DNA from: an uncultured delta proteobacterium
GTDB lineage: Bacteria; Myxococcota; UBA727; VGSZ01
Assembly (NCBI GenBank): GCA_963775425.1
Contig: CAVZJB010000005.1
Location: 352,001 to 416,000 of the forward strand
DNA: 64,000 nt
Direction of reading: 5' to 3'
Shown: piece by piece, positions 1 to 64,000 of the stretch
Position numbering within the stretch: position 1 is the stretch's first letter
Layout: each line of letters starts with the position of its first letter
Program-made: the position numbers and the translations under genes
The notes under the pieces: model-generated
The model's input: the letters and a program-made list of their open reading frames with translations, nothing else
Database searches by the model: none
Told to the model about the DNA's origin: nothing

Positions 1-82
1 TAGGCCTGTCGGACGAACGCCGGCGCCACGGACGGCGGCGAACGATGGAGGGCGCTTCTTGTTCACCAGACGACGAAGGCGC

Positions 83-1018
83 GTGCCCATCCTCCGCGGC
101 GTCGCGTACCACATCGATGAGATCGCGCCGATCGACCGCATCCCCGAGCTCGCGGAGGACGCGGAGCTGCTGGCCGCCTTCAAGGAGAGCGGACACAAGA
201 CCTACGGGCACTCCAACCAGAGCCTCGCCGCACAAGCGGTGAGCTCCACCCGGAAGACGCTGGCCGCGGCCAACCTGTCCGTCGGCGACGTCGAGGCGAT
301 CGTTCTCGGCACCTCGGAGATCCCGGAGCCCAACCGCTATCCGGAGATGCTCAGCACCGAAGTGTTGACGGCGCTCGAGCTCTCCGACGTTCCCGTAATC
401 GGCGTGACGCTGGCCGGCTGCGCCAACTACAGCAGCGGGCTGCGCGTGGCGCGGGACATGGCCTCGGCCGAGGGCCTGCGACACGTCCTCGTCATCGAGA
501 CCAACCAGGTGCGCGGAGGGATGAAGCGCGCCGTCGTCGACAACGGCGACGCCGTCTCGATCTTCGCCGACGGCGCGGCGACCTGCGCCGTGAGCGTCGA
601 GGACGATGCCTCCTTCCGCGGCCGGTCTTCGGACTTCGAGCTGGTCGCCATGGCGCAGACCATCAAGCCGCTCGACTGGGCGAGCGCGGAGGAGAACGTC
701 ATCGCGGCGAACAACTTCATGGGGTTCCGCCGCGTCATCGACGAGGCCATGGAGCGCGCCGGCGCGACGCGCGCCGACTTCGTCCAGAGCTTCTTCTCCA
801 ACATCGCCATCGGGCTCGTGAACGCCAACGCAGAGGTGCTGGGCCTGCCGCCCGTGTACACCGCCAACAACAGCCGCACCGCGCACGTCTGGAGCTGCGA
901 CAACCTGATCAACCTCACGGACTACTGCGCCGCCGAGCAGGTGCCGGCGGGCGCCCTGTTCCTGCTTTTGTCCAACGCCGAGTCGTACTTCTCGGCGATC
1001 GTGTGCCGCAAGCGATGA
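83..1018 (+). CDS. 3-oxoacyl-ACP synthase III (FabH/KAS III)-like protein, non-canonical catalytic set (probable acyl/aminoacyl transferase)
   Basis: Thiolase-fold motifs: GDVEAIVLGT, catalytic LAGCANY, IFADGAATC. The HQAN motif is replaced by FSNI and the GNT motif by AHVWSCD. Probable GTG start at 83 after GAAGG (ORF track opens at 59). Stop overlaps the next ATG (ATGA). Confidence 0.75.
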   Translation: MPILRGVAYHIDEIAPIDRIPELAEDAELLAAFKESGHKTYGHSNQSLAAQAVSSTRKTLAAANLSVGDVEAIVLGTSEIPEPNRYPEMLSTEVLTALELSDVPVIGVTLAGCANYSSGLRVARDMASAEGLRHVLVIETNQVRGGMKRAVVDNGDAVSIFADGAATCAVSVEDDASFRGRSSDFELVAMAQTIKPLDWASAEENVIAANNFMGFRRVIDEAMERAGATRADFVQSFFSNIAIGLVNANAEVLGLPPVYTANNSRTAHVWSCDNLINLTDYCAAEQVPAGALFLLLSNAESYFSAIVCRKR

Positions 1019-4000
1019 ATGCCCACGCAGACCTGAGGCCCGGCTTCCAGCGGTTGCTGGACCACATCGCGTCGCGCGTCGTCCCCGGGGTTTCGCTGGA
1101 GGCGGCGCTGCACGACATCCTCGCGCTCGGCGGCCGCCAGGAGCTCGCGTTCGGTATGAAGTCGCTGACGCCGCTGCAGCGCGCGGTGGTCGATGAGCTC
1201 GGTGGGCGGACGTCGACGCTCGTCGACGCCGACGCCGCCACCGCCGGCGGAGCCCGCTGGTACCTCGGCCAGTGGAGCTACGGCCGCATCTGGCTCGCCC
1301 CCGAGCGGCCGGCCGATCCCGAGTGCCGCCTGCTGGCTGCGCTCTCTCTGCCCGCGGCGACGCACGACGCCGTCGTCGCGCGCGCCGTCAGCATCCAGCA
1401 GTCGTGGCAGACGTGCGACCCCGAGATGGACGCGTTCTTCGACAACCTCGACGCCGAAGGACTGCAGCGCGTGCTCCACGAAGTGCACGAGACCGTCGAT
1501 CACACCGATCCGATGCTGCTCTATGTCGGCGACGACACCCTCACCAATTTCGGCAAGCTCAACAACCTGCAGGAGCGCGGCGCCGACCTGCCGCGCTGCT
1601 TCCACCGCCGCGCGCGGGAGATGGCGCGCGACCGCTGGACGACGGCGGAGCGGATCTACGTCTTCTGCGTCTACTGGCTGCGCAGGGCCGGCTGCCGCGG
1701 CGAAGAATTCTGCGGCCGCCAGCTCAACCCCACGCTGCTGCGCGAATACTTCGCGGAGCGGTTGGCGGGCTACCGCGCGCTCGCGCCGGAGCTCTGCGAG
1801 GAAGAAGCCTCATCCATCGCCGACCAGGCGCGGCTGCTCGCGCGCTGCAAGGCCGGGAGCGCACAGCAGCTCTTGACGTATCGCTGGATCAACGGGCTCA
1901 CGTTCTACAAGGAGGAGCGCGTGTGCTCGCGCTCGAGCGCGCGCTTCGGCGTCGACACGCTGCCGCCGGCGCTGCGCGTGTACATCGCGGACGCGTGCGG
2001 CGTCGACACCGGGCAGCACGAGTCGCTCGCCTCGCTGTTCGACGCGTGCGTGGCGCAGATGGCGCGCCGCGGGTTCGCCAGCGACGACGACAAGCTGAAC
2101 GCGTTCGAAGGGCTGCTGAAGGCGATTGTCGACTGCGCCATCGACGCCACCGGCAGCGACATCGGCATGAGCCGTGGCACGCGCGACGTCGCGCGCATGC
2201 AGCGCGCGTTCGGCGAGCAGCGTTATGCGGAGATCTGCGGGTGGCAGAGCCCCGACTACTTCTGCGCGGTCTTCCCGAGCGCCGCCCTGCGAGAGCAGCT
2301 CGCGGGCAACCCCGAGCTGCTGGTGAAGATCCTGTACGCGTGCTCGGCGCGCATGCAGTTCAACCACTGGCACTACATCCCGGGCCACTGCCCGCCCGAG
2401 GGCGTGCCGGCCGACCGGCACTACTACTACCCGCCCGGCGTGGCGGACCTCGCCGAGTGGAGCGACCAACATCACACGGGCCACGTGTTGGCGCAGGTGC
2501 GCTACAGCATCCGCTCGCCGGCGCCGCTGTCGTTTGGCGGAAAGCTCTACCCGGGCATGGTCGACCTGCGCCTCTTTCGCCAGAGCAGCGCGCCGTACAC
2601 GCCCGAAGAGCTCATGACGGCGCTGACGTACACGGACTACGTGCGCGCGCTGCAACAGTCGCTGTCGGATCACCTCGCGCGCGGCGGCGACCCTCTCGTG
2701 GTCGCCGCGTTCGGCAAGGATTGGTACCGCGACTATTACGGTGGCCGGCGCGCGCCCGGCGCCGCTGTGGAAGCCGCCTCCGCTGCGACCGGAGCGCCTG
2801 CGCCTGCGCCTTTCGCGATGGCGTCGGCGCGCGCGGCGCCGAGCACCGCGCTGTTCCGCATCCTGTGCCGGCACGCCGCCGAGGACGCCGGGCATGCCGC
2901 GCTGATCGAAGCGCGCCAGCCCGAGCCGGACGTCACGATCAGCTCCCGCAGGCTCCTCGCTCACGCGCAGGCGCTGCGCGACGCCATGCTCGGCGGCGGC
3001 CTCGCGCCCGGCGCCGCCGTCGCGGTCTTGTCCGAGCGCGCCGTGCATCAGACGGTGGCGATCGTCGCCGGCATCGCCAACGGGCTGATCGTCAACCCGC
3101 TCAACCCCGCGCTCTCGCCGCAGGTGCTGCGGGGGCAGATGGAGCACGCGCAACCCGCTTGGCTGATCGTCGACAGCGGCGTCGCGCCGCCGGCGGGTCT
3201 GCCGGGCACCGTGCGGTGCATCGCCTGGGACGACGTGTTTGCGAACGTCGCCCAACACGAAGCGCTGCCTGTCCCGACCGTCGACGACGGCGCCCCTCGC
3301 GAGGACGCGGGCGGCCTCTTGATCTACACGTCCGGCACCACGGGCGCCTCGAAGGGCGTGCTCTTGAGTTGGTCGAACATCGAAGCCAACGTGCGCTACG
3401 CCGTCGACGCGCTCGGCTTCGAGCCCGGGCAGGTGACGGGCAGCCTGCTCCCGCGCTTTCACACGTTCACGCTCATCAGCGACCTCTTCCCGGCGCTGCT
3501 GCTCGGCGGCACCGGGGTGCTGGCAGACACCTTCGATCTGTCCAACGTGAAGTGGACGGTGGACGCCTTTGTTCGCCACGGCGTGCGTTCGTACAGCGCC
3601 GTGCCCGTCATCTTCGACGCGCTGTGTGCCTTGAACGCCTGGGCCTCCGCGCCGGCGCTGCGCATGGCGATCGCCGGCGCTGCGCCGCTCAAGGAGAACA
3701 CGCGGCTCACGTATAAGAAGGCGTTCGGCCACCCGATCATCCCCTGCTACGGCCTGAGCGAGACGACGTGCTTCGCCGCCATCTCACCGCCGGACGCCAT
3801 CCGACCCGGCGCCGTCGGTCGCGCCGCCGGCATCGAGATCCGCGTCGTCGACGAAGAGGGCGCTCCGCTCGGCAGCGGCGTCACCGGTGAGCTCGAGATG
3901 CGCGGCGCTTCGGTGATCAACAGCGGCTATTTCCACGACACCGACGGCCAGTTCGCGCGCGCGTTCACCGCCGACGGCTGGTTCAAGACGGGCGACGTCG

Positions 4001-4374
4001 GACGCATCGACGACGACGACTATGTGTACGTAACCGGCCGCAAGAAGAACATGGTCATTCGCGGCGGCGAGAAGGTCTATCTCGAAGACGTTGACCGTTG
4101 CCTCGCCGAATTCCTGGGCGTCCTCGACTGCGCCAGCATCGTGCTGTGCCAGCCGAACGAGCCCGACCTGGCGTTGACGTTCATCGTCACCTCCGGTTCT
4201 CCACTGCCGCTTGACGAGGTCACCGCGCACGTGCGCGCCGCGCTTTCGGCGCATCACGTCCCCGACCGCATCTACTTCGTCGAGCGCATCCCGCGCACGG
4301 CGACCGGCAAGGCCTCGCATCCGGAGCTGCTCGCGCTGTCCAAGGCGCTGCGCTCCTCCCAGGAGGGCGCGTGA
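1015..4374 (+). CDS. Fusion protein: ~570-aa uncharacterised His-rich N-terminal domain + AMP-binding (ANL) adenylating enzyme
   Basis: C-terminal half has LIYTSGTTGASKG, YGLSET, WFKTGDVG, TGRKKNMVIRGGEK and PRTATGK. An Ala/Pro linker lies near 2750-2850. N-terminal domain has RMQFNHWHY and WSDQHHTGHV..VRYSIR. ATG at 1015 is coupled to the upstream TGA. Confidence 0.85.
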   Translation: MNAHADLRPGFQRLLDHIASRVVPGVSLEAALHDILALGGRQELAFGMKSLTPLQRAVVDELGGRTSTLVDADAATAGGARWYLGQWSYGRIWLAPERPADPECRLLAALSLPAATHDAVVARAVSIQQSWQTCDPEMDAFFDNLDAEGLQRVLHEVHETVDHTDPMLLYVGDDTLTNFGKLNNLQERGADLPRCFHRRAREMARDRWTTAERIYVFCVYWLRRAGCRGEEFCGRQLNPTLLREYFAERLAGYRALAPELCEEEASSIADQARLLARCKAGSAQQLLTYRWINGLTFYKEERVCSRSSARFGVDTLPPALRVYIADACGVDTGQHESLASLFDACVAQMARRGFASDDDKLNAFEGLLKAIVDCAIDATGSDIGMSRGTRDVARMQRAFGEQRYAEICGWQSPDYFCAVFPSAALREQLAGNPELLVKILYACSARMQFNHWHYIPGHCPPEGVPADRHYYYPPGVADLAEWSDQHHTGHVLAQVRYSIRSPAPLSFGGKLYPGMVDLRLFRQSSAPYTPEELMTALTYTDYVRALQQSLSDHLARGGDPLVVAAFGKDWYRDYYGGRRAPGAAVEAASAATGAPAPAPFAMASARAAPSTALFRILCRHAAEDAGHAALIEARQPEPDVTISSRRLLAHAQALRDAMLGGGLAPGAAVAVLSERAVHQTVAIVAGIANGLIVNPLNPALSPQVLRGQMEHAQPAWLIVDSGVAPPAGLPGTVRCIAWDDVFANVAQHEALPVPTVDDGAPREDAGGLLIYTSGTTGASKGVLLSWSNIEANVRYAVDALGFEPGQVTGSLLPRFHTFTLISDLFPALLLGGTGVLADTFDLSNVKWTVDAFVRHGVRSYSAVPVIFDALCALNAWASAPALRMAIAGAAPLKENTRLTYKKAFGHPIIPCYGLSETTCFAAISPPDAIRPGAVGRAAGIEIRVVDEEGAPLGSGVTGELEMRGASVINSGYFHDTDGQFARAFTADGWFKTGDVGRIDDDDYVYVTGRKKNMVIRGGEKVYLEDVDRCLAEFLGVLDCASIVLCQPNEPDLALTFIVTSGSPLPLDEVTAHVRAALSAHHVPDRIYFVERIPRTATGKASHPELLALSKALRSSQEGA

Positions 4375-5312
4375 TCATCGATAGCCACGCGCACGCGGCG
4401 CTGGAGGAGGTGCTGCCCACGCGCTTCTTCGACGGGTGGGTCGACAACCTCGAGCGCTTGTTGCCGTCCGATGCGTCGCCGGCGCAGCGCGCGGCGCTCA
4501 GCGCGATGTTTCGCGCCGCAAACCAGGACCCGGGCTGCGACCGGCTGGTGGCCGAGATGGATCGCGCCGGCATCGCCAAGACGGTGCTGTTGATCGTCGA
4601 CTTCGGGTACGCGTATCCCGATCAGCTCGACGCGCTCGAGAGCATCTACGAGCTGCATCGTCAGCTCATGCAGCGCCACGCGGGCCGCTTCATCGTCTTC
4701 GCGGGCATCGATCCGCGCCGCGGTCAGGCGGGCGTCGACCTGCTGGAGCGCGGCCTGCGGGATTGGGGCTTTCGCGGGATGAAGATCTATCCCCCGTGTG
4801 GCTACTCGCCGGACGCGCGCGAGCTCGATCCCTTCTACGAGGTCTGCACGCACTACAGCGTCCCGGTGCTGTCCCACATCGGGCCGACGTCGCCCACGTT
4901 GTCGTTCAAGCACACGCGGCCCGAGCACATCGAGGACGCGGCGTTCCGCTTCCCCGGCGTGAACTTCATCCTCGGCCACGCCGGCGTCACGTGGCGCGCG
5001 GAGGCCAGAATGCTCGCGGCCTTCAGGCCGAACGTCTACCTCGACCTCTCGGGCTTCCAGCCGCACTGGAAGCGCGGGGAGCTCGACGGGATCCTGGCCG
5101 AGCACAAGCGTGACGGCGTGCTGCGCAAGCTCTTGTTCGGCACGGACTGGCCCATCCACTTCCTGCACGGCGATCAGCAGCAGTGCGTGGAGGCGTTCCG
5201 CGACTGCGCGCGGCGCGGGGTCATCACCGAGGAAGAGCTGGGCTGGCTCTTCTACCGGAACGCGCAGAGGCTGTTCGGGGACGCCGCCGGCGGCGAGGAA
5301 GCCGCGAGGTAG
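4371..5312 (+). CDS. Amidohydrolase_2 family metallohydrolase/decarboxylase
   Basis: IIDSHAH (HxH), GMKIYPPCGY, VLSHIG, ILGHAG, VYLDLSG, LFGTDWP. GTGA overlap with the upstream gene. Confidence 0.85.
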   Translation: MIIDSHAHAALEEVLPTRFFDGWVDNLERLLPSDASPAQRAALSAMFRAANQDPGCDRLVAEMDRAGIAKTVLLIVDFGYAYPDQLDALESIYELHRQLMQRHAGRFIVFAGIDPRRGQAGVDLLERGLRDWGFRGMKIYPPCGYSPDARELDPFYEVCTHYSVPVLSHIGPTSPTLSFKHTRPEHIEDAAFRFPGVNFILGHAGVTWRAEARMLAAFRPNVYLDLSGFQPHWKRGELDGILAEHKRDGVLRKLLFGTDWPIHFLHGDQQQCVEAFRDCARRGVITEEELGWLFYRNAQRLFGDAAGGEEAAR

Positions 5313-5359
5313 GGTGCGCGCCGCGCGCTGGGCTACCATTGGCTGGAAAGGGAACTCTC

Positions 5360-5584
5360 ATGTCAACCCGGCAGGCCGTGCTCGATGTGCTCGCCAAACA
5401 TGCGCAGTGCGACGCCGCCACGCTCTCACCCGAGGACGTCCTGGCCGACGTCGGCGTCAATTCTCTCAAGTTCATCATGGTGCTCCTGGAGATCGAGCAG
5501 GTGACGGGGAAGAAGGTCATGGACATCAACAAGATCGGCAAGCTGAAGACGGTGGGCGACGTCCTTGCGCTGACCGAGTCGTAG
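5360..5584 (+). CDS. Stand-alone acyl/peptidyl carrier protein (74 aa)
   Basis: MSTRQAVLDVLAKHAQ...LADVGVNSLKFIMVLLEIE...LKTVGDV. Phosphopantetheine Ser sits in GVNSL. ATG at 5360 follows AAAGGGA. Confidence 0.85.
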   Translation: MSTRQAVLDVLAKHAQCDAATLSPEDVLADVGVNSLKFIMVLLEIEQVTGKKVMDINKIGKLKTVGDVLALTES

Positions 5585-5593
5585 GGAACCCCG

Positions 5594-6019
5594 ATGCACG
5601 ACATCCGCCTCGCCCGACAAGACGACGAGATCGCCGCGACGTTCGCCGTGATGCACCAACTGCGCACGCATCTCGTCGAGAGCGACTACGTCGCGCTGGT
5701 GCGTAAGCTCCAGGCACAAGGGTACTTGTTGGCCTACGTGGACGACGGCGAGCGCGTGGTGGCCGCCGCCGGTTTCAAGCTCGGCGCCTCGCTCGCCTGG
5801 GGCGACTACGTCTATATCGACGACCTCGTCACCGACACCCGCGCGCGCTCGGCCGGGCACGGTGCGCGGCTGATGGCATGGGTCGCCGATTACGGCCGCC
5901 AACGCGGCTGCACCGAGCTCCACCTGGACTCCGGGGTGCAACGCTTCGCCGCGCACCGCTTCTATCTGCGCGAGCGCATGGACATCACCTGCCATCACTT
6001 CTGTCTACGCATCGCGTAG
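5594..6019 (+). CDS. GNAT family N-acyltransferase
   Basis: YIDDLVTD..ARSAGHGARLM (acyl-CoA binding motif A), LHLDSG, AHRFY. Confidence 0.9.
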   Translation: MHDIRLARQDDEIAATFAVMHQLRTHLVESDYVALVRKLQAQGYLLAYVDDGERVVAAAGFKLGASLAWGDYVYIDDLVTDTRARSAGHGARLMAWVADYGRQRGCTELHLDSGVQRFAAHRFYLRERMDITCHHFCLRIA

Positions 6020-6037
6020 GAAATGAGACTTCGCGGG

Positions 6038-6679
6038 TCAGCGCACCGGACCGGCGGGCACCGCGAGCGGGGCGCCAGACGCGGCCACGGCGCGCGCGAC
6101 GTCGGGCGGCAGCGCTCGCCGGCGGGGCGCCGGGGGCGCGTCGAGCAGCGCGCGGGCGAGCTCGGCGGCGGCCTCGAGGGCGCCGATGGGCACGCGATCG
6201 CTGGCGGCGACGTCGACGAGGAGGCGGCCGTCGGCGAGCTGGACGGCGAGCGCGCCGTGCGCGTCGAAGAGCGCGTCGACGGCGGCGCGCACGCGGGTCC
6301 GCGCACCGCTGCCGGCGGGAGCGTCGCCGCGCTCGCCGTCGGGGTGGCCCGGGCGCGCGAGGTCGAGGGGGAGCGCTTCGGGGCCGCGCGCGAGCGCGGC
6401 GCGGTAGATGAGGAGGCGGGGGGAGCGGTCGGCGCGCTCGATCCGTCCGCGGATCTCCCAGGTCGGCACCTCGTCGCCGCCGAGGCAGAGGCGGCCGCGC
6501 ACGAGCTCGAGCCGGGCCACGCCGTCGTCGAAGCGGGCGCACGGGTGCGCGAAGGGAAGGCCCGCCGTCGACGACCGCAGGCGCGGATCTCCGGCGAACG
6601 GCCTGCGCGCTGACCGGCCCGCGAGCGCCGCGAACACGGCGACGATGGTTCCGAAGATGATCGTGGCGGCGAGCCCCAT
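6038..6679 (-). CDS. Hypothetical protein with N-terminal membrane anchor
   Basis: MGLAATIIFGTIVAVFAALAG hydrophobic start. Protein-like composition, unlike the overlapping frames. Confidence 0.55.
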   Translation of the reverse strand: MGLAATIIFGTIVAVFAALAGRSARRPFAGDPRLRSSTAGLPFAHPCARFDDGVARLELVRGRLCLGGDEVPTWEIRGRIERADRSPRLLIYRAALARGPEALPLDLARPGHPDGERGDAPAGSGARTRVRAAVDALFDAHGALAVQLADGRLLVDVAASDRVPIGALEAAAELARALLDAPPAPRRRALPPDVARAVAASGAPLAVPAGPVR

Positions 6680-6790
6680 GCCGCCGATCCTAGCGTCCCG
6701 CCACGTCGCCGACGCGCCCGACGCGCGCGGACGACGCCGGCGCTCGCGCGCGTAGACATCTCGTCTCCGCGGGGAACGCCGCTGCGCCGC

Positions 6791-7747
6791 TCAACGCAGC
6801 GCGAGGACGCTCCGGGCGACGCCTTCGGCGTCGAGGCCGTGCTTTTTGTAGAGCGCCTTGGGGTCGCCGGACTCGCCGAAGACGTCCTGCACGCCGAGGC
6901 GCAGCAGGCGCGCCGGCGTCCGCGACGTCAACGACTCGGCCACCGCCCCGCCGAGGCCGCCGAGCACGTTGTGGTCCTCCACCGTCACCAGGCCGAGCTT
7001 GCACTCCCGGGCCGCCTTCTCGATGGCGTCGTCGTCCACGGGCTTGATGGTCGACGCGTTCAAGACGCGGGCCGACACGCCCTGCTTGGCGAGCAGCGCC
7101 GCCGCATCGACGGCGCCGCCGACGCAGCCTCCGGTCGCGAGGATGGCGACGTCGGTGCCCTCGAGGAGCGTGGGGAACCTTCCCGGCACGAAGCGGTAGC
7201 CCTCGGGGTGCACCCGCGGCACGTCCTGCCGCGTGAGCCGCAGGTACGCCGGGCGCGGATCCGTCGCGAGGTGGTCCACCATCTGCGCGGTCTCGACGTC
7301 GTCGGCCGGCTGCAACACCAACATGGTGGGCAGCGAGCGCATCAGCGCCAGGTCCTCGAGGCCTTGCTGCGAGTAGCCGTCGGGGCCGATGCCGACGCCG
7401 GCGTGCGTGCCGACGATGCGCACGCGCGCCTGCGAGTACGCCACGCTCATCTTGATCTGGTCGAAGCGCCCCGTGATGAAGCAGGCGAACGAGCAGCAAA
7501 ACGGCGTGTAGCCCGAGAGCGCGAGCCCGGACGCGGTGCCGAGCATGTTCGCCTCCTGGATGCCCATCTCGAAGAAGCGATCGGGGTGGGCCTTGGCGAA
7601 CACCACGGACATCGTGGACTTGCTGAGGTCGGCGTCGAGCACCACGACCTTGTCGTCGCGATCGCCGAGCGCCTTGAGGGCTTCGCCGAACGCCTTGCGC
7701 GTGGCCATGGGCTTGACGACGTCGACGGCTGCGGTGGGGTGGTTCAT
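6791..7747 (-). CDS. Transketolase, C-terminal (pyrimidine-binding) subunit
   Basis: ATRKAFGEAL, LDADLSKST, EMGIQEANM, GPDGYSQQ (His of GxSHQ replaced by Gln), YLRLTR, TVEDH..GGLG. True ATG at 7747 overlaps the upstream stop. Confidence 0.92.
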   Translation of the reverse strand: MNHPTAAVDVVKPMATRKAFGEALKALGDRDDKVVVLDADLSKSTMSVVFAKAHPDRFFEMGIQEANMLGTASGLALSGYTPFCCSFACFITGRFDQIKMSVAYSQARVRIVGTHAGVGIGPDGYSQQGLEDLALMRSLPTMLVLQPADDVETAQMVDHLATDPRPAYLRLTRQDVPRVHPEGYRFVPGRFPTLLEGTDVAILATGGCVGGAVDAAALLAKQGVSARVLNASTIKPVDDDAIEKAARECKLGLVTVEDHNVLGGLGGAVAESLTSRTPARLLRLGVQDVFGESGDPKALYKKHGLDAEGVARSVLALR

Positions 7748-8592
7748 GCGAGCTCCTTCATGGCGCGCTCGTACTCGTCTTTGTTCGGCGCCTTGCCGTG
7801 CCAGCCGACGGTGTCCTTCTCGAAGAAGCTCACGCCCTTGCCCTTGATGGTGTGGGAGAGCACCACCGTAGGCCTGGCGGTCTCCGCGCGCGCGGCCGCG
7901 CACGCCGAGCGAATCTCGTCGACGGAGTGGCCGTCGATGGTCAGCACGTTCCAGCCGAACGCGCGCCACTTTTCGGCCAGCGGCTCGAGGGGCATGACGT
8001 CGGAGACCAGGCCGTCGATCTGTCCGTTGTTCCAGTCCACGAACACCGTGAGGTTGGTGGCGCCGAGCTTGGGCGCCGACAGCGCCGCCTCCCACACCTG
8101 CCCCTCCTGCAGCTCGCCGTCTCCGGTGACGACGTAGCAGCGCCAGGCCGGGCCCTTGTCGCCGCCGGTCGACGCGGCGCCGCCGAGCTTGCCGGCGAGC
8201 GCGATGCCCTGCGCCACGCTCAGGCCCTGCCCGAGGGAGCCTGTGGACGCCTCGATGCCGGGGAGGAGCGCGTTGGCGGGGTGTCCCTGCAGGGGCGAGC
8301 CCAGCTCCCGCAGCGTGCTCAGATCGGACAGCGGGAAGTAGCCGCGCTCGGCCATCACCGCGTACAGCGCGGGGACGCCGTGGCCCTTGGAGAGCACGAA
8401 GCGATCGCGCTCGGGCCACGAGGGGTTCTTCGCATCGAAGCGCATCTCGCCCGAATAGAGGGTGAGGATGATCTCGAGGGCGGAGAAGCTCCCGCCGGGG
8501 TGGCCGCTGCCGGCCTTGGTGATGGCCTCGAGGATGTGGCGCCGGAGCTTCTTGGCGGTCTCCCGGAGCTCGTCCACGCTGATTTGCTGCAT
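7744..8592 (-). CDS. Transketolase, N-terminal (TPP-binding) subunit
   Basis: GSGHPGGSFS, RDRFVLSKGH, LQGHP, STGSLGQG, GDGELQEGQVWEA, TIKGKG, WHG. ATG at 8592. Confidence 0.93.
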   Translation of the reverse strand: MQQISVDELRETAKKLRRHILEAITKAGSGHPGGSFSALEIILTLYSGEMRFDAKNPSWPERDRFVLSKGHGVPALYAVMAERGYFPLSDLSTLRELGSPLQGHPANALLPGIEASTGSLGQGLSVAQGIALAGKLGGAASTGGDKGPAWRCYVVTGDGELQEGQVWEAALSAPKLGATNLTVFVDWNNGQIDGLVSDVMPLEPLAEKWRAFGWNVLTIDGHSVDEIRSACAAARAETARPTVVLSHTIKGKGVSFFEKDTVGWHGKAPNKDEYERAMKELA

Positions 8593-8647
8593 GCCCCCGC
8601 TTATGTTCCCGGTGCGTCGACGACAAGAGGTGGCGTAGCTTCCGCCC

Positions 8648-10624
8648 ATGGAAAACGGTTCGCCCGAGGCATCGCTCCTCGCGAAGAGCCCCGCGCCCGC
8701 GGCGCGCGGCGTGTTCCGCTTCATCGATCGGCTGCTGCCGGCGGTGGTGCGGACCACGGCCGACGAGCTGCGGCGCGGTCGCATCTTCCTGGCCATCTGG
8801 GGGCTGTTGTCCCTGGCGGCGTGGTTCTTCGCGTGGGCCATCCTCAACGACGGGGCCACGTCCGGCGTCCCCGCAAACGCCGTCGTCCTCATCATCGGCG
8901 GCGCGCTCGCCACGATCATCCTCCCCATGGCGCACTGGCTCGAGAGCGTCCGCCGCGCAGGCGCCGTGCTCACCGTGGAGTTCGTCGCCGTCGTGCTCTT
9001 CCTCGGCTGGACGGGCAGCGGTCCCGGCGACGCCTCGCAGTGGTTCCTGATGCTCGCGCCCCTCGTCGGCGCGTTTCTGGTCGGCACGCGCGCGGGCCTC
9101 GTGGCCGCCGGCGTGTCCATCGTGGGCACGTTCGGCCTCTACGTCGCCAAGGACGTGCTCCAACTGCCGTTCGGCGTGCGCGACGCCACCGCCGACTGGT
9201 TCGACGCCATGGGAGGCGCGTTCGTCATCGGCATCGCCGCCGTCATCGCCTTCGCGTGGGAGGCGGCGCAGCGTGACAGCTTGACCCGCGTCGCCGAGGC
9301 CCTGCAGGAGCTGCGCGGCAAGAACAGCGAGCTCGAGGCGTTGGCGCAGCGGTTCGCCGAGGCGCGGGATCGTGCCGTCGAGGAGAACCAGCGCAAGGGC
9401 GTGTTCCTCGAGAGCATGCGCACCTTCTCGGAGCAGCAAGGCCACGCGCTCGAGCGCACGCGCCTGGCCACCGCGCAGCTCGCCGACACCATTCGCGCCA
9501 TCTCGACGTCGGTGGAGACGCTGGCGGCGTCGAGCCAGGCCTCGGACACCACCGTCTCCGACATGGCGGAGAGCGCGTCGCGGGTGTCGCAGACGGCGCA
9601 GTCGCTGGTGGCCGGCGTCGAAGAGGCGGACCGGGCGCTCGCGGGGCTGACGGCGGCGGTGGCGTCGGTGCAGGCGCAGTACGACGACCTGCGGCGCGGC
9701 GCCGAGAGCACGGCGGCGGCCATGCTCGAGATGGAGCGGTCGGTGTCGCTCGTGGAGCAGCGCGCGGTGCGTACGGTGGAGCTGTCAGACGCCATGATCC
9801 GCGACGCCGAGCGTGGGCGCGAGGCGGTGCGGCGCACCATCGCCGGCGTCGACGACATCCGGGCGAACGCGCGCCTCGCGGGCGAGGTGATCCGCACGCT
9901 CGACGGCCGCGTCGCCGCCATCAGCGCCATCAACAGCGTCATCGACGAGGTGGCGGTGGAGACCAACGTGCTTGCGCTCAACGCGTCCATCATCGCGGCG
10001 CAGGCGGGGGAGCGCGGACAGGGCTTCGCCGTCGTCGCGGACCAGATGCGCTCGCTCGCGGCGCGCACCGCGCTGTCCACGCGCGAGATCTCCCTGGTCA
10101 TCCGCGCGGTGCAGTCGGAGGCAAAAAACGCCGTCGACGCCATCCAGAAGGGTGAGCGCGCCGTCGACCAGGGCGTCACGTTGTCCGAAGACGCCGCCGG
10201 CGCCCTCGAGCAGATCGTGTCCTCGGCGCGCCAGGCCACCGAAGAGGTCCGCGGCATCGAGCAGGCGACGATGGAGCAGGCCAAGCGCGCCCGCGACGTC
10301 GGGGGGGCGATGGGGGAGGTCACGCGCCTCGTCTCCGACGCCAGCGCGGCCACCTCCGAGCACGGGCGCTCGGCGCGCCTCATCGAGGCCACCATGCAGC
10401 GCCTGCGCGCGGCCGCGCCCGACCTCGAGCAGCGCAGCCGCCAGCAGGCCGACGGCGCACGCCTCGCGCGCGCGGCGCTCGCAAAGATCTCGGAGATGGC
10501 CAGGCGCCTGTCCACGGTGCAGAGCGACCAGACCCGCTCGAGCGCGCAGACACTGCGCGCCGTCGAGGAGATCCAGCGCGCGCAGCGCGGCCAGGACGAG
10601 GCCATGCGCCAGCTCTCGGAGTAG
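8648..10624 (+). CDS. Methyl-accepting chemotaxis protein with multi-pass N-terminal membrane sensor
   Basis: Signalling hairpin IDEVAVETNVLALNASIIAAQAGERGQGFAVVADQMRSLA. About 6 hydrophobic segments in the first 200 aa, then long coiled coils. Confidence 0.9.
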   Translation: MENGSPEASLLAKSPAPAARGVFRFIDRLLPAVVRTTADELRRGRIFLAIWGLLSLAAWFFAWAILNDGATSGVPANAVVLIIGGALATIILPMAHWLESVRRAGAVLTVEFVAVVLFLGWTGSGPGDASQWFLMLAPLVGAFLVGTRAGLVAAGVSIVGTFGLYVAKDVLQLPFGVRDATADWFDAMGGAFVIGIAAVIAFAWEAAQRDSLTRVAEALQELRGKNSELEALAQRFAEARDRAVEENQRKGVFLESMRTFSEQQGHALERTRLATAQLADTIRAISTSVETLAASSQASDTTVSDMAESASRVSQTAQSLVAGVEEADRALAGLTAAVASVQAQYDDLRRGAESTAAAMLEMERSVSLVEQRAVRTVELSDAMIRDAERGREAVRRTIAGVDDIRANARLAGEVIRTLDGRVAAISAINSVIDEVAVETNVLALNASIIAAQAGERGQGFAVVADQMRSLAARTALSTREISLVIRAVQSEAKNAVDAIQKGERAVDQGVTLSEDAAGALEQIVSSARQATEEVRGIEQATMEQAKRARDVGGAMGEVTRLVSDASAATSEHGRSARLIEATMQRLRAAAPDLEQRSRQQADGARLARAALAKISEMARRLSTVQSDQTRSSAQTLRAVEEIQRAQRGQDEAMRQLSE

Positions 10625-10664
10625 TCCGCCACGGGCGCTTCGCGGCCGGCCTGGTATCCTTCCC

Positions 10665-11268
10665 GTGGTGCGCGCGCTCATCGTCGCCGCCGGGGCCGTC
10701 GTCGCCTGTGCAGGGTGCCCACCCACCGGACCGATCTCCGACGGCGGCCACTATCAGCTCGTCGGCAGCGGCCTCGTCACCTCCGACGGCGCGCTGCCCG
10801 CGGCGTGGGACCACGAGCCCGTCCTCGTCGGGACGCGCGCCTGTCCGGCGCCGGCATGCCTCGACGACGCGTGCGCGCCGCCGTCGACCGACGCCGAGGG
10901 CTTCAGCGCCGGCTGCGTCAGCGCCGCCGCCTCGGGCGCGCTCGTCGACGACGACGGCTGCCTCTCGTTCGCCTCCGCGGGCGAAGGGAGCTGGTCGCTC
11001 GTCCCCACGAGCACCTGCGCCGTGCCCGCTCGCAGCCGAGCAGCCGGGCTCGGGGGGCGGTCTGCCGTCGACGCTGTCCGCCGCCGACGCCTCCTTCGTC
11101 CCGAACGCGCCGTGTCCGCCGCGCGCGTCGGCGCCGCCACCGGCGCAGGCCGCTCCCGCCGGCGGAGGGTGCTCGTGCGGCGCCGGCGACGCCGCCCCCA
11201 CCGCGGCGCTCTTCGGGCTCGCCGGCGTCCTCGCCGCGTGTCGCCGTCGCTGGCGCCGGCGCGCGTGA
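10665..11268 (+). pseudogene. Frameshifted/truncated Cys-rich lipoprotein with MYXO-CTERM sorting tail
   Basis: Frame from GTG 10665 gives a lipoprotein-like signal (VRALIVAAGAVVACAGC). The tail GGGCSCGAGDAAPTAALFGLAGVLAACRRRWRRRA is in a different frame. The switch is near 11020-11040. Confidence 0.55.
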
Positions 11269-11299
11269 CCCTTCCCGGGCGCGCAGCTACATTCGCCGC

Positions 11300-11890
11300 G
11301 TGACGTTCTTCAAGACCACGCGCCGGCGTGTGATCGCGTTCGGAGCCGCGGGGGCGGCTGCGCTCGCGGCGGGCGAGGCGTTGCGTTGGTTCGCGTTCGG
11401 CTACGACCTCCACGGCGACGACCCTCCTGTGGCGCTGTCGAGTAAGGAGCTCGTCGTCGTGCGGGCCATCGTCGAAGCCCTCTGCCCGCCCGACGGTGAC
11501 TTCCCGTCGGGCGTCGCGCTGCGCGTGCCGTACAGCATCGACGAAGAGGTCTATTCGCAGACGCCGGAGCTGCGGAGCGACATGAAGGCGGCCATCGAGG
11601 TCATCGAGCACGCGCCCCCGCTCGTCGGTGTCCCGCACCGCCTGAGCGCGCTCCCGCCCGACAAGCGCGCGGAGGTCTTTCAGCGGCTCTTGCAGAAGGG
11701 GCCCGACGTCATCGTGCAGGCGGGGGTGGCGCTCAAGGAGATGACGTCTCTGTACGCCTACGGCTCCGAGGCGACGTGGTCCGCCATCGGCTACGACGGC
11801 CCCTGGGTGAAGACCGTGGTGCCGCCGCCGTCGCACGCGCGCTACGCCGCGGCCGCGGCCGCCGCCGCCGCCAAGGGGAGGAGGGCGTGA
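11300..11890 (+). CDS. Tat-exported gluconate 2-dehydrogenase subunit-3-like partner of a GMC oxidoreductase
   Basis: TTRRRVIAFG twin-arginine signal, C-terminal TWSAIGYDGP, directly upstream of the GMC gene (GTGA overlap). GTG at 11300. Confidence 0.7.
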   Translation: MTFFKTTRRRVIAFGAAGAAALAAGEALRWFAFGYDLHGDDPPVALSSKELVVVRAIVEALCPPDGDFPSGVALRVPYSIDEEVYSQTPELRSDMKAAIEVIEHAPPLVGVPHRLSALPPDKRAEVFQRLLQKGPDVIVQAGVALKEMTSLYAYGSEATWSAIGYDGPWVKTVVPPPSHARYAAAAAAAAAKGRRA

Positions 11891-13470
11891 GCCTCTCCGA
11901 CGAGCTCGCCGTCACCCAGGGCAAGGACGTCACCGCTGATCGCACGGAGACCGCTGACGTCTGCGTCATCGGCTCCGGCTGCGGCGGCGCGTCGCTGGCC
12001 AACCGGCTGGCCGCGCAGGGCAAGAGCGTGGTCGTCGTCGAGCGCGGGGGCTTCTACTCGGCCAAGGACTTCGATCAGCGCGAGGTCCACATGCTCGCCA
12101 AGATCGACGGCGCCCGCGGCCTCGACACCTCCGACGACGGCGGCGCCTCCTTCACCTACGGCAACAACGTCGGCGGCGCGTCGGTGCACTACTGGGCCGA
12201 CAGCTATCGCACCCCGCCGGACCGTTTGAAGCTGTGGGCGGAGCGCTTCGGCATCGAGGGTCACGACGAGGAGACGCTGCGGCCGTCCTTCGACGAGATC
12301 GAGCGCGACCTCAACGTGCACGAGGCGGACGACGCCCACGTGAACACCATGAACCGGCTCGTCCACGACGCCGCCACCGCGCTCGGCTGGGCGGTGGAGC
12401 GCGTGCCCCAGGCGCGCCGCGGCTGCCCGGGATCCGGGCACTGCATGCAGGGCTGCGCGTACGACGCCAAGCAGTCGCAGCTCGTCACGTACATCCCCGC
12501 GGCGCTCTCCCGCGGGGCCAAGCTGTTCTCCGACGCCCGCGCCGTGGAGCTCGTGAGCGACGCGCCCGGCGTGCAGGGCACGGTGCGCGCGCTGCGTTGC
12601 CGCATCGTCGACCGCGCGAGCGGCCGCGACGCCGGGCCGACGCTCACGGTGAAGGCCAAGGCGTTCGTCGTCGCCGCCGGCGGCTACGGCACGCCGGAAT
12701 TCCTCTTGCGCCAGAGGGGCCTCAAGGACCGCCTGCCGCACCTGGGCGAGCACTTCTTCTGCAACCCCTGCGCGCAGGTGCACGGGGTGTTCCCTGAGGA
12801 GATCGTGCAGTGGCGCAACATCCCCGCGGCGTGGGGCGTCACGCACTTCCGCCTCGCGAGGGAGCAGGCCGGCGCGTACGTCGAGGGCGGCTACCTCTTG
12901 ATGGCGAACCAGCTCCACCCGGCAGTGCTGAGCGCGTGCCTGCTCGTCGACGGCAAGCGCCAGCGCGAGATCATGCTCCGCTACCGGAACCTCGGCGGCG
13001 CCATCGCGTGGATCGACGACGCCGAGGAGGGGCGCGTGTGGATCGACGGCGCTGCGGACACCGGGCGGCGTCGCGTGCACGTGCCCCTCGGCGGCGGCAA
13101 CGGACTGCGCCTGAAGGACGCGTGGAGCAAGGGCGCGCGCATGCTGTTTGAGGCCGGGGCCACCGAGGTCTTCTTCGGCGACGTGAACGACACGCGCATG
13201 CGCGACGTCGCCGCCGTCGGCGCCGCCGTGGCGTCTTTGGACATCCGCCCGTCGCGAAACGTCTTCGCCACCCCGCACCCTGGCGGGGGCGCCCGCATGG
13301 GCAGGGACGCATCGACGAGCGTGGTGGGCTTCGACCACCGCGTCCACGGCACCGACAACCTCTATGTCTCGGACCCGAGCGTCTTCCCGACGCCGCCGAG
13401 CGTGGACCCGAGCCTCTCCATCATGGCCTTCAGCTTCGTCGCCGCCGCCGCCGTGGCCGCGCGCGTCTGA
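11887..13470 (+). CDS. GMC family oxidoreductase (FAD)
   Basis: DVCVIGSGCGG, VGGASVHYW, CPGSGHCMQGC, TPHPGGGARMG, NLYVSDPSVFPT...DPSLSI. GTG at 11887. Confidence 0.9.
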   Translation: MSLSDELAVTQGKDVTADRTETADVCVIGSGCGGASLANRLAAQGKSVVVVERGGFYSAKDFDQREVHMLAKIDGARGLDTSDDGGASFTYGNNVGGASVHYWADSYRTPPDRLKLWAERFGIEGHDEETLRPSFDEIERDLNVHEADDAHVNTMNRLVHDAATALGWAVERVPQARRGCPGSGHCMQGCAYDAKQSQLVTYIPAALSRGAKLFSDARAVELVSDAPGVQGTVRALRCRIVDRASGRDAGPTLTVKAKAFVVAAGGYGTPEFLLRQRGLKDRLPHLGEHFFCNPCAQVHGVFPEEIVQWRNIPAAWGVTHFRLAREQAGAYVEGGYLLMANQLHPAVLSACLLVDGKRQREIMLRYRNLGGAIAWIDDAEEGRVWIDGAADTGRRRVHVPLGGGNGLRLKDAWSKGARMLFEAGATEVFFGDVNDTRMRDVAAVGAAVASLDIRPSRNVFATPHPGGGARMGRDASTSVVGFDHRVHGTDNLYVSDPSVFPTPPSVDPSLSIMAFSFVAAAAVAARV

Positions 13471-13472
13471 CG

Positions 13473-14891
13473 TCAGCGGACGTAGATGGCGCCGCCGTAG
13501 ATCCAGACGTAGTCGGTGCCGTCGGCGATCTTGTCGTCGAGGAGGGTCGTGGCGTCCGCGCGCATGTCCTGGCGCAGGTGCAGCGGGAGGATGCGCACCT
13601 CGGCCCGCCAGGCGCCGGGCAGGTCGGCGACGACCTCGAGGTGGTCGCCGGTGCTCTTGCCCACTTCGACCCATCCAGAAGCGTCGTTGGTGGCGCGAAG
13701 CACGCGAAGGGTGATCACCGGCGCCTCGCGGGAGGGATCGAGGTCCTTCACCTTGGGCTTCTCGACGACGATGCGCGCGCCGACGGGCGCGGTGTCTCCC
13801 ATTTCGATGGTCGTGGAACCGTCGACGGCATAGGAGTCGAAGCCCACCGGGTACCCCATCATCTCGAACGCGCCGTAGTTGCGCCCGGCGAGGAGCGCCT
13901 CCTTCAGCGAGCGGTCATCCCAGGTGCCGTCGGCGGCCGTGCGGATGCGCAGGTGGTTCGAGAACGCGATCATCATGCGCCGGTAGCTGTCGGCCCGCTC
14001 GCCGTCCTCCATGATGGTCGTGAACGTGTTGCGATGGCAGTCGGTGCCCATGGTGGTGACGACGTGCTTTCCGCCTGCGAGCACGTTGCCCCAGCGCGTG
14101 AGGTAGCGCGGGTCCTCGGACCAGATGGACATGATGAGCAGGTCCGGGACCGGGATGGTCTTGTCGCCGTCGTTCCAGCGCAAAAGCAGGTCGAGCGCCT
14201 GGCCCGCGCCGAGGATGGTGTTGGCGTGCAGGTTGTACATCTCGAAGCCGTCGTTGGGCATGGCGGCGAGCTCGTCGACGGAGAAGTCCTCGGGGTGCGC
14301 GAGCAGCACGACGGCGCCGTGGTCGTGCAGCGTCTGCACCGCCTCTTCGGTGCGCTGGCCGTAGAGATCGCCGCGCTGGTCCGGCGGGGCGGCGTGGCCC
14401 TCGAGGCCGACGGGCATCATCCCGCCCTCGTTGCCCGCCATGATCATCGCGGTGTGGCCGTCGTCGCAGGTGATGACGTTGGCGCTGTCGATGCCGTCGT
14501 GGCTGATGAGGACGTCGCCGCGGTCCTCCCGGTACAGCAGCGCCTCGGGGAACTCGGTGGTGTCGAAGGACTCGCGGTGGTCGGTGAGGAAGGCGAAGTC
14601 GTGCTGCGACTGGCACAGCCCGCGGCGGAAGTCGTCGAAGCACACGGGATCGCGCGTGCCGTCGTCGAGGACGGGCTTGCCGTCGCAGGCGTCGTGCGAA
14701 TAGACCGAGTGCGAGTGCACGAGGCCGCGCACGTCGGCGAAGCCGCGCACGGTCGCCGTCTCCGACGGGTACACCACGCTGGGCTTCCAGACCGGGCCGG
14801 TCTTCTTGGCGGCTTCGGGGGTGCAGGCGAGGGCGCCGAGGGCCGCGAGGGCGGCGACGAGGGCGCGGGCGGAGGACGGGGACAAAGCCAT
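13473..14891 (-). CDS. Lipoprotein with PHP-like metal-dependent hydrolase domain
   Basis: Lipobox ALAC, HSHSVYSHD, FLTDH, LAHP, GTDCH. Confidence 0.75.
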   Translation of the reverse strand: MALSPSSARALVAALAALGALACTPEAAKKTGPVWKPSVVYPSETATVRGFADVRGLVHSHSVYSHDACDGKPVLDDGTRDPVCFDDFRRGLCQSQHDFAFLTDHRESFDTTEFPEALLYREDRGDVLISHDGIDSANVITCDDGHTAMIMAGNEGGMMPVGLEGHAAPPDQRGDLYGQRTEEAVQTLHDHGAVVLLAHPEDFSVDELAAMPNDGFEMYNLHANTILGAGQALDLLLRWNDGDKTIPVPDLLIMSIWSEDPRYLTRWGNVLAGGKHVVTTMGTDCHRNTFTTIMEDGERADSYRRMMIAFSNHLRIRTAADGTWDDRSLKEALLAGRNYGAFEMMGYPVGFDSYAVDGSTTIEMGDTAPVGARIVVEKPKVKDLDPSREAPVITLRVLRATNDASGWVEVGKSTGDHLEVVADLPGAWRAEVRILPLHLRQDMRADATTLLDDKIADGTDYVWIYGGAIYVR

Positions 14892-14954
14892 GCGGGCCCA
14901 TAGCGCGCCCGCTCCCTGCGGGAAACGTCCCCAACCCCGACGGGCACGGGGCCG

Positions 14955-15647
14955 TCAGCGCGGCCGGCCGCGCACCTCGTCGAGGATGGCCTGAAAGCCG
15001 CCTCGGGACTGCACCTTCAAGCGCGGCACCGCCGACAGCACGCCCGGCGCGAGCGCGTATTGCTCGCAGACGATGCTCAGCCGCGCGCGCGAGGCGCGCA
15101 CCGTCTCCACCTCGTGGCCGAGCCGGCCGGCGAACAGGACGAAGCGCCCGCCGCGCGGCACGATCGCCTCGACGGCGTCGCCCGGCGGGCCGCGGCCGGC
15201 GCCGTCGTCGAACAGGAGCAGCCGGCCGCCCTCGAGGTCTTCGGGGACGTCGAGGTAGAGGACGGCGACCGCCTCGGGGACGACGGAGCCGTTCGGGGGC
15301 CCGAGGGTGGCGTCGACGTGGCGGCCGACGCCGGCGCCGGCGGGAACCGACAGGACGTTCAGGTACAGCGCGTTCGGCACCGGAGGCCCGCCGAGGAGCG
15401 GCCGGCGCTGCACCTCGCGCGCGGGGTGGGCGTCGAGGGCGAGCGCGAGGAAGGGCGCGACGAACGGGAAGCGCGCCTCGACGTCGGCGCGCGCGCTCCG
15501 GTGGAACGTCACGGCGAAGCCGCGCGTCGCGAGGAACGTGCCGCCGAGGGGGCTGTCGCTCATGAGCTTCGACGACAACACGCCGTCGCGCAGGGCCTCG
15601 AGGGCCCCGCCGGAGACGGCGTCGTCGACGATCACGACCGCGGGCAC
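14955..15647 (-). CDS. 2OG-Fe(II) oxygenase family protein
   Basis: GRHVDAT (HxD), LYL...EGGRL, GHEVETV, RLSIVCEQY. Probable GTG start at 15647. Confidence 0.75.
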   Translation of the reverse strand: MPAVVIVDDAVSGGALEALRDGVLSSKLMSDSPLGGTFLATRGFAVTFHRSARADVEARFPFVAPFLALALDAHPAREVQRRPLLGGPPVPNALYLNVLSVPAGAGVGRHVDATLGPPNGSVVPEAVAVLYLDVPEDLEGGRLLLFDDGAGRGPPGDAVEAIVPRGGRFVLFAGRLGHEVETVRASRARLSIVCEQYALAPGVLSAVPRLKVQSRGGFQAILDEVRGRPR

Positions 15648-15691
15648 GCGCGAATGTTCCGGGATCCGCCCGCGTTCGGCAAACTGTCCAC

Positions 15692-16534
15692 ATGCGCCCT
15701 CGTCCTCCGGCCCCCTCCAGGTGGGGCGCGCCCCCATGGCGCGCGCGGCCGAGGCCCCGCTCGAGCGACGCCTCGCGGCCGCGTCGCGCGCTGTTCGCGC
15801 TCGCGGCGATCGCCGTCGCCTTCGCCGCCGCCGGCGCCGGGGCGGCGCACGCGGAGCCGGAGCGGGTGGCCGCGGCGCGCGCGCGCAAGATGACGGCGGT
15901 GCGCGCGATGTTCGACGCGGCGCACCTCGCGTACCCGCCGAAGGAGCTGTTCCTGCGCGCGTTCAAGAAAGAGGGCGTCGTCGAGCTGTGGGGCGGCGAC
16001 GGCAAGGATCCGCTGGTCCTCGTGAAGAGCTACGCCGTGTGCGCCTCGTCGGGGGAGCTCGGGCCCAAGCACAAGCAGGGCGACCTCCAGGTCCCCGAGG
16101 GCTTCTACGCCATCGACGCGGTCAACCCCTGGTCGAGCTTCCACCTGTCGCTCCACGTCGACTACCCGAACGCCGCCGACCGCGCGCGCGGCCGTCGAGA
16201 GGACACCCGACACCTCGGCGGCGCCATCATGGTCCACGGCGACTGCGTCACCATCGGCTGCATTCCGCTCGAGGACGACCCCATCGAGGAGGTCTACCTC
16301 GCCGTCAGCGACTTTCGCTTCGCCCACGCGCGGCCGCGCAAGGTCCCCATCCACATCTTCCCCGAGCGCCTCGACGACCCCGCCCTCGCCGCGCTCCTCG
16401 CGAGCGACGCCGACGACGACACCAAGCGGGTGTGGGAAGAGCTCGCCGCCGGCTACCGCGCCTTCGAGGACACCCGGCGGGTCCCGCGCGTCACCGTCGA
16501 CAAGGCCGGGCGCTACGTGGTGCACCCGCGCTGA
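15692..16534 (+). CDS. YkuD-fold L,D-transpeptidase/amidase (YafK/DpaA-like)
   Basis: LFLRAFKKE..ELW, GPKHKQGDLQVPEGFY, YPNAAD, GGAIMVHGDCVTIGC. Start position uncertain. Confidence 0.85.
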   Translation: MRPRPPAPSRWGAPPWRARPRPRSSDASRPRRALFALAAIAVAFAAAGAGAAHAEPERVAAARARKMTAVRAMFDAAHLAYPPKELFLRAFKKEGVVELWGGDGKDPLVLVKSYAVCASSGELGPKHKQGDLQVPEGFYAIDAVNPWSSFHLSLHVDYPNAADRARGRREDTRHLGGAIMVHGDCVTIGCIPLEDDPIEEVYLAVSDFRFAHARPRKVPIHIFPERLDDPALAALLASDADDDTKRVWEELAAGYRAFEDTRRVPRVTVDKAGRYVVHPR

Positions 16535-16557
16535 TCTCCCGCGCGCAGTCTCTCGCA

Positions 16558-16577
16558 CCCGCGGCCGAGGCCGCGGG
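16558..16577. terminator. GC-rich hairpin between convergent genes
   Basis: CCCGCGGCC-GA-GGCCGCGGG perfect inverted repeat. No U-tract. Confidence 0.35.
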
Positions 16578-16589
16578 CACGAGCCGAGC

Positions 16590-17366
16590 TCAAAGCTTCG
16601 TGAAGTCGGGCTTGCGCTTCTCGAAGAACGCCGCGAACGCCTCCGCCGCCTCCGGCGACCCGAGCCGCGAGGCGAACATCACCGCCTCGTCGTAGAGCAC
16701 CTTCTTCACCTGCTCCTTCACCGGCGCGCGCAGCAGGCGCTTGCTCTCGCGCAAGGCCGCCGCCGGCAGCGCCGCGAGCCGCTCGGCCTTGGCGCGCGCG
16801 AACGACGCGAGCTCCCCCGCGGGGACCACGCGCGTGACGATGCCGGCGTCGCAGGCGGTGGCGGCGTCGACGGGCTCACCGAGGAGCAGGATCTCGTTGG
16901 CCTTGGCGAAGCCCGCCATGCGCGGCAGCAGGAACGACGAGCCGCCCTCGGGGACGAGGCCGAGCGGCACGAACGGCGCCGTGAGCTTGGCCGTGTCCGC
17001 AGCGTACGCGAGGTCGCAGTGCAGGAGCATGGTCACCCCGATGCCGACGGCGGCGCCGTTGACGGCCGCCACCATGGGCTTTTCGAAGTCGACGATGCCG
17101 AGGAGGAAGCGGAACACCGCGCTGTCCTCGCCCGTGGGCGGGTTCTGCATGAAGTCGAAGAGGTCGTTGCCCGCGGTGAAGGCGCTCCCGTTGGCCTGGA
17201 ACAGCAGGACGCGCACGGCGTCGTCCTTGCCGGCGTCGTCGAGGGCGGCGACGAGGTCCTCGTACATCTGCACGGTGAACGCGTTCTTCTTCTCGGGACG
17301 GTTGAAGGTGACGGTGCAGATGCCGCCGGCCTTCTCGACGAGCACGTGTCGTTCGCTGTCAGCCAT
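16590..17366 (-). CDS. Enoyl-CoA hydratase/isomerase
   Basis: TFNRPEKKNA, FTAGNDL, AAVNGAAVGIG, LGLVPEGG, AFFEKRKP. Confidence 0.92.
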   Translation of the reverse strand: MADSERHVLVEKAGGICTVTFNRPEKKNAFTVQMYEDLVAALDDAGKDDAVRVLLFQANGSAFTAGNDLFDFMQNPPTGEDSAVFRFLLGIVDFEKPMVAAVNGAAVGIGVTMLLHCDLAYAADTAKLTAPFVPLGLVPEGGSSFLLPRMAGFAKANEILLLGEPVDAATACDAGIVTRVVPAGELASFARAKAERLAALPAAALRESKRLLRAPVKEQVKKVLYDEAVMFASRLGSPEAAEAFAAFFEKRKPDFTKL

Positions 17367-18357
17367 GCGGCTCCTCCATGGGGCCCGCCGCCGACGGGCG
17401 CGTTCCCTGTTTGCTCGCCGCCAGCGGCGCGCGGGCCATCAGCTCCGCGGTGAGCGTGTTCACGACGTGGGACGCGCACGCGAGCCCGAACGCGCCCGTG
17501 ACGAACACCGCGGTGCCGTCGATGAGCGTCTTTTCGTCGCAGGCGTGGCTGTTGGCGCGGATGTCGGCGACGAGCTCGTCGCCCTTGGGGCACACGCACG
17601 AGAAGCCCTCGCCGTGGTCGTACGTGAGCTCTTTGGGCCACGCGCGCTTCTCGTCCGACGACACCGCGGTGATGCCCATGGGGCCCTCGCCGGGGAGCCC
17701 GTGCTTGGTGCGGAGGATCTTGCGCATCTCCCGGGCCATGGGGTCGACGATGGTGTCGGCGAGGTCCGCGATGCGCACGCGGGTGGGGTCGAGCTTGCCG
17801 GCGGCGCCCATCGACGACACCACGGGGATGCCGCGGTCGCGGCAGGTGGCGAGCAGGTGGGCCTTGGCGGTGAGGTTGTCGATGCAGTCGACGACGAAGG
17901 ACCAGCGGCCGTCGCCGTTGCCCCAGTGCGCCGGCGCGGTGAGCACGTCGTCGGCGCGCTGGTGGTTGTAGAAGGCGCGCTTGGCCTCCACGCGCGCCTG
18001 CGGGTTGATGAGCCGCAGGCGGTCGCGCAGCACCCAGGCCTTGGGCTTGCCGATGTTGCCCTGGAGCGCCTGGAGCTGGCGGTTGGCGTTGGTGACGCAG
18101 ACGTCGTCGAAGTCGACGAGCATGACGTGGCCCACCGCCGAGCGCGCCAGCGCCTCCGCGGCAAAGCTGCCGACACCGCCGAGGCCGACGACGACGACCT
18201 TGTGGGACATGAGCTGCGCGACGGCGCCGTCGCCGTAGAGGCGGCCGAGCCGGTCGAAGCGCCGGTGGAGCTTGTACGTGGTCTCCTCGGTGGTGTTGTC
18301 GAGCACCGAGGGGCGCACGGCGGGGCCGTGATCGCAGTCGTGTCGTTGGCTGACCAT
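17359..18357 (-). CDS. tcdA: tRNA threonylcarbamoyladenosine dehydratase (ThiF family)
   Basis: VGLGGVGSFAAEALARS, VDFDDVCVTNANRQ, VVDCID, SSMGAAGKLDPT, DPMAREMRKILR. Real start may be a GTG near 18306-18318. Confidence 0.88.
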   Translation of the reverse strand: MVSQRHDCDHGPAVRPSVLDNTTEETTYKLHRRFDRLGRLYGDGAVAQLMSHKVVVVGLGGVGSFAAEALARSAVGHVMLVDFDDVCVTNANRQLQALQGNIGKPKAWVLRDRLRLINPQARVEAKRAFYNHQRADDVLTAPAHWGNGDGRWSFVVDCIDNLTAKAHLLATCRDRGIPVVSSMGAAGKLDPTRVRIADLADTIVDPMAREMRKILRTKHGLPGEGPMGITAVSSDEKRAWPKELTYDHGEGFSCVCPKGDELVADIRANSHACDEKTLIDGTAVFVTGAFGLACASHVVNTLTAELMARAPLAASKQGTRPSAAGPMEEPHG

Positions 18358-18448
18358 CCCGCCGGTCTAGCGGCTCGGAAAGGCCCCGTCAGCACCCGCG
18401 CCGGCCCTCCTGGCCCGGCGACGCCGCGGGCGATCTACCATCGCCGGC

Positions 18449-19000
18449 ATGCATGCCCTCGTCGTCCTCGCGCTCCTCGCCTCCGCACCCGACGCAAGCG
18501 CCGATCGCTGTCCGCGGCCCGACGTCTCGAAGCCGCGCCCCTGGGGCGCGCGGAGCGCGCACGGCGTCACGGCCATCACCATCCGCAGGAGCGCGTGCTT
18601 CGGTACGTGCCCCGTGTACACGTACACGGTGCACGCGGGCGGCGCCGCCGAGTACGAGGGCAAGGCGCACGTCGACCACGTCGGCAGACGCACGGGGACG
18701 GCGCCGGTCACCCTCTTCAACGAGCTCGCCCGCTTCGCCGTCGACAGCGGCTTCATGTGCTTCAACGACGAGTACGCCGTGCCCGTCACCGACTTGCCGA
18801 GCGTGTTCGTCACGGTGACGCGAGACGGGGTGACCAAGACCGTGCGCAACTACGGCGGCGCCGGGCCGTCGGCGCTGTGGGCGTTGGCCGCGCTCGCCGA
18901 CGAGATGCTGCGCCAGACCCGCTTTGACGACGCGGGCGCGGCGCCGTCGCCGGCCTCGCCCCCGCCGCCGAAACTGCGCGTGCCGGCGACCCCCCGATAG
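18449..19000 (+). CDS. Secreted DUF6438-like protein
   Basis: Signal peptide; ITIRRSACFGTCPVYTYTV..G...YEG and TDLPS motif. Confidence 0.7.
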   Translation: MHALVVLALLASAPDASADRCPRPDVSKPRPWGARSAHGVTAITIRRSACFGTCPVYTYTVHAGGAAEYEGKAHVDHVGRRTGTAPVTLFNELARFAVDSGFMCFNDEYAVPVTDLPSVFVTVTRDGVTKTVRNYGGAGPSALWALAALADEMLRQTRFDDAGAAPSPASPPPPKLRVPATPR

Positions 19001-19010
19001 GGGCCGACGG

Positions 19011-20840
19011 TCACAGGCGCGCGGGGGCGGCGGCGGGCGCGGCGCTCTCGACGCCGGCTTCGGCCTTGAGGTCCTCCTCGACGGCCTTGAAGCCCTTCTT
19101 CTTCACGCGCACCTTGTACTTGCCGGCGTCGACGTTCTTGAAGCGGTACTGCCCGGACCTGGTGGACTGGACCTCCTGAACGACGTTGCCATCGTCGTCG
19201 ACGAGCTCGATGTCCGCGAACTGCGACGCGCCGCCCTCGGGGAGCTGCACGGAGCCGGTGACCTCGCCGTACTTCGAGCGGGCCACCTCGGCGCTCTCGT
19301 GGGAGAACACGACCTCCTTTTGGTCGCGCACGGCGCCCTTGTCGTCGAGGAGCGCCACCTGGGCGGTGTAGCGCCCGCTCTTGGCGCCCTCGAGCTGCCA
19401 CGACATCGCGCCGTTCTTCGACGCGAGCTCGGCGGTCTTCACGACCTTCTTCTTGTCGTCGAGCACGGTCACCCGCACCTTGGCCTTCATGGCGTCGGGC
19501 GCGAGGTCGCGGAAGCCGACCACGGTGGCACCGTCTTCGAAGTGGGTGCCCACCTCGTCGAGCCAGGCGTCGCCCGCGTAGACCTGCAGCCTCCGCGTGG
19601 TGGTCTGTCCGCCCGCTGTCTCGGCGACGACGTCGACGGTGTGCACGCCGCTGCGGAGCTTCTTGGCGTCGAGCTTGGTGGTCATCTCGGCGCCGCAGGC
19701 GGTGGTGAGCGGGACGTCGTCGACGACCACGGTGAGCTTCTTGACGCCGCCGCCGGCGTTGTCGGCGGCCTTGATGCCGAGCGTGGGATTGCCGTCGACG
19801 TGCGCGCCGTCCTCGAGGCCGGCGACGTCGATGGAGACGCGGTCCATGGAGACGAGGCCGAGCACGGCCCACATGGCCTCGGCCTTGCCGCTGCCGGAGG
19901 CGCCCCAGCTCCCGTCCTTGCCCTGGCGCTCGATGAGCCACGCGGTGCCGCGCCGCACGACGCGGTCGCCGTCGGACTTCCCGGCGAGCCGCAGCGCGTA
20001 GAGGGTCTGTCCGGTCATGAAGGGGTTGCTCGCCGGGGAGCCGTCGAAGCCGAAGCCGCCGTCGGCGTTCTCGCGCTTGGCGACGCTGCGCACGAGCTCG
20101 CCGACGAGCTTGTCGCCGCCGCCGGCGCCGGCGGACACGAGCCCGATGACGGCGTAGTTGGCGTCGTAGAGCGCCGGCAGGGGGCCGTCGCTCATGCGCG
20201 CGGCCTGGGTGCGCACCCAGCGTTCGGCCTTGCGAATGGGGACGAGCCAGCGGTTGTCGGCGGTGCGCTCGAACACCTGACGCCAGGTGACGATGGCCTG
20301 CACCGTCGCCTGCATCTTGCCGTTGGCGACGGGGAAGTTGGTGTAGTCGCCGTTCACCGAGCCGTCGGCCTGCTGAAACGGGAGCAGGCCCTCGGAGGTC
20401 TTTTCGAGCTCCTGGCGCAGCCGGGGCCCGATGCGCTCGTCGTAGTGGGCGAAGGCGGTGCCGCCGAAGCCCTTGGCCGGCTGAGAGAGCGAGCCGCCCT
20501 CGTAGGAGAAGCCGTTGGCCTGATGCACGCCGCCCCTGAGGTCGAGCATGCCCTTGACGATGGCGTCGAGGTCGGCGTCTTTGACGCGGAACTGGTGCGC
20601 GCGCCCGACGGTCATGGCCTCGAGCGTGACGCCCTGCACGTGGCAGCCGTAGCACTGATGATCCGCCTGCCAGGCCTGGGCGGCGCCGGCGAGGTAGTCG
20701 AGCCCCCGCTGGGCGGCCGCGCGGGCCTTGGGATCGCCCGTGAGCGTCGCCGCGGCGCGCTTGGCCGGCCGGGGGTCGGCGCACGCGGGCGCGGTGGGGG
20801 TGGTGGAGGCGAGGAGGGCGGTGAGGAGGAGCGGGGTCAT
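19011..20840 (-). CDS. Secreted prenyltransferase/squalene-cyclase-repeat protein with Ig-like and carboxypeptidase-regulatory-like C-terminal domains
   Basis: Signal peptide MTPLLLTALLAS; RGLDYL, CYGCH, QW-like repeats QQADGS, ENADGGF and WLIERQGKDGSW; C-terminal GQYRFKNVDAGKYKVRVKKKGF. Confidence 0.7.
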   Translation of the reverse strand: MTPLLLTALLASTTPTAPACADPRPAKRAAATLTGDPKARAAAQRGLDYLAGAAQAWQADHQCYGCHVQGVTLEAMTVGRAHQFRVKDADLDAIVKGMLDLRGGVHQANGFSYEGGSLSQPAKGFGGTAFAHYDERIGPRLRQELEKTSEGLLPFQQADGSVNGDYTNFPVANGKMQATVQAIVTWRQVFERTADNRWLVPIRKAERWVRTQAARMSDGPLPALYDANYAVIGLVSAGAGGGDKLVGELVRSVAKRENADGGFGFDGSPASNPFMTGQTLYALRLAGKSDGDRVVRRGTAWLIERQGKDGSWGASGSGKAEAMWAVLGLVSMDRVSIDVAGLEDGAHVDGNPTLGIKAADNAGGGVKKLTVVVDDVPLTTACGAEMTTKLDAKKLRSGVHTVDVVAETAGGQTTTRRLQVYAGDAWLDEVGTHFEDGATVVGFRDLAPDAMKAKVRVTVLDDKKKVVKTAELASKNGAMSWQLEGAKSGRYTAQVALLDDKGAVRDQKEVVFSHESAEVARSKYGEVTGSVQLPEGGASQFADIELVDDDGNVVQEVQSTRSGQYRFKNVDAGKYKVRVKKKGFKAVEEDLKAEAGVESAAPAAAPARL

Positions 20841-20879
20841 GCGCGCCTTCAACGGCCGGGCGCGGCGTTCGATCTGCCC

Positions 20880-20932
20880 GATCGGCGACCGGAGGGAGCG
20901 GCCGCGCTGATCGGCGACCGGAGCGCCGATCA
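20880..20932. repeat. 15-bp direct repeat pair, second copy inside a 9-bp-stem hairpin
   Basis: GATCGGCGACCGGAG at 20880-20894 and 20909-20923. TGATCGGCG/CGCCGATCA stem at 20908-20932. Confidence 0.6.
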
Positions 20933-21706
20933 GGACGGGCCGACGCCGTAGAGCGAGCGCGCCGCAGCGCTCGAGCGGTCGACGACGTCGGCGACGGCCT
21001 CGCCCCGCAGGCGCGCCACCTCGGCGGCGACGGCGGCGAGCGTGGCGAGGGGCACGTCGGGCGCGTCGGTCTCGAGGAGGCAGTCGGCTCCCGCGGCCGA
21101 AGCCGCCACGGCCCGCACCCGGGTGCGGCGCGGGTCGAGCACGGCGGCGCCGACGCTGACGAGGCCCCCGATCTTGCGCGCGGCCTCGGCGACCTCGAGG
21201 CTGCCGGAGAAGCCGTGCCAGACGAAGCGCACGCCGGCGCCGTCGAGCGCCGCGAGCACCCGTTGCGGCGCGCGCACGCCGTGGACGATGAGCGGAAGCC
21301 CGCGTGCGCGCGCGACGTCGATCTGCGCGCGAAAGGCGCGCTCTTGCACGTCGAGGGGCGGCAGGCCCCGCCGCGCATCAAGGCCGCACTCGCCGACGGC
21401 GACCACGCTCCCGGCGCGGGGCCCACGATCGGCTCCATCGAGCAGGCGCGCGAGGGCCGCGAGCTGCTTTTCGAGCCGCGCCTCGTCGACGCGCTCGGGG
21501 TGGATGCCGAACGCGCGGTGAACGCGCGGGCGGCCCGATTGGACCCGCTCGTCGTCGTGTGTCGCTGGCCCGCGCGTCCCGTTGCGAAGAGGATCGGTGC
21601 CGGCGCTGACGACGTCGGTGACGCCTGCGGTGGCGGCATCGGCGAGCGCGCGCGCCGCCTCCTCAGGCGACGCGTACAGCTCGAGGTGACAGAGCGCGTC
21701 GATCAA
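20930..21706 (-). CDS. tatD: TatD family hydrolase/DNase
   Basis: IDALCHL (first His of HxH replaced), GIHP, VGECGLD, IVHGVRA, WHGFSGS, LLETDAP. Confidence 0.85.
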   Translation of the reverse strand: MIDALCHLELYASPEEAARALADAATAGVTDVVSAGTDPLRNGTRGPATHDDERVQSGRPRVHRAFGIHPERVDEARLEKQLAALARLLDGADRGPRAGSVVAVGECGLDARRGLPPLDVQERAFRAQIDVARARGLPLIVHGVRAPQRVLAALDGAGVRFVWHGFSGSLEVAEAARKIGGLVSVGAAVLDPRRTRVRAVAASAAGADCLLETDAPDVPLATLAAVAAEVARLRGEAVADVVDRSSAAARSLYGVGPS

Positions 21707-21761
21707 GCCGGCGCGCGCGACAGGGGCGCGCCCGACGACGATCGCCCGGCGCGTCCCCGGG

Positions 21762-24110
21762 TCATCGGCGGCGACGGCGCAGCAGGGCGAAGAGCGCGAG
21801 CCCGCCGAGGGCGAAGACCGCGTCGTTCGTCGTCGTCGCGCCGCAGTGGCAGCCGGCGGCGGCCGCGGCCGGAGTCGCGGCGCCGGGCGTGCACTCGAAG
21901 CTGATGTCGTACGGCGCGCCGCCGCCCGACGGCGCGACGTGCACGAGGACGTCGCCCTCGCTAAGGCCCGTGGCGCTCACGTCGGTGCTCGCGTCCGACA
22001 GCGCGCTGCCGTCCGCGCCGAGGATCTCCGCCGACGCCGCGTCGGTGCGCAGCGTGACGTGGAGCGTGTCGTTCTTGCGCACGCCGACGACGTAGAAGTC
22101 GTCGTCGAGCGCCACGAGGTCGTCGCGCTCCTGGCCGCAGAAGCTGCGGGTGGCGTTGTCCGGCGCGTTGTTCGGCTCGAGCGAGTCGTCGGTGCCGGGC
22201 GTCGGCGGCGTCTCGCCGTTTCCGCACGTCACCGCGAGGCGGTACGAGACGCTCGTCGCGCCCGACGTCGTCACCTGCGCGAGGACGTTCGGGCCCGGCG
22301 ACGTCACCGTCAGCTCGCCGTCGCCGAGCGCGTCGTCGCTGGAGTCGAGCACCGTGGTGCCGTCCGACGAGAACAGCGACAGCGACAGCGCGGAGCCGGC
22401 GGCGGCCGCGAGGCCCACCTGCACGTCGGTGCCCGCCGGCGCCTCCACCGTGTACCAGTCCTCGTCGCCGGGCGTGGCCACGATGTCGATGGCGGTGCCG
22501 CAGCGCGTGCCGAAGGCGCTCGCGGCGTCGTTGTTCGGCTCGGCGGCGTCGTTGTCGCCGGTGGGCGGATCCGTCGGCGGCGCCGGATCGGTGGTGAGCG
22601 TGATGCTGCGCTCGGGCGTGAGCGAGGTGTTGCCGGCGAGGTCGGTGGCGCGCACCTGGAACGCGCGCGCGCCGACGCCGACGTTCAAGTGCCAGGTGTA
22701 CGTGTTGCCCGTGACCTCGCAGGAGACGTTCGGGTCGCTGAGCGGGCAGCCGAAGGTGTCACCGGAGAACGTCCACAGGAGCTCCACCGCGGCGAGGCCG
22801 TTGTCGTCGGTGGCCTGCGCGCTCACCTCGATGGTGGAGTTGGCGAGGAGCTCGGCGCCGTCGGCGGGCGAGATCATGCTCACCACCGGCGGCGTGTTGT
22901 CGTTGGTGGGCGGCGTGGTGCTCGGGTTGCCGTCGGGGGTGAGGTGGATGGTGCGCTCGGCCGTGGTGGTGGTGTTGTTGCCGCCGTCCTTCACGCGCAC
23001 CGAGAAGGTGCGGTCACCTTCGCCGACGTTCAGCGTCCACGTCGACGTGTTGCCGTTGCGCGTGCACGACACGCCCGCCTGCGACGTGGGGCAGGGGAAG
23101 ATCTCGCCGTTGAAGTTCCAGATCAGGTCGGTGGCGGTGACGGTGCCGTTGTCGGAGGCGCTCGCGGTCACCGTGATCGTCGTGTCGCCCTGAAGCGTCG
23201 CGTCGCTCGCTGGCGCCGTGATCGACGCCGTGGGCGCCGTGACGTCGCTCGGATCGGGCGGCGTCACCGGGCCGGACGGGCCGAGCTTGTCGAGGAGCGT
23301 CTGCACGGAGTCCTGCGACGGCCGCCCGCAGTTGCACTGGCGCGCCTGGAACTCGCCGCACTGGACGGTCTGATCCTGGAAGGTCTTGTTGCCGCAGCCC
23401 GACAGGTACGTCATCGGATCCTGGCAGAGCAGCTCGTGGTCGAGCGAGAACGCGTGCGAGATCTCCTGCGCCGCCACCTCGCAGTTCAGCTCGGCGCTGT
23501 TCCCGAGGACGTCGGAGAAGATGTAGACGACGGCGCGCGGGATGATGTTGCACTGGAAGTTGTCGATGGGGGCGACGCCGCCCACGCCGTTCGGCAGGCC
23601 CACCTGGCCCGGCGTCCCGCCGAAGTGCGCCTCGACGTACTCACCGGCGGCGGGCTCCTGATCGGTGACGGTGACGTTGAACGCGGCGAACTGTTGCTGC
23701 ACGCAGGCCACCGTGGCGTTCCACGTGGCGTCGTTCCCCTGGAAGCCGCCCACCGTCGCCTGGCCGTTGCCGACGACGCTCGAGATGTTCTGCGCCGAGT
23801 TGTCGGCGCCGCCGGAGTACGTGATCTGCCGGCGCTCGAGGTAGACGGGCAGCGGCGCGCCGCCCTTGGTGAACAGCGCCTGCCAACCGGAGAGGCGGTC
23901 GCGCTCCTCGAGCGATTGGACGCCGCCGGAGACCTTCGCCTGCTCGAGCGGCACCTGAAGCATGATCGGCTTCGGCGCGACGTAGGGCTTGTGGCCCGGC
24001 TGAAGCGGCTGGCGCTCCGGTGCGGGCGCCGCCGCGTCCAGGTTCACGGCGGGGCCACAGGCCCCCGCACACGCGGCGAGGAGAAACACGGCGAGTTGCT
24101 TCGCGATCAT
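21762..24110 (-). CDS. Surface lipoprotein: metzincin-like domain, two Ig-like repeats, PPC-like domains, MYXO-CTERM
   Basis: ATG 24110 after GGAGG; lipobox AGAC; QEISHAFSLDH...DPMTY; D..PP.V...P repeats; EPNN motifs; tail GCHCG...FALLRRRRR. Confidence 0.8.
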   Translation of the reverse strand: MIAKQLAVFLLAACAGACGPAVNLDAAAPAPERQPLQPGHKPYVAPKPIMLQVPLEQAKVSGGVQSLEERDRLSGWQALFTKGGAPLPVYLERRQITYSGGADNSAQNISSVVGNGQATVGGFQGNDATWNATVACVQQQFAAFNVTVTDQEPAAGEYVEAHFGGTPGQVGLPNGVGGVAPIDNFQCNIIPRAVVYIFSDVLGNSAELNCEVAAQEISHAFSLDHELLCQDPMTYLSGCGNKTFQDQTVQCGEFQARQCNCGRPSQDSVQTLLDKLGPSGPVTPPDPSDVTAPTASITAPASDATLQGDTTITVTASASDNGTVTATDLIWNFNGEIFPCPTSQAGVSCTRNGNTSTWTLNVGEGDRTFSVRVKDGGNNTTTTAERTIHLTPDGNPSTTPPTNDNTPPVVSMISPADGAELLANSTIEVSAQATDDNGLAAVELLWTFSGDTFGCPLSDPNVSCEVTGNTYTWHLNVGVGARAFQVRATDLAGNTSLTPERSITLTTDPAPPTDPPTGDNDAAEPNNDAASAFGTRCGTAIDIVATPGDEDWYTVEAPAGTDVQVGLAAAAGSALSLSLFSSDGTTVLDSSDDALGDGELTVTSPGPNVLAQVTTSGATSVSYRLAVTCGNGETPPTPGTDDSLEPNNAPDNATRSFCGQERDDLVALDDDFYVVGVRKNDTLHVTLRTDAASAEILGADGSALSDASTDVSATGLSEGDVLVHVAPSGGGAPYDISFECTPGAATPAAAAAGCHCGATTTNDAVFALGGLALFALLRRRRR

Positions 24111-24224
24111 CAGTCCTCCACATTCCCCACGCGCATCGTCCGAAGTTTGGAGCCCGATGCGCATCGGGCAGGGTGAGGGTGCGTGTGTGCGTCGTCACCC
24201 CCCGCGGCACATGTGTGACCATGT

Positions 24225-25052
24225 ATGCATCGGGCCTTTGACGACGACGTCGGGCCTGATACCGATGACGTCGTGAAGGCGGTCGGCTGGGTCTTCGTGA
24301 ACACGCTCCAGGCGCTCTGGCTCGGCGCGTTCTCGCTCTTCTGCTTCTTCGTGGTGATGACCACGTACGCCATCACGTGGAACCCCGAGACGGCCATGTC
24401 CACGGCGCGGGTGTTCTACGGGCCCATCAACGTCGCCTTCGGCTTGTCCACGCTGGTGGTCGAGGGCGACGAGAACTTCCCGCGCGACCGCCCCTACATC
24501 CTGATGATGAACCACCAGTCCATGGCCGACATCATGGTTGCCTGGATGATCGCGCCCACGCCGGTGCGGTTCATCGCCAAGCACGTGCTGAGCTACGTCC
24601 CCGTCGTCGGCTGGGTCATGTGGATCTTCGGCATGGTCTCCATCGACCGCGGCGACGCCCACGCCGCCGCCAAGGCGTTGAAGAAGGCGGCCCGCGTGCT
24701 CGCCGGCGGCCGCACGCTGTGCGCGTTCCCGGAAGGCACGCGCACGCGCGACGGCAAGATCGGGCCCTTCAAGAAGGGCGTGTTCCTGCTGGCCATGAAG
24801 GCCAAGGTGCCCATCATCCCCGTCGCCGCGGAGGGCCTCGGTGTGTTCGCTCCGCGCACCGGCTGGCACCCGCGCCCGGTGACGATCCGCGTGAAGGTCG
24901 GCGCGCCCATCCCCACCGTCGACGAGACCGACCGCGCCGCCCTCATCAAGAAGGTGCGCGACGTGATGATCGACATGAACGTCTCCGCCGGCGGGCCGGG
25001 CGGCGACAAGGACCACGCCATCGCCGAGGCCAAGGCGCAGGCCGCCGCGTGA
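24225..25052 (+). CDS. plsC: 1-acyl-sn-glycerol-3-phosphate acyltransferase
   Basis: NHQSMAD, FIAK, IDR, FPEGTR, FKKG, PIIPV. Confidence 0.88.
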   Translation: MHRAFDDDVGPDTDDVVKAVGWVFVNTLQALWLGAFSLFCFFVVMTTYAITWNPETAMSTARVFYGPINVAFGLSTLVVEGDENFPRDRPYILMMNHQSMADIMVAWMIAPTPVRFIAKHVLSYVPVVGWVMWIFGMVSIDRGDAHAAAKALKKAARVLAGGRTLCAFPEGTRTRDGKIGPFKKGVFLLAMKAKVPIIPVAAEGLGVFAPRTGWHPRPVTIRVKVGAPIPTVDETDRAALIKKVRDVMIDMNVSAGGPGGDKDHAIAEAKAQAAA

Positions 25053-25104
25053 CGGGCTCCTGTTTCGGATGACCGGCCGCTCATGGGCATGGTAATCCCT
25101 GCTC

Positions 25105-25506
25105 ATGCGCGTCCTCGTGGTCGACGACGACAAGGACTTTCGTCACCTCGCTCAGCGCGCCCTCGAGGCGCGCGGCCACGAGGTCGAGACGCTGCCTTCG
25201 GCGTTCGGCCTGGTGAACCGCGTCGCCGGCGTCACCGGACCGTCACCGCAGATGGTGGTGCTCGACTGCGAGATGCCGGGGCTGTCGGGGTTCTCCGCCG
25301 TCGAGCTGCTCGCCAAGGATCGTCGCACGGCGCAGGTGCCGATCCTGCTCGTCAGCGCCGGTGACGGCGAGCAGCACAAGACCGCCAAGGCGGCGCACCC
25401 GCGCGCGTCGTTCTACAAGAAGGACGGCCGGATGAAGGTGTTCGTCGAGCAGCTCGAGCTGCACGCGCGGCAGATCGCCAGCGCCGACGCGCCCGCCAAG
25501 CCGTAG
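25105..25506 (+). CDS. Single-domain response regulator (receiver)
   Basis: MRVLVVDDD, VVLDCEMPGLSG, ILLVSA, FYKK. Confidence 0.88.
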   Translation: MRVLVVDDDKDFRHLAQRALEARGHEVETLPSAFGLVNRVAGVTGPSPQMVVLDCEMPGLSGFSAVELLAKDRRTAQVPILLVSAGDGEQHKTAKAAHPRASFYKKDGRMKVFVEQLELHARQIASADAPAKP

Positions 25507-25510
25507 CGGG

Positions 25511-26011
25511 CTACAGGGCCGCCAACACCTTCGGCGGCATCAACCACACGAGCTGGCCCCGGGTGCGCGGGAGGTCCTCGACGAGGAGCATCGCCGCGCC
25601 CGCCTTCTTCATCGATGTCACCGGTGCGCGCTCACCCGTGAGCGCGACCGCGATGACCTTGTCGACGTTGGGGGCGTGGCCGGCGCAGAGGATCTCTTCG
25701 TCGCTGGCGTGGAACGCGAACAACGCGTGGAAGATGGCGTAGGGCGCGGCCTCGGGCAGGAGCGCCTCGGTGATGGTGATCTTGCTGTCGGGGACGCCCA
25801 GGGCCTCGGCGGCCAGGGCGGCGGTCTCCTTGGCGCGCAGGTAGGGGCTCGTGAGGATGCGCGTGGGCGCGCAGCCCACGGCCTTGAGGCCCTTGCAAGC
25901 CTTGCGCGTCCTCTTCTTGCCCTCTTCGGTGAGCGCGCGCTCCGCGTCCACCGGGCAGTTGGGGTCGGCCCGATCGTGGGCGATGCCGTGGCGAAGGACG
26001 ATGACCTTCAC
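25511..26011 (-). CDS. sixA: Phosphohistidine phosphatase SixA
   Basis: VLRHGIA, ERALT..G, TSPYLRAKETA, AGHAP. GTG 26011 overlaps the ppk1 stop. Confidence 0.88.
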   Translation of the reverse strand: MKVIVLRHGIAHDRADPNCPVDAERALTEEGKKRTRKACKGLKAVGCAPTRILTSPYLRAKETAALAAEALGVPDSKITITEALLPEAAPYAIFHALFAFHASDEEILCAGHAPNVDKVIAVALTGERAPVTSMKKAGAAMLLVEDLPRTRGQLVWLMPPKVLAAL

Positions 26012-28185
26012 GTGAGCGTCGGCCGCGGGTTCAACGTGATGCGCCCGGTCTCCCCGCGCCAGGCCGCGGGTGTCTTGGGCTCGGCCGCGACGTGGGCGAT
26101 GTGCAGGAGCGCCGCCTGCGCGCGGATGGGGTTTTGGCCGTTGGCGTCGGCCCGCACCCAGGAGCCGTCGGGCATGAGGCGGCGCGAACGCTGGTTGTCG
26201 GCGAGGTAGGTGCCGATGACCTCGTCGAGGACGCGCTGCTTGATGGCCGGGTCCTCCACCGGGAAGAAGGCCTCGATGCGGCGAACGAAGTTGCGCGTCA
26301 TCCAGTCCGCGGAGGACAGGTACACCTCGGTGTTGCTGCCGGCGCCGAACACGAAGACACGGCTGTGCTCGAGGAAGCGGTCCACCACGCTGGTGACGCG
26401 GATGCGCTCGGAGACGCCGGGCACTCCCGGGCGCAACGAGCACATGCCGCGCACGATGAGGTCGATCTCCACGCCGGCGGTGGACGCCTCGTAGAGCGCC
26501 TTGACGACGACGGGGTCCACGAGCGCGTTCATCTTGGCGATGATGCGCGCTGGCTCACCCTTCTTGGCGCGCTCCGCCTCGCGGCCGATGAGGAAGAGGA
26601 CGCGGTCCTGCAGCGTGAGCGGCGCCACCGCCAACCGCTTCCACTTGGGCGCGTCGGAGAGGCCGGTGAGCATGTTGAAGAGGGCGCTGACGTCGTCGGC
26701 AATCTCGGGGCGTGCGGTGAACAGCGAGAGGTCGGTGTAGCTGCGCGCCGTCTGCGGGTTGTAGTTGCCGGTGCCGAGGTGGATGTAGCGGCGAATGGCG
26801 TTGCCCTCGCGGCGCACCACCAGGCACACCTTGGCGTGGGTCTTCAAGCCGATGAGGCCGTAGACGACGTGGACGCCGCTGTCTTCGAGGCGGCGCGCCC
26901 AGGCGATGTTGTTGGCTTCGTCGAAGCGCGCCTTGATCTCGACGAGCACCGCCACCTGCTTGCCGTTCTCCGCGGCACGGGAGAGCGCGCGCACGAAGGG
27001 CGAGTTCCACGAGGTGCGGTAGAGCGTCTGCTTGATGGCGAGGACGTTGGGGTCGTCGGCGGCCTCCTCGACGAAGCGCACCACCGGGTCGAACGACTCG
27101 TAGGGGTGGTGGAGCAGGACGTCCTTTTCGCGGATGACGTTGAAGACCGGGTTCTCGACGTCGCGAAACGCCAACGGCACCGCCGGCATCAGCGGCTCCA
27201 CGAACAGCTCGGGCCGCGCGTCGCCCTCGGCGAGCGCCATGAAGTCCTGGAGCTGCAGCGGGCCCGGCACGCGGTAGACCTCGTAGCTCTCGACGTTGAG
27301 CGCGCGCGAGAGCGTGCGCTCGAGCTCGTCGGACGCGCTCGCGGACAGCTCGATGCGCACCGCGGTGCCGCGGTCGCGGCGGCGCAGCTCTTCCTGGACG
27401 GCGGAGATGAGATCCTCGCTCTCCTCCTCGTCGATGGTGATGTCCCAGTTGCGCGTGACGCGAAAGAACGCGGGCTCGACGACGGTGAAGCCCGGGAACA
27501 GCTCCGCCGCCTGCAGCGCGATGAGCTCCTCGAGCGGCAGGTACGCGTTGCCCTCGCGCGACGGCAGCTTCACCAGGCGCGGGAGCACCGTGGGCATCTG
27601 CACCACGGCCACCGAGATCTCGGTGCCGATGTCGGTGGGCGGCTGCGTGGCCTGCTTGCGGCTGCGGCGCTGCTTGGCTTCCTTGCGGCGGAGGAACAGC
27701 GCCACGTTCAGCGACTTGTTGCGCAGGTGGGGAAACGGGTGCCCCGGGTCCACCGCCAGCGGTGTGAGCGCGGGGAAGACGGTGCTGGCGAAGTATTCGC
27801 GCGCGTGCGTGAGCTGCTCGGGGGAGAGGTCCGGGCCCGAGAGCACGCGGCCGCCGGCCTTCTCCGCCGCGTCCTTCATGATCTCGCGGTACACGCGGTA
27901 CTGCTCGGCGACGAGCGACTGCGCCTGCTCCGCGATGCGGAAGAGCTGCTCCTGCGGGAGCTTGCCGTCGTTGCTCTTCTCGAGGAGGCCGCCCTGCAAC
28001 TGTTGTTTCACGCCCGCAACGCGAACCATGAAGAATTCGTCGAGGTTGGAGGCGATGATGGTGAGGAACTTGAGTCGCTCGTAGACCGGCAGCGACTTGT
28101 CCTCGGCCTCCTCCAGCACGCGGCGCTGAAAGGCGAGCATGGACAGCTCGCGGTTGATGAACAGTGACGGGTCCTCGAACGCCAT
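26008..28185 (-). CDS. ppk1: Polyphosphate kinase 1
   Basis: NRELS, SNLDEFFMVRVAG, DVLLHHPYESF, IKQTLYRT, KARFDE, LKTHAK, GTGNYN, RFLEHSR, SSADWM. ATG at 28185. Confidence 0.97.
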   Translation of the reverse strand: MAFEDPSLFINRELSMLAFQRRVLEEAEDKSLPVYERLKFLTIIASNLDEFFMVRVAGVKQQLQGGLLEKSNDGKLPQEQLFRIAEQAQSLVAEQYRVYREIMKDAAEKAGGRVLSGPDLSPEQLTHAREYFASTVFPALTPLAVDPGHPFPHLRNKSLNVALFLRRKEAKQRRSRKQATQPPTDIGTEISVAVVQMPTVLPRLVKLPSREGNAYLPLEELIALQAAELFPGFTVVEPAFFRVTRNWDITIDEEESEDLISAVQEELRRRDRGTAVRIELSASASDELERTLSRALNVESYEVYRVPGPLQLQDFMALAEGDARPELFVEPLMPAVPLAFRDVENPVFNVIREKDVLLHHPYESFDPVVRFVEEAADDPNVLAIKQTLYRTSWNSPFVRALSRAAENGKQVAVLVEIKARFDEANNIAWARRLEDSGVHVVYGLIGLKTHAKVCLVVRREGNAIRRYIHLGTGNYNPQTARSYTDLSLFTARPEIADDVSALFNMLTGLSDAPKWKRLAVAPLTLQDRVLFLIGREAERAKKGEPARIIAKMNALVDPVVVKALYEASTAGVEIDLIVRGMCSLRPGVPGVSERIRVTSVVDRFLEHSRVFVFGAGSNTEVYLSSADWMTRNFVRRIEAFFPVEDPAIKQRVLDEVIGTYLADNQRSRRLMPDGSWVRADANGQNPIRAQAALLHIAHVAAEPKTPAAWRGETGRITLNPRPTLT

Positions 28186-28251
28186 GCGGGGTCTTCTAGA
28201 GTTATCTCGCCGCGCCCTGGCTGACAAAGCCTTCGAGCGCTAAGAGGCCGC

Positions 28252-29799
28252 GTGGGACGAAGAATTCACGCCCTCGGCGAACGCCTCGGCGCCGATCACA
28301 CGTTGCGAAGCGGCGAGGTCATCGGCGCAATTGACGTGGGAACCAACGCGGTTCGCCTCAAGCTCGCGCGCGTCCTCGACGACGGCACCTTCGAGCAGCT
28401 CCACCAGGAGCGGGACCCGGTGCGACCGGGGGAGGGCGTGTGGGAGACGGGGGAGATGAGCTCCGACGTCGTCGATCGCCTCGTGGGAGCGCTCCACGAA
28501 TACGCCGCCATCTGCCGGCGCTGGCGTGTGGGCCACCTGCGCGCCGTGGCCACCAGCGCGCTGCGCGAGGCCAAGAATCGCGACGAGGTCATCGAGCGGC
28601 TGCGCAAGGAGGCGGGCATCGAGCTCGAGGTGGTCTCGGGGCGCGAGGAGGCGCGGCTCATCTGCCTCGGCGTCTTGCGCGGCATGCCGGCCACCAGCCG
28701 CTCTCTCCTCGTCGACATCGGCGGCGGCTCTACGGAGGTTGCGCGCGCCGCCGGCGAAGAGCCGATGGAGCTGTGGTCCATCGCGCTCGGCGCGGTGCGG
28801 CTCACGGAGATGTTCGACGCCGACAAGGCCGTGAGCCGTGAGCAGCTCACAGCCATCCGTCGCTATGCGCAGCGGGCGGTGGCGGAGGCGTTGCCGTCGC
28901 GCATGCCCAGGGCGCCGAAGCACGCGGTGGGGTCGTCGGGGACCATCCGCGCCGTTTGCAGCTTCGCGCAGAAGCCGGGCACGGCCCACGCCACGCGCGA
29001 CGGCCTGTCGCGCGCAGTGGAGGAGCTCGTGACGCTCGGCCCGGTGGGGCGACGCAAGCGCTTCGACGCGCAGCGCGCGGGAATCCTCGTGGCCGGCGCC
29101 GTCATCCTCGAGAGCGTCGCGCACCACCTGCGCCTCGACAGCGTCACCGCCGTCGACGGCGGCCTCAAGGAAGGTCTCCTCGTCGACCTCGTGCGCCGCT
29201 CCAACCAGCGGCGCGAGGATCCCCTGCTGAGCGAGGCGGTGGTCGCCGCCGGGCGGCGCTTCAGCTTCGACGAGGGGCACGCGGTGCACACGCGTGACGT
29301 CGCCCTCGCGCTCTACGACCAGCTCGACGCGCTTCATCAGTTGCCCGCCGACGCGCGCCTCATCCTCGAAGTGGCGGCCGTGCTGCACGACGTGGGCAAC
29401 GTGGTGAGCCGCTCGCGCCACCACAAGCACTCGCTGTACCTCATCGGCAACATGGACCTCCCGGGCCTGTCCAACCACGAGCGCGACCTCGCCGCGCTGG
29501 TGGCGCGCTTTCACCGGCGCTCGCCGCCGCGCCGCGAGCACCCCACGCTGCAGCACTTGAACGAGGTGGAGCTGCGCCTGGTGCGCAAGCTGGTCGCGTT
29601 GTTGCGCATCGCCGACGCCACCGATCGCAGCCGGCAACAAGCCGTCGAGTCCGTTGACGTCGTCGTGCGCCCGCGGCGCGTCGTCGTGCGGCTGCACCCG
29701 AGGAGCAAGAAGGCCGTCGAGGCGTGGGACCTCGAGAGCGACGCCGCACTCTTCCGCGCCGTCTTCGGCCGGCGCCTGGAGATCGAGGTCGTGCGGTGA
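28252..29799 (+). CDS. ppx: Ppx/GppA family exopolyphosphatase with HD domain
   Basis: AIDVGTNAVRL, ATSALREAKN, SGREEARL, DIGGGSTE, GLKEG, LHDVG, HHKHS, LLRIAD. Confidence 0.92.
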   Translation: MGRRIHALGERLGADHTLRSGEVIGAIDVGTNAVRLKLARVLDDGTFEQLHQERDPVRPGEGVWETGEMSSDVVDRLVGALHEYAAICRRWRVGHLRAVATSALREAKNRDEVIERLRKEAGIELEVVSGREEARLICLGVLRGMPATSRSLLVDIGGGSTEVARAAGEEPMELWSIALGAVRLTEMFDADKAVSREQLTAIRRYAQRAVAEALPSRMPRAPKHAVGSSGTIRAVCSFAQKPGTAHATRDGLSRAVEELVTLGPVGRRKRFDAQRAGILVAGAVILESVAHHLRLDSVTAVDGGLKEGLLVDLVRRSNQRREDPLLSEAVVAAGRRFSFDEGHAVHTRDVALALYDQLDALHQLPADARLILEVAAVLHDVGNVVSRSRHHKHSLYLIGNMDLPGLSNHERDLAALVARFHRRSPPRREHPTLQHLNEVELRLVRKLVALLRIADATDRSRQQAVESVDVVVRPRRVVVRLHPRSKKAVEAWDLESDAALFRAVFGRRLEIEVVR

Positions 29800-31178
29800 G
29801 CCAGGGCGGGGGCCTCGGGCGCTTTGTCGAGGACGTCGTCTTGCTTCACCACAAGGCGCGCGCGGCGCTGCGCGTGGACACCGTCCACGATTTGCGCGTG
29901 GCCATCCGCCGCTGCCGCTCGCTCGCCCAGGGCCTGCGCGAGGTCGACGACGACGACGGCGCCGCGCGCTGGAAGGCGTTGAGCGACGCCGGCCGCCCGC
30001 TGTTCCAGGGCCTCGGCGAGCTGCGTGACAACCACGTGATGAAGGAGCACGTGAGCGCCCTGCTCGCGGGCGATCCCGCGCAGCCGCTGGTGATCGCCGC
30101 GGTCGACGCCCGCATCCGCGCCACCAAGGAGAGCGCGCGGGCCGCGGTGCGCGCCTTCGATCCCGCCGCGTGGCGCGCCGCCGCCAAGGAGCTCCCGGCG
30201 CGCGCCGAGGCGCTGCTCCTCGAGCGCGCGCTGTTCGATCACCTGTCGCTGCGCCGCCTCTACGAAGCCAAGGAGCTCCACCAGCAGGCGATGCGCTCGC
30301 GCAGCTCCACCGCGCTGCACGCGCTGCGCATCGGCACCAAGAAGCTCCGCTACAGCATCGAGAACTTCCTCCCCGACGCTCACATCGCCGTCGGCAAGGT
30401 GCTGAAGAAGCTGCAGGATGTCCTCGGCGACATCCACGACCTCGATGTGCTCGTGAGCACCCTCGGCTCGGAGCACGTGCGCCTGCACTCCGACGACAGG
30501 AGCCGCGTCTCGAGCCTCGTGCGCGCCCGGCGCGACGGCCTCGTCCTCGCCTACCGCGCGCAGACCCTCGGCGAGGGCGGCGCCTGGGTGCGCGTGCGCG
30601 CGGCCCTCGCGGACGGGCCCGCGGTCGCGCTCGCCCACGAGGCGCTCATGCTCAAGAAGGCGTCCGCGCGCGGTGTGCCGCAGAGCGCCGCGCGCGCGCT
30701 CGAACGCAGCGTCCACGTGCTCGTGCACGCGTTCCGGCGCGACCTCCGGGCGCTGCGCGATCCGCGCTTGCCGTCCCTGTTGCGGTGGGCGTGCGCCTGC
30801 GCCGGCGTCGACGGCGGCGGCAAGAAGGCGGCCCGGTTCGTCTCCCGCCTCCCGGCCGCCGTCGGCTTCGTCGAGCGCGATCGCGCGCTCCTCCTCGTCG
30901 TCGCCGCCGGCGGCTTCGGCCGCGCCCCTGCGCTCGCTGATCCACGCGTGCAGGCGCTCCCCGCGCGCGATCGCCCGCTCGCCGTCTCCGCCGGCGCGCT
31001 CCTTCACCTGGCGGTCTGCCTCGCGGCCTCCGCGCCCTTCGTGGTGAGGCGCACCCGCGACGTAGCGGTCGTGCACACGGCGACCTCGCTCACCGACCCG
31101 CGCGCGTTCGCCGAGCGCAGAGCGCCCCTCGAGGCGTTGGCGGGCGTGCCTTTGTGGTGGAAGAGCGGCCCGTCGTAG
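29796..31178 (+). CDS. CHAD domain (polyphosphate-binding) protein with C-terminal extension
   Basis: VHDLRVAIRRCRS, LGELRD, LHALRIGTKKLRYSIE, LQDVLGDIHD. GTGA overlap with ppx. Confidence 0.88.
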   Translation: MSQGGGLGRFVEDVVLLHHKARAALRVDTVHDLRVAIRRCRSLAQGLREVDDDDGAARWKALSDAGRPLFQGLGELRDNHVMKEHVSALLAGDPAQPLVIAAVDARIRATKESARAAVRAFDPAAWRAAAKELPARAEALLLERALFDHLSLRRLYEAKELHQQAMRSRSSTALHALRIGTKKLRYSIENFLPDAHIAVGKVLKKLQDVLGDIHDLDVLVSTLGSEHVRLHSDDRSRVSSLVRARRDGLVLAYRAQTLGEGGAWVRVRAALADGPAVALAHEALMLKKASARGVPQSAARALERSVHVLVHAFRRDLRALRDPRLPSLLRWACACAGVDGGGKKAARFVSRLPAAVGFVERDRALLLVVAAGGFGRAPALADPRVQALPARDRPLAVSAGALLHLAVCLAASAPFVVRRTRDVAVVHTATSLTDPRAFAERRAPLEALAGVPLWWKSGPS

Positions 31179-31200
31179 GTACGTTCCCCAAGAGGGCCTT

Positions 31201-32133
31201 ATGAACACGATGAAGGCCGTTCGATTCTACGAGTATGGTGCGCCGGAGGTGCTGACGCTCGAATACGACGTCCCCGTCCCCGTGCCCGGTGACGACGACG
31301 TGCTCGTGCGCGTCCACGCCGCCGCGGTGAACCCGCTCGACTGCAAGGTCCGTCAGGGGCGCTTGCACGCGATGATTCAACACAAGCTCCCGCTCATCCC
31401 CGGCTGGGACTTCTCCGGCGTCGTCGAGGGCACCGGGGCGGAGGTGTTCGGCAAGGCCGACGTCGCGCGCGACGGCGCGTACGCCGAGCTCATCGCCGTA
31501 CGCAGAGCGGAGGTCGCGGAGAAACCCCCGACGATCGATCACGTCCACGCGGCCGCGGTGCCCACGGCGGCGTTGACCGCGTGGCAGTCGCTGTTCGGCG
31601 AAGACGGTCACCCGTCGCTCGGGCTGCGCCGTGGCCAGACGCTGCTCATCCAGGGCGGCGCTGGCGGCGTCGGCAGCTTCGCGGTGCAGCTCGCGCACAT
31701 GGTGGGCGCAAGGGTGGTGGTCACCGCGCGGAAGGACAACGAGCGCTACCTGCGCGACCTCGGCGCTGACGAGACCATCGACTACGAAAACGAGCTGTTC
31801 GAGGATCGCATCAAGTACGTCGACGCCGTGCTCGACCTCGTCGGCGGCGACATCCAGGACCGATCCTGGGGCGTGTTGCGGCCGGGCGGCTCCCTGGCGT
31901 CGACGGTGCATCCGCCGAGCGAACAGATGGCCAAGCGCTACGACGTGCGTCCGGTAACGGTCGGCGCGCATATGACCAAGGAGCACCTCGAGGAGATCTC
32001 CCGGCTCATCGACGACGGCTTGCTGCACGTGCCGGTCACGGAGGTGATGCCGCTCGAGCAGGCGCGCCGCGCGCACGAGATCAGCGAGAGCGGGCACGCT
32101 CGCGGCAAGCTGGTCTTGAAGGTCACGGCATAG
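31201..32133 (+). CDS. NADP-dependent oxidoreductase (MDR/quinone oxidoreductase family)
   Basis: AAAVNPLD, PGWDFSG, LTAWQSL, LIQGGAGGVGSFAVQLA, GHARGKLVL. Confidence 0.92.
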   Translation: MNTMKAVRFYEYGAPEVLTLEYDVPVPVPGDDDVLVRVHAAAVNPLDCKVRQGRLHAMIQHKLPLIPGWDFSGVVEGTGAEVFGKADVARDGAYAELIAVRRAEVAEKPPTIDHVHAAAVPTAALTAWQSLFGEDGHPSLGLRRGQTLLIQGGAGGVGSFAVQLAHMVGARVVVTARKDNERYLRDLGADETIDYENELFEDRIKYVDAVLDLVGGDIQDRSWGVLRPGGSLASTVHPPSEQMAKRYDVRPVTVGAHMTKEHLEEISRLIDDGLLHVPVTEVMPLEQARRAHEISESGHARGKLVLKVTA

Positions 32134-32134
32134 G

Positions 32135-32155
32135 GGCGGGGGGCTCGCCCCCGCC
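32135..32155. terminator. Hairpin between convergent genes
   Basis: GGCGGGGG-GCTCG-CCCCCGCC directly after the TAG. No U-tract. Confidence 0.4.
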
Positions 32156-32163
32156 TCGCGGCG

Positions 32164-32802
32164 TCAGCCCTTGGACATCTCGAGACCGCTCACGTCGATG
32201 GCGATCTCGACGTCGCCGGCGGCGGGCTTGTGGTCGCTGTTGGACTCCGACGCCAGGTGCGCGGCGGTCTTGTCGTCGAGCACCTTGGTCGAGAGCGTGC
32301 CCTCGACGACGGCCTTCATGCCGACGGCCGAGTGCGGGACGAAGATGTCGTGGGCGCGCGTGGAGATGCGGATGTGGTCCTCGGGCTTGTCGCCCTGCAC
32401 CACGAACCAGCAGCCGCGCTTGGAGCAGACGTCGCTGACGGTGCCGGTGAGCTTGACCTTCTTGCCGTCGAGCTCCTTGGCCTTGTGCACGGCCACCGAC
32501 ACGGGCGTGGCCTCGAGCGAGGCGGTCAGCGGCGCGCCGCGGCGCACGACGCCGTCGGCGTCGACCTGGTCGCGGTTGGCGGAGCGGGCGGCTTCGCCGC
32601 CGTCGTGGTCGGCGTCGGCGTCGGTGCCCTTGTCGACGTCGCCCGCGCCGGCGGCGTCGGCCTTGTCGTCGGACGTGGGCTGCGACGACGGGCCGGGCCT
32701 GGTCACCGGCGTGGGTGCCGGCGGCGGCGCCGACGACGTCGTGGCGCACGCGGCGCAGGTGGCGAGGGTGAGGAGCGTGGAGGAGATGACGCGCGTGTAC
32801 AT
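32164..32802 (-). CDS. DUF4920-like OB-fold lipoprotein
   Basis: Lipobox CAAC; GTVSDVCSKRGCWF, IFVP, AVVEG. Confidence 0.75.
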   Translation of the reverse strand: MYTRVISSTLLTLATCAACATTSSAPPPAPTPVTRPGPSSQPTSDDKADAAGAGDVDKGTDADADHDGGEAARSANRDQVDADGVVRRGAPLTASLEATPVSVAVHKAKELDGKKVKLTGTVSDVCSKRGCWFVVQGDKPEDHIRISTRAHDIFVPHSAVGMKAVVEGTLSTKVLDDKTAAHLASESNSDHKPAAGDVEIAIDVSGLEMSKG

Positions 32803-32811
32803 GCCCGCCGT

Positions 32812-33336
32812 CTACGCGGCCGCCGTCGGCTCCACAAGGGGCGCGGCCTGGGAGCGGAGCGCGGCGACGACGTCGTCGCTGGGCGGGATCGCCCGGTAGA
32901 CGTTGTTCTGCTCGCGGGCGGTGTGGTGCTCGAGCGTGCCGAGGAGCCGGTAGAGCACGGGGAGGCGCTCCAGGACCGCGCGGCGCGGCGCCGGTGCGTC
33001 CGCCTCCGTCGCGGGGGGCGCGCGCGAGAGCTCCGCGAGGATCGCGCGCACCGCTTCGACGTGGCGCAGGAGGATGGTGTGGTCGCCGGCGACGTGGTCG
33101 AGCCGCCCGGGCCCGTCCTTGGGGGCGTGCGGCGCGTACAGCGGGAGCACCTGCGCCTCTTCGAAGCTCATGTGCACGACGAGGCGCGCGGCCAGCGCCT
33201 CGAATACGGCGGCGGCGCCGGCGACGTCGAGCGACACGAGCTTGTCGAGCACGGCGTAGACGGCGTCCTCGAGCGCGGCGTGCACGGCGCCGTGGATCTC
33301 GAGGAGGGCGGTCGGCTCGGGGGGAGGCGGGGACAT
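32812..33336 (-). CDS. Hemerythrin/HHE cation-binding domain protein
   Basis: EIHGAVH, HMSFEEAQVLP, GDH, HHTAREQNNVY. Confidence 0.75.
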   Translation of the reverse strand: MSPPPPEPTALLEIHGAVHAALEDAVYAVLDKLVSLDVAGAAAVFEALAARLVVHMSFEEAQVLPLYAPHAPKDGPGRLDHVAGDHTILLRHVEAVRAILAELSRAPPATEADAPAPRRAVLERLPVLYRLLGTLEHHTAREQNNVYRAIPPSDDVVAALRSQAAPLVEPTAAA

Positions 33337-33383
33337 GGCGCCGGCTACCGCGAAAAAGCCCGTCCCGGTAGGGTCGGTGGAAG

Positions 33384-35804
33384 ATGGCCCCCGGACGGCT
33401 CTTCTCCGCGCCGCGCGCGCCCGCCGAGGGCGAGGTCGATCTGCGCAGCCCCATCGGCGCCTTCGGCCGCTACGACCTCCTCGAGAAGATCGGCGTCGGT
33501 GCGGCGAGCGAGACGTTCGTCGCGCGGTCCGACGGCTTCGAGGGCTTGTTCCGCTTGAGCGCGCTCAAGCGCATGAAGGCCGCGCTGTGTGCGGACACCG
33601 CCCTCGTCTCGCGCTTCATCGAGGAGGCGCGGCTCGCGGTGCGCGTGGAGCACCCGGGCACCGTCACCGTCGACGACTTCGGGCGCGTCGGCGGCGTCTA
33701 CTTCATCGCGTTCGAGCTCGTCGACGGCGTCACGCTCGAGGAGCTCATCGCGCGGCTGGCCGCGCGCGGCCTCGAGCTCGACCCTCGCGCGGCGGCCTAC
33801 ATCGTGCGCGCCGTGGCGCAGGCCGTTGACGCCGTGCACCGCACGCGCGGCGCCGACGGCAACGTCCTCGGCCTCGTCCACGGCGACCTCCAGCCCAAGA
33901 ACGTCCTCGTGTCGCGCGACGGCAAGGTCAAGCTCCGTGGCTTTGCGGCGCCCTCCATCTTCGCGGACGTCGCCACGCTCAAGGACGCGGTCGGCGTCGC
34001 CGGCGTCGCGCACCAGGCGCCCGAGATCCTGGCGGGGGCGTCACCGTCTTCGCGCGGGGACGTCTGGAGCCTCGGCGTGCTGTTGTTCGAGCTGCTCACG
34101 GGTGGCCGCATGTTCACCGGGGGGCGCGTCGACGACGTCGTCACCGGCGTGCGCTCGGTGCCCGTCGCGCCCCCGTCCGCGCGCCGGCCGGGCCTGCCGG
34201 GCGCGCTCGACGCCATCGTCGACGAGGCGCTCGTGCGGGTGGCCGATCAGCGCCCCGGCGACGCGCGCGCGTGGTCGCTCGCCATCGACGCCTTCCTCGA
34301 CGGCGCCGGCTACGAGGAAGCCGCCTTCGCGAGCACCCTCGCGGACCTCGACGACGACGACGCGCGCGGCGGCCCGGTCGGCCGGCAGCCGACGCGCGTC
34401 ACGCGCAACCCGCGCGGCTCCACGGGCAAGCGGTCGAGGTCCGTGGACCTGCCGGCGGCGCCCATGCTCGTCGAGCAGCTCCGCAAGGACCCGGGGCCGT
34501 GGGGCCTCGTGCGGCTCGCGGAGCGCACCGCCGCCGACGGCCGCGTCGACGAAGCGCGGGCCATGTTCCGAGCGGCTGCGGTGCTGTTCGCCTCGCGCGG
34601 GCTGCTCGCGCACGCCCTGTGCGCGTACGACGGGGCGCGCGCCAGCCTCGGCGCCGACGACGTGTCCTTCGATCTCAAGAAGCTCTCCGAGCTCGGCGGC
34701 GGGGACCTCGCGCTGCGGCAACGCGAGCTGCGACGGGTGGGCGGGATCGTGTACCTCGAAGCATTGCGTGCGCAGAGCGACGGACTCGACCGGGGCATCG
34801 CGGTGGCCACGCCGTTTCTGAGCGCGCTGCCGCCCGAGGCGTTTGCGCGGCTGGCGTCGCTGTCGCGCGTTCGCCGCGTGCTCCCGAGCAGCCACGTGTT
34901 GCGCGAGGGAGAGCCCGGCGACTCCTTGTTCGCCATCGGTGAGGGGCGCCTCGTCGTCACCTGCACACCTTCGAGCATCGATCCCGGCGACGGCGCCGTC
35001 GCCATCGACGAGGCGCCCGACGAGTTCGAGGAGCGCACCGATCCCGGCCTCGGCGTCAAGCGCGTCTCCGGCGTGGTGGTGGCGCCTGGTCTGGAGTCGG
35101 AGCTCGGGCGCCAGCTCGACGACGACAACCGCGAGCTGGCCATCGTGGATCCGTCGCAGACGCGCGTGTTCCTCTCGGCGCTCACGAGCGGCGATCTCTT
35201 CGGCGAGTTCTCCTTCCTCACCGGACGTCCGCGCAGCGCGAGCGTGGAGGCGGTGACGTCGTGCCGCCTGGTGGAGATCACCAAGCGCGCCGTGGGCGGC
35301 CTGCTCGATGAGCACCTCGAGCTCCGTGACGCGCTCGAGGCGTTCTACAAAGAGCGCGTGCTCGAGTGGATGCTCGCCAAAAACGAGGTGTTCTCGCTGC
35401 TCGAGCCGGAGACACGGCGCATGTTGCTCTCGCAGTGCGGCGTCTACGACATCCCCGCCGGAAAGACCGTGGTGCGGGAGGGCGAGCTGCACGACGCCAT
35501 GTATTTCATCAAGCGCGGCGAGGTGGAGGTCACCACCACCGACGCCGGCATCCAGGTCTTCATCAACAAGCTCGGCGCCGGCGAGTTCTTCGGCGAGATC
35601 GCCGCGCTCGAGGGCGGGCCCCGGCGGGCGAGCGTCAAGGCGGTCACGGATCTCGAGGTCTTTCGCATCACGCGCAAGGATCTCGCCCACGTCCTGCACG
35701 ACGCCCCCGACGTGAAGCGCCGCCTCGAGCAAGCCATGCGCGCGCGCTCCGCCGAGCTGTCGCGGCGCATCCACGAGCAGCGCAAAGTCCTCGCGTCCAC
35801 GTAA
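33384..35804 (+). CDS. Ser/Thr pseudokinase - TPR-like helices - two cyclic-nucleotide-binding domains
   Basis: Kinase: IGVGAASETF, ALKRM, HGDLQPKNV, KLRGFA (no DFG), HQAPE, DVWSLG. cNMP domains: GDLFGEFSFLTGRPRSASV and GEFFGEIAALEGGPRRASV. Confidence 0.88.
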   Translation: MAPGRLFSAPRAPAEGEVDLRSPIGAFGRYDLLEKIGVGAASETFVARSDGFEGLFRLSALKRMKAALCADTALVSRFIEEARLAVRVEHPGTVTVDDFGRVGGVYFIAFELVDGVTLEELIARLAARGLELDPRAAAYIVRAVAQAVDAVHRTRGADGNVLGLVHGDLQPKNVLVSRDGKVKLRGFAAPSIFADVATLKDAVGVAGVAHQAPEILAGASPSSRGDVWSLGVLLFELLTGGRMFTGGRVDDVVTGVRSVPVAPPSARRPGLPGALDAIVDEALVRVADQRPGDARAWSLAIDAFLDGAGYEEAAFASTLADLDDDDARGGPVGRQPTRVTRNPRGSTGKRSRSVDLPAAPMLVEQLRKDPGPWGLVRLAERTAADGRVDEARAMFRAAAVLFASRGLLAHALCAYDGARASLGADDVSFDLKKLSELGGGDLALRQRELRRVGGIVYLEALRAQSDGLDRGIAVATPFLSALPPEAFARLASLSRVRRVLPSSHVLREGEPGDSLFAIGEGRLVVTCTPSSIDPGDGAVAIDEAPDEFEERTDPGLGVKRVSGVVVAPGLESELGRQLDDDNRELAIVDPSQTRVFLSALTSGDLFGEFSFLTGRPRSASVEAVTSCRLVEITKRAVGGLLDEHLELRDALEAFYKERVLEWMLAKNEVFSLLEPETRRMLLSQCGVYDIPAGKTVVREGELHDAMYFIKRGEVEVTTTDAGIQVFINKLGAGEFFGEIAALEGGPRRASVKAVTDLEVFRITRKDLAHVLHDAPDVKRRLEQAMRARSAELSRRIHEQRKVLAST

Positions 35805-35806
35805 TT

Positions 35807-35904
35807 GTGAGATCGCCTGTCGGCGACCTCACTTGCGCGCTGCGCGCGCCTCGCTCCGCTCGCACGCGGCGTCGGCAGCTTCCGAAGTCGCTGCCTCCGC
35901 CGCG
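35807..35904. repeat. REP-like cluster of palindromes in convergent intergenic region
   Basis: GTGAGATCGCC-TGTC-GGCGACCTCAC (35807-35832); GCGCGC..GCGCGC; nested CGCGGCG..GGCAGC..CTTC/GAAG..GCTGCC..CGCCGCG (35865-35904). Confidence 0.6.
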
Positions 35905-35962
35905 CTTCATTTCTTTGGGCTTGTCGTCGTCGATGATCGGCGCGACGCGCCCCGCGTCGGCG

Positions 35963-38900
35963 TCAGCCCGCGCGGACGGTGACGGCGGGGCGGGCGGCGG
36001 CGCCGACGGTCTCGAGGAAGCGCTCCTTCATGGAGGCGAACATCGCCGGCGCCGGGTCGACGCGCTCCTTCGGCTTCTTCTTCGCCGGCGCCTTTCCGCT
36101 CGCGGCGGCGGCGGCGGCCACGGCGCGCGAGACGCTCGCCGACTCGGCGTCGCGCTTGGCGGCCTCGAAGCCCGCGAGCAGCATGGCCAGGCGCTCCAGC
36201 GGATCGGAGACGCCGGCGAGGTCGAAGACCTCCTCGGGGCCCAGGGCGCGCAGCGCGTCGCCCAGCGCGGCCGGGCCCTTCTTCACGAGGCCGTGGGCGT
36301 CGTTTACGCCGTGGGCCTCGAGCACCGCGCGGCCGCGCGGGCCGTCGAAGAACGCGGCGGCGGCGTCGCCGACGACGAAGTCGCTGAGGCGGTCGAGGTC
36401 GAGGCCGGCGACGAAGAACCGGTCGAGCAGGGTGACGCCGATCTCCACCAGCGCGTCGCGCGAGAACGCCCGCAGCTCGCGCGGGTCGATGCCGGCGTCG
36501 AGGTAGCGGAGCAGGGCGCGCGTGTCGAACAGCGGCGCATAGCGCTTCTCGTGCTCGAGCACGTGCTCGTCGCTCTCCGGCACCTCCGGCGCAACGTCGA
36601 GCGCGGTGACGTCGCCGAGCACCTCGACGTGCCCCGTGGCCTCGTCGAAGCGCATGCCGATGTTGGCGAAGCTCGCCTTGAGCACGTCGACGAGCGGCGC
36701 AGCCTTCGCGGCGACGTCGCCGACCTTGCCGAGCTCGACGAAGCCCGCGTAGCGCTCGGCGCGGGCGCGCGCGAACGCGAGCTCGCCGAGCCGTATCTCC
36801 TTGGCGCCCTCGTTGAGCACGCCCACCTCGCTGTGCAGCGCCCAGTCGACGAAGCTCTTGTCGGGGCTGTCGACGAGGAGATCGAGGTCGCTGCCGCCGC
36901 CGAAGCGCGCCTTGGTGATGCCGCCCATGAGGTGGAGCGAGGCGTCCTTGGCGCGCGGATCCCGCAGGAGCACCCGCGCGGCGTGGAGCAGGTCGCCCTC
37001 CTTCTTCTTGAGCGCGGCCAGCGCCTCGGCGTCGGTGTACGGCGCGGCGAGGTCTCGCTCGAGCTTCTCCGCCCAACGCGACGACATGCGCAGCCGCTCC
37101 GGTCGCTCGGCGAGGAAGGCGAGGTCGGCGCTCTCGAAGATGCGCCACGGCAACCCGTTCAAGAGGTAGCGCGCCGCGTTGGTGCGCATGAGCGTGTACT
37201 CGGGGCCGGCGAAGCGGTCGCCGAGGATGCGCTCCGCGAGCCCGGCTGCGCGCGCGAACGCCGTGGGCGGCGCCGGAGAGAGGTGCTCGGGCGTCGTGAG
37301 GGGCTCGACGCTGACGATGTCCATGGACGCGAGCAGGGCGTCGCCCGCCTCGTCGAACGCGTGCTTGACGGCGCCGTCGGCGAGGTGCGCCTCGAGCGTC
37401 TGCTCCGTGCCCGGGAGGTCGGAGACGATGTGGAGCGCGCCGAAGTCGATGTAGCTGTCCTCGAACGCCTGCGCGAAGAAGCCGCTCTCCATCTCCACGG
37501 CGTCGAAGCCCGCGATGCGCATGTCGGCGATGAGCTCCGCGGTCTCCTCGAGCGGTGAGCGCACGAGGGCCGTCTTCGCCTCCAGCGTGGCCGCCAGCCC
37601 TGCGTCGTCGATGTACGGCTTGAGGAGGTTGTCCACACGAAGCGCGCGGCCGTCGTGGGCTTCGATGCGCGAAGGGAGCACGAGGTCGCCGAGGGCGCTG
37701 TCGACGCCGAGGCCGCCGGCGGTGCCCGCGACCACCACTTTCTGCACGCCTTGCTCGAGGAGCGCCGTCCCCAGGTGCCGCGCGAGCTCTCCGTACGGCA
37801 TCCGCACGATCCGCAGCGCCTTGGGCCGGCCGTCGCTCGTGCGCACGACGAGCGCCGCCTGGTCGAGCATGTCGCCGCCGACGTCGGCGACGTACGCCGC
37901 CGATCCATCGGCCAACGCGCGGGCAGCGTCGACGAGCGCGGCCTGATTCGGCGTTGTGCGCGCGGATGCGCGGGCCGCCCGCTCCTGCAGCGAGGCGACC
38001 GCGCGCTCGACGGACTCCACCGCGCGCTTGCGGCGGAACACGAAGTGCGCCGCGCTCTGCGCGCCGCGCCCGCGCTCCACGAGCGCGAGCGCTTCGGCCA
38101 CGGCGGGCGGGCGCGCGTCCGCGGGGACGGCGGCGAGGACGTCGACGGCGGCGGCGGCGGCGGCGCGTCGCGCGAGATCGCGCTTGAACGTGTTGACGAA
38201 GCCGACGACGACGAGGTCCGGCGCCTGGCCCGTGGCGAGCACCGCGCGCGTATAGGAGCGCACGGCCTCGACGTCGGCGCGCATGGGCTCGCGGCGCAGC
38301 TCGATGTTCTTCCCGGAGACGCCCGCCATGCGCCACAGGAGCTGCTGGTGAAAGACGCGCTCGAAGCCCCACAGCTCCGTCATCACCCAGCGCAGCTCGC
38401 CGGACTCCGCGTTCTTGGCGAGCCAGAGCTGGTTGAAGCGCTCGCCCTTGGGCACCTCGACGCGCGCGACCTCGCCGAAGCCGCGCGCAGCGAGCGATGC
38501 GAACGTCGCCTCGCGGCTGCCCTCGTGGATCTCGACGATCCTCCCGTGGGCCACGACGTCGTCGATCACCGCAGGCCACAAGCGCGCGCGCACGTAACCG
38601 TCGACGTCGTGCATCGAGTGCGGCGCGCTCGGGTCGACGGCGTCCACCTCGGGGAAGTAGCCCGCCCGCACAAGCTCGAGGGGCACCGGCGCGCCGTCGA
38701 CCTGCGGCAGCGGCTGGGCCGGCAGGAGCGCGAAGCGGTCGCGGAAGGTGAGCTCGCCGCGCGTGTGCGTGAGCGCCTCGGCGGCGGCCGCCACCAGGGC
38801 GCCGGCGCGCTCCACGGAGGCGCCGGCGGCGACGAGGGCGGCGGCGGCGACGGCGTCGGCATCGCCTCGCGACAAGCCGTGCGCCCGTGGCGCCGGGGGC

Positions 38901-40246
38901 TCCGCGCGCGCCTCGTCCCCCAGGGCCGCGAGCCTCGCGCGCGCTCGGTCCACCAGGGCGGCGAGCGCGGGGTCCGCGGCTTCGGTGGCCTCCGCCGCAA
39001 CCGCGTCGAGCACGAGCCGCGCGGTGTCGCGCAGCGCGGCGCGGTCGAGCGTCCGGCGGAGCGCGCGCTCGTCGTCGTCGGCGACCGCGCGCAGCGGGGC
39101 GAGCTCGGCGTCGAGCCCCATGTCGGCGAGGGCGGACGCGAGGCCGGTGCGCTGCAGGAAGCCGATGAGCGGCGCCCCCGAGCGCGCGGTGGCGCCGAGC
39201 TTGCGCTTGACGATGGTGCGCAGCGTGTACGCGATGTCGACGACGTCGCCCTGCGGCGGTGCGCGGCCCGCCTTCTTGTAGGCGTGGCGGATGCTCCCGA
39301 GCGCGTCGTCGTCGGGCCTCGTGCCGCCGGTCTGCTCGCGCCACCACGCCGCCGACGCCGCCAGGTTCCCCTCGCGCCGGTGCCGCGCGACCGCCCGGCG
39401 CAGCTCCGCCTCGCCGTCCTCGTCGAAGGAGAGCTGCGGATAGCGGGCGAGCAGCTTGAGCGCGCGCACGGCGTGGCTGAGCCGGCCGTAGGGCTCGCCG
39501 TCGCCGAAGAAGACGTGCACGTGCCCGGCCTCGAGGTCGGCGAGGCCGCGGCCCGAGAAGTCGAAGAGCGTGCCGTCGGCGAGCACGCCGAGCTTGTCGA
39601 TGGTGGCGCCGCGCCGCGTACCCCACGGCGCCGGCTTTTTGAGATCGGCGGCGAAGTCGACCTTCACCTCGGGGGCGATCTCCTTGCACAGCGCGAGCGC
39701 CTCGTCGCGAAACGCGGGGTAGCCGGGCTCCGAGGAGTCATAGAGGAAGTCGATGTCCGAGCCGGCGCCGCGCGCCTCGCCGAGGAGCAGGTCGCGCGCG
39801 CTCCCGCCCCAGACGCCGAAGGTCACGCCGCGCCTCTTCGACAGATCGAAGAGCGCCCGCAGGAGCGCGTCGTCCCGCGCGGCGCGCTCGACGACGGCGC
39901 GGGCCGAGCGCGCCGCGCCGTGGCCGCCCTCGGTACCCGCGCGCTCTCCGCCGCCGGGCCCGGCGCGCCCGACGGGCAGCCGGGCCAGCACCGCGGCCGC
40001 CTCGGCGGGTCCGGTGGCGACGTCTCGCCAGGTGAGGCGCGCTCGCTCGCGCGCCGTCGACGCGTCGCCCGCTTCGCCCGCGTCGAACGCGTCGAGCCCG
40101 CCCGCGCGCGCGCCCTCCGCCGCGACGACGTCGACGACGTCGACGCCGTCTGCGACGAGACCCGCGGGCGCGTCGACGACGGCGGCCCCCGCGTCGGCGG
40201 GACGCGGGGGCGGCTTGCGCGGCGGACCAGGCGGGCCGGGCTTCAT
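35963..40246 (-). CDS. 1427-aa multidomain nucleotide-processing protein: CCA/poly(A)-polymerase-like head + PNP/UDP nucleoside phosphorylase-like domain + minimal nucleotidyltransferase
   Basis: VWGGSARDLLLG...SDIDF, RRGATIDKL, LFDFSGRGLADLEAG; VVVAGTAGG..LGDLVLP, AVEMES, IVSD; LHLMGGITKARFGGGSDLDLLV. Pro-rich N-terminus. Confidence 0.75.
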   Translation of the reverse strand: MKPGPPGPPRKPPPRPADAGAAVVDAPAGLVADGVDVVDVVAAEGARAGGLDAFDAGEAGDASTARERARLTWRDVATGPAEAAAVLARLPVGRAGPGGGERAGTEGGHGAARSARAVVERAARDDALLRALFDLSKRRGVTFGVWGGSARDLLLGEARGAGSDIDFLYDSSEPGYPAFRDEALALCKEIAPEVKVDFAADLKKPAPWGTRRGATIDKLGVLADGTLFDFSGRGLADLEAGHVHVFFGDGEPYGRLSHAVRALKLLARYPQLSFDEDGEAELRRAVARHRREGNLAASAAWWREQTGGTRPDDDALGSIRHAYKKAGRAPPQGDVVDIAYTLRTIVKRKLGATARSGAPLIGFLQRTGLASALADMGLDAELAPLRAVADDDERALRRTLDRAALRDTARLVLDAVAAEATEAADPALAALVDRARARLAALGDEARAEPPAPRAHGLSRGDADAVAAAALVAAGASVERAGALVAAAAEALTHTRGELTFRDRFALLPAQPLPQVDGAPVPLELVRAGYFPEVDAVDPSAPHSMHDVDGYVRARLWPAVIDDVVAHGRIVEIHEGSREATFASLAARGFGEVARVEVPKGERFNQLWLAKNAESGELRWVMTELWGFERVFHQQLLWRMAGVSGKNIELRREPMRADVEAVRSYTRAVLATGQAPDLVVVGFVNTFKRDLARRAAAAAAVDVLAAVPADARPPAVAEALALVERGRGAQSAAHFVFRRKRAVESVERAVASLQERAARASARTTPNQAALVDAARALADGSAAYVADVGGDMLDQAALVVRTSDGRPKALRIVRMPYGELARHLGTALLEQGVQKVVVAGTAGGLGVDSALGDLVLPSRIEAHDGRALRVDNLLKPYIDDAGLAATLEAKTALVRSPLEETAELIADMRIAGFDAVEMESGFFAQAFEDSYIDFGALHIVSDLPGTEQTLEAHLADGAVKHAFDEAGDALLASMDIVSVEPLTTPEHLSPAPPTAFARAAGLAERILGDRFAGPEYTLMRTNAARYLLNGLPWRIFESADLAFLAERPERLRMSSRWAEKLERDLAAPYTDAEALAALKKKEGDLLHAARVLLRDPRAKDASLHLMGGITKARFGGGSDLDLLVDSPDKSFVDWALHSEVGVLNEGAKEIRLGELAFARARAERYAGFVELGKVGDVAAKAAPLVDVLKASFANIGMRFDEATGHVEVLGDVTALDVAPEVPESDEHVLEHEKRYAPLFDTRALLRYLDAGIDPRELRAFSRDALVEIGVTLLDRFFVAGLDLDRLSDFVVGDAAAAFFDGPRGRAVLEAHGVNDAHGLVKKGPAALGDALRALGPEEVFDLAGVSDPLERLAMLLAGFEAAKRDAESASVSRAVAAAAAASGKAPAKKKPKERVDPAPAMFASMKERFLETVGAAARPAVTVRAG

Positions 40247-40252
40247 CGACGC

Positions 40253-42112
40253 TCAGCCGACCACGAGCACCGAAGCGGTGACGTTGTCGCTCTTGCCGCG
40301 TCCGTCGAGGACGTGCTCCTTGGCGTAGTCGATGATCGCCTGCGTCACGCCGGCCGCGTCCTTGCCCGGGATGAGCGAGGCGATCTCGCGCGTGGTGCGC
40401 TCGCCGTTCAGCTCGCTCCAGGGCTTGCCCGCGGCAAAGTCCTTCTTCTGCGCCGACAGGTTGGCGTCGGCCACGCCGTCGCTCACGCAGACGATGACGT
40501 CGCCCTTTTCGACGTTGAAGCGCGAGTAGTCCGCCTGCGGGTTGTCGCCGCCGAGGCAGGCCGTGATGACGTTGGCGACCTTGAGGCCGGCGTTGGGGTC
40601 GCCCGATCGCTTGGCCATCTCGTCGCCCAGGTTGTGCGCTTCGGTCTGGCCCTTCAGGCGGCCGTTCTTGTCGAACACCATCACCGCGGAGTCGCCGCAG
40701 TTGACGACGTGCGCGACGCCGTTTTGCACCACGGCGGCGGCGAACGTGGTGGCCGCGTTGGCGTGCAGGCCCTTCACCTCGCGGTCCGCGTCGACGACGG
40801 CGCCCTTCATGAGCGCCTCCGCGGAGCCGCCCGCGGCGATCTTCTGCGCGGCGTCGGCGAAGGTCCTGGCCGCGATGAGGCTGGCGGCGCCGGTCTGGTT
40901 CTTGACGTGCCCCTCACCGCCCGCCTGATCGAACGCGCCCGCGAACGCGGTCTCGTGCGCGACGCCCTTGCCCTTCGGGATGACGCCGAGGACCGCGCCG
41001 TCCTCGTTGTAGTCGGCGTAGCCGATGCCGCGCCACGTGAACACCGCGCCGCTGACGCCGGCGCCGCGCACGGTGTCGGGCCGCGTGGACTCGAAGCCGC
41101 CGGCGGCCACGAGCACCTGCGGGTCCACGCGTCGCGGCTCCGCTTCTTCGGCGACGGCGGCGGAGGCGTTCGCGCGACCTGCTCGCATGTCGCCGAGGTG
41201 CTTGGCGAGGCTCTTTCCGAGCGTGGTGAGCTGTTCGAGCCCGAGCATCCTCTGTCCGCCCTCTTCCCTGCGCGTGCCGGTGAGCCCGCCCGGGCCCGAG
41301 CCCGTCACCCACACCCGCCCTTCCGGCGTATCGATGCAGTCGCCGATCTTGAGCGGGTTCGCCTCCACGACCTGCGCGGCGGCGAGGTTCTTGGTGTTTA
41401 CCGAGCCGTCAACGTCGAGGAACTCGGCGACGAGCGCGCCCGCGCCGACGCTCTGCACGACGCCCAGGCTCGCCGAGCCGTCGCTGCGGGGGACCGAGAG
41501 CAGATCGCCGGGCGCATAGCGGTCGAGGCCGGCGATGCTGCCGCCGTGCTGTGCCAGCGCGCCGAGGTCGAGCCAGCCGTACTCGGGCTCGGGATGCTCC
41601 TTGACCCACTCCAGGTTCTTGCGCATGCCCTCGACGACGTCACCGCCGCGGTCCTCGGCGGCGATGCGCAGGGTGTGGATGGCCGGCACGAGGTCGTTTT
41701 GCAGGCGCTCGCGCACGTCGCGCGGGAGCATGTTCATGATGGCGGGCTCGAAGAGCGCCGCGATGTGATCGAGGCGCTGCCCGGCGCGGCCGAGGAGGTC
41801 GAGCTCGTTCTCGGTGACGAGGCCGTCGCGGTAGACCTCGGCGAGCTCGCCGACCGCCTTGTTTAGCTGCGTCTGTATCGCCTGGGTCCCCTGCTCGGAC
41901 GTCTTGGGCGCCTTGTCCAGGAGCGCGCTCATGCTCGGCAACAGGCCGCGCCCCTTGAGCGCGGCGCGCGCCTTGAGGAACTCGTCGACGTCACCGGGCT
42001 TGAGGAGCGCCGTGACCTCGGCCATGGCCGCCTTCTCTTTGGGCTTGGCGACCCCGTCGGCGACGGCGAGCTGGGGGATCTTGGGACGCGGGGAGCCGAC
42101 GCGCACGCTCAT
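40253..42112 (-). CDS. PP2C/PPM-like phosphatase with long N-terminal helical and SH3/Tudor-like regions
   Basis: YNEDG, AFDQAGGEG, ATTFAAA, NCGDSA, AHNL, NVITACLGG, CVSDGV, GKSDNVT. Confidence 0.8.
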   Translation of the reverse strand: MSVRVGSPRPKIPQLAVADGVAKPKEKAAMAEVTALLKPGDVDEFLKARAALKGRGLLPSMSALLDKAPKTSEQGTQAIQTQLNKAVGELAEVYRDGLVTENELDLLGRAGQRLDHIAALFEPAIMNMLPRDVRERLQNDLVPAIHTLRIAAEDRGGDVVEGMRKNLEWVKEHPEPEYGWLDLGALAQHGGSIAGLDRYAPGDLLSVPRSDGSASLGVVQSVGAGALVAEFLDVDGSVNTKNLAAAQVVEANPLKIGDCIDTPEGRVWVTGSGPGGLTGTRREEGGQRMLGLEQLTTLGKSLAKHLGDMRAGRANASAAVAEEAEPRRVDPQVLVAAGGFESTRPDTVRGAGVSGAVFTWRGIGYADYNEDGAVLGVIPKGKGVAHETAFAGAFDQAGGEGHVKNQTGAASLIAARTFADAAQKIAAGGSAEALMKGAVVDADREVKGLHANAATTFAAAVVQNGVAHVVNCGDSAVMVFDKNGRLKGQTEAHNLGDEMAKRSGDPNAGLKVANVITACLGGDNPQADYSRFNVEKGDVIVCVSDGVADANLSAQKKDFAAGKPWSELNGERTTREIASLIPGKDAAGVTQAIIDYAKEHVLDGRGKSDNVTASVLVVG

Positions 42113-42555
42113 GGCAGCTCCCTGGTGACGACGGCGCGCGCCGACGGCGAGCGCTCCGCGAGCGCCCGCGCGGCCGCGAAATCCACCTCGGCGCTCTTCT
42201 TGTCGGAGAGGCCGAGGAGCTCCGCACGCATGAGGAGCGCGCGAGCGACGTCACCGCCGGACTTTGCGACGTCTGCGTCGATGAAGCGCGTGAGGGCGTC
42301 GACGGCGGCGGCGCTGCAGCCGGCGGCCTGCTCGACGGCGCCGAGGTGCAGCAGGTGCTGCGCGTTGGCGGGATCGAGGGCGACGAGGCCGGTGAAGACG
42401 GTGCGGGCGACGTCGAAGCGCTGCGACTGCAGCGCCGCCGCGCCCACGCGGGCGATGGCGTCGATGTCCGCCGGCGACAGCCGGCCCGCGTCCTTGAGGG
42501 CGACGTGCCCGTCGACGATGCCCTGAAGGAGGGCGAGGGCGTTTTCGGTTTGCAT
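42109..42555 (-). CDS. Small TPR protein resembling SycD/LcrH class II type III secretion chaperones
   Basis: LKDAGRLSPADIDAIARVGAAALQSQRFDVARTVFTGLVALDP..HLLHLGAVEQ matches the LcrH-type first TPRs as I recall them. About 150 aa. Alternative GTG start at 42564. Confidence 0.6.
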   Translation of the reverse strand: MQTENALALLQGIVDGHVALKDAGRLSPADIDAIARVGAAALQSQRFDVARTVFTGLVALDPANAQHLLHLGAVEQAAGCSAAAVDALTRFIDADVAKSGGDVARALLMRAELLGLSDKKSAEVDFAAARALAERSPSARAVVTRELP

Positions 42556-42567
42556 GGCGGTCACATG

Positions 42568-43302
42568 CTACCCCACTGCCGGCGGGAGCAACTTGCGCCC
42601 GGGCACACCCCAGTCCTCCACGGTCCAGCCCCGCCTGCGGGCCACCCGGCGCAAGCGGAGATCGGGGCTGACGACGACGGGGTGCCCGACCGCCTCGAGC
42701 ATGGGCAGGTCCGAGGCGCTGTCCGTGTAGAACGCGCACTCGGACAGGGCGATGGAGAGCTTCTGCGCGCACGCTTCGGCGTGCGCCACCTTGCCGGCGC
42801 CGTAGCACACGGGCTCGACGGGCTCGCCGGTGAAGACGCCGTCATCGACGACGAAGCGGTTGGCGAGGAAGCCGTCGCACCCAAGCACGTCGGCGATGGG
42901 AGCGCTCAGGTAGTTCGTCGACGACGTCAACAAGAAGCAGAGATCGCCCGCGTCCTTGTGGCGCCGGATGGCGTCGCGCGCGCCGGGGCGGATGGTGCCG
43001 ATCAGCTCTTCGCGCCAGAACTCCAGCGTCCGATCGATGACGTCGCGCTCCCTGGCGCCGCGCAACGTCTTGATGGCCACGCGGATGACGTCGTCGGCCT
43101 CGATGAGCCCGAGGCCGTACAAGCCCACCCAGAAGCTCGCGCGCAAAGCTTGCAGCCGCGTGATGTGACCGGAGCGAAGCTCGCGCCGCACCCAGAGCGC
43201 CGCCGAGTTCACGGCGAGCACGGTCTTGTCGACGTCGAAGAACGCGATTGCCGTCACTGCCGAGCTCGCCGACGGGGAATCTGCCGTCGCCGGACGTCCC
43301 AT
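42568..43302 (-). CDS. HAD-IB family hydrolase (SerB/PSPase-like)
   Basis: FFDVDKT, LLTSS, GAGK, FYTDSASDLPML..VG.P. Start may be GTG 43257. Confidence 0.88.
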   Translation of the reverse strand: MGRPATADSPSASSAVTAIAFFDVDKTVLAVNSAALWVRRELRSGHITRLQALRASFWVGLYGLGLIEADDVIRVAIKTLRGARERDVIDRTLEFWREELIGTIRPGARDAIRRHKDAGDLCFLLTSSTNYLSAPIADVLGCDGFLANRFVVDDGVFTGEPVEPVCYGAGKVAHAEACAQKLSIALSECAFYTDSASDLPMLEAVGHPVVVSPDLRLRRVARRRGWTVEDWGVPGRKLLPPAVG

Positions 43303-43360
43303 GCAACAACTGTTGCACTTGCGACGGGGGGCCCGGCCGGGCGAGCGTCACCCGGTGTCG

Positions 43361-43750
43361 ATGGTGCTCAGGAGTGGCGCCTGTTGGCGCGCAGAGGCCG
43401 AGGGCGACGTTGTCGTCGTCATCGTGTGGAAGCGCGCAGATCAAACGCGCGATGAGCACGTGCGCGACATGAAGGACACCGTGGCGGTCCTCGTCCCCCT
43501 CGCCGGCGACGGCTACCGCGGGCTCGTCTACGACCTCCGCGACGCCCCTTCGACCTGGGGGCCCATCACGCACAAGGCGTTCGTCGACGTGCTGTCGGTC
43601 TGGGACGTGGCAGCCAGGCCCAGCGCCGTCGTCGCCGCCGACGAAGCCATCGCGCGCCTCGGCGTCCGCGCCCTCGTGAGCGAGGGCGCGCCTCGCCACG
43701 GCAGGGCCTGCGCCAGCATCGAAGAAGCCATGGCCTACGCGGCTGGTTGA
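43361..43750 (+). CDS. Hypothetical STAS/SEC14-like small protein
   Basis: GLVYDLRDAP..WGP and C-terminal SIEEAMAY pattern typical of myxobacterial STAS-like proteins. ATG at 43361. Confidence 0.5.
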   Translation: MVLRSGACWRAEAEGDVVVVIVWKRADQTRDEHVRDMKDTVAVLVPLAGDGYRGLVYDLRDAPSTWGPITHKAFVDVLSVWDVAARPSAVVAADEAIARLGVRALVSEGAPRHGRACASIEEAMAYAAG

Positions 43751-43754
43751 GGGC

Positions 43755-45224
43755 TCAACCAATCTCTTCTTGCCGGCCGAACATCAGGCGGACGAGGGGC
43801 TCGTCATCGTCGGCGGTGACGACGTAGATGTGGTCGTTCTGCTGCAGCTCGACGTCGCCGCGCGGAGCGAGCAGCGTGGCGCCGCGCACGATGACCATGA
43901 GGCTCGAGCCGTGGGGGAAAGGCAGGTCGCGGATGGCGACGCCCGCGGCCGCGGACGCTCGATCGATGGTGAAGGCGAGCACCTTGCCGTCGAGCTCCCG
44001 CGTCGACGTCACCTCGAGCACGGCCGGCGCCGGCGGCGGCTCGCCCGACGTGAGCCCGAGCTTCTCGGTGACGAAGCGAACGGTGCTCCCGGGGACGATC
44101 GCGTTCACGAGCACGATGAAGAACACGAGGTGGAAGGTCTGCACGGCCCCCGCCGCCCCCGCCGTCACCGGAAACGTCGCGAGGATGATGGGCACGGCGC
44201 CGCGCAGCCCCACCCAGGCGACGTAGAGCACCTCGCGCGACGGCCAGCGAAAGGGCAGGAGGCAGACGAACGCCGCCAGGGGGCGCGCGGCGACGGCGAG
44301 GGCGAGGCCGAGCGCGAGGCCGAGCGGGGCTTCGTCGACGAGCATCTGCGGCGACACGAGCAGGCCGAACACCAGGAACATGCCCACCTGCGCCACCCAG
44401 GCGGCGGCGTCGTGGACGCGCAGGAGCCCCGAGCGAAACGGCAGCGCCGTGTTCCCGACGATGACGGCCACGATGTAGACCGAGATGAAGCCGCTGCCGC
44501 GCACGAGCGTGGGCACCGCGTAGGCGACGAGCGCGACGGCCAGCGTCACCACCGGGTACAGGCCGGTGGCGACGAGGTGGGCGCGGCGCAGGAGCACGCG
44601 CGCCCCGAAGCCGATGAGGAAGCCGGCGCCGATCCCGAGGACCAGCTCGCGCACGACGGTGAACGCGATGTGCCACGACGGCTCCTCGCCGCTGATGACG
44701 AGGTGGGTGAACGCCACCGTGAGGATGACGGCCATGGGATCGTTGAGGCCGGACTCGAGCTCGAGCGTGATGCCGAGCCGGCGGCGCAACTGCAGGCCGC
44801 TGCCGCGCAGGACCGAGAACACCGCGGCCGCGTCCGTCGACGACACGATGGCACCCATGAGAGCGGCGCGGCGCGGCTCCACGCCGAACGCCCATGCGAC
44901 GAGCGCGACGACGGTGCCGGTGATGACGACGCCGACGGTGGCGAGGAGCGCCGCAGGCCGGAGGCCGAGCTTCAAGAGGCCCGCGGGCGTGTTGAGGCCG
45001 CCGTCGAAGAGGATGACGACGAGGGCGACGATGCCGAGGTTGTAGCCGAAGGAGAAGTCGTGGAGGCTGACGCCGAAGGCGCTGCCGGCGAGCACGCCGA
45101 CGCCGAGGAACACCAGCGTGACCGGCACGCCGAGCCGGCCCGAGAAGCGGCTGGTCAGCGCGGCGATGCCCATCAGCACGCCGACCGTGGCGAGGACCGC
45201 CGCATGGGTGTTCGGCTCATCCAA
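43755..45224 (-). CDS. K+/H+ antiporter (CvrA/NhaP2 family) with TrkA_C domain
   Basis: ILFDGG, SSTDAAAVF, LELESGLNDPMA, GLRGAVPIILA, RCK_C tail. TTG 45224 after GAGGGG. Confidence 0.92.
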   Translation of the reverse strand: MDEPNTHAAVLATVGVLMGIAALTSRFSGRLGVPVTLVFLGVGVLAGSAFGVSLHDFSFGYNLGIVALVVILFDGGLNTPAGLLKLGLRPAALLATVGVVITGTVVALVAWAFGVEPRRAALMGAIVSSTDAAAVFSVLRGSGLQLRRRLGITLELESGLNDPMAVILTVAFTHLVISGEEPSWHIAFTVVRELVLGIGAGFLIGFGARVLLRRAHLVATGLYPVVTLAVALVAYAVPTLVRGSGFISVYIVAVIVGNTALPFRSGLLRVHDAAAWVAQVGMFLVFGLLVSPQMLVDEAPLGLALGLALAVAARPLAAFVCLLPFRWPSREVLYVAWVGLRGAVPIILATFPVTAGAAGAVQTFHLVFFIVLVNAIVPGSTVRFVTEKLGLTSGEPPPAPAVLEVTSTRELDGKVLAFTIDRASAAAGVAIRDLPFPHGSSLMVIVRGATLLAPRGDVELQQNDHIYVVTADDDEPLVRLMFGRQEEIG

Positions 45225-45302
45225 AGACGCAAACCCCCTCGACGATGATGATGCGCGCATCCACCGGAGCCGTCGACGTCGAGACGCTTGACGACGATGC
45301 GT

Positions 45303-45872
45303 TCACATGTCGACGAAGCGCTCGAGCTTCTCGCGGATACGGCGGGTGTCGACGTCGGTCCACCCTTCGGGCACGGCGACCTGCAGCTCGTAGGTGGCGC
45401 CGCTGTCGAGGTCGGTCCCGTGGAGGGTGAGCGCGCCACCGGCGACGGTGACCTCCCGGAAGCGGAGGCTGCCGACGCCGTAGGGGCGAAAGCCGCCCCG
45501 CTTCTGGATGAAGACGCCGTCGTCGGAGAAGAACACCAGGCCGTCCTTCCGGCTCACCCAGGCGGCGTCGCGCTCGCGGTCGAGCCGCTGCGCCTGCTTG
45601 AGCGCGCGGCGGCGGTAGAAGTGGACGACGGGGCCGAGCGGAATGAAGAACAGGCCGAGGTACCCGACCATGAACGCCGCCTGCCACATGTCGGTCACCG
45701 CGACGCCCGCGGTGGCGAGGATGGGCCCGAGCACGCTGATCCATGAGCCCACGCGCGAACGCCCGGTGGAGCGACGCATGGTCTCGATGTGCTCGGCCAC
45801 GTCGTGGGCGACGTTCTGGGAGAACGTGATCCCGTGGGCGGCGCTCGAGGAGGGGACCAGCGAAGTCGTCAC
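45303..45872 (-). CDS. Hypothetical membrane protein (2 TM)
   Basis: Two hydrophobic segments followed by a soluble beta domain. GTG 45872 lies just after the ileS stop. Confidence 0.55.
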   Translation of the reverse strand: MTTSLVPSSSAAHGITFSQNVAHDVAEHIETMRRSTGRSRVGSWISVLGPILATAGVAVTDMWQAAFMVGYLGLFFIPLGPVVHFYRRRALKQAQRLDRERDAAWVSRKDGLVFFSDDGVFIQKRGGFRPYGVGSLRFREVTVAGGALTLHGTDLDSGATYELQVAVPEGWTDVDTRRIREKLERFVDM

Positions 45873-45876
45873 GCGC

Positions 45877-48800
45877 TCAACCCTTGCGGATGGCCGCGCC
45901 GATCTTCCAGTCCCCGGCTTCAATGACGCGCGCGTCGTCGGGCGGCGGCGCCGTCGACACCGTCACCGACGACGCGGTGACCTCGCCCTTGAGCTCGTCC
46001 TTGCGCGAGGAGAAGTGCGCCTCGAGCGCCGCGGGCACGTAGAACGTGCAGGCGACGCGCTCGTGCACCTCGAGCCCCGAGTCCTTGCGCAAGGCGTTGG
46101 TGGCGGTGGTGACCTCGCGAAACGCATACTCCTGCTTCAGCGCGTCGGTGACGGTGGTGTCGAGGGCGACGGTGATCTCGCCGGCGCTCTCGATGACGAC
46201 GTCGCCGCGGGCCGTGCGGGTGACGAGGACGTCCTCCTTGGTGATGCGCTGGCCTTCGACGTCGACGCTCCCGCCGTCCTCGAGGGTTCGCCACGCCTGT
46301 GACGTGAGCGCCTCCACGGCCGCGGCGGCGGCCTTCATCTTGGGGCCCATGCGCTTGCCGAGCGTCTTGTAGTTGGCCTTGAACGAGAGCGTGGCCAGGC
46401 CCTCGTCGTTCTTCATGACCGCGAGCGCCTTGACGTTGAGCTCGTCGAGGACGAGCTCCTTGTGGCGCTCGAGCGCGACACGCACGGCGTCGTCGTGGGA
46501 CACGACGGTGGCCTGTGGCAGCGGCTGCCGCGTCTTCATCTTGTGCTTCTCGCGAAGCGCGCGGCCGAGCGTGACCACCTGGCGCACGGCGGCCATCTCG
46601 CGCTCGAGCGCGCGATCGATCTTGGCGTCGTCGACGACGGGGTAGTCCGTGAGGTGCACGCTGGGCGGCGCCTCGCACCCGGGTTCCACCACGAGGTTCT
46701 GGTGCACGCTCTCCGCCACGAACGGCAGCACGGGGGCGAGCACGCGCGCGAAGGTGGTGAGCACCTCGTAGAGCGTCTCGTACGCGGCGCGCTTGTCGGC
46801 GTCGTTGTCGGACTTCCAGAAGCGGCGGCGCGAGCGGCGGATGTACCAGTTGGTGAGGTCGTCGATGAAGCCGAGCATCGGAGGGACCACCTTGTCGAGG
46901 TAGTAGCCCTCCATCTGCGTGTTCACCTCGCGCACGAGGCTCTGCAGCACGCTGAGGATCCAGCGATCGATCTCGGGACGCCCTGCCGGCGTCGCGGGGG
47001 GGCGGCGCCGGCGTCGCCTCGAGCGTCGCGCGCAGGCGTCCAGCCGTCGACGTTCGCGTACGTCACGAAGAAGCTCCACGCGTTCTGCAGCGGGAGCAGC
47101 ACCGTGCGCACCACGTCGCGCACGCCGAGCTCGTCGAACTTGAGGGGCTCCGCGCGCACCACCGGCGAGTTGATGAGGTACGCGCGCAGCGCGTCCGCGC
47201 CGTAGGTGTCGATGACGACGTGCGGATCCGGATAGTTCTTCAGCCGCTTGGACATCTTCTCGGCGAGGACCTTGAGCTCCTTGCCGGAGTCCTTGAGGAA
47301 CGCCTTGCCGCCCTTTTCGTCGACGTCGGCGAGCTTGTAGCGGTTGCCCAGCTCGTCCTGGTAGGTCTTTGCGAGCACCATGCCGTTGACGATGCAGTTT
47401 TGATACGGCGCCTTGTCGAACAGCGCCGTCGACAACACGAGCAGCGTGTAGAACCAGCCACGGGTCTGATCGAGCCCTTCGGCGATGAACTGCGCGGGCA
47501 ATCGCAGCTCCGCGCCCTCGAACGGGTAGTGCACCTGCGCGTAGGGCATGGAGCCGGACTCGAACCAGCAATCAAAGACGTCGCCGATGCGCTTCGCGGG
47601 CGCGCCGCACGCGTCGCACGGGAACGAGAGCGAATCGATCTTGTGGGGGTGAAGATCGTCGACCTTCGCGCCGGTGCGCTTCTCGAGATCGGCCGCGGAG
47701 CCCACGCAGGTGTGGTGCCCGTTTTGGCACTCCCACAAGGGGATGGGCGTGCCCCAGAAGCGGGAGCGTGAGATGGACCAGTCGCGCGCGTCTTTGAGCC
47801 AGTTCTCGAAGCGCTTCTCGCCGACGAAGCCGGGCACCCAGTGGACGGTCTCGTTGTTGGCCACCATGCGCTCGCGCAGGGGCTCGACGTGCACGTACCA
47901 GGACGGCGTGGTCTTGTAGATGAGCGGCGTCCCCGTCCGGTAGCAGAACGGGTACGAGTGGCGGATGGTGCCGTGCTTGAACACCAGGCCCTGCGCCTTG
48001 AGGTCGTGGATGATCTGCTTGTCGGCCTCCTTCACGCGTTGCCCGGCGTAGGGCGGGACCTCGCCGGTGAAGCGCCCCTCCTCGTCGACGGGCTCGACGA
48101 CGTCGATGCCCACGGCCTTGCAGGCGGCGAAGTCGTCCTCGCCGAACGCGGGCGCCATGTGCACGAGGCCGGTGCCGTCGGTGGTGGTGACGTGGCCGGA
48201 CGCGATGACGCGGAAGGCGCCCGTCTGTTTGCGTTCGGCGAAGAACGGGAACAGCGGCTGGTAGGTGAGCCCCACGAGCTCGCGGCCCTTGAGCGTGGCG
48301 ACGACCTCCGCCTCCTTGCCGAGGACGCTCTCGAGGAGCTCGCGCGCGACGACGTACGTGTGGCCGTCTTTGTGCTTGGCCTTGACGTAGTCGATGTCGG
48401 CGCCGACGGCGACGGCGAGGTTGGACGGGAGCGTCCAGGGCGTGGTGGTCCACACGAGCAGGTGGAGGTCGTCGGCATCGACTTTGAGGCGCACGGTGAG
48501 CGCGGGGTCGTCGACGTCGCGATAGTCCTCGCCGGCCTCCATGTTCGACAGCGGCGTGGACAGCGCCCACGAGTAGGGCATCACGCGCAGGCCCTTGTAG
48601 ACGAGGCCGCGCTTCCACAGCTCGGAGAAGGCCCACCACACGGACTCCATGAACGGCTTGTCCATGGTCTTGTAGTCGTTGTCGAAGTCGACCCAGCGCC
48701 CGACGCGCGTGATGGTGCGGCGCCACTCGTCGACGTAGGTGAGGACGTTCTCCCGGCAGGTCTCGTTGAACTTGTCGACGCCGAATTCGCGGATGGACGT

Positions 48801-49121
48801 GGGGCCCGAGAGGTTGAGCTTGGCCTGGATCTGCTGCTCGATGGGCAGGCCGTGCGTGTCCCAGCCGAAGCGCCGCTCGACGCGCTTGCCGCGCATGGTC
48901 CAGTAGCGCGGCACGATGTCCTTGAGCGTGGAAGCGACGAGGTGGCCGTAGTGCGGCAGGCCCGTCGCGAACGGCGGGCCGTCGTAGAAGATGAAGGCGT
49001 CGTCGGGGGAGCGCTCGTTCACCGAGCGGTGGAAGGCGTCGAGCTTCTGCCACAGCTCGAGGACCTTCAGCTCCTCCTGCGGGAACTGAACCTCCGACGA
49101 CACGGGCTTGAAAGCACCCAC
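45877..49121 (-). CDS. ileS: Isoleucine--tRNA ligase, type 2, split by a -1 frameshift at 46996-47002
   Basis: GPPFATGLPHYGH, WTTTPWTLPSN, GTGLVHMAPAFGEDD, DWSISRSRFWGTPIP, EGLDQTRGWFY, KMSKRLKNYPDP in ORF 46923-49121. DRWILS, LTNWYIRRSRRRFW and KTRQPL continue in ORF 45877-47571. GTG start after GGAGG. Confidence 0.93.
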
Positions 49122-49160
49122 GAAACCTCCGGCGACGACGACGCGCCGCTGGATTTTTCG

Positions 49161-49862
49161 CTAGCCGCTCGCGCCCGATGCCGCAACGGGCGCGCCGCGC
49201 GGCCGGGACGCCGCCGCCGTCGAGGACCGCCGCGGCCAGGCCGCGCGCGCCGCGAGGGCGACGCCGCCGGCGACGAGGCCGGCGTCGAGCTCGACGCCGA
49301 GGCGGAGGGCGCCGAAGAGGCCCCACGCGAGGGCGGCGACGGCGAGGACGCCGGCGCTCCCGCGGCCCCCCGGCGTCGCGGCGAGGTCGAGGACGAGGGC
49401 GGCGCCGGCGGCGAGCGCGAGGCTCGGGCAGGGGACGACGCCGACGGGCGCGGCGAAGAGGTCCGCGAGGGGGCCGTGGGCGCCGACGAAGTGCGGGTAG
49501 AGCCACGCGTACACGAGGAGGGCGGCGCCGGTGAGCGTCGCCCAGCGCGGTGGCAGGCGCGGCGGCGCGGGCCGCTCCGGCGCGGGCCACGCGAGGGCGG
49601 CGACGGCGACGGCGACGACGCCGAGGCCGAAGCCGTTGAACGGGTCTTGGAACGCGAACGCCACGGCGCTCGCCGACACGACCGGGAGGGCGACGACGAA
49701 GCCGGCGATGCGGGGACGCGAGCGCCACGCGATGTCGCTCGGCCGAAGCGCGACGAGCCAGACGACGGCGAGGGCGATGACGACGTGCCAGATCACCCCG
49801 AGGACGTAGGCGCCGTCGGCGGCGCGGCGAAGCCCGGCGAGGATGTCATCGGCGGACGGCAT
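49161..49862 (-). CDS. Hypothetical multi-pass membrane protein
   Basis: ATG 49862 after GGAGG; about 6-7 TM segments; YPHF and GVVPCPS motifs. Confidence 0.65.
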   Translation of the reverse strand: MPSADDILAGLRRAADGAYVLGVIWHVVIALAVVWLVALRPSDIAWRSRPRIAGFVVALPVVSASAVAFAFQDPFNGFGLGVVAVAVAALAWPAPERPAPPRLPPRWATLTGAALLVYAWLYPHFVGAHGPLADLFAAPVGVVPCPSLALAAGAALVLDLAATPGGRGSAGVLAVAALAWGLFGALRLGVELDAGLVAGGVALAARAAWPRRSSTAAASRPRGAPVAASGASG

Positions 49863-49963
49863 GGGACCTCCACGACGAGCGAAGCACGCGCCGTGCCGCG
49901 GCGCGCGCACGGGTGGGCCGCGGGCTTGACCGCGCGTGCGCGACGTCAGCATGCTCCGCGGCC

Positions 49964-50713
49964 ATGGGCCTGCCGATCGTGAACAACAAGGCCGCGACCG
50001 ATCGCGACGACGCCGCGGCGCTCGCCGGCGCACAGCGCTTGCTCGACGCCGGCCTCGCCGACGAGGCGCGCGCGAGGCTGGCGCCGCTCGTCGACGCGCC
50101 GCACACCGCGGTGCGCGCGCACGCGTGCCTGCTGTACGCAGGCGTCTCGCTCATGGCGGGCAAGCCCGAGGACGCGTTGGCGGCGCTCGACAAGCTCCCT
50201 GCGCGCCCGCCGTTTGCGATCGACACCGGCTACCGCAAGATGATCGAGGCGTGCGCGCTCAGGCAGACCCGACGCTACGCGGAGGCGCTCGCGGCGGCGC
50301 AGGTGGCGGCGGACGAGGGCGCGACGCCCGGCAGGCTGCTTGTGCTCGCGGACGCACAGAAGCACGCGGGGCTCCTCGACGCCGCCGCGGCCACGCTCTC
50401 GCGCTTGCTCGACGGAGAGCCGGACAACGCCACGGCGCTCGCGCAGCTCGCCGGCTACCGGAACCTGCAGGGCGATCTCGACGCGGGCGCGGCGTGCTTC
50501 GAGCGCTTCCGCGCCTGCGCCGCCGCCGGCGCCGACGCGCGGCGCAACGAGGCTTTCTTCTTCGCCACCCGGGGCAACCTCGACGCCACCGTCGCCGCGC
50601 TGCGCGCCGCGCTCGACGAGGAGGCGGAGGCCACCGCGAGCTACCTCGTCGACGAGGTCGAATTCGATCGCTTCCGCGGCGCCCCGGCTTTCGTCGCGCT
50701 GAAGGACGCGTAG
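49964..50713 (+). CDS. Tetratricopeptide repeat protein
   Basis: Helical A/L/G repeats, EPDNATALAQLA, C-terminal DEVEFDRFRGAPAF cap. ATG at 49964. Confidence 0.7.
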   Translation: MGLPIVNNKAATDRDDAAALAGAQRLLDAGLADEARARLAPLVDAPHTAVRAHACLLYAGVSLMAGKPEDALAALDKLPARPPFAIDTGYRKMIEACALRQTRRYAEALAAAQVAADEGATPGRLLVLADAQKHAGLLDAAAATLSRLLDGEPDNATALAQLAGYRNLQGDLDAGAACFERFRACAAAGADARRNEAFFFATRGNLDATVAALRAALDEEAEATASYLVDEVEFDRFRGAPAFVALKDA

Positions 50714-50736
50714 GCGACCGGCGTCTCCGGCAGCGT

Positions 50737-51213
50737 TCAGCCCACGAACGACACGAGGGCGGCGCCGAGGGCGGCGGCGAGGACGACGAGGCCGACGACG
50801 TCGCCGGGGCGCACGCCGCGCCGGGGGGTTCCGGCGGTGACGGCGACGAGCGAGGCGTCCGCGAGCGCGCGCGGGGGAGCGGCGACGGGGGCGGCGGGCT
50901 CGGTGAGCTCCTTGTGCTTGAGGCCGTCGAAGAACAGCCACCGGCAGCGGGCGCAGGACCACGCGGCGACGCCGTGGCACAGGACCGGCGAGAGCGCGCG
51001 CGCGCACGAGGGGCACGGCAGCGTCGCAGCGGTGGACGAGTACACCGGCGAGAGCGCGGCGCGCCCCATGTCGGGCAGGCAGCCGTCCGCCCAGGAGCGC
51101 GCCACGAGCAGGCCGCCGCAGCCGCGGCAGGCGGTGCCGTCGGGATCGTCGGCGAGGGCTTCGCCGCAGCGGGGGCAGGAGATCGCGGGCAGCGCGACGG
51201 GCGCAGGCAGCAT
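50737..51213 (-). CDS. Tandem zinc-ribbon (zf-TFIIB-like) protein with C-terminal TM
   Basis: CPRC..CRGCGG and CPSC..CARCRWLFFD pairs; hydrophobic C-terminus. Confidence 0.65.
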   Translation of the reverse strand: MLPAPVALPAISCPRCGEALADDPDGTACRGCGGLLVARSWADGCLPDMGRAALSPVYSSTAATLPCPSCARALSPVLCHGVAAWSCARCRWLFFDGLKHKELTEPAAPVAAPPRALADASLVAVTAGTPRRGVRPGDVVGLVVLAAALGAALVSFVG

Positions 51214-51399
51214 GCTCTCCGGTATTCACGCTCCGTGCCGCCCACGTTGACGCGCGCGCCACCCCGCAAGGCGCGGCGCGGCGCGACGGACCCGGTCTGC
51301 CCCGGCGCCACGCATACACGCCGCGTGTCCGGGCGGACACACGCTTTTGACGATCCCCGTCGTCGTCGGCTTCGCCGAGCGCCGATCAAAGGGTGACGA

Positions 51400-51790
51400 G
51401 GGCTGGCCCGATGGACCGTTGATCCGAGCCACCCGGAAGGGGACGGCGGAGCGGAAAGGAGCTCCGCGCTCGGCGACGACGGACAAGGACGCGCGCGTGA
51501 TGAAGATGGCCGACGGCGGCTTCCGGCCTGCGTACGACATCCAGCTCGGCGTCGTACGGAAGAAGACCGGCGGACCTCGGTCCATCGTCGGCGTGCGCGT
51601 CACGAACGTCGGCAGCGACATGCGCAGCGTCCTGCCTATGCAAGACGACGTCGTCCGTCGTCTCGGCCGCGCGCCTTCCGTGGTGCTCGCCGACGCGAAC
51701 CACACTAACCGCGACGACGTCAAGGAGCTCGATCGCCGCGGGATCCTGCCCGTGATCCCGCCACCTCGGCCGCGCGGGGCCGGCAATCGC
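51400..51790 (+). mobile_element. Internal fragment of an IS1182-like DDE transposase (remnant)
   Basis: SATTDKDARVMKMADGGFRPAYDIQ, IVGVRVTNVGSD, VLADANH. N- and C-terminal parts are absent and no terminal inverted repeats were seen. Confidence 0.7.
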
Positions 51791-51890
51791 CACAACCTGC
51801 AGCGGTTCTTGCGCGCCGACGTGCCTCGCCACGTACTCCGCGCGGCGAGCCACCTTGTGGGCGGCTTCGCCGAGTGCTGCTACGAGCCTT

Positions 51891-52550
51891 TCAGCGCAGG
51901 GCGAGCCCGATCGGGCAGCTCACGCCGGTTCCGCCGAGGCCGCAGTAGCCGTCGGGGTTCTTGTGCAGGTACTGCTGGTGGTAGTCCTCAGCGTAATAAA
52001 ACGCGGGCGCGGCCTTGATCTCCGTCGTCACCACGCCGTGCCCCGCGCCCTTGAGCGCTTCGCCGTACGCCTTGGCCGACGCGATGGCGCGCTCCTTCTG
52101 ATCATCGCCGGAGGTGTAGATGGCGGAGCGGTATTGGGTGCCGACGTCGTTGCCCTGGCGCATCCCCTGCGTGGGATCGTGGTTCTCCCAGAACACCTTC
52201 AACAGCGTGTCGACGTCGACCTTCTTCGGGTCGTAGACGACGAGCACCACCTCGGTGTGACCCGTCTTCCCCGTGCAGACCTCTTCGTAGCTGGGGTTCG
52301 GCGTGAAGCCGCCCGCGTAGCCGACGGCCGTGGTCCACACGCCGGGCACCTGCCAGAGCTTCTTCTCCGCGCCCCAGAAGCAGCCCATGCCCAGCACGAG
52401 CCGCTCGAGGCCGTCCGGGAAGGGCGGCTCCATCGCGTTGCCGAGCACGGCGTGCGCGGCGGCGACGCGCATCTTGTTGGCGCGCCCCGGCAGCGCTTCC
52501 TTTTCCGTCGGCAGCTCCAGCTTCTTCGTCGAGAACCACATGGCGATCAC
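51891..52550 (-). CDS. msrA: Peptide-methionine (S)-S-oxide reductase
   Basis: [57 protein letters not shown]. Confidence 0.97.
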
Positions 52551-52565
52551 CCCGTGGGCGTCACT

Positions 52566-55232
52566 CTAGCGAGCCGGAAATAGTTTGCGCGCGCTTTCCT
52601 CATGCACGGCCTTCTTCGCCACACAAAGACGCACGGACTCGAGCGTGATGGCGAGCGCGCGTTCCATTCCGGGCGTCTTGTGCTTCTTCGGCTCGAAGAA
52701 GGCCTCGAGCTCCTTGGCCTTTTCCTCGCTGCAGTAGCCGGAGAAGAGGCCGGGGACGCGCGCGCCGCCGAACTCCTCGGGGAGACGCTTCATCAACGCG
52801 GCGTAGTGCGACGGGAGCCACGCCCACACGGCGTCGCGGGTGCGGAAGTCGGACGCCTGGCCGTGAAGTGGGTTGATGACCTCGTTGATCTTCAGACGCG
52901 GATCGAGCGTGAGGTCGCGGGCCTTTTTCCCCAGCGTCGGATCGTTCGTGGAGCCGAGCGCGCCGAGCAGGTAGCCGCGCGTGAGGCTGTCCGTCTCCGT
53001 CGACAAGCGGCGCGCGGCGTCGTCCCACGCCGCGGCGCCGCCGGTCCTCACCGCGCAGGAGATCGCCAGGCCGGCGAGGTCGCCCGGCACCTTGTCGAGG
53101 TCGACCTTGCCCTTGCCGAGCACGGGGCGGCCGAGCTTGGCGAGGGCCTCGATGGTCGCGGGATCCTCGGCGGTGCCGACGAGGACGCCGAGCGCGAGCG
53201 TGCGGCGCTGGCGCACGCGCGGATCTTCGCCGGCCTTGGGGACGAGGCCGACCGCGTCGAGGACGGGCCGGTACAGCTCCGCCACCTTCTTTTGCACCTT
53301 GGCGCGCGCGGCCGGCAGCACGAGGTCGCTCCACGCGAAGACGAGCAGCGACTGCGGCGTGAGGATGACGTCGGGCTCCTCGTCGGTGGCGAGGGGGACG
53401 GACGCGTCGAGGGCGTCTGCGAAGCTCACCTTGCCGGTGTTGAAGCCCGCGCGCACGGCGTTGCCGAAGCTGATGCGCTCGCCCGGCGTCAGCGCCTTCA
53501 ACCTCGACGACAGCGCGCGGAGCTGATCGCCCGGCAACGACCAGCGGTAGTAACCGCGGCCGTCCTCGTTCGGGTGCAGGAAGCGCGGGCACGCGCCCTT
53601 CAACGCGAGGCTGCCGCGGGCCGCCGTGAGGAGCGTGCACGCCGACGCCTGCTTGTCGGTGCGCACGCACACGGGGATCTGCCAGGTCTTGTTGCGGTCG
53701 CCGGTGGAGCCCACGGGGAGGAAGCGCGACTGCGCGAGCTCCACGCGAGCGCCCTTCTTGTCGCAGACGAGCTTGGCCTCGACGAAGGGGACGCCGGGCT
53801 GATCGAGGAACGTCGCGAACGGCGTGGCGACGTCCTTGCCCGCGGCCTTGGACAGCGCGGCGAGGAGGTCGGCGGCGGTGGCGGTGCCGTCGGCCTTTTC
53901 CTTCAGGTAGTCGCGCACGCCCTGCTGGAAGTGGTCGGGGCCGATCCAGGCTTCGAACATGGCGATGACGGAGGCGCCCTTGTTGTAGGTGATGCCGTCG
54001 AAGGCGTTGATGATGTCGTTCTTGCTGACGACGGGCTGGCGGATCTGGCGGGCGGACACGAGGCTGTCGGCGCCGGTGACCCAGTCGAGGCCGGAGCGCT
54101 GCTCGGTGCGCGCGTGGAATTGCGGGCGGATCTCCTCGACGACGTGCGACTCCATCCAGGTGGCGAAGGCCTCGTTCAGCCAGATGTCGTCCCACCACGC
54201 GAGCGTGACCAGGTCGCCGAACCACTGGTGCGCGAATTCGTGGGCGATGACGTAGACGTTGCCCTTCTGCAGACCGATGGGGCTCTTGTCGTCGACGTAG
54301 AGCAGGTTGTCGCGGAAGGTGACGAGCCCCGCGTTCTCCATGGCGCCGGCGGCGAAGTCGGGGACGGCGACGATGTCCATCTTGCCGAACGGGTAGCCGA
54401 CGCCGAAGTACTTCTCGAGCGCCGCGAGCGACTCCGCAGCGACGTCGAGCGAGCGCGCCATCTGCTTGCCGTGGCCGTGGGGAGCGATGCCGCGGATGGG
54501 CAGCGGCGCCTTGCGCACCGCCGTGGGCGGCAGCGTCTTGCCGGTGACGACGTCGAGCGGGCCGACCGCGAAGGCCACGAGGTACATCGGCAGCGGCCTC
54601 GTCTTCTCGAAGGTCACGCGCTCGCGGCCCTTCACCTTCTCGCGCTTGAGCTCCGGCGTGTTGGACACGACGACGTCGCCCTTGTCGTGCGCGATGGAGA
54701 GCGAAAACGGCGTCTTGAGCCCGGGCTCGTCGAAGCAGGGCAGCGAGTCGCGCGCGGAGATGGCCTCGAACTGCGTGAACACGTAGGGGCGGCCCTCGTG
54801 CACCACCTTGTAGATGCCCTCGAGCGACGCGTTGTACTTCGCGCTCCACGCGATGACGACGTCGACGTCGCCGGGGCCCACGGGCGCGGGCAGCGACAGC
54901 CGCGACATGCCGTCGGCGTCGACCTGCTTGTACGTCGCCGCCTTGCCCGCGACGGAGGCGCGCTTCACGTCGAGGCCGCGCCCGTGCAGCCAGAGGGCGC
55001 GCACCGCCTTGTCGAGGTGGACGCGGATGGTCTCCTCGCCGGAGAAGCCGTCCTTGTGCGGATCGACGTCGAGCGAGATGCGGTACTCGAGCGGGCGCTG
55101 TCCCGCGGGCAGGCGGAAAGCGGGGCTGTCGTCGCCGCCGCCGTCGAGGGCGTGGGCGGCGCCGCCCGCGCAAAAGAGCCCGGCGAGGGCGAGGGCGACC
55201 GGCGTGTGAAGGCGGGGACGGTAGGTGCGCAT
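52566..55232 (-). CDS. Secreted M1 family aminopeptidase with ERAP1-like C-terminal domain
   Basis: Signal peptide; TQFEA, PCFDEP, AGAMEN, HEFAHQWFG...WLNEAFA, YNKG. Confidence 0.93.
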   Translation of the reverse strand: MRTYRPRLHTPVALALAGLFCAGGAAHALDGGGDDSPAFRLPAGQRPLEYRISLDVDPHKDGFSGEETIRVHLDKAVRALWLHGRGLDVKRASVAGKAATYKQVDADGMSRLSLPAPVGPGDVDVVIAWSAKYNASLEGIYKVVHEGRPYVFTQFEAISARDSLPCFDEPGLKTPFSLSIAHDKGDVVVSNTPELKREKVKGRERVTFEKTRPLPMYLVAFAVGPLDVVTGKTLPPTAVRKAPLPIRGIAPHGHGKQMARSLDVAAESLAALEKYFGVGYPFGKMDIVAVPDFAAGAMENAGLVTFRDNLLYVDDKSPIGLQKGNVYVIAHEFAHQWFGDLVTLAWWDDIWLNEAFATWMESHVVEEIRPQFHARTEQRSGLDWVTGADSLVSARQIRQPVVSKNDIINAFDGITYNKGASVIAMFEAWIGPDHFQQGVRDYLKEKADGTATAADLLAALSKAAGKDVATPFATFLDQPGVPFVEAKLVCDKKGARVELAQSRFLPVGSTGDRNKTWQIPVCVRTDKQASACTLLTAARGSLALKGACPRFLHPNEDGRGYYRWSLPGDQLRALSSRLKALTPGERISFGNAVRAGFNTGKVSFADALDASVPLATDEEPDVILTPQSLLVFAWSDLVLPAARAKVQKKVAELYRPVLDAVGLVPKAGEDPRVRQRRTLALGVLVGTAEDPATIEALAKLGRPVLGKGKVDLDKVPGDLAGLAISCAVRTGGAAAWDDAARRLSTETDSLTRGYLLGALGSTNDPTLGKKARDLTLDPRLKINEVINPLHGQASDFRTRDAVWAWLPSHYAALMKRLPEEFGGARVPGLFSGYCSEEKAKELEAFFEPKKHKTPGMERALAITLESVRLCVAKKAVHEESARKLFPAR

Positions 55233-55284
55233 ACGGCCCGGTAGCCGAACGCGCGCGAGGAGAAAATCCTGTCTTCCGCCGGCG

Positions 55285-56097
55285 TCAGTCGCCGCCGCCG
55301 CAGGGTTGGGCGCTGTTGCCGCCCTGGTCGTCGACGGTGGTGCCGCCGCGGTTGGCGAGCGAGCTCACGGCGCAGGCGCGCAGCACGGGGTTGTCCTTGA
55401 TCTGCACACCGCCGGGGCTCACGCCGATGAGCGTGAGCCCCTGGAAGGAATTCGACACGCTCGAGAGCGCGGCGTTGTTGCGGAAGATCATGGCGCCGCC
55501 GACGTGGCCGACGGCGCCGAAGCCGCGCAGGCTCTGGACATCGCTGCCATCGACGACGACGTCGCCCTCGACGGCGCCGAGCGAGACCATCTGTGAGGTG
55601 GAGCTGACGCCGGCTCCGAGGCGGAGCGAGCCACCGACGACGGCGACGGCCTGGAGCCCCGACAGATCCTGCTGGGCGATGTCATCCACGGACAGGTCGC
55701 CGTCGACGGTGACGAGGCTCGCGAGCGGCGCGAGCGAGGTGATGTCCTCCCCATGGATGACGAGGTCGCCGAAGACGTGGGGGCAGCCGGTGAGCGCGTC
55801 GACGTCGCCCTGGCCGCTGGCGTCGACGTCGCCGTTGGGGCAGCCGTCGCCCTCTCCTTCGCCCTCGCCCTCGCCCTCTCCTTCGCCTTCGCCCTCGCCT
55901 TCGCCTTCGCCCTCGCCTTCGCCTTCTCCTTCGCCCTCTCCTTCGCCTTCGCCGGGGTGCGAGGTGCAGATGTCGTCGACGCAGGTGAAGCCGTCGACGC
56001 AGGCGTGGTCGGCGTCGCAGCGCAGGCCTTCGAGGTCCACGGTGCATCCGAGGAGCGGGGCGAGCCCGGAGGCGATGATCGCGACAGCCTTCCGCAC
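55285..56097 (-). CDS. Lipoprotein with Cys-rich N-terminus, (GE)17 linker and receptor-L-domain-like repeats
   Basis: Lipobox LLGC; CDADHACVDGFTC; L..L..V.G.L repeats. Confidence 0.8.
   Translation of the reverse strand: MRKAVAIIASGLAPLLGCTVDLEGLRCDADHACVDGFTCVDDICTSHPGEGEGEGEGEGEGEGEGEGEGEGEGEGEGEGEGEGDGCPNGDVDASGQGDVDALTGCPHVFGDLVIHGEDITSLAPLASLVTVDGDLSVDDIAQQDLSGLQAVAVVGGSLRLGAGVSSTSQMVSLGAVEGDVVVDGSDVQSLRGFGAVGHVGGAMIFRNNAALSSVSNSFQGLTLIGVSPGGVQIKDNPVLRACAVSSLANRGGTTVDDQGGNSAQPCGGGD
55849..55953 (-). repeat. Coding hexamer repeat, (Gly-Glu)17
   Basis: 17 hexamers GCCCTC/GCCTTC/TCCTTC on the + strand, with mixed synonymous codons. Confidence 0.9.
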
Positions 56098-56202
56098 ACC
56101 CCGAGCTTCCCACTTTCTTCGGAGGCCGCACGAACTGTCTCGGATCCGGGGCCCACGGATCAGGGCCGCCGGGGTGCCCCGCTCCGCGAGCGGAGCGCCT
56201 CG

Positions 56203-57723
56203 TCAGCCGGGGCGCGCGCGGAAGGGATGCACCGGCTGCTCTTTGCCCTTCACCGTGATCGGCTCGAGCGCCTCCGTCGCCACCGTGTCCGGCAGCGCCT
56301 TGGCCGTGGCCTCGCTCACGACGACCTCGCCGGCCTTGGCCTGGCTCGTCAGGCGCGCGGAGAGGTTCACCGTGTCGCCGATGACCGTGTACTCCATCTG
56401 CCGCGCGGACCCGACGTTGCCGCAGACCATCGGACCCGTGGCGACGCCCACGCCGACCTTGAGCGCGCCGATCTCGGGGAACGCTCCCTCGGCGTTCATC
56501 TTCGCCACCTCGTCCTGCAGCGCGAGCGCGCAACGGGTGGCGCGCTCGGCGTGGTCCGGTTGATCGACGGGCCCGTTGAACACGACGACGACGGCGTCGC
56601 CGACGAACTTGTTGAGGTATCCGCCCTGCGTGTCGATCACCGGAACCACGCGGGCGAAGTAACGGTTGAGGAGGTCCACCACTTGCGCCGGCGAGAGCTT
56701 CTCGCTCATCGACGTGAAGCCGCGGATGTCGGCGAAGAACACGCTCGCGTCACGCAAGGACGGCGGCAGCGCGGCGTCGCCGTGTTGCGCACGGATGCGC
56801 TCGAGGACCTGCTGCGAGACATAGACGCCGAAGGCGCGCTCCATCCGCTCGGCGAGCGTGAGCGCCTCGAGCATGGCGTTGAAGCGCCGGGTCATGTCCA
56901 GGAGCTCCTTGGAGCCGCCCTCCTCCACACGCACGTCGCGGGCGCCGTTGGCGACCTCGTCGAAGGCGAGCGAGAGCGGGTGGATGCGCTCCATGACGGC
57001 GGCCGCGAGCTTGCCGGTGGCCGACCACAGCGCGGGCAGCGCGAGGACCAGCGTGAAGCCCAGCGTGACGACGACGACGAGGCCGGGGTGCTCGAGGAGC
57101 TGGTGCGCGCGCCGCTCGATCTCCTCGGGGGACAGCGGCGTGCCCTCGAGGCGGAGGTTCGGGTGCACGCCGCCGGCCGCGACGCGGGCCACGGTCTCCA
57201 CCGCGAGCGCCGACACGCCGGCGGCGAGCGCGAGCAGGAGCAGGAGCAGGGAGAGCACCGCGAGCTGCACGCGGCGCGCGAAGCCGGGCACGAGCGCGCT
57301 GATGACGACGTCGATGATCACCACCGGCAGGGTCCCCGCCACCGCGCCGAACCACCACAGCCCGCCCATGGCGCCGGCCGCGACGGTCCAGTCGGTGAAC
57401 CCCAGGAACGAGGGGAGCGACGTCAGGAGCGCGCCCGCGGTGACGAGGAGGACGAGGCCCACGGGGCCGAGCAGGAGGGCCGCTGCGAGGCGCAGGGCGA
57501 CGGAGCGCGGGGCGAGCGCGAGATAGACGCGCGCCTCCGCGCGCGACGCGAGCACGCATGCGGCCACGGCGGCGGCGGCGGAGGACAGGTCGGCGAGGGT
57601 CTTGAGCGCGGCGGCGTCGACGGAGGCGTGCACGGCGTTCAGCACGAGGGCGGCGGCGAACGCGAAGGCCGTCCAGCGCGGCCACTTGGGGAGGGGGCGG
57701 GTGGCGGGGGTGAGGACGCGCAT
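56203..57723 (-). CDS. Membrane class III adenylate/guanylate cyclase with HAMP domain
   Basis: FFADIRGFT, NKFVGDAV, GVATG, YTVIGDTVNLSARL. The Lys/Thr specificity residues suggest ATP. Multi-TM N-terminus. Confidence 0.92.
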   Translation of the reverse strand: MRVLTPATRPLPKWPRWTAFAFAAALVLNAVHASVDAAALKTLADLSSAAAAVAACVLASRAEARVYLALAPRSVALRLAAALLLGPVGLVLLVTAGALLTSLPSFLGFTDWTVAAGAMGGLWWFGAVAGTLPVVIIDVVISALVPGFARRVQLAVLSLLLLLLALAAGVSALAVETVARVAAGGVHPNLRLEGTPLSPEEIERRAHQLLEHPGLVVVVTLGFTLVLALPALWSATGKLAAAVMERIHPLSLAFDEVANGARDVRVEEGGSKELLDMTRRFNAMLEALTLAERMERAFGVYVSQQVLERIRAQHGDAALPPSLRDASVFFADIRGFTSMSEKLSPAQVVDLLNRYFARVVPVIDTQGGYLNKFVGDAVVVVFNGPVDQPDHAERATRCALALQDEVAKMNAEGAFPEIGALKVGVGVATGPMVCGNVGSARQMEYTVIGDTVNLSARLTSQAKAGEVVVSEATAKALPDTVATEALEPITVKGKEQPVHPFRARPG

Positions 57724-57780
57724 GGCCCGACGCTAGCGCGCGTCACGTTTGGATGCGCGGGAGTGCGCTAGGGTCGGCCC

Positions 57781-58773
57781 GTGAAGATCGACGTGCACAC
57801 GCATTTGTTGCCGCGAGACATCCCGCGCTGGGCCGAGAAATTCGGCAGCGGGGGCTTCATCACGCTCGAGCACATCCCGGGGACCTGCCGCGCGCGCATG
57901 ATGCGCGACGACGGCACCTTCTTCCGCGAGATCGAGGACAACTGTTGGGACGCGGACGCGCGCCTGCGGGACTGCGACAGGGACGGCGTCGACGTGCAGG
58001 TGCTGTCGACGGTGCCGGTGATGTTTTCGTATTGGGCCAAGCCCGCCCACGGCAACGACGTCGCCCGCTTCTTGAACGATCACCTCGCCGACTTTTGCCG
58101 CAAGCACCCGGCGCGCTTCGTGGGGCTCGGCACGCTGCCGCTGCAGGACCCGGCGCTCGCCGTCGTCGAGCTCGAGCGCTGCGTGAAGGTGCTCGGGCTC
58201 AAGGGCGTGCAGGTGGGCTCCCACGTCGAGGATTGGAACCTCAGCGACCCCGCGCTCTTCCCGGTGTTCGCCGCCGCCGAGCGCCTGGGCGCCGCGGTGT
58301 TCGTGCACCCGTGGGACATGATGGGCATGAAGCGCATGCAGAGGTACTGGCTGCCGTGGCTCGTGGGCATGCCGGCCGAGTCGAGCCTCGCCATCTGCTC
58401 GATGATCTTCGGTGGCGTCTTCGAGCGGCTGCCGGCCCTGCGCGTGTTGTTCGCGCACGGCGGCGGCTCGTTCGCCGGCACCGTCGGCCGCATCCAGCAC
58501 GGCTTCGACTGCCGCCCCGACCTCGTCGCCGTCGACAATGCAAAGCCGCCGCGCGACTACCTGGGCCGCTTCTACGTCGACTCGCTCGTGCACGACGCCG
58601 CCGCGCTGCGCTTCATCCTCGAGGTGTTCGGCGAGGACTTCGTGTGCCTCGGCAGCGACTACCCGTTCCCCCTCGGCGAGGCGCACCCCGGCGCGCTCGT
58701 CGAGGGCGTCGCCGCCCTGCCGCGCGCGAAGCTGCTGGCTGAAAACGCACGGCGTTGGTTGGCGCTGATATAG
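57781..58773 (+). CDS. 2-amino-3-carboxymuconate-6-semialdehyde decarboxylase (ACMSD)-like amidohydrolase
   Basis: IDVHTH, VLSTVPVMFSYWAK, FVHPWDM, WLPWLVGMPAE, AHGGGSF, LGSDYPFPLGE. Confidence 0.88.
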   Translation: MKIDVHTHLLPRDIPRWAEKFGSGGFITLEHIPGTCRARMMRDDGTFFREIEDNCWDADARLRDCDRDGVDVQVLSTVPVMFSYWAKPAHGNDVARFLNDHLADFCRKHPARFVGLGTLPLQDPALAVVELERCVKVLGLKGVQVGSHVEDWNLSDPALFPVFAAAERLGAAVFVHPWDMMGMKRMQRYWLPWLVGMPAESSLAICSMIFGGVFERLPALRVLFAHGGGSFAGTVGRIQHGFDCRPDLVAVDNAKPPRDYLGRFYVDSLVHDAAALRFILEVFGEDFVCLGSDYPFPLGEAHPGALVEGVAALPRAKLLAENARRWLALI

Positions 58774-58781
58774 TTGGTGCC

Positions 58782-59312
58782 ATGAACATCCTGGTCATCG
58801 CCGCCGTTCTCGCAGCGGGCGCGCCGGCAGCGGACGACTTCATCACCAGGGCGAAGGGGAAGATCGCCATCTCCACCGAGGACCTGCCCACCGCGGCTGC
58901 GGACATGGAGCGGCTCCTCAAGCCGGCGGTGCACAAGACCAGCCCGTACCGCGTGGAGGGGGACAACTCCTGGTCGGTGAACCTCGTCGCCGTGCTCAAG
59001 AAAGAGGCCCGCGGCGCGGTGCACGTCGTCTTCTATGACAAGGACGACAAGGCGGCGCTCCACAAGCACGCGCCGGTGCGCGCCATCGAGGTCAACCCGG
59101 CCGCGCACAACAAGCTGCTGCAGGTGCCGCAGATCGAATTCAACGCCGACCAGGGCTTCGTCCCCGGCAAGACGTACATCGTGCGGGTCACGGAGCTCGA
59201 CCACAATCACGAGGTCGTCCTCGCCGAGACCTTGTTGACGCTCACCAAGGCCAAGCACGCCGCCGCCGCCACGCCGAAAGACAGCGGCGACGACGACGAC
59301 TTCCCGCAGTAG
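58782..59312 (+). CDS. Secreted hypothetical protein
   Basis: Signal peptide MNILVIAAVLAAGAPAA; coding-like codon use; acidic tail. Confidence 0.7.
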   Translation: MNILVIAAVLAAGAPAADDFITRAKGKIAISTEDLPTAAADMERLLKPAVHKTSPYRVEGDNSWSVNLVAVLKKEARGAVHVVFYDKDDKAALHKHAPVRAIEVNPAAHNKLLQVPQIEFNADQGFVPGKTYIVRVTELDHNHEVVLAETLLTLTKAKHAAAATPKDSGDDDDFPQ

Positions 59313-59429
59313 GCGGCGCCACCGCGCACACGCCGCCGGCAGCGCGCGGCGGTCCGCCGGGCTGTCGCGCCGATCGCCCGCGCTGGCATGAGCGGTGCTT
59401 CTCTTCCTCCTCGTGCGTCGGAGGCACCC

Positions 59430-59891
59430 ATGAGGAAGAGCCGTTTCACCCTCGACGGCGCGCTGTGGTTGGCGCAGTGCGTGGTCGCCTTCACCTACTT
59501 CTGGGTCGGCGCGGTGCGCCTGATGACCCCGATCACCGCGCTCGAGCCGCGCATCGGCTGGGTGCGCGATCTCGCAGCGCAGACCCCGCTGCGCGTCGTG
59601 GGGAGCCTCGAGCTCCTGCTCGCGCTCGGCGTGCTCATTCCGGCGATGACGCGCTTTCAACCGGTGATCACGCCCATCTGTGCCGGCTTGCTCGCCGTCC
59701 TGGCCGCCGTCTCCGCGATGGTGCACGGCTTCGAGGGCGAGTGGGTGCGCGTGGGGACGTCGTCCGCGCTGTGCCTGCTCTCGGTGTTCGTCGCCTGGGG
59801 CCGCGGCTTCGCCGTGCAGATCCCCAAGCGGCCGCCGGGCGCGGTGAGCGACGAGGACAACCTCATCCCCGCGCCCGGCCTGCAGGGGTGA
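59430..59891 (+). CDS. DoxX family membrane protein
   Basis: ALWLAQ, VGSLELLLALGVLIP, VFVAWGR. ATG after GGAGG. Confidence 0.8.
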   Translation: MRKSRFTLDGALWLAQCVVAFTYFWVGAVRLMTPITALEPRIGWVRDLAAQTPLRVVGSLELLLALGVLIPAMTRFQPVITPICAGLLAVLAAVSAMVHGFEGEWVRVGTSSALCLLSVFVAWGRGFAVQIPKRPPGAVSDEDNLIPAPGLQG

Positions 59892-60386
59892 GCCCGCACA
59901 AAGCTCGGCCTTCTGATTGAGGCCGAGGCAGCGATCAGCGCCGTGCGTGCCTCGGCCTCGTAGTCGGGCCCGGGCGAGTCAGGCACGCCAAGGCCGCGGT
60001 CAATGAGCAGGCATTCGCGGTGTCAATGCGCGTCGAGCGCTGCGCCACCGACGAGGATGCGCCGCCGTGCGGGGAAAGCGCGGCGACGCGTGCCCATCCG
60101 CGCGGCCGTCGTCGCGGCGTCGTCGCGGCGCCGCGTTCTTCGTCCGCCGCCGCGTGCAAGCAGCCTTGCGCCGTGCCTGACGCGGATGAGTAGCTCTCCC
60201 CAGGCAAATCGAATTCGTCGCGTGAGCGCTCGCATGGGGCGGAATTGGATTCGCATGCGCGTGCCGATCTTCTAGGGTCCGCCCTCCCGCATGGGGCCCA
60301 ACGCCACACCGGCGGCGGGCCGCGGGGCAGGGGACTCCATGGGTGCTGCGCTCCTCATCTTCGCGCTCTCGAGCGGTGTCGCCGCC

Positions 60387-64000
<3,614 letters not shown>

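Follow-up and report, generated by a model that had tools for sequence, protein, structure and literature searches.

KinJ/KinI of the kinamycin pathway, FzmP of fosfazinomycin, FsnU2/FsnV of fluostatin and NegJ of negamycin are described in the main texts of two 2025 reports as hydrazine synthases that contain heme b and depend on a ferredoxin partner to convert nitrite and an amino acid to a hydrazino acid (10.1101/2025.05.27.656397; 10.1101/2025.06.26.661531). Free L-Asp is given as the substrate of the characterised family members (10.1101/2025.06.26.661531). A second described system is the hydrazinoacetyl-carrier module of the triacsin, azaserine, N-nitroglycine and dob pathways, comprising a GNAT (Tri31/AzsS/DobB; PF13302), an ANL ligase (Tri29/AzsP/DobC), a carrier protein (Tri30/AzsQ/DobQ), a C45 peptidase (Tri14/AzsT/DobA; PF03417), a dehydrogenase (Tri22/AzsF/DobM; PF02770) and a KAS III (Tri13/AzsD) that shuttles the unit between carriers with no condensation (10.1101/2021.05.12.443849, PMC10445470, PMC13274452, PMC13061610). 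In the "Cluster E" of Kenney et al., a KinJ homologue is accompanied by a carrier protein and by homologues, more than 55% identical, of Tri31/AzaB/NngQ and Tri29/AzaC/NngO, and glycine was inferred by the authors to be the substrate (10.1101/2025.05.27.656397).

The window, a 64,000-nucleotide stretch of DNA from a host that, unlike those of KinJ, FzmP, FsnU2 and NegJ, is not an actinomycete, carried five co-oriented genes on the + strand at positions 83–6019, all placed as in the initial annotation: a KAS III-like gene, a fusion gene, an Amidohydro_2 gene, an ACP gene and a GNAT gene. The start/stop overlaps that it had noted, linking the KAS-like gene to the fusion (ATGA, 1015–1018, + strand) and the fusion to the amidohydrolase (GTGA, 4371–4374, + strand), were confirmed by direct reading, and a third-position GC filter (GC3 0.87–0.94) backed the ORFs at 83/59–1018, 1015/1003–4374, 4371–5312 and 5594–6019. 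The proposed continuation of the operon upstream of base 1 did not hold, because the adjacent gene (contig 350521–351747), encoding an Rgt/MGT-like glycosyltransferase, is divergent, on the opposite strand; the gene past the GNAT (6038–6679) is convergent. As had been stated for PKS and NRPS modules, none was found within ∼20 kb on either side. Genes neighbouring the operon included MCP, DUF4215 and Dicty_CTDC repeats; together with the Myxococcota label of a relative (L002), they hint that the host may resemble a myxobacterium.

The N-terminal domain of the fusion (residues 1–576; 1015–2742, + strand) was the part previously left as an "unknown" domain. Scanning of the first ∼600 residues against Pfam and NCBIfam gave no match, nor did a sequence search of the PDB. 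A phmmer search of 1.84 billion representatives returned 231 matches, of which 149 had E ≤ 1e-30. Among the 150 listed, nearly all were unannotated stand-alone proteins of 560–650 aa, and 12 stand-alone homologues compared with Pfam had no significant family. The neighbourhoods of these homologues were informative, with 103 neighbouring proteins scanned at 30 metagenome loci. Two loci (L041 and L068) had the gene order Lyase_1/ADSL, GNAT, MFS, homologue, amidase and glutamine synthetase, parts of which were present in four others (L038, L043, L066, and L080); the main text of Shi et al. gives the same order for fzmR-Q-P-O-N (10.1101/2025.06.26.661531). The cassette-type member in L041 was 31% identical to the window domain (E 5e-66), with ∼570 residues homologous. 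Other homologues adjoined a Fer4+DUF3470 ferredoxin (L022, L027, and L029), an NO synthase (L048) or ATP-grasp ligases, which are contexts described in the main text of Kenney et al. (10.1101/2025.05.27.656397).

Residue mapping gave a second line of evidence. KinJ residues C468, R497, M498, N501, H504, H541, R551, and R570 fall, at a constant offset of -51, on C417, R446, M447, N450, H453, H490, R500, and R519 of the window domain, and FsnU2 residues H532, R488, R542, and R561 fall on four of the same positions at an offset of -42, both by numbering offset rather than direct alignment. All eight mapped positions were invariant or ≥90% conserved in a 51-sequence alignment. Since H541 is the axial heme ligand of KinJ as given by Kenney et al. 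(10.1101/2025.05.27.656397), His490 is proposed as the axial ligand here, with proposed roles also for Arg446/500/519, Cys417, Met447, Asn450, and His453. In the AF2 model (pLDDT 79), residues 310–560 adopted a GAF-like fold (Z 9.8, a value barely exceeding the range that the tool calls common; PixJ Z 9.0, DosS Z 8.6), while Foldseek returned nothing at E ≤ 0.001; matches of the same kinds are reported by Kenney et al. (10.1101/2025.05.27.656397). The window domain thus shares with KinJ, FzmP, FsnU2, and NegJ the axial His, the Arg trio, the Cys/Met/His/Asn positions, a GAF-like C-terminal half and the lack of a Pfam family. Based on the stand-alone homologues in fzmRQPON-type cassettes, the constant-offset mapping and the GAF-like half, it is almost certainly a member of this heme enzyme family, newly assigned here from sequence comparison and fused to a putative ACP-loading enzyme. 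By extension, its reaction would be the formation of a hydrazino acid from nitrite and an amino acid.

The GAF fold is also that of heme and bilin sensors, and the domain could instead carry out another reaction of nitrite or NO (N-nitrosation, N-hydroxylation or amination), or gate the ligase as a heme NO/nitrite sensor, in which case the product would hold no hydrazine-derived N–N bond. Assays cover only a few family members, and the main text of Kenney et al. stresses that the scope of substrates and products is still open (10.1101/2025.05.27.656397); furthermore, a quick tree placed the module's KinJ parts in one group (SH-aLRT 93), distinct from the Asp-using cassette clade and from other clades. 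We nevertheless consider such a function quite unlikely, given that all residues implicated in catalysis, beyond the heme ligand, were retained, and that, as in known hydrazine pathways, the surrounding operon is biosynthetic and encodes a carrier protein and a GNAT.

Unlike in KinJ, FzmP, FsnU2, and NegJ, the KinJ-type domain is joined by an Ala/Pro-rich linker (residues 577–612; 2743–2850, + strand) to an ANL domain (2851–4374, + strand), and the words "fusion" and "fused" are absent from the main texts of Kenney et al. and Shi et al. (10.1101/2025.05.27.656397; 10.1101/2025.06.26.661531). The linker is predicted to be flexible, with a pLDDT below 50 at residues 579–610 and a variable, gapped alignment across 12 fused proteins. 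Eleven other full-length fused proteins of 1093–1178 aa, from independent sources, aligned end to end with that of the window, so the fusion did not arise from misassembly. The ANL domain matched AMP-binding PF00501 (191.7 bits, residues 623–972 of the 1123-aa ORF) and PF13193 (27.7 bits), and kept the YTSGTTGxxKG loop and the A10 Lys1099, motifs that were invariant in the 12 fused proteins. The nearest solved structures were malonyl-CoA and oxalyl-CoA synthetases, and the domain is probably an acyl-ACP ligase whose substrate is a small (di)carboxylic acid. Its top NCBIfam matches were fatty-acid and malonyl-CoA ligases.

Joining an N–N-forming domain to a loading domain suits on-carrier chemistry as well as channelling of a free product, and an ACP was present in every complete module locus. 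The ANL might first charge the ACP with a small amino acid or dicarboxylic acid, after which the KinJ-like domain would form the N–N bond on the carrier, with the GNAT and amidohydrolase acting later. This order of events is unlikely: the characterised family members use free L-Asp, the three Arg residues thought to hold carboxylates and nitrite were all conserved, the KinJ part was a separate protein in L012 and L015, and the ANL resembled malonyl/oxalyl acid-CoA ligases and not amino-acid adenylation domains (TIGR01733, 143 bits; cut-off 317).

The initial annotation had set co-occurrence in other genomes as a test, and the five-gene set was indeed recovered in the closest relative (L010), and partly in L009 and L011. 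The set of KinJ, ANL, Amidohydro_2, ACP, and GNAT was complete in six loci (L002, L007, L010, L012, L015, and L019) with GC contents of 36–72%, among them a relative labelled Myxococcota (L002); in L003 the module ended inside Amidohydro_2 at the contig end, and one further copy was decayed. Gene orders differed among loci, with the KinJ part fused in some and separate in others. In L010, an ANTAR regulator and a nitrate ABC transporter (TIGR01183, 245.9 bits; TIGR01184, 335.8 bits; both above cut-offs) lay just upstream on the same strand. Of 301 genomes sampled from the phylum, 4 carried the module, counting the genome studied here and one decayed copy, indicating that it is accessory rather than housekeeping.

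Another reading is an ordinary acyl-activation or lipid-modification function, in which the ANL would charge the ACP with a common fatty or dicarboxylic acid, to be used in N-acylating some cell component, and the N-terminal domain would be irrelevant or vestigial. The top NCBIfam matches of the ANL and the lack of PKS, NRPS, and tailoring genes nearby fit such a function, yet we regard it as highly improbable: the module is accessory, it is linked to a nitrate transporter in L010, and the N-terminal domain is strongly constrained, with 62% mean column identity and invariant active-site residues across the 12 fused proteins.

The amidohydrolase (313 aa; 4371–5312, + strand; Pfam PF04909, 122.9 bits) was the best-conserved protein of the module, 76% identical in L010 and 43–51% in L002, L007, L012, L015, and L019. 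Its HxH motif (His6/His8), two further His and the Asp of TDWP were invariant in seven homologues, so that the metal ligands of this metal-dependent hydrolase are intact. Among solved structures, the LigW decarboxylase and an uncharacterised protein came closest. PF04909 members with known functions are mostly decarboxylases, lactonases, and hydratases, not amide hydrolases. The ACP (74 aa; 5360–5584, + strand; PP-binding, E 3.2e-5), with its predicted attachment Ser in GVNSL, was read directly from the sequence together with its ribosome-binding site; homologues with a DSL motif were found in L010, L012, L013, L015, and L019, a PP-binding ORF in L002 and, by direct reading, an ORF in L007 that resembles an ACP and carries GMSSL. 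The small GNAT (141 aa; 5594–6019, + strand) matched PF00583 (Acetyltransf_1, 49.1 bits). In NCBIfam it came closest to PhnO, an aminoalkylphosphonate N-acetyltransferase, whose cut-off of 142 bits far exceeds the 39 bits obtained. Copies 43–62% identical were present in L002, L007, L008, L010, L012, L015, L019, and L036.

The KAS III-like protein (311 aa; 83–1018, + strand) scored 23.3–23.4 bits against Pfam ACP_syn_III (cut-off 24) and 44 bits against TIGR00747 (cut-off 292). Its AF2 model (pLDDT 74) had a full-length FabH fold (TM 0.70–0.78, 12–19% identity). Alignment with the two canonical FabH genes found elsewhere in the same genome and with four homologues showed that Cys113 is kept in an AGCA motif, whereas the FabH His is replaced by Ser239 and the FabH Asn by His268; across five family members the former position was S/N/N/H/G and the latter a conserved His. 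The protein thus shares the thiolase/FabH fold and nucleophilic Cys with FabH/KAS III and with the KAS III-like acyltransferases ChlB3, DpsC, NatS, and PqsD, and differs from FabH in its His/Asn pair, its low identity and its scores far below FabH cut-offs. It is probably a transacylase. The gene recurred in L009 (two copies), L010, and L011, and was absent from the more distant module loci L002, L007, L012, L015, and L019, which instead had another ANL and/or an alpha/beta hydrolase and GcvT.

Compared with the triacsin/azaserine module, the operon holds the same roles, namely an N-acyltransferase, an acid-ACP ligase, a free carrier, a hydrolase and a KAS III-type protein of ∼310–340 aa. The load, protect, transfer and deprotect scheme of the initial annotation therefore stood as gene logic and failed as orthology: compared by family rather than with Tri/Azs sequences, the GNAT belongs to PF00583 instead of PF13302 and the hydrolase to PF04909 instead of C45/PF03417, the PF02770 acyl-ACP dehydrogenase is missing, and the ANL was only 26–30% identical to ANLs beside PF13302 GNATs in KinJ loci. 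Of 10 PF13302-/FzmQ-type GNATs of related loci, BLASTP with the window GNAT as query (E cut-off 10) listed a single one, aligned over 10 residues with an E of 1.8. Because none of the three enzymes is of the canonical type, the triacsin-like logic is plausible by analogy, and the same analogy underlies the roles suggested for the GNAT and the amidohydrolase. The lysine N-hydroxylase and cupin-MetRS hydrazine synthetase of the triacsin route are also absent, the predicted hydrazine source here being nitrite-dependent. Relative to known KinJ/FzmP family members, the lyase/amidase/glutamine synthetase cassette is replaced by Amidohydro_2, ACP, small GNAT, and KAS III-like genes. Cluster E is alike in combining a KinJ-type N–N enzyme with GNAT, ANL, and carrier-protein processing, and differs in its protein families and in the fusion. 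Four loci (L057, L079, L083, and L084) matched its description, with a PF13302 GNAT and an ANL with AMP-binding_C_3 (L083 and L084 also with a C45/AAT peptidase), and Cluster E-type KinJ parts (L079 and L061) fell in another clade than the window module in the quick tree.

No ferredoxin gene, which the characterised family members need, was found in or beside the operon, and DUF3470 had no match in the genome. An FdxA-like 7Fe ferredoxin encoded elsewhere (G000:C2:108052-108351) was 44–45% identical to the KinJ-adjacent ferredoxins (123.9 bits, below the NCBIfam cut-off of 135). Nor was a dedicated nitrite source found in the 94.55%-complete genome, although the initial annotation had pointed to such genes: neither narG nor CreE/CreD was found, NOS and CreE-like sequences were unmatched by tblastn, and the sole Lyase_1 matches resembled housekeeping purB. 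The FzmP and NegJ clusters are likewise without in-cluster ferredoxin and creDE genes, according to the main text of Kenney et al. (10.1101/2025.05.27.656397).

Taken together, the N–N reading of the operon, raised as a possibility in the initial annotation, is well supported, and the operon probably encodes a compact pathway to a carrier-bound hydrazino-acyl building block for a small N–N-bond metabolite. The N-terminal domain, with heme b and electrons from a ferredoxin encoded elsewhere, would reductively couple nitrite (or nitrate/NO) with the amino nitrogen of a small amino acid, glycine or aspartate, to give a hydrazino acid, whose distal nitrogen the GNAT would acylate with about an even chance. 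The fused ANL would quite likely adenylate the (N-acyl)hydrazino acid and load it onto the ACP, as suggested by the fusion and the conserved linkage. More tentatively, Amidohydro_2 might strip the acyl group or otherwise process the tethered unit, and the odds are balanced that the Cys-only KAS III-like protein would hand the unit to another carrier or nucleophile with no decarboxylative condensation. Each proposed step has a precedent in the published triacsin/azaserine logic. A KinJ-type domain fused to a carrier loader is a promising lead to an undescribed N–N natural product.

The operon lies in an 8.26-Mb genome of 18 contigs with a GC content of about 72%. ORF listing with a third-position GC filter recovered four co-oriented genes at 83–1018, 1015–4374, 4371–5312 and 5594–6019 (GC3 0.87–0.94), encoding a KAS III-like protein, a fusion of an N-terminal domain (N-domain) with an ANL domain, an amidohydrolase (AH2) and a GNAT, respectively. 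The ACP gene, at 5360–5584 on the plus strand, encodes 74 aa and has a ribosome-binding site, GGAAAGGG, ahead of its start. The plus-strand overlaps that the initial annotation had described, ATGA at 1015–1018 where the KAS-like gene meets the fusion and GTGA at 4371–4374 where the fusion meets AH2, are both present in the sequence. The upstream neighbor, an Rgt/MGT-like glycosyltransferase gene (contig positions 350521–351747), is divergent, and the downstream neighbor (6038–6679) is convergent. The whole operon therefore falls within 83–6019 and does not extend upstream of base 1, as had earlier been suggested it might. The glycosyltransferase gene was also rejected as a cluster member, since none of the related loci examined had it adjoining the module. 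Scans for promoters and terminators in the upstream intergenic region and 3′ of the GNAT gene gave zero matches against about 0–0.5 expected, and are uninformative at 70% GC.

The surrounding DNA, about 20 kb on each side, carried genes for cell-wall hydrolases, a VanX-like dipeptidase, a transketolase, a chemotaxis receptor, a GMC oxidoreductase and similar proteins. PKS and NRPS genes were absent from it, and a Streptomyces-type PKS/NRPS cluster was rejected because such genes are lacking nearby. The transketolase (6791–9445, minus strand) had its domains split between two overlapping frames, with Transketolase_N in the ORF 7744–9129 and Transket_pyr plus the C-terminal domain at residues 579–876 of the ORF 6791–9445, and represents either a split two-subunit enzyme or a frameshift. 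A methyl-accepting chemotaxis protein was encoded at 8648–10624, and in the region upstream of the window (L001) there were two Cys-rich repeat proteins, at L001:207–1586 and L001:14650–17037 (DUF4215; Dicty_CTDC/EB-like repeats). Genes of these kinds may hint at a myxobacterium-like host and not an actinomycete.

The first ∼600 residues of the 1123-aa fusion had no match in Pfam, NCBIfam, PDB sequences or the ESM Atlas. A word-indexed search of 5.8 billion clusters matched 16 proteins, every one of which had an ANL domain; these were the window protein, 11 further full-length fusions (1093–1178 aa) and four shorter proteins (696–784 aa, 25–44% query coverage). The 12 full-length fusions aligned end to end with a mean column identity of 62%. 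An exhaustive phmmer search of 1.84 billion representatives found 231 homologues of the N-domain, 203 of them at E ≤ 1e-10 and 149 at E ≤ 1e-30, and among the best 150 of the 231 matches the majority were stand-alone proteins of 560–650 aa. A Pfam scan of 12 of the homologues returned no significant family, and 20 homologues were named “hypothetical protein” or not at all, with the exception of the fused protein P0009, a “class I adenylate-forming enzyme family protein”. Related loci numbered only two in the genome-contig collection, and 80 were found when metagenome contigs were scanned with a 51-sequence alignment.

The family to which this domain belongs was identified from the gene contexts of its homologues. 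Genes were called around the homologue in 30 of the 80 metagenome loci, and 103 neighbors were scanned against Pfam. Two loci (L041 and L068) had the order Lyase_1/ADSL_C – GNAT – MFS – homologue – amidase – glutamine synthetase, and partial versions of it occurred in L038, L043, L066 and L080. This agrees with the published order of the fzmR-Q-P-O-N cassette, described as lyase, acetyltransferase, P, amidase and glutamine synthetase (10.1101/2025.06.26.661531). The window N-domain matched the L041 homologue at E 5e-66 with 31% identity, and also matched those of L043, L068, L038, L066 and L080. A Fer4+DUF3470 ferredoxin gene was located immediately 3′ of the homologue in L022, L027 and L029, and ATP-grasp ligases, aminotransferases and MFS exporters surrounded it in L018, L044, L062 and L077. 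According to Kenney et al. (10.1101/2025.05.27.656397), the cassette “hypothetical protein” represented by KinJ (kinamycin) and FzmP (fosfazinomycin) is a heme b enzyme of a previously unrecognized family, which, with a low-potential ferredoxin, makes hydrazinosuccinate by reducing nitrite and coupling it to L-aspartate; Shi et al. (10.1101/2025.06.26.661531) describe the same chemistry for FsnU2/FsnV (fluostatin). Judged from sequence and gene context, the N-domain is almost certainly a member of this KinJ/FzmP/FsnU2/NegJ family (NegJ being that of negamycin), and we consider the assignment settled. [quoted passage not shown] (10.1101/2025.06.26.661531).

The residues named for the characterized enzymes point in the same direction. 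Those named for KinJ are C468, R497, M498, N501, H504, H541 (axial ligand), R551 and R570 (10.1101/2025.05.27.656397), and those named for FsnU2 are H532 (axial heme ligand), R488, R542 and R561 (10.1101/2025.06.26.661531). By numbering offset rather than direct alignment, the KinJ residues minus 51 correspond to C417, R446, M447, N450, H453, H490, R500 and R519 of the window protein, and the FsnU2 residues minus 42 correspond to H490, R446, R500 and R519. The three distal-side arginines of KinJ (R497/R551/R570) and FsnU2 (R488/R542/R561) thus coincide at R446/R500/R519. In the 51-sequence alignment, R446, M447, H453, H490, R500 and R519 were invariant and C417 and N450 were at least 90% conserved; the candidate axial ligand His490 was invariant in the 12 fused as well as in the 51 diverse sequences. 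KinJ K356 did not fit the offset of −51, the closest conserved Lys in the window protein being K299. The AlphaFold2 model of the N-domain (pLDDT 78.9, pTM 0.77) gave no PDB match at E ≤ 0.001 with Foldseek, where only weak GAF/phytochrome rows were seen. VIA-align, which is independent of Foldseek, indicated a resemblance of residues 310–560 to GAF domains, including PixJ and DosS, with borderline Z values of 9.8–8.0 that are barely above the range the tool calls common. A structural resemblance of KinJ to DosT and PixJ has been published (10.1101/2025.05.27.656397), so that a GAF-like resemblance appears, as far as the model goes, to be common to the window N-domain and KinJ.

The ANL domain scored 191.7 bits for PF00501 and 27.7 bits for PF13193, and its YTSGTTGxxKG loop (Y771–K780) and A10 lysine (G1098–K1099) were invariant in the 12 fusions. 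Its closest solved relatives were malonyl-CoA synthetase (E 1e-45) and oxalyl-CoA synthetases, and the score for the amino-acid adenylation model was well under the cut-off. These sequence features would fit, although they do not prove, a small (di)carboxylic acid as the substrate, for instance hydrazinosuccinate or a hydrazino acid that has been N-acylated. The amidohydrolase matched Pfam Amidohydro_2 (PF04909; 122.9 bits) over positions 1–288/289, and its metal-site motifs DxHxH, HxGP, GHxxV and GTDWP (HxH, two further His and the last-strand Asp) were invariant in seven homologues; the nearest solved sequences were an uncharacterized protein and the LigW decarboxylase. The ACP was recognized as a PP-binding protein (E 3.2e-5). 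The GNAT (141 aa) matched only PF00583/PF13508 (Acetyltransf_1, 49.1 bits), and its top NCBIfam match, PhnO, was far under the cut-off.

The KAS-like protein scored slightly below the cut-off for PF08545 (ACP_syn_III; 23.3 bits vs. 24) and far below that for TIGR00747 (44 bits vs. 292.1). Its model (pLDDT 74) nonetheless predicted a full FabH fold, with TM scores of 0.70–0.78 at 12–19% identity, and the acyltransferases ChlB3 and DpsC were among the top TM scores. Alignment of five family members with both FabH genes of the host genome showed that the nucleophilic Cys113 is kept, that the FabH His is replaced by Ser239 and that the FabH Asn is replaced by His268; across the five members, the FabH His position is occupied by S/N/N/H/G and the Asn position by a conserved His. 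Thus, while the fold appears to be that of FabH/KAS III, the scores are under the family cut-offs and the Cys-His-Asn triad is incomplete, and a true condensing enzyme was rejected on the latter ground. A Cys-only active site, as predicted from the alignment, would be better suited to thioester exchange than to decarboxylative condensation.

Searches with the window proteins (tblastn against 84 loci, comprising 80 metagenome loci, two genome loci and two from relatives, plus an ACP search and Pfam scans) revealed that the operon is one version of a recurrent gene set. The initial annotation had proposed to look for the five genes elsewhere, and the same five occur together in a metagenomic locus of 60% GC (L010), the nearest relative of the operon, with identities of 47% (KAS), 56% (KinJ), 59% (ANL), 76% (AH2), 41% (ACP) and 62% (GNAT). 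On two short contigs (L009 and L011), the KAS-like gene was likewise ahead of the fusion, with two KAS copies in L009; this gene was found only in the closest relatives of the window. A Myxococcota MAG (L002) carried the fusion, a second ANL, AH2, ACP, GNAT and a GcvT-like gene, and the same order was found in L007, from a genome (G002) of the same family as that of the window. The short contig L003 had the fusion and a second ANL before ending inside AH2, and L019 had the order KinJ-ANL – AH2 – ACP – GNAT. The KinJ protein was separate in two loci, one of 57% GC (L012; AH2 – ACP – KinJ – two ANL – alpha/beta hydrolase – GNAT) and one of 36% GC (L015; HDO/cupin – ANL – AH2 – ACP – GNAT – reductase/hydrolase – KinJ). 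A decayed copy was present in another same-family relative (L008; G004:C117, ∼8374–10068), in which KinJ is reduced to a fragment interrupted by an in-frame TAG and AH2 to a piece of 72 residues, and the GNAT looks intact. KinJ, ANL, AH2, ACP and GNAT are functionally linked, because they have remained one set despite fusion, fission, reordering and GC contents that vary twofold. In a quick maximum-likelihood tree of 39 KinJ domains, those associated with the module, together with two short-contig rows, formed one group (SH-aLRT 93, below the 95 starred by the tool) that was separate from the cassette clade and from a clade with L079 and L061. The family was rare in the phylum, occurring in 4 of 301 sampled genomes, the window's own included, and in 3 of 41 relatives.

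Several of these loci carried additional genes. Six heme-biosynthesis genes (HemC, HemA, a HemY-like amine oxidase, HemN, a HemD-like protein and HemB) were immediately upstream of the module in the Myxococcota MAG (L002:649–8081), which may be suggestive for a heme enzyme or may be coincidence. Five loci (L002:16107–17318, L007:4802–6046, L016:10227–11603, L014:2172–3548 and L040:5663–6781) had a GcvT-family gene (THF-dependent aminomethyltransferase/demethylase-like) 3′ of the module or of a stand-alone KinJ homologue, and the top NCBIfam match of the L007 copy was the C-terminal part of TMAO demethylase; no such gene was beside the operon in the window. In the 36% GC locus, a fusion of a heme-oxygenase-like domain (Haem_oxygenas_2/CADD-like) with a cupin (L015:513–1682) adjoined the ANL-AH2-ACP-GNAT genes, and a thioester-reductase/alpha-beta-hydrolase fusion (L015:4856–7090) was ahead of the separate KinJ gene.

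The operon was compared with the hydrazinoacetyl-carrier pathways of triacsin, azaserine, N-nitroglycine and dob. In these pathways, a GNAT succinylates hydrazinoacetate, and only the succinylated form is accepted by the ANL for loading onto a free carrier protein. Desuccinylation by a C45 peptidase and hydrazone formation by an acyl-ACP dehydrogenase follow, after which a KAS III (Tri13/AzsD) shifts the unit to another carrier (10.1101/2021.05.12.443849, PMC10445470, PMC13274452, PMC13061610). The corresponding Pfam signature is PF13302, PF00501, PF03417, PF02770, PF13434 and PF01266 (PMC13061610). The operon encodes an ANL, a free-standing carrier and a KAS III-type protein, which are candidate counterparts of Tri29, Tri30 and Tri13. 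Its GNAT belongs to PF00583 rather than PF13302, and a PF04909 amidohydrolase is found instead of the PF03417 C45 peptidase. Neither a PF03417 peptidase nor a PF02770 dehydrogenase was present in the operon or within ∼20 kb of it. When the window GNAT was compared with ten PF13302- or FzmQ-type GNATs of related loci (BLASTP, E cut-off 10), only that of L084 was listed, at E 1.8 over 10 residues, and the window ANL was 26–30% identical to the ANLs beside PF13302 GNATs. The load/protect/transfer/deprotect logic of the triacsin pathway, as inferred in the initial annotation, is reasonable because the operon has one protein per role except for the dehydrogenase, but its GNAT and hydrolase are drawn from non-canonical families. 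Kenney et al. (10.1101/2025.05.27.656397) describe “cluster E” KinJ neighborhoods with close Tri31/Tri29 homologues; L057, L079, L083 and L084 fit that description, and the module of the window is of a different type.

The supply of electrons and nitrite was considered next to the operon and across the host genome. The operon lacks a ferredoxin gene, and a DUF3470 search of the genome gave no match. An FdxA-like 7Fe ferredoxin is encoded elsewhere (C2:108052–108351), just under the NCBIfam cut-off and 44–45% identical to the KinJ-adjacent ferredoxins. Kenney et al. (10.1101/2025.05.27.656397) allow out-of-cluster 7Fe ferredoxins as partners and report FzmP and NegJ to be without one in their clusters. 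A check for nitrite-supply genes, proposed from the sequence, found no narG, NOS or CreE-like gene in the 94.55%-complete genome, where one sulfite/nitrite-reductase-type gene and one molybdopterin oxidoreductase were all that was seen; creDE is reported by the same authors to be absent from most KinJ-bearing genomes (10.1101/2025.05.27.656397). The missing ferredoxin and nitrite source weaken the case without refuting it. In L010, the operon is directly preceded, on its own strand, by genes for an ANTAR regulator, an NMT1_2 binding protein, a permease and an ATPase (L010:466–4956), and the permease and ATPase are of the nitrate ABC transporter type (TIGR01183, 245.9 vs. a cut-off of 209; TIGR01184, 335.8 vs. 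291.8). The linkage to this transporter suggests that the nitrogen donor is nitrate or nitrite from the environment.

Building on the family assignments and the genetic linkage, we infer a substrate, an order of steps and roles for the GNAT and the amidohydrolase. In the most likely mechanism, the KinJ domain would convert nitrite and glycine or aspartate to a hydrazino acid, the distal nitrogen of which would be capped by the GNAT; the fused ANL would then load the acid onto the ACP, the amidohydrolase would uncap or otherwise process the tethered unit, and the KAS-like protein would hand it to another carrier or nucleophile. A joint reading, which we put forward tentatively and regard as doubtful in its entirety, is that of a self-contained “hydrazino-acyl-ACP factory” in which reductive, O2-independent N–N formation from nitrite would be fused to carrier loading. 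The tethered unit would then be processed by AH2 and a Cys/His KAS III-like transacylase, both without counterpart in known N–N pathways. The resulting small metabolite, of hydrazine, hydrazone or diazo type, would represent a new class, made by Gram-negative bacteria of soil and water, myxobacteria-like ones among them. Within this reading, the fused enzyme might act on a carrier-bound substrate, a new mode for the KinJ family.

Both the KinJ enzyme family and the processing of hydrazino acids on carriers have already been published. No description of a KinJ-ANL fusion or of an Amidohydro_2/ACP/small-GNAT/KAS-like module was found in the literature searched or in the main texts of Kenney et al. 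and Shi et al., from which the words “fusion”, “fused” and “amidohydrolase” are absent; the supplements, outside that search, may show such neighborhoods. The operon is accordingly a good lead for genome mining and enzymology and not a new principle. Substrate range, ferredoxin partners and products of the KinJ family are described as largely unknown (10.1101/2025.05.27.656397), and a natural fusion of the heme enzyme with an acid-ACP ligase states directly the next fate of the hydrazino acid, besides providing a single polypeptide for channeling studies. The five genes with an added ferredoxin are small enough for heterologous expression. The fusion also defines a recurrent module (KinJ-ANL, Amidohydro_2, ACP and GNAT, with or without the KAS III-like protein) that is built from families other than those of the canonical machinery, so that mining rules based on the canonical Pfam set would miss it, and that occurs outside the actinomycetes, in loci ranging from 36% to 72% GC.

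Follow-up and report, generated by a model that had tools for sequence, protein, structure and literature searches.

The KinJ family of haem b enzymes was recognised only in 2025, and the members studied so far are a handful of actinomycete proteins, all of them stand-alone. In the characterised members, nitrite (or NO) is reduced at the haem with electrons from a low-potential ferredoxin. The reduced species then reacts with an amino acid at its alpha-amine, which yields a hydrazino acid (Kenney et al., bioRxiv 10.1101/2025.05.27.656397; Shi et al., Synth Syst Biotechnol 2025, PMC12408219). For KinJ the named residues are C468, R497, M498, N501, H504, H541, R551, and R570 (Kenney et al.), for FsnU2 they are R488, H532, R542, and R561 (Shi et al.), and a conserved arginine trio has been proposed to bind nitrite and the amino acid. 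According to Kenney et al. the C-terminal half of KinJ has a distant GAF-like fold that is both DosT-like and PixJ-like, FzmP and NegJ have no ferredoxin gene in their clusters, the family is not confined to Actinobacteria, and a KinJ "cluster E" contains homologues of Tri31/AzaB/NngQ and Tri29/AzaC/NngO.

The handling of a finished hydrazino acid has been described for triacsin and azaserine. In these pathways, the GNAT enzyme Tri31/AzsS succinylates hydrazinoacetate, the ANL enzyme Tri29/AzsP loads it onto the carrier protein Tri30/AzsQ, the hydrolase AzsT (azaserine) takes off the succinyl group, and the KAS III-type enzyme Tri13/AzsD transfers the unit onward. Here we compare these systems with a five-gene cassette in a stretch of 64,000 nucleotides from an uncultured delta proteobacterium (GCA_963775425.1 CAVZJB010000005.1:352001-416000), referred to as the window.

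A two-domain fusion protein

The gene at 1015-4374 on the plus strand encodes 1119 amino acids in a single open reading frame (1003/1015-4374). Its start codon, ATG at 1015, shares nucleotides with the TGA stop (1016-1018) of the preceding gene, and this start fits because the database copy of the fusion protein is 1119 residues long. Two enzymes are naturally fused in the protein, with the following layout:

1015..2739, plus strand: KinJ/FzmP/NegJ-family haem domain (N-domain), residues 1 to about 575, assigned from homology, conserved residues, and a structural model
2740..2844, plus strand: Ala/Pro-rich interdomain linker, residues 576 to about 612, assigned from sequence and a pLDDT of 54-84 at the end of the model
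2845..4374, plus strand: ANL (class I adenylate-forming) domain, residues about 611 to 1119 plus the stop codon, assigned from PF00501, PF13193, and core motifs

Since GC3 is high throughout the N-domain, the linker, and the ANL part (0.85-0.97 in each 300-nt block), the three form one continuous coding frame. A sequence-only reading of this DNA had described an Ala/Pro linker joining a Cys/His/Trp-rich N-domain to a complete ANL domain. Linker and intact ANL domain were both recovered, and the three motifs quoted for the N-domain were all located in the translated protein, namely RMQFNHWHYIPGH (residue 446, nt 2350-2388), YYPPGVADLAEWSDQHHTGHVLAQVRYSIRSP (residue 471, nt 2425-2520), and GMVDLRLFR (residue 514, nt 2554-2580). 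The composition was described correctly only in part: cysteine (2.8%) and tryptophan (1.9%) are moderately elevated, but "His-rich" was an overstatement, with 2.9% histidine in the N-domain and 2.8% in the ANL part. An NRPS condensation domain was rejected for the N-domain, in agreement with the same reading, as HHxxxDG is absent and PF00668 gave no match at E<=0.1.

Judged from its sequence, the ANL part is a complete adenylating domain of the ANL superfamily. It matches PF00501 with 191.7 bits (cut-off 29.9) and PF13193 with 27.7 bits, and the core motifs A3, A5, A7, A8, and A10 are intact (TSGTTGASKG, CYGLSE, FKTGD, GRKKN, and PRTATGK, respectively).

Recurrence of the fusion

The fusion is genuine and not confined to this genome: at least 21 other fused KinJ+ANL clusters of at least 1000 residues (lengths 1013-1178) are present in public data, originating from Noviherbaspirillum, Herbaspirillum, and metagenomes. 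A metagenome scan returned only five loci, and a search for sequencing runs over 1015-4374 listed neither a run nor an RNA source. In a quick tree the fused proteins split into two separate clades. When searching for longer relatives only KinJ+ANL proteins of 1043-1178 residues were obtained and no larger megasynthase fusion, which is weak evidence.

The arrangement had been put forward as potentially new. Copies of it are already in public databases, although without meaningful annotation, since the fused clusters are labelled as acyl-CoA ligase only or as "class I adenylate-forming enzyme". The words "fusion" and "fused" do not occur in the main text of the Kenney et al. preprint, "fused" occurs in the text of Shi et al. 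in reference titles only, a 2026 review on N-N chemistry (PMC13755311) mentions none of KinJ, FzmP, or NegJ, and the lone "fusion" in a Nature paper from 2026 (PMC13061610) is a MetRS/cupin enzyme. Literature searches brought up no further papers on the KinJ family. The main texts searched thus hold no prior description of a KinJ+ANL fusion.

Relationship of the N-domain to KinJ, FzmP, and NegJ

Searches of Pfam, NCBIfam, and PDB sequences with the N-domain gave no matches, and a feature search of the ESM Atlas gave nothing usable. Against representative proteins there were 231 matches at E<=1e-3, of which 149 reached E<=1e-30, far more than chance would give, and most of the 231 relatives are stand-alone proteins of 560-650 residues. 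A BLASTP alignment with a protein from Salinispora pacifica CNR114 (L027:9947-11836) runs from end to end (query 10-571, subject 50-622) with 27% identity and E 2e-50. The gene of this protein lies directly 3' of a 2[4Fe-4S] ferredoxin gene and near glutamine-synthetase-like, amidase, and aromatic polyketide genes, and judging from species and context the locus is presumably of the lomaiviticin type and the protein Lom29. Likewise, a Micromonospora rosaria protein (locus L010; 27% over 588 columns, E 4.6e-42), whose gene stands behind amidase and glutamine-synthetase-like genes, would from species and context be FlsU2. The member names of ten distant cluster representatives were "hypothetical protein" and two Solirubrobacteraceae MAG names, with no link to KinJ.

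It is clear from the alignment that all residues named for KinJ and FsnU2 are identical in the N-domain at a constant offset. Two features stand out:

2350..2373, plus strand: R-M-x-x-N-x-W-H motif with R446, M447, N450, and H453, equivalent to KinJ R497, M498, N501, and H504 in the offset alignment
2482..2484, plus strand: His490, predicted axial haem ligand, equivalent to KinJ H541 and FsnU2 H532 by the constant-offset match

The arginine trio R446, R500, and R519 corresponds to R497/R551/R570 of KinJ and R488/R542/R561 of FsnU2 with equal spacings of 54 and 19, and C417, M447, N450, and H453 correspond to the haem-pocket residues C468, M498, N501, and H504 of KinJ. A family alignment of 128 sequences shows no variation at R446, M447, H453, H490, R500, or R519 and at least 90% conservation at N450; His490 was also present in 18 of 18 aligned rows of a second comparison. 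The pattern RM..N..H was found in 160 of 163 family sequences, and the named catalytic residues are retained in the fused proteins of both clades.

An AlphaFold2 model of the N-domain (pLDDT 95.3, pTM 0.93) was compared with known structures. With Foldseek no match was obtained at E<=1e-3, the weak rows being nearly all GAF proteins. With VIA-align residues about 314-559 of the model matched GAF domains with Z 9-10 over 133-160 aligned residues, including PixJ (4glq; Z 9.8, rmsd 3.3, 139 residues) and the haem-binding domains of DosS/DosT (2y79, Z 9.5; 2vzw, Z 9.3, rmsd 3.2, 133 residues). The C-terminal half of the N-domain thus appears to be GAF-like, with the same two GAF classes as named for KinJ.

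The end-to-end alignments, the identical named residues, and the modelled GAF-like half support the N-domain as a full-length member of the KinJ/FzmP/NegJ family of haem b enzymes. The sequence-only reading had proposed this likeness, and on this point it proved sound; its view of the family as purely actinobacterial was already contradicted by Kenney et al. Haem binding, N-N chemistry, and an amino acid substrate would be expected for the N-domain as in the characterised members, but because the identity is about 27% and only the other, actinomycete clade has been characterised, the substrate or even the nitrogen chemistry may be different.

A conserved five-gene cassette

The fusion gene is the second gene of a translationally coupled five-gene cassette, in which it is accompanied by:

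59..1018, plus strand: KAS III (FabH)-like protein of about 311-319 residues, start TTG 59 or GTG 83; weak PF08545, TIGR00747
4371..5312, plus strand: Amidohydro_2 metal-dependent hydrolase/decarboxylase family protein, 313 residues; PF04909, 122.9 bits
5363..5584, plus strand: acyl carrier protein (ACP), 73 residues, Ser in GVNSL context; PF00550, 26.8 bits (cut-off 20.8)
5594..6019, plus strand: GNAT-family N-acyltransferase, 141 residues; PF00583, 49.1 bits

The N-terminal half of the KAS III-like protein can be aligned to FabH structures and has retained the active-site cysteine in an AGCA context, while the C-terminal half has diverged beyond scoring, and the enzyme is probably acyl-transferring rather than condensing. 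KAS III-like enzymes normally act on carrier-bound acyl groups. The GTG start of the Amidohydro_2 gene overlaps the TGA stop of the fusion gene (GTGA). Its product also has LigW-type (decarboxylase) matches, and a function as deacylase is a guess, as the family also takes in decarboxylases. The ACP gene, which had been overlooked in the earlier reading, lies 51 nt downstream of the amidohydrolase gene and in one operon with it. No nitrite-generating gene was seen in the cassette.

Orthologues of the Amidohydro_2 (43-76% identity), GNAT (43-62%), and ANL proteins are present in all four related loci with enough flank (L066, L067, L070, and L071), and ACP orthologues (32-42%) in three of these (L067, L070, and L071). 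KAS III-like orthologues lie directly 5' of the fusion gene in L067 (47%), L068 (40%), and L069 (37%). The set of KinJ, ANL, Amidohydro_2, ACP, and GNAT is thus conserved, and in the orthologous cassettes KinJ and ANL are either fused or encoded by separate genes, as in L070 and L071. The KinJ-type and ANL genes are also separate in G203, and they are adjacent in L070 and G203. In locus G002, which carries a second ANL gene, a search at E<1e-6 gave no orthologue of the ACP. Actinomycete-type loci were located with a 10-row actinomycete-like sub-alignment, and among 53 mostly actinomycete KinJ-family loci none had the Amidohydro_2, ACP, GNAT, and KAS III-like partners.

The ferredoxin motif CxxCxxCxxxC is absent from positions 1-16000 of the window, from the 20 kb upstream (L009), thus from 36 kb around the gene, and from the G002 locus. 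A search of the organism's own genome gave no match to PF11953 (DUF3470, 7Fe-ferredoxin tail), and motif scanning of this genome gave candidate 7Fe and 2[4Fe-4S] ferredoxins at C2:108046-108351, C5:783606-783941, and C16:839395-839736. A complex prediction of the N-domain with the 7Fe ferredoxin P0188 scored 0.25 against a mark of 0.32, a result that weighs neither way on binding.

Proposed route and alternative explanations

The make-up of the cassette parallels the hydrazinoacetate-loading module of triacsin and azaserine, which suggests a route of making, protecting, loading, and handing over a hydrazino acid. We consider this route rather likely. The haem domain would turn Gly into hydrazinoacetate or Asp into hydrazinosuccinate, in either case a small hydrazino acid, and would draw its electrons from a ferredoxin whose gene lies elsewhere in the genome. 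The GNAT enzyme would then acylate the distal nitrogen as a protecting group, the fused ANL domain would adenylate the carboxylate and load the adjacent ACP, the amidohydrolase would strip off the protecting acyl group, and the KAS III-like enzyme would transfer the hydrazino-acyl group to another acceptor. That the closest solved relatives of the ANL domain use small dicarboxylates as substrates speaks for this route. The order of these steps and the final product are what we infer from the gene set, and the cassette probably makes a carrier-bound hydrazine building block.

It is also conceivable, albeit somewhat unlikely, that the ACP is not the acceptor of the ANL domain, which would form a CoA thioester instead, or an acyl-adenylate that acylates the new hydrazine nitrogen to a hydrazide or amide. 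In fosfazinomycin and negamycin clusters hydrazide or amide formation is the job of ATP-grasp ligases. Among solved structures the ANL domain is closest to CoA ligases, namely malonyl-CoA synthetase (E 1e-45) and oxalyl-CoA synthetase, and its best NCBIfam rows are acyl-CoA ligases, every one below cut-off. Many KinJ clusters contain amide-forming ligases (Kenney et al.), and the second ANL gene of G002 in the absence of a detected ACP orthologue points the same way. Against this stand the 73-residue ACP encoded next to the amidohydrolase gene, with orthologues that accompany the cassette in three related loci, and the conserved KAS III-like enzyme, of a type that usually uses carrier-bound acyl groups.

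An unlikely reading is that the N-domain is a KinJ-family haem protein with other nitrogen chemistry (another amine, N-nitrosation, or nitrite/NO reduction) and no hydrazine product. The low identity to characterised members, the absence of the partner genes from all 53 mostly actinomycete loci, and the lack of a ferredoxin gene in the cluster would fit such a function, but the putative axial histidine, the three putative substrate-binding arginines, and the Cys, Met, Asn, and His of the pocket are all kept, and GNAT, ANL, and carrier protein together are the known way of handling hydrazino acids, as in triacsin and azaserine biosynthesis. It is highly improbable that the N-domain serves not as a catalyst but as a haem sensor of the GAF type, responding to NO, nitrite, or redox state and regulating the ANL enzyme to which it is fused. 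The GAF fold of the C-terminal half, like that of the haem sensors DosS and DosT, would fit a sensor, but the entire 575-residue architecture of the catalytic family is kept beyond the GAF part, including the arginine trio, and relatives encode the same protein as a separate gene inside the same biosynthetic cassette. The chance of an assembly or frameshift artefact joining two neighbouring genes, as the split genes of L070, L071, and G203 might suggest, is negligible given a linker free of stop codons, continuous GC3, and 21 other fused clusters of similar length from independent genomes and metagenomes.

If the proposed make-and-load route is correct, a single protein chain that forms a hydrazino acid from nitrite and also activates it would be attractive for biocatalysis. 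The natural ANL fusion acts as a "Rosetta stone" and therefore points to carboxyl activation as the next step for the hydrazino acid in a large branch of the family. The fusion further marks out a compact set of five genes suited to expression as one unit, and it is a simple search handle for relatives that are hidden by their present annotation. On a wider scale we tentatively suggest, at less than even confidence, a patchy and probably horizontally spread cassette of about 6 kb in Gram-negative soil bacteria, with two independent haem-ANL fusions that would let a reactive hydrazino acid go straight from its place of synthesis to its place of loading. Such a cassette would convert nitrite and a simple amino acid to a carrier-bound acyl unit, in hydrazino form or oxidised further to a diazo/hydrazone, and its product would belong to an undescribed class of N-N metabolites outside the actinomycetes.

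Comparison with known systems

The N-domain resembles KinJ, FzmP, Lom29, FlsU2, FsnU2, and NegJ in length (about 575-630 residues), end-to-end alignment, the identical axial His, Arg trio, Cys, Met, Asn, and His, and the GAF-like C-terminal half. As for FzmP and NegJ, no ferredoxin gene was found in the cluster, and candidate genes for 7Fe ferredoxins lie in other parts of the genome. It differs from the characterised family in the identity of only about 27%, the different family clade, and the covalent fusion to ANL. The host, with a high-GC genome and a Gram-negative, myxobacterium-like look, is also unlike the actinomycete hosts of KinJ. The glutamine-synthetase-like, amidase, and adenylosuccinate-lyase-like partners of the KinJ-family hydrazino cassettes have no counterpart here, their place being taken by Amidohydro_2, ACP, GNAT, and KAS III-like proteins.

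With the triacsin/azaserine module the cassette shares the enzyme types GNAT, ANL, small carrier protein, hydrolase, and KAS III-type, a likeness at the family level only, and the GNAT, ANL, carrier protein, and KAS III-type genes stand together in one operon and are kept in relatives. In triacsin and azaserine biosynthesis the hydrazine comes from a route with a lysine N-hydroxylase and a cupin/MetRS-like enzyme instead of a haem enzyme, the ANL enzyme is a protein of its own, a C45 peptidase and not an Amidohydro_2 protein serves as the hydrolase, and the acyl-ACP dehydrogenase Tri22/AzsF has no counterpart in the present cassette. The arrangement is also like KinJ "cluster E", where a KinJ homologue lies beside a GNAT and a carrier-loading adenylating enzyme; according to the main text the genes of "cluster E" are separate, with >55% identity to the actinomycete enzymes (Kenney et al.), whereas the KinJ-type and adenylating enzymes described here are fused in one protein.

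The fusion gene and its cassette

The fusion gene is a single open frame from 1003/1015 to 4374 on the + strand. Its ATG at 1015 shares the sequence ATGA (1015-1018) with the TGA that ends the upstream gene, and its own stop codon shares GTGA (4371-4374) with the GTG that begins the following one. The start at 1015 fits, since the database copy of the fusion protein (P0168) is 1119 aa long. The third-position GC fraction is between 0.85 and 0.97 in each 300-nt block of 1003-4374, and this uniformly high level shows that the N-part, the linker and the C-part share one coding frame.

The sequence-only reading had described a His-rich N-terminal domain, joined by an Ala/Pro linker to a complete ANL domain. 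The three peptides quoted there were all found, at aa 446, 471 and 514 (nt 2350-2580), an Ala/Pro-rich stretch is present from aa 576 to approximately 610, and the HHxxxDG motif is, as stated, absent from the fusion protein. The ANL domain is indeed complete (PF00501, 191.7 bits; PF13193, 27.7 bits) and keeps motifs A3, A5, A7 and A8 together with the A10 lysine. The term "His-rich" was overstated, as His makes up 2.9% of the N-domain versus 2.8% of the ANL part, while the N-domain shows a slight excess of Cys (2.8%) and Trp (1.9%). No match to the N-terminal approximately 590 aa was found in Pfam, NCBIfam or the PDB sequences. The gene is part of the following cassette, in which the ACP gene had previously been overlooked:

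Genes of the cassette in the window.
59/83-1018: diverged KAS III (FabH)-like gene, upstream of the fusion gene; active-site Cys kept in the FabH-alignable part
1015-4374 (+): fusion gene, KinJ-type N-domain, linker and ANL domain
4371-5312: Amidohydro_2 protein, first gene downstream (122.9 bits)
5363-5584: acyl carrier protein (ACP) of 73 aa, second gene downstream (PF00550 at 26.8 bits; cut-off 20.8)
5594-6019: GNAT, third gene downstream

The genes beyond the GNAT gene encode a transketolase, which is split and lies on the opposite strand, and a chemotaxis receptor, and the upstream neighbour is a divergent GT1-type glycosyltransferase (L009:18521-19747, in the 20 kb preceding the window). 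Bounded by these genes, the cassette is compact, approximately 6 kb. The transketolase (6791-9129, -) consists of two ORFs converging on the cassette, with the N-terminal thiamine-diphosphate domain within 7744-9129 and the pyrimidine-binding and C-terminal domains in the 3' part of 6791-9445.

The remainder of the window holds housekeeping and signalling genes. A polyphosphate kinase (-) adjoins a Ppx/GppA phosphatase and a CHAD-domain protein (+) in an ordinary polyphosphate locus at 26008-31178, and at 35963-42250 (-) two proteins adjoin each other, one of 1429 aa, for which Pfam gives a match only at aa 829-953 (PNP_UDP_1, phosphorylase superfamily), and one of 665 aa that has a PP2C-like domain. 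A second Amidohydro_2 protein (57772-58773, +; 155.8 bits) is distant from the cassette. The minus strand at 60676-63999 encodes an open-ended protein (>1107 aa) that carries 10 Cys-rich DUF4215 repeats (399 bits), which are typical of myxobacteria; together with many Ser/Thr kinases this agrees with the earlier impression of a myxobacterium-like genome.

The N-terminal domain belongs to the KinJ/FzmP/NegJ family

A resemblance of the N-domain to FzmP, KinJ and NegJ had been suggested from recall, and is now borne out by full-length homology, by the residues named in the literature and by a predicted GAF-like fold. An exhaustive phmmer search of 1.84 billion representatives with the N-domain gave 231 matches at E<=1e-3, of which 203 remain at E<=1e-10 and 149 at E<=1e-30. 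Among the 150 matches listed, 145 are at most 650 aa long, mainly stand-alone proteins of 560-650 aa with some shorter fragments, and five are longer (1119, 1106, 1137, 1013 and 822 aa).

KinJ, FzmP and FsnU2 are described as haem b proteins with no domain known before, which together with a 2[4Fe-4S] ferredoxin convert nitrite or NO and L-Asp to hydrazinosuccinate (Kenney, bioRxiv 10.1101/2025.05.27.656397; Shi, 10.1101/2025.06.26.661531, published as PMC12408219). The residues named are, for KinJ, the axial ligand H541, C468, M498, H504, N501 and the arginines R497, R551 and R570 (Kenney), and for FsnU2 H532, R488, R542 and R561 (Shi). At every one of these positions the fusion has the identical residue at one constant offset, the counterparts being C417, R446, M447, N450, H453, H490, R500 and R519 (counting from the ATG). 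In an alignment of the N-domain with 127 stand-alone members (128 rows) the columns E230, R446, M447, W452, H453, D478, H490, R500, P502 and R519 are invariant and N450 is conserved in at least 90%. The pattern R-M-x-x-N-x-x-H is found in 160 of 163 family sequences; of the three without it, two are short fragments that lack that region.

A 10-row sub-alignment, taken from the actinomycete-like part of the family, was used to scan species-representative genomes and gave 53 loci, among them Micromonospora rosaria DSM 803, Salinispora pacifica CNR114, several further Salinispora as well as many Nocardia and Actinomadura. M. rosaria is the fluostatin species and S. pacifica the lomaiviticin species. 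The S. pacifica family protein (629 aa) is encoded directly after a 2[4Fe-4S] ferredoxin gene, its other neighbours being glutamine-synthetase-like and amidase genes together with polyketide cyclases and aromatic hydroxylases, and the M. rosaria gene stands behind amidase and glutamine-synthetase-like genes. These contexts agree with the published accounts of Lom29/Lom30 and the fls cassette (Kenney; Shi), and from species and context the two proteins would be Lom29 and FlsU2 themselves. In BLASTP the N-domain is 27% identical to the S. pacifica protein over 581 columns (aa 10-571 against 50-622, E 2e-50) and likewise 27% identical to its M. rosaria counterpart (588 columns, E 4.6e-42). Identity to studied KinJ-family members is low, approximately 27%, a point against the functional proposal made below. 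We conclude that the N-domain belongs to the KinJ/FzmP/NegJ family, and judged from its sequence it would bind haem and perform N-N chemistry.

An AlphaFold2 model of the N-domain (nt 1015-2772), built from the 128-row alignment, has a mean pLDDT of 95.3 and a pTM of 0.93. Foldseek gave no match in the PDB at E<=1e-3, and the weak rows were nearly all GAF-containing. With VIA-align, model residues approximately 314-559 matched GAF domains at Z 9-10, both when Foldseek's list was re-examined and when 48,161 representative chains were searched independently, among them 3cit (Z 10.1, rmsd 2.9, 136 aa), PixJ 4glq (Z 9.8, rmsd 3.3, 139 aa), DosS 2y79 (Z 9.5) and haem-bound DosT 2vzw (Z 9.3, rmsd 3.2, 133 aa). 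Since Z values around 8 are commonplace with VIA-align, we claim the GAF likeness at the level of the fold only. KinJ likewise has a DosT-like and PixJ-like GAF domain in its C-terminal region (Kenney). Phytochrome PAS-GAF bidomains match a longer span of the model (approximately 163-559), for example 6tby (Z 9.3, 168 aa, residues 165-553), 5akp and 3c2w. The KinJ family might be derived from a phytochrome-like, tetrapyrrole-binding PAS-GAF module, a weak reading of the model because Z is no higher than for GAF alone.

The fusion recurs in other genomes

The concern that the fusion could be an artefact is answered by the single coding frame and by its recurrence in at least 21 other distinct clusters of at least 1000 aa (1013-1178 aa), besides several fragments across the KinJ-ANL junction. 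The clusters carry the KinJ-type N-domain, and 20 of the 21 are listed with PF00501; P0031, a phmmer match, is without a Pfam listing. Named hosts are Noviherbaspirillum aerium, a Noviherbaspirillum MAG and Herbaspirillum sp. HC18. The closest relative (P0172) has 67% N-domain identity. A search of longer proteins found no KinJ-type domain fused to anything larger, which is weak evidence.

In a FastTree phylogeny of 150 N-domains the fused proteins split into two clades. The first has 15 fused rows including our own, with two stand-alone proteins and then that of locus L070 as sisters, and the second has five fused rows including that of G002, a genome of the same family as our own (G000), with sisters that are likewise stand-alone. 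Between the clades lie 22 stand-alone proteins, the minimum number of state changes is two, and the ANL domains of one clade share 37-45% identity with those of the other. This quick tree, whose support values are only local, can be read as showing two origins of the fusion.

The family is rare in the window's own phylum as sampled, being found in 3 of 401 genomes: G000, G002 with a fused copy, and G203 with a distant stand-alone copy. In G203 (11.9 Mb) the stand-alone homologue, of 29% identity, is directly followed by an ANL gene (L078:7160-10761, -) in otherwise different surroundings (FAD monooxygenase, aminotransferase, TetR), which shows that the KinJ-then-ANL adjacency recurs outside the cassette. 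Another genome of the same family has a KinJ-like fragment (G004:C117:9418-9672, -; L065), 42% identical to aa 435-519 and with an in-frame TAG, which may be a gene remnant.

The cassette is conserved in relatives

Orthologues were identified by BLASTP and Pfam.

Cassettes in related loci; numbers after genes are % identity to the window's cassette proteins.
L067: KinJ-ANL fused (N-domain 56, ANL 59); KAS III-like 47, Amidohydro_2 76, ACP 42, GNAT 62
L068, L069 (contig ends): fused in L068, contig stops inside the KinJ part in L069; KAS III-like present
L066 (G002): fused, plus a second ANL gene (45); Amidohydro_2 49, GNAT 59, GcvT-like gene; no ACP orthologue at E<1e-6 (BLASTP)
L070: separate, Amidohydro_2 - ACP - KinJ (625 aa) - ANL - ANL; best ANL 37, Amidohydro_2 47, ACP 32, GNAT 51; then alpha/beta hydrolase and NRPS module
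L071 (36% GC): separate, ANL (31) - Amidohydro_2 - ACP - GNAT, reductase, stand-alone KinJ (574 aa); Amidohydro_2 43, ACP 33, GNAT 43

None of the 53 mostly actinomycete loci had an Amidohydro_2, ACP, GNAT or KAS III-like match at E<1e-6, and ANL matches were found in 16 of them, weak and at 25-30% identity. Given the orthologues in relatives and their absence from the 53 loci, KinJ, ANL, Amidohydro_2, ACP and GNAT form a module of their own, which is conserved from 36% to 72% GC and in which KinJ and ANL are sometimes fused.

The ANL part in L067, a metagenome locus of Noviherbaspirillum type, is identical to the Noviherbaspirillum MAG protein. Approximately 3 kb 3' of that cassette lies a gene for the large subunit of a NirB-type NAD(P)H nitrite reductase (L067:16653-19118, +), which could be a nitrite link or a coincidence. 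The G002 cassette, where the second ANL gene is stand-alone, is closed by a GcvT-like aminomethyltransferase (L066:5802-7046, -; PF01571, 206 bits) that hints at glycine or one-carbon chemistry.

While the family itself is already known (2025; Kenney; Shi), the recurrent domain fusion and the distinct conserved cassette in Gram-negative-type genomes appear to be new. The words "fusion" and "fused" do not occur in the main text of Kenney, whose supplementary figures might show one, no mention of a KinJ-ANL fusion was found in the main texts of Shi et al. or a Nature 2026 diazo paper (PMC13061610), and a review from November 2026 on natural products with N-N bonds (PMC13755311) lacks the KinJ family altogether. 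Literature searches, with supplements and the NegJ paper outside their scope, found no mention either. Source names of the fused proteins are only "acyl-CoA synthetase", "long-chain fatty acid--CoA ligase" and "class I adenylate-forming enzyme family protein", and they are at present hidden behind such acyl-CoA ligase annotations.

Proposed function and comparison with known systems

In triacsin and azaserine biosynthesis the GNAT Tri31/AzsS succinylates the distal nitrogen of hydrazinoacetate, the AMP-dependent ligase Tri29/AzsP loads only the succinylated form on the small carrier protein Tri30/AzsQ, the hydrolase AzsT takes the succinyl group off and the KAS III-type Tri13/AzsD transfers the unit to the next carrier. 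In addition, "cluster E" of Kenney has KinJ homologues beside Tri31-like and Tri29-like genes. Because the enzyme types match, we propose a make-protect-load-hand-over route, with a putative substrate, step order and product. The haem domain would convert nitrite and Gly or Asp to a small hydrazino acid, on which the GNAT would put a protection; the ANL domain would load the protected acid on the ACP, the Amidohydro_2 protein would take the protection off and the KAS III-like protein would hand the unit onward. The Amidohydro_2 family also takes in decarboxylases, which counts against the deprotection role. The nearest solved relatives of the ANL domain are the malonyl-CoA synthetase 4fuq/4gxq (E ~1e-45) and oxalyl-CoA synthetases, which act on small dicarboxylates, and a small, acidic substrate would therefore fit and CoA would be a possible acceptor.

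Classic ferredoxin motifs are absent from window 1-16000, from the preceding 20 kb and from the G002 locus, but elsewhere our own genome encodes three ferredoxins, two of the 7Fe type and one 2[4Fe-4S], at C2:108046-108351, C5:783606-783941 and C16:839395-839736. Kenney describes the like for FzmP and NegJ. The triacsin/azaserine module has an acyl-ACP dehydrogenase, whereas the window cassette is without one; this speaks against the proposed route, as does the G002 cassette, where no ACP orthologue was detected. The likeness between the two is one of enzyme type, the cassette having the same types as those that handle hydrazinoacetate in triacsin and azaserine biosynthesis.

Follow-up and report, generated by a model that had tools for sequence, protein, structure and literature searches.

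A putative AMP-nucleosidase-like multi-enzyme with two attached nucleotidyltransferase domains in an uncultured delta proteobacterium

The 1427-residue open reading frame P0001 (35963..40246, minus strand, as are all features within it) is the final gene of a probable four-gene operon in the window, the whole 64,000-nucleotide stretch of DNA analysed here. We tentatively interpret its product, with confidence a little short of even, as an AMP-nucleosidase-like core to which two nucleotidyltransferase (NTase) domains are attached and which is probably controlled by phospho-signalling. The conserved core, comprising a helical region, a domain A and a PNP-fold domain B, would be a nucleotide N-glycosidase working like AMP nucleosidase, cleaving a nucleoside 5′-monophosphate-type substrate to the free base and ribose 5-phosphate; the substrate may be AMP, or possibly NMN or a nucleotidyl adduct. 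Two predicted-active NTases are joined to this core, a base-blind class II head (domain N) at the N-terminus and an MNT-type domain (domain C) at the C-terminus, and these would either supply the core with its substrate, turning NTP into NMP-X or NMP, or act as a switch on the nucleosidase through (auto)nucleotidylylation. We infer the substrate, product, order of steps and physiological role from the domain identities, the conservation of catalytic residues and the pattern of fusions and neighbours.

The GC3 of the ORF is 0.95 overall and 0.90–0.99 in every 100-codon window, against 0.38–0.67 at position 2; because it is high in all windows, the ORF is a single genuine coding frame rather than a high-GC shadow ORF. 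Both the ORF and all the motifs quoted in an earlier note on this DNA were found where that note had placed them. The misjoin that it had considered is scarcely credible, and so is a fusion of separate genes through a sequencing error. N-A-B and C are indeed encoded by two genes at locus L024, so that one lost stop could fuse them, but GC3 is even across the domain junctions, the contig extends over 792,604 nt, the N-A-B-C order recurs in the independent proteins P0002, P0004 and P0006, and A-B-C forms a single chain in eight further proteins. The true position of the start codon is uncertain; residues 1–114 (39905..40246), a non-conserved Pro/Ala/Gly-rich stretch, are missing from P0002 in alignment A1.

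The helical region (residues about 340–489, 38780..39229) is also present in homologues without the N head and therefore belongs to the family core; relatives start to match at query residue 283–341 (alignment A1). It is followed by domain A (residues about 490–661, 38264..38779), a conserved α/β domain with conserved residues H543, D547, Y551, R630 and H633 and no clear match among PDB folds. The unassigned domain suspected near 38200–38700 is thus real and conserved, although its importance as a fourth conserved domain had been overlooked. Domain B (residues about 662–985, 37292..38263) is a nucleosidase of the NP-I (PNP/MTAN/Amn) fold, in agreement with the PNP/UDP phosphorylase-type domain proposed earlier. 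The motifs GTAGG (37712–37726, from G841), AVEMES (37484–37501, with E918-M919-E920) and IVSD (37418–37429, with S942-D943) are in place, and HMMER alignments to MTANs lay AVEMES over the (V)EME ribose-binding motif and VSD over the catalytic Ser-Asp. Among 56 aligned homologues, 55 have E920 and 49 have D943; E901, in a family-specific SP..ET motif, is kept in 53 of 57. As read from the sequence, the fold and catalytic residues of domain B are intact. A helical insertion in the secondary structure of the model (residues about 684–780, 37907..38197) is predicted to separate the first strand from the remainder of the PNP fold; VIA alignments cover model residues 180–496, yet only about 210 of those are aligned.

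Like AMP nucleosidase (Amn; AMNp_N + PNP_UDP_1), P0001 carries its PNP/NP-I catalytic fold behind an extra N-terminal domain. The excerpt of PMC9584410 used here gives M404, E405 and D428 as conserved residues of Amn; compared with M919, E920 and D943 of P0001, these Met-Glu...Asp purine/ribose-binding residues stand at identical spacing, 23 residues from Glu to Asp in both. The N-terminal domain of the P0001 core, however, is not AMNp_N (PF10423), which matched neither P0001 nor its genome: the Amn domain is dominated by a long helix according to the same excerpt, whereas domain A is α/β. P0001 further differs in the extra insertion of ~100 residues in its PNP fold and in its fusion to two NTases. 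With MTAN and the hexameric PNP/MTAP enzymes it shares the GxAGG, EME and SD motifs, but its matches fall far under the family cut-offs (e.g. 15 bits versus 169), it is multidomain, and those enzymes do not explain its SP..ET motif. The PNP fold alone cannot distinguish a hydrolase from a phosphorylase, nor an NMP substrate from a nucleoside, ATP or NAD.

The family also shows links to ribose-5-phosphate isomerases, NadD-like enzymes and Fic, which the earlier note had missed. An RpiA domain is fused N-terminally to A-B-C at L023 (214.3 bits; equivalog cut-off 192), RpiB, which is not homologous to RpiA, is joined to A-B-C in P0007, and an RpiB-Fic fusion gene stands beside A-B-C at L008. These fusions and this adjacency, three loci or proteins among about 160 seen, are evidence for ribose 5-phosphate as a product and agree with the product of Amn. 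The window's own genome, searched with the Rpi-Fic partner as query, gave none. What the remaining partners have in common is that they produce or release NMPs: a NadD-like adenylyltransferase occurs with the core in 12 of 127 Pfam-scanned homologues, a UshA/NadN-like 5′-nucleotidase is fused in P0071, P0046 combines HinT with domain C in one chain, and one Fic subfamily is adjacent at L006, L007, L008 and L025 and fused at L026 (five of the ten loci examined, four genera). The Rpi, NadD-like and Fic links indicate that the core chemistry is the hydrolysis of nucleotide N-glycosides.

Domain N (residues about 115–330, 39257..39904) is, by motifs and profile, a divergent class II (CCA/poly(A) polymerase-type) NTase head. 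It shares with CCA-adding and A-adding enzymes and poly(A) polymerase I the head motif A (GGxxRDLLLG...DxD; GGSARDLLLG at 39779–39808 and SDIDF at 39746–39760), the third carboxylate and the R..R pattern of the neck helix. The carboxylates D164, D166 and D197 are retained and are invariant in all eight N domains. It differs, as had been noticed earlier, in having RRG (211–213, within 39593–39619) for RRD and GRLSH (254–258, in GEPYGRLSH at 39473–39499) for EDxxR. Taken alone, the P0001 domain gives a weak PolyA_pol match (E 0.12), its 17.2 bits lying below the Pfam gathering score of 23. A profile from eight homologous N domains matches the T. maritima CCA-type enzyme 3h37 (E 6.6e-8), the A-adding enzyme 4wby (E 1.4e-4) and the poly(A) polymerase of E. 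coli, 3aqk (E 1.5e-3); these matches take in only the head and the first part of the neck (profile positions 36–227 of 390). No tRNA-binding body or tail was detected in P0001, and two canonical PolyA_pol-head genes (120.8 and 61.4 bits) lie on other contigs of the genome. Together with RRG and GRLSH, these observations support the view of the earlier note that P0001 is not a housekeeping CCA enzyme. A specialized protein for tRNA/RNA tailing or repair, descended from a CCA-adding enzyme and with the other domains as accessories, is very improbable: every one of the best PDB matches of the N profile is a CCA-adding enzyme, an A-adding enzyme or a poly(A) polymerase, but the templating motif EDxxR and the RRD motif are lost, the matches stop at the start of the neck, the genome encodes the two canonical enzymes elsewhere, and N is absent from 143 of the 151 family members examined.

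The retention of the carboxylates without the base and ribose specificity motifs has also been weighed as a sign of a phosphoribosyl-transfer cascade, in which B would strip adenine from ATP to give ribose-5-triphosphate and 'base-blind' NTase domains, taking this as their donor, would attach ribose 5-phosphate to a protein or small-molecule hydroxyl, as in the CitG/MdcB + MdcG/CitX prosthetic-group pathway. CitG/MdcG chemistry and ATP nucleosidases are familiar precedents, Pfam finds MdcG in four of the eight N domains (best E 1.6e-6) and PolyA_pol in six, and a nucleosidase accompanies N in all eight N-bearing proteins among the 151. We nevertheless consider this purely inferential scheme improbable, as the MdcG match of P0001's own N domain is below significance, N-like proteins without A-B stand alone on metagenome contigs L037 and L038, and the Rpi fusions indicate free ribose 5-phosphate.

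The NTase part of domain C (residues about 986–1170, 36737..37291) is of the MNT type (Pol-beta superfamily). The minimal Pol-beta signature reported at ~36870–36940 is present as LHLMGG (36920–36937) and SDLDLLV (36872–36892), forming GG-x10-D1120-L-D1122 after a conserved RW..K..R....PY helix. NTP_transf_2 scores slightly below cut-off in P0001 (19.3 versus 21 bits) but above it in homologous C domains (e.g. 30.3 bits in P0011), and S1119, D1120 and D1122 are at least 90% conserved across 21 C domains. The best PDB matches of the domain C profile are Cmr1-MntA (9z7q, E 0.004), ANT(3'')(9) (0.048) and HI0073 (0.064). The GS/GG-x(9-13)-DxD motif is shared with MNT/MntA of HEPN-MNT modules; domain C differs from these in its length of ~185 residues, the preceding helix, a 200-residue helical tail of no assigned family (residues about 1171–1375, 36122..36736, with EHEK at 1231–1234) and its position fused to or beside a nucleosidase, and no HEPN partner was found within P0001.

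Upstream of P0001 on the minus strand lie genes for a 619-residue protein with a PP2C-type Ser/Thr phosphatase domain at 411–560 (40253..42112), whose 400-residue N-terminal part belongs to no assigned family and whose stop is 6 nt before the P0001 ATG, a 151-residue TPR protein (42109..42564) overlapping the PP2C start by 4 nt, and a 244-residue HAD-IB family phosphatase (42568..43302; TIGR01490, 132.8 bits versus cut-off 98.3); the operon gaps are 6, −4 and 3 nt. A convergent downstream gene (33384..35804, plus strand) encodes an 806-residue Ser/Thr kinase with two cyclic-nucleotide-binding domains, and a K+/H+ antiporter, a dehydrogenase and CHAD complete the neighbours. Because the gene is likely co-transcribed with the PP2C phosphatase, it is probably under Ser/Thr phospho-signalling control in this genome. 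The PP2C, TPR and HAD partners are not conserved at the nine other loci, and the link to signalling may hence be a local feature or a coincidence.

An unlikely alternative is a regulated toxin or immune effector in which A-B, as a nucleosidase, would wipe out an essential pool of nucleotides (ATP, AMP or NAD precursors) and the fused NTases would serve as a cis 'antitoxin' or switch, nucleotidylylation holding A-B off until a signal arrives, for instance phage infection, stress or input from a kinase or phosphatase. PNP-fold ATP nucleosidases are known effectors of CBASS and Detocs. The distribution is patchy, with the A-B core in 12 of 301 genomes of the phylum and domain N in 1 of 38 of the class, and P0001 is nearer to another family's copy (L024, 43%) than to those of its own family (30–32%). 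Three of the 127 Pfam-scanned A-B relatives (P0068, P0098 and P0105) bear an N-terminal eCIS_core/DUF4157 with A-B at the C-terminus, which agrees with eCIS-associated toxins, where DUF4157 is N-terminal to the toxin domain (PMC8213781, in excerpt). Adenylylating MNT antitoxins that neutralize a partner toxin offer a further precedent (PMC7641770, in excerpt). P0001, however, is without eCIS_core/DUF4157 (an eCIS_core search of its genome gave no match, and neither did control genomes), PADLOC found no significant match (the best, E 0.0098, falls on the MNT motif), nothing resembling an immunity gene was seen next to it, and its ordinary signalling and transport neighbours include no mobile-element or defence genes; the RpiA and RpiB fusions are also hard to reconcile with a pure toxin. 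The toxin/effector proposal of the earlier note is thus backed indirectly by the marked relatives and unsupported, though possible, in the local context of P0001.

The family to which P0001 belongs most likely degrades nucleotides such as AMP. The complete N-A-B-C form, which the earlier note did not recognize, is rare, occurring in four of the 151 proteins examined, one being P0002 (1301 residues, 43% identity over 90% coverage). At L024 the N-A-B and C parts are adjacent genes, so that the functional unit which they make up is encoded in more than one way. Unannotated and uncharacterized, the A-B core family is rare and of sporadic occurrence; a toxin role suits its eCIS-marked members no less well than a metabolic one.

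The window has a G+C content of about 73%, and long open reading frames therefore occur in several frames. The frame at 35963..40246 on the reverse strand, which encodes the 1427-residue protein P0001, has G+C fractions of 0.79, 0.51 and 0.95 at codon positions 1, 2 and 3, respectively, with third-position values (GC3) of 0.90–0.99 across all 100-codon windows. Among the overlapping ORFs compared, this coding signature is confined to 35963..40246; the frames 35907..39689 (reverse strand) and 37655..41866 (forward strand), which overlap that of P0001, peak in G+C at position 1 and lack the signature. The ORF is real, and every motif that an earlier note had quoted from it was found in place. 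Judging from independent proteins with the same fused domain order, P0001 is very probably not an assembly or fusion artefact. Its first 114 residues (window positions 40246–39905, reverse strand) are rich in Pro, Ala, Gly and Arg and begin PGPPGPPRKPPPRP. This stretch is not conserved in the relative P0002, yet has a coding-like GC3 of 0.90–0.93; the true start codon may lie farther downstream.

Domain B (approximately residues 662–985) is predicted to be a PNP-fold nucleosidase. Pfam PNP_UDP_1 matches residues 827–951 (E = 1.8e-11), and an AlphaFold2 model of residues 483–985, built from 61 sequences, has a pLDDT of 94.4 and a pTM of 0.92. Foldseek searches with this model returned MTA/SAH nucleosidases (MTANs), purine nucleoside phosphorylases and AMP nucleosidases (E = 2e-9 to 2e-8), and from these matches the PNP fold therefore begins at the VVVGF strand (residue ~679). 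The fold is split by a helical insertion of some 100 residues and continues after it. In HMMER alignments, the EME ribose motif of MTANs falls on E918-M919-E920 and their catalytic Ser-Asp pair on S942-D943. Across 56–57 aligned relatives, G841 is conserved in 57/57, G844 in 55/57, E901 in 53/57, E920 in 55/56 and D943 in 49/56. A report on Klebsiella pneumoniae AMP nucleosidase (Amn) names M404, E405 and D428 as residues conserved among Amn relatives (PMC9584410); Amn thus resembles domain B in carrying a PNP_UDP_1 domain with Met-Glu...Asp residues, and the Glu–Asp spacing is 23 in both. The two differ at the N-terminal side, where Amn has an AMNp_N domain, whereas P0001 gave no match to this family (PF10423) at E<=1; PF10423 was likewise not found in the whole genome, in a search that registered in three of 14 controls.

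Domain A (approximately residues 490–661), which precedes domain B, is a confidently predicted alpha/beta fold (pLDDT 90.6) for which Foldseek gave no match at E<=1e-3. An Atlas lead from domain A to AMNp_N, at 0.78, was not confirmed by Pfam, and the structure searches listed no Amn N-terminal domain; PMC9584410 reports the latter to consist mainly of a long helix, unlike the alpha/beta domain A. Conservation of H543 (54/56), Y551 (51/55) and H633 (47/54), and also of D547 and R630, suggests a ligand-binding or catalytic role for this domain. The helical region at residues ~340–489 belongs to the same core as domains A and B because it is common to homologues without the N-terminal head. Neither this region nor the C-terminal helical tail of about 200 residues that follows the nucleotidyltransferase part of domain C could be assigned to a family.

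Domain N (approximately residues 115–330) is a divergent class II nucleotidyltransferase head. Motif A (GGSARDLLLG, residues 147–156) is followed by a DxD and a third carboxylate, as in class II enzymes; D164, D166 and D197, together with G146, G147-G148, D152, G156, G213 and K218, are invariant in all eight N domains aligned (P0001 and seven others among the matches). The isolated domain scores 17.2 bits against PolyA_pol (PF01743), below the gathering score of 23, and the whole protein gives E = 0.12. Homology to class II nucleotidyltransferases is nonetheless supported by a profile of the eight domains, for which the top PDB matches were only enzymes of this class: 3h37 (E = 6.6e-8), 4wby (1.4e-4), 1vfg (7.6e-4), Escherichia coli PAP (1.5e-3) and CCA enzymes (1.9e-3). 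These matches end at position 227 of 390; they are confined to the head and the initial helices of the neck and do not extend into a tRNA-binding body or tail. MdcG (PF10620) matches four of the eight domains (best E = 1.6e-6; that of P0008, the N-A-B protein of locus L024, scores 26.9 bits, with the cut-off at 26.5), and the P0001 domain itself has no match.

The specificity motifs are altered. In CCA-adding enzymes, the RRD of motif B recognizes the ribose 2'-OH and the EDxxR of motif D templates the base. P0001 has RRG at the first, and the residues before the invariant Gly213 vary among the eight domains (RRG, YRG, DRG, TEG and SEG). At the second, HMMER sets GRLSH of P0001 opposite DDPTR of 3h37, and no acidic pair is conserved across the eight domains. 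The view of the earlier note that P0001 is not a housekeeping CCA enzyme is borne out by these replacements and by two canonical PolyA_pol-head genes elsewhere in the genome, which also carries three other PNP_UDP_1 genes. No standalone N-domain relative of 210–671 residues was found among 8000 scored candidates; a metagenome scan with alignment A2 yielded three short contigs with N-like ORFs only, and a genome-contig scan with alignment A1 yielded one locus out of 37 pattern matches. Two metagenome contigs of about 57% G+C (L037, 1573–3120; L038, 2–1462) each code for a protein of roughly 500 residues that has an N-head-like domain but lacks A, B and C; the base-blind class II head therefore also occurs alone.

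Domain C (approximately residues 986–1375) is a putative nucleotidyltransferase of the minimal (MNT) type. P0001 carries the motif G[GS]-x9-13-DxD as MGGITKARFGGGSDLDL at residues 1107–1123, and S1119, D1120, D1122 and an upstream R-W..K....P motif are at least 90% conserved in C domains. With NTP_transf_2 (PF01909) P0001 scores 19.3 bits, below the gathering score of 21; the same domain in relatives reaches 24–30 bits (P0011, 30.3; P0015, 29.4; P0004, 26.6). A 21-sequence profile matched Cmr1-MntA (E = 0.004), ANT(3'')(9) (0.048) and HI0073 (0.064) in the PDB. The MNT protein of HEPN–MNT modules has a cognate HEPN, whereas neither P0001 nor the eight neighbouring proteins scanned matched a HEPN family.

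Among 5.8 billion proteins searched by word index, only P0002 (1301 residues, 43% identity to P0001, same architecture) and P0003 (1069 residues, without N) matched. An exhaustive search with residues 483–1427 against 1.84 billion representatives gave 235 proteins at E<=1e-3, 90 of them at E<=1e-10 and 23 at E<=1e-30. When N, A, B and C of the query were searched separately against 151 proteins, the commonest architecture was A-B (79), followed by B only (25), C only (20), A-B-C (8) and A only (7); N-A-B-C, N-A-B and B-C accounted for four each. The A-B match occurs in 12 of 301 sampled genomes of the phylum (10 of 255 high-quality genomes), and within the class the N domain occurs in one of 38 genomes, that of the window. 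Named homologues are annotated as 'hypothetical protein', 'Fic family protein' or 'eCIS core domain-containing protein', and no description of the P0001 architecture was found in the literature, supplements aside. P0001 is 43% identical to the N-A-B gene and 39% to the C gene of L024, a locus from another family of the phylum. Its identity to the A-B-C proteins within its own family is only 30–32%, and those are 43–76% identical among themselves and to L023. These identities suggest that P0001 represents a distinct subfamily with its own history of acquisition or retention.

The partners of the core bear on its chemistry. A Pfam scan of the best 127 of the 150 relatives listed (52 + 75; the 23 lowest-ranked were left out) revealed NadD-like CTP_transf_like domains in 12, an N-terminal eCIS_core/DUF4157 domain in three, radical SAM in two, and Fic, RpiB (in P0007) and a UshA-like 5'-nucleotidase in one each; HIT/HinT, AP_endonuc_2 and DUF6929/DUF6910 occur once each, with domain C only. 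The best NCBIfam matches of the NadD-like domains are all nicotinate-nucleotide adenylyltransferase, below the equivalog cut-offs. The two radical SAM proteins, P0093 (1852 residues) and P0120 (1164 residues), contain A-B, and P0093 additionally has YidD and two PLD domains. Ten loci were compared (the window, L005–L008 and L023–L027), at which C is fused or adjacent to the core in seven, Rpi in two (plus P0007) and N in two. L023 encodes RpiA-A-B-C and about 470 C-terminal residues, which have no family match, in a single frame of 1911 residues (3339–9074, forward strand); its RpiA part scores above the equivalog cut-off. A 188-residue TPR gene overlaps the stop of this frame. In L024, C (P0011) is encoded by a gene of its own after the N-A-B gene. 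Fic is linked to the core at five of the ten loci, in four genera: as an A-B-Fic fusion in L026, immediately upstream of A-B in L025, and as divergent genes of the same Fic subfamily adjoining A-B-C in L006, L007 and L008, all of the window's own family; in L008 it is fused to RpiB. The Fic motif, HPFMDGNGRTAR, is the canonical AMPylation motif. No Fic or Rpi was detected in the window by tblastn, nor was an Rpi-Fic partner found in its own genome with the Rpi-Fic query; the window has N in their place.

As RpiA and RpiB are non-homologous and were joined independently to the same core, the simplest explanation is that the core either produces or consumes ribose 5-phosphate. Phosphorolysis of nucleosides yields ribose 1-phosphate and that of nucleoside monophosphates (NMPs) yields ribose 1,5-bisphosphate; these products do not fit the ribose 5-phosphate link. 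Among the reactions of the NP-I fold, the one that does fit is that of Amn, in which a nucleoside 5'-monophosphate is hydrolysed, and the predicted conversion of AMP to adenine and ribose 5-phosphate thus draws indirect support from the fusions to RpiA and RpiB. All the other partners (NadD-like, UshA-like, HinT, Fic, MNT and the class II head) act on an NMP moiety, by making, transferring or releasing it; from these and the Rpi links, the A-B family is therefore predicted to be NMP-centred. Transferases or pyrophosphatases would produce AMP- or NMN-type compounds or adducts, the core would cleave their glycosidic bond and the sugar phosphate would be drawn off by Rpi in the members that have it. 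The transferase domains may either feed the nucleosidase or regulate it through nucleotidylylation, for which the action of MntA on HepT is a precedent (PMC7641770).

It is improbable, in our estimate strongly so, that P0001 is instead a self-contained phosphoribosylation machine, in which B would strip the base from an NTP and both nucleotidyltransferases, having lost base recognition, would transfer the ribose 5-phosphate so formed onto a protein or metabolite. The logic of this scheme resembles that of CitG/MdcG prosthetic-group attachment; if true, it would represent a new post-translational or metabolite modification pathway, in relatives possibly an injected toxin activity.

A further reading, that of the earlier note, is a toxin, effector or defence enzyme. 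The three DUF4157 relatives among the 127 scanned indicate that the A-B module can be injected cargo; in toxins of extracellular contractile injection systems, the toxin domain is C-terminal to DUF4157 (PMC8213781). Nucleotide depletion is thus plausible as a harmful activity, and the effector idea stays alive. P0001 itself, however, gave no match to PF13699 (DUF4157/eCIS_core), and no significant match in PADLOC (database of 2023, with newer systems outside); its sole PADLOC match was PDC-S09 (E = 0.0098), on the MNT motif. An eCIS_core search of its genome was empty, but control genomes were equally silent. The neighbours (a K+/H+ antiporter, HAD-IB phosphatase, TPR protein, PP2C phosphatase, cNMP-binding Ser/Thr kinase, Zn-dehydrogenase and CHAD protein) are not defence genes, which is local evidence against a defence island.

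In order of transcription, the HAD, TPR, PP2C and P0001 genes probably form one operon that ends with P0001; the successive junctions measure 3, -4 and 6 nt. The TPR member (42109–42564, reverse strand; 151 residues) has as best NCBIfam match the SycD/LcrH-type type III secretion chaperones (E = 6.9e-11, 42 bits; cut-off 104.8), and other contigs of the genome carry two FHIPEP (SctV/FlhA-type) export-gate genes; these observations could reflect secretion of the large proteins of the operon or ordinary TPR cross-matching. The 619-residue protein encoded immediately upstream (40253–42112, reverse strand) has a PP2C domain at residues 411–560 only, and its first ~400 residues have no Pfam or NCBIfam match. 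Convergent with the P0001 gene is that of an 806-residue Ser/Thr kinase with two cyclic-nucleotide-binding domains (33384–35804, forward strand). Kinases with TPR and MshEN domains lie near the homologues in L006 and L007, and all-against-all BLAST of the ORFs from the ten loci found no neighbours conserved with the window except kinase domains at these two.

If the reading of the core as an NMP-cleaving nucleosidase is right, A-B would constitute an uncharacterized family of nucleotide N-glycosidases. Domain A would be its new accessory domain, and its members would pair repeatedly with AMPylating enzymes (MNT, Fic and the class II head), with enzymes of the NadD-like type and with ribose-5-phosphate isomerases. 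The CCA-enzyme head would have been recruited to a non-tRNA role and, we infer, members of the family could account for orphan activities, NMN nucleosidase among them. The family would provide a new way to destroy or remodel AMP/NAD-type nucleotides, with one module serving for intracellular use and, in some bacteria, as contractile-injection cargo.
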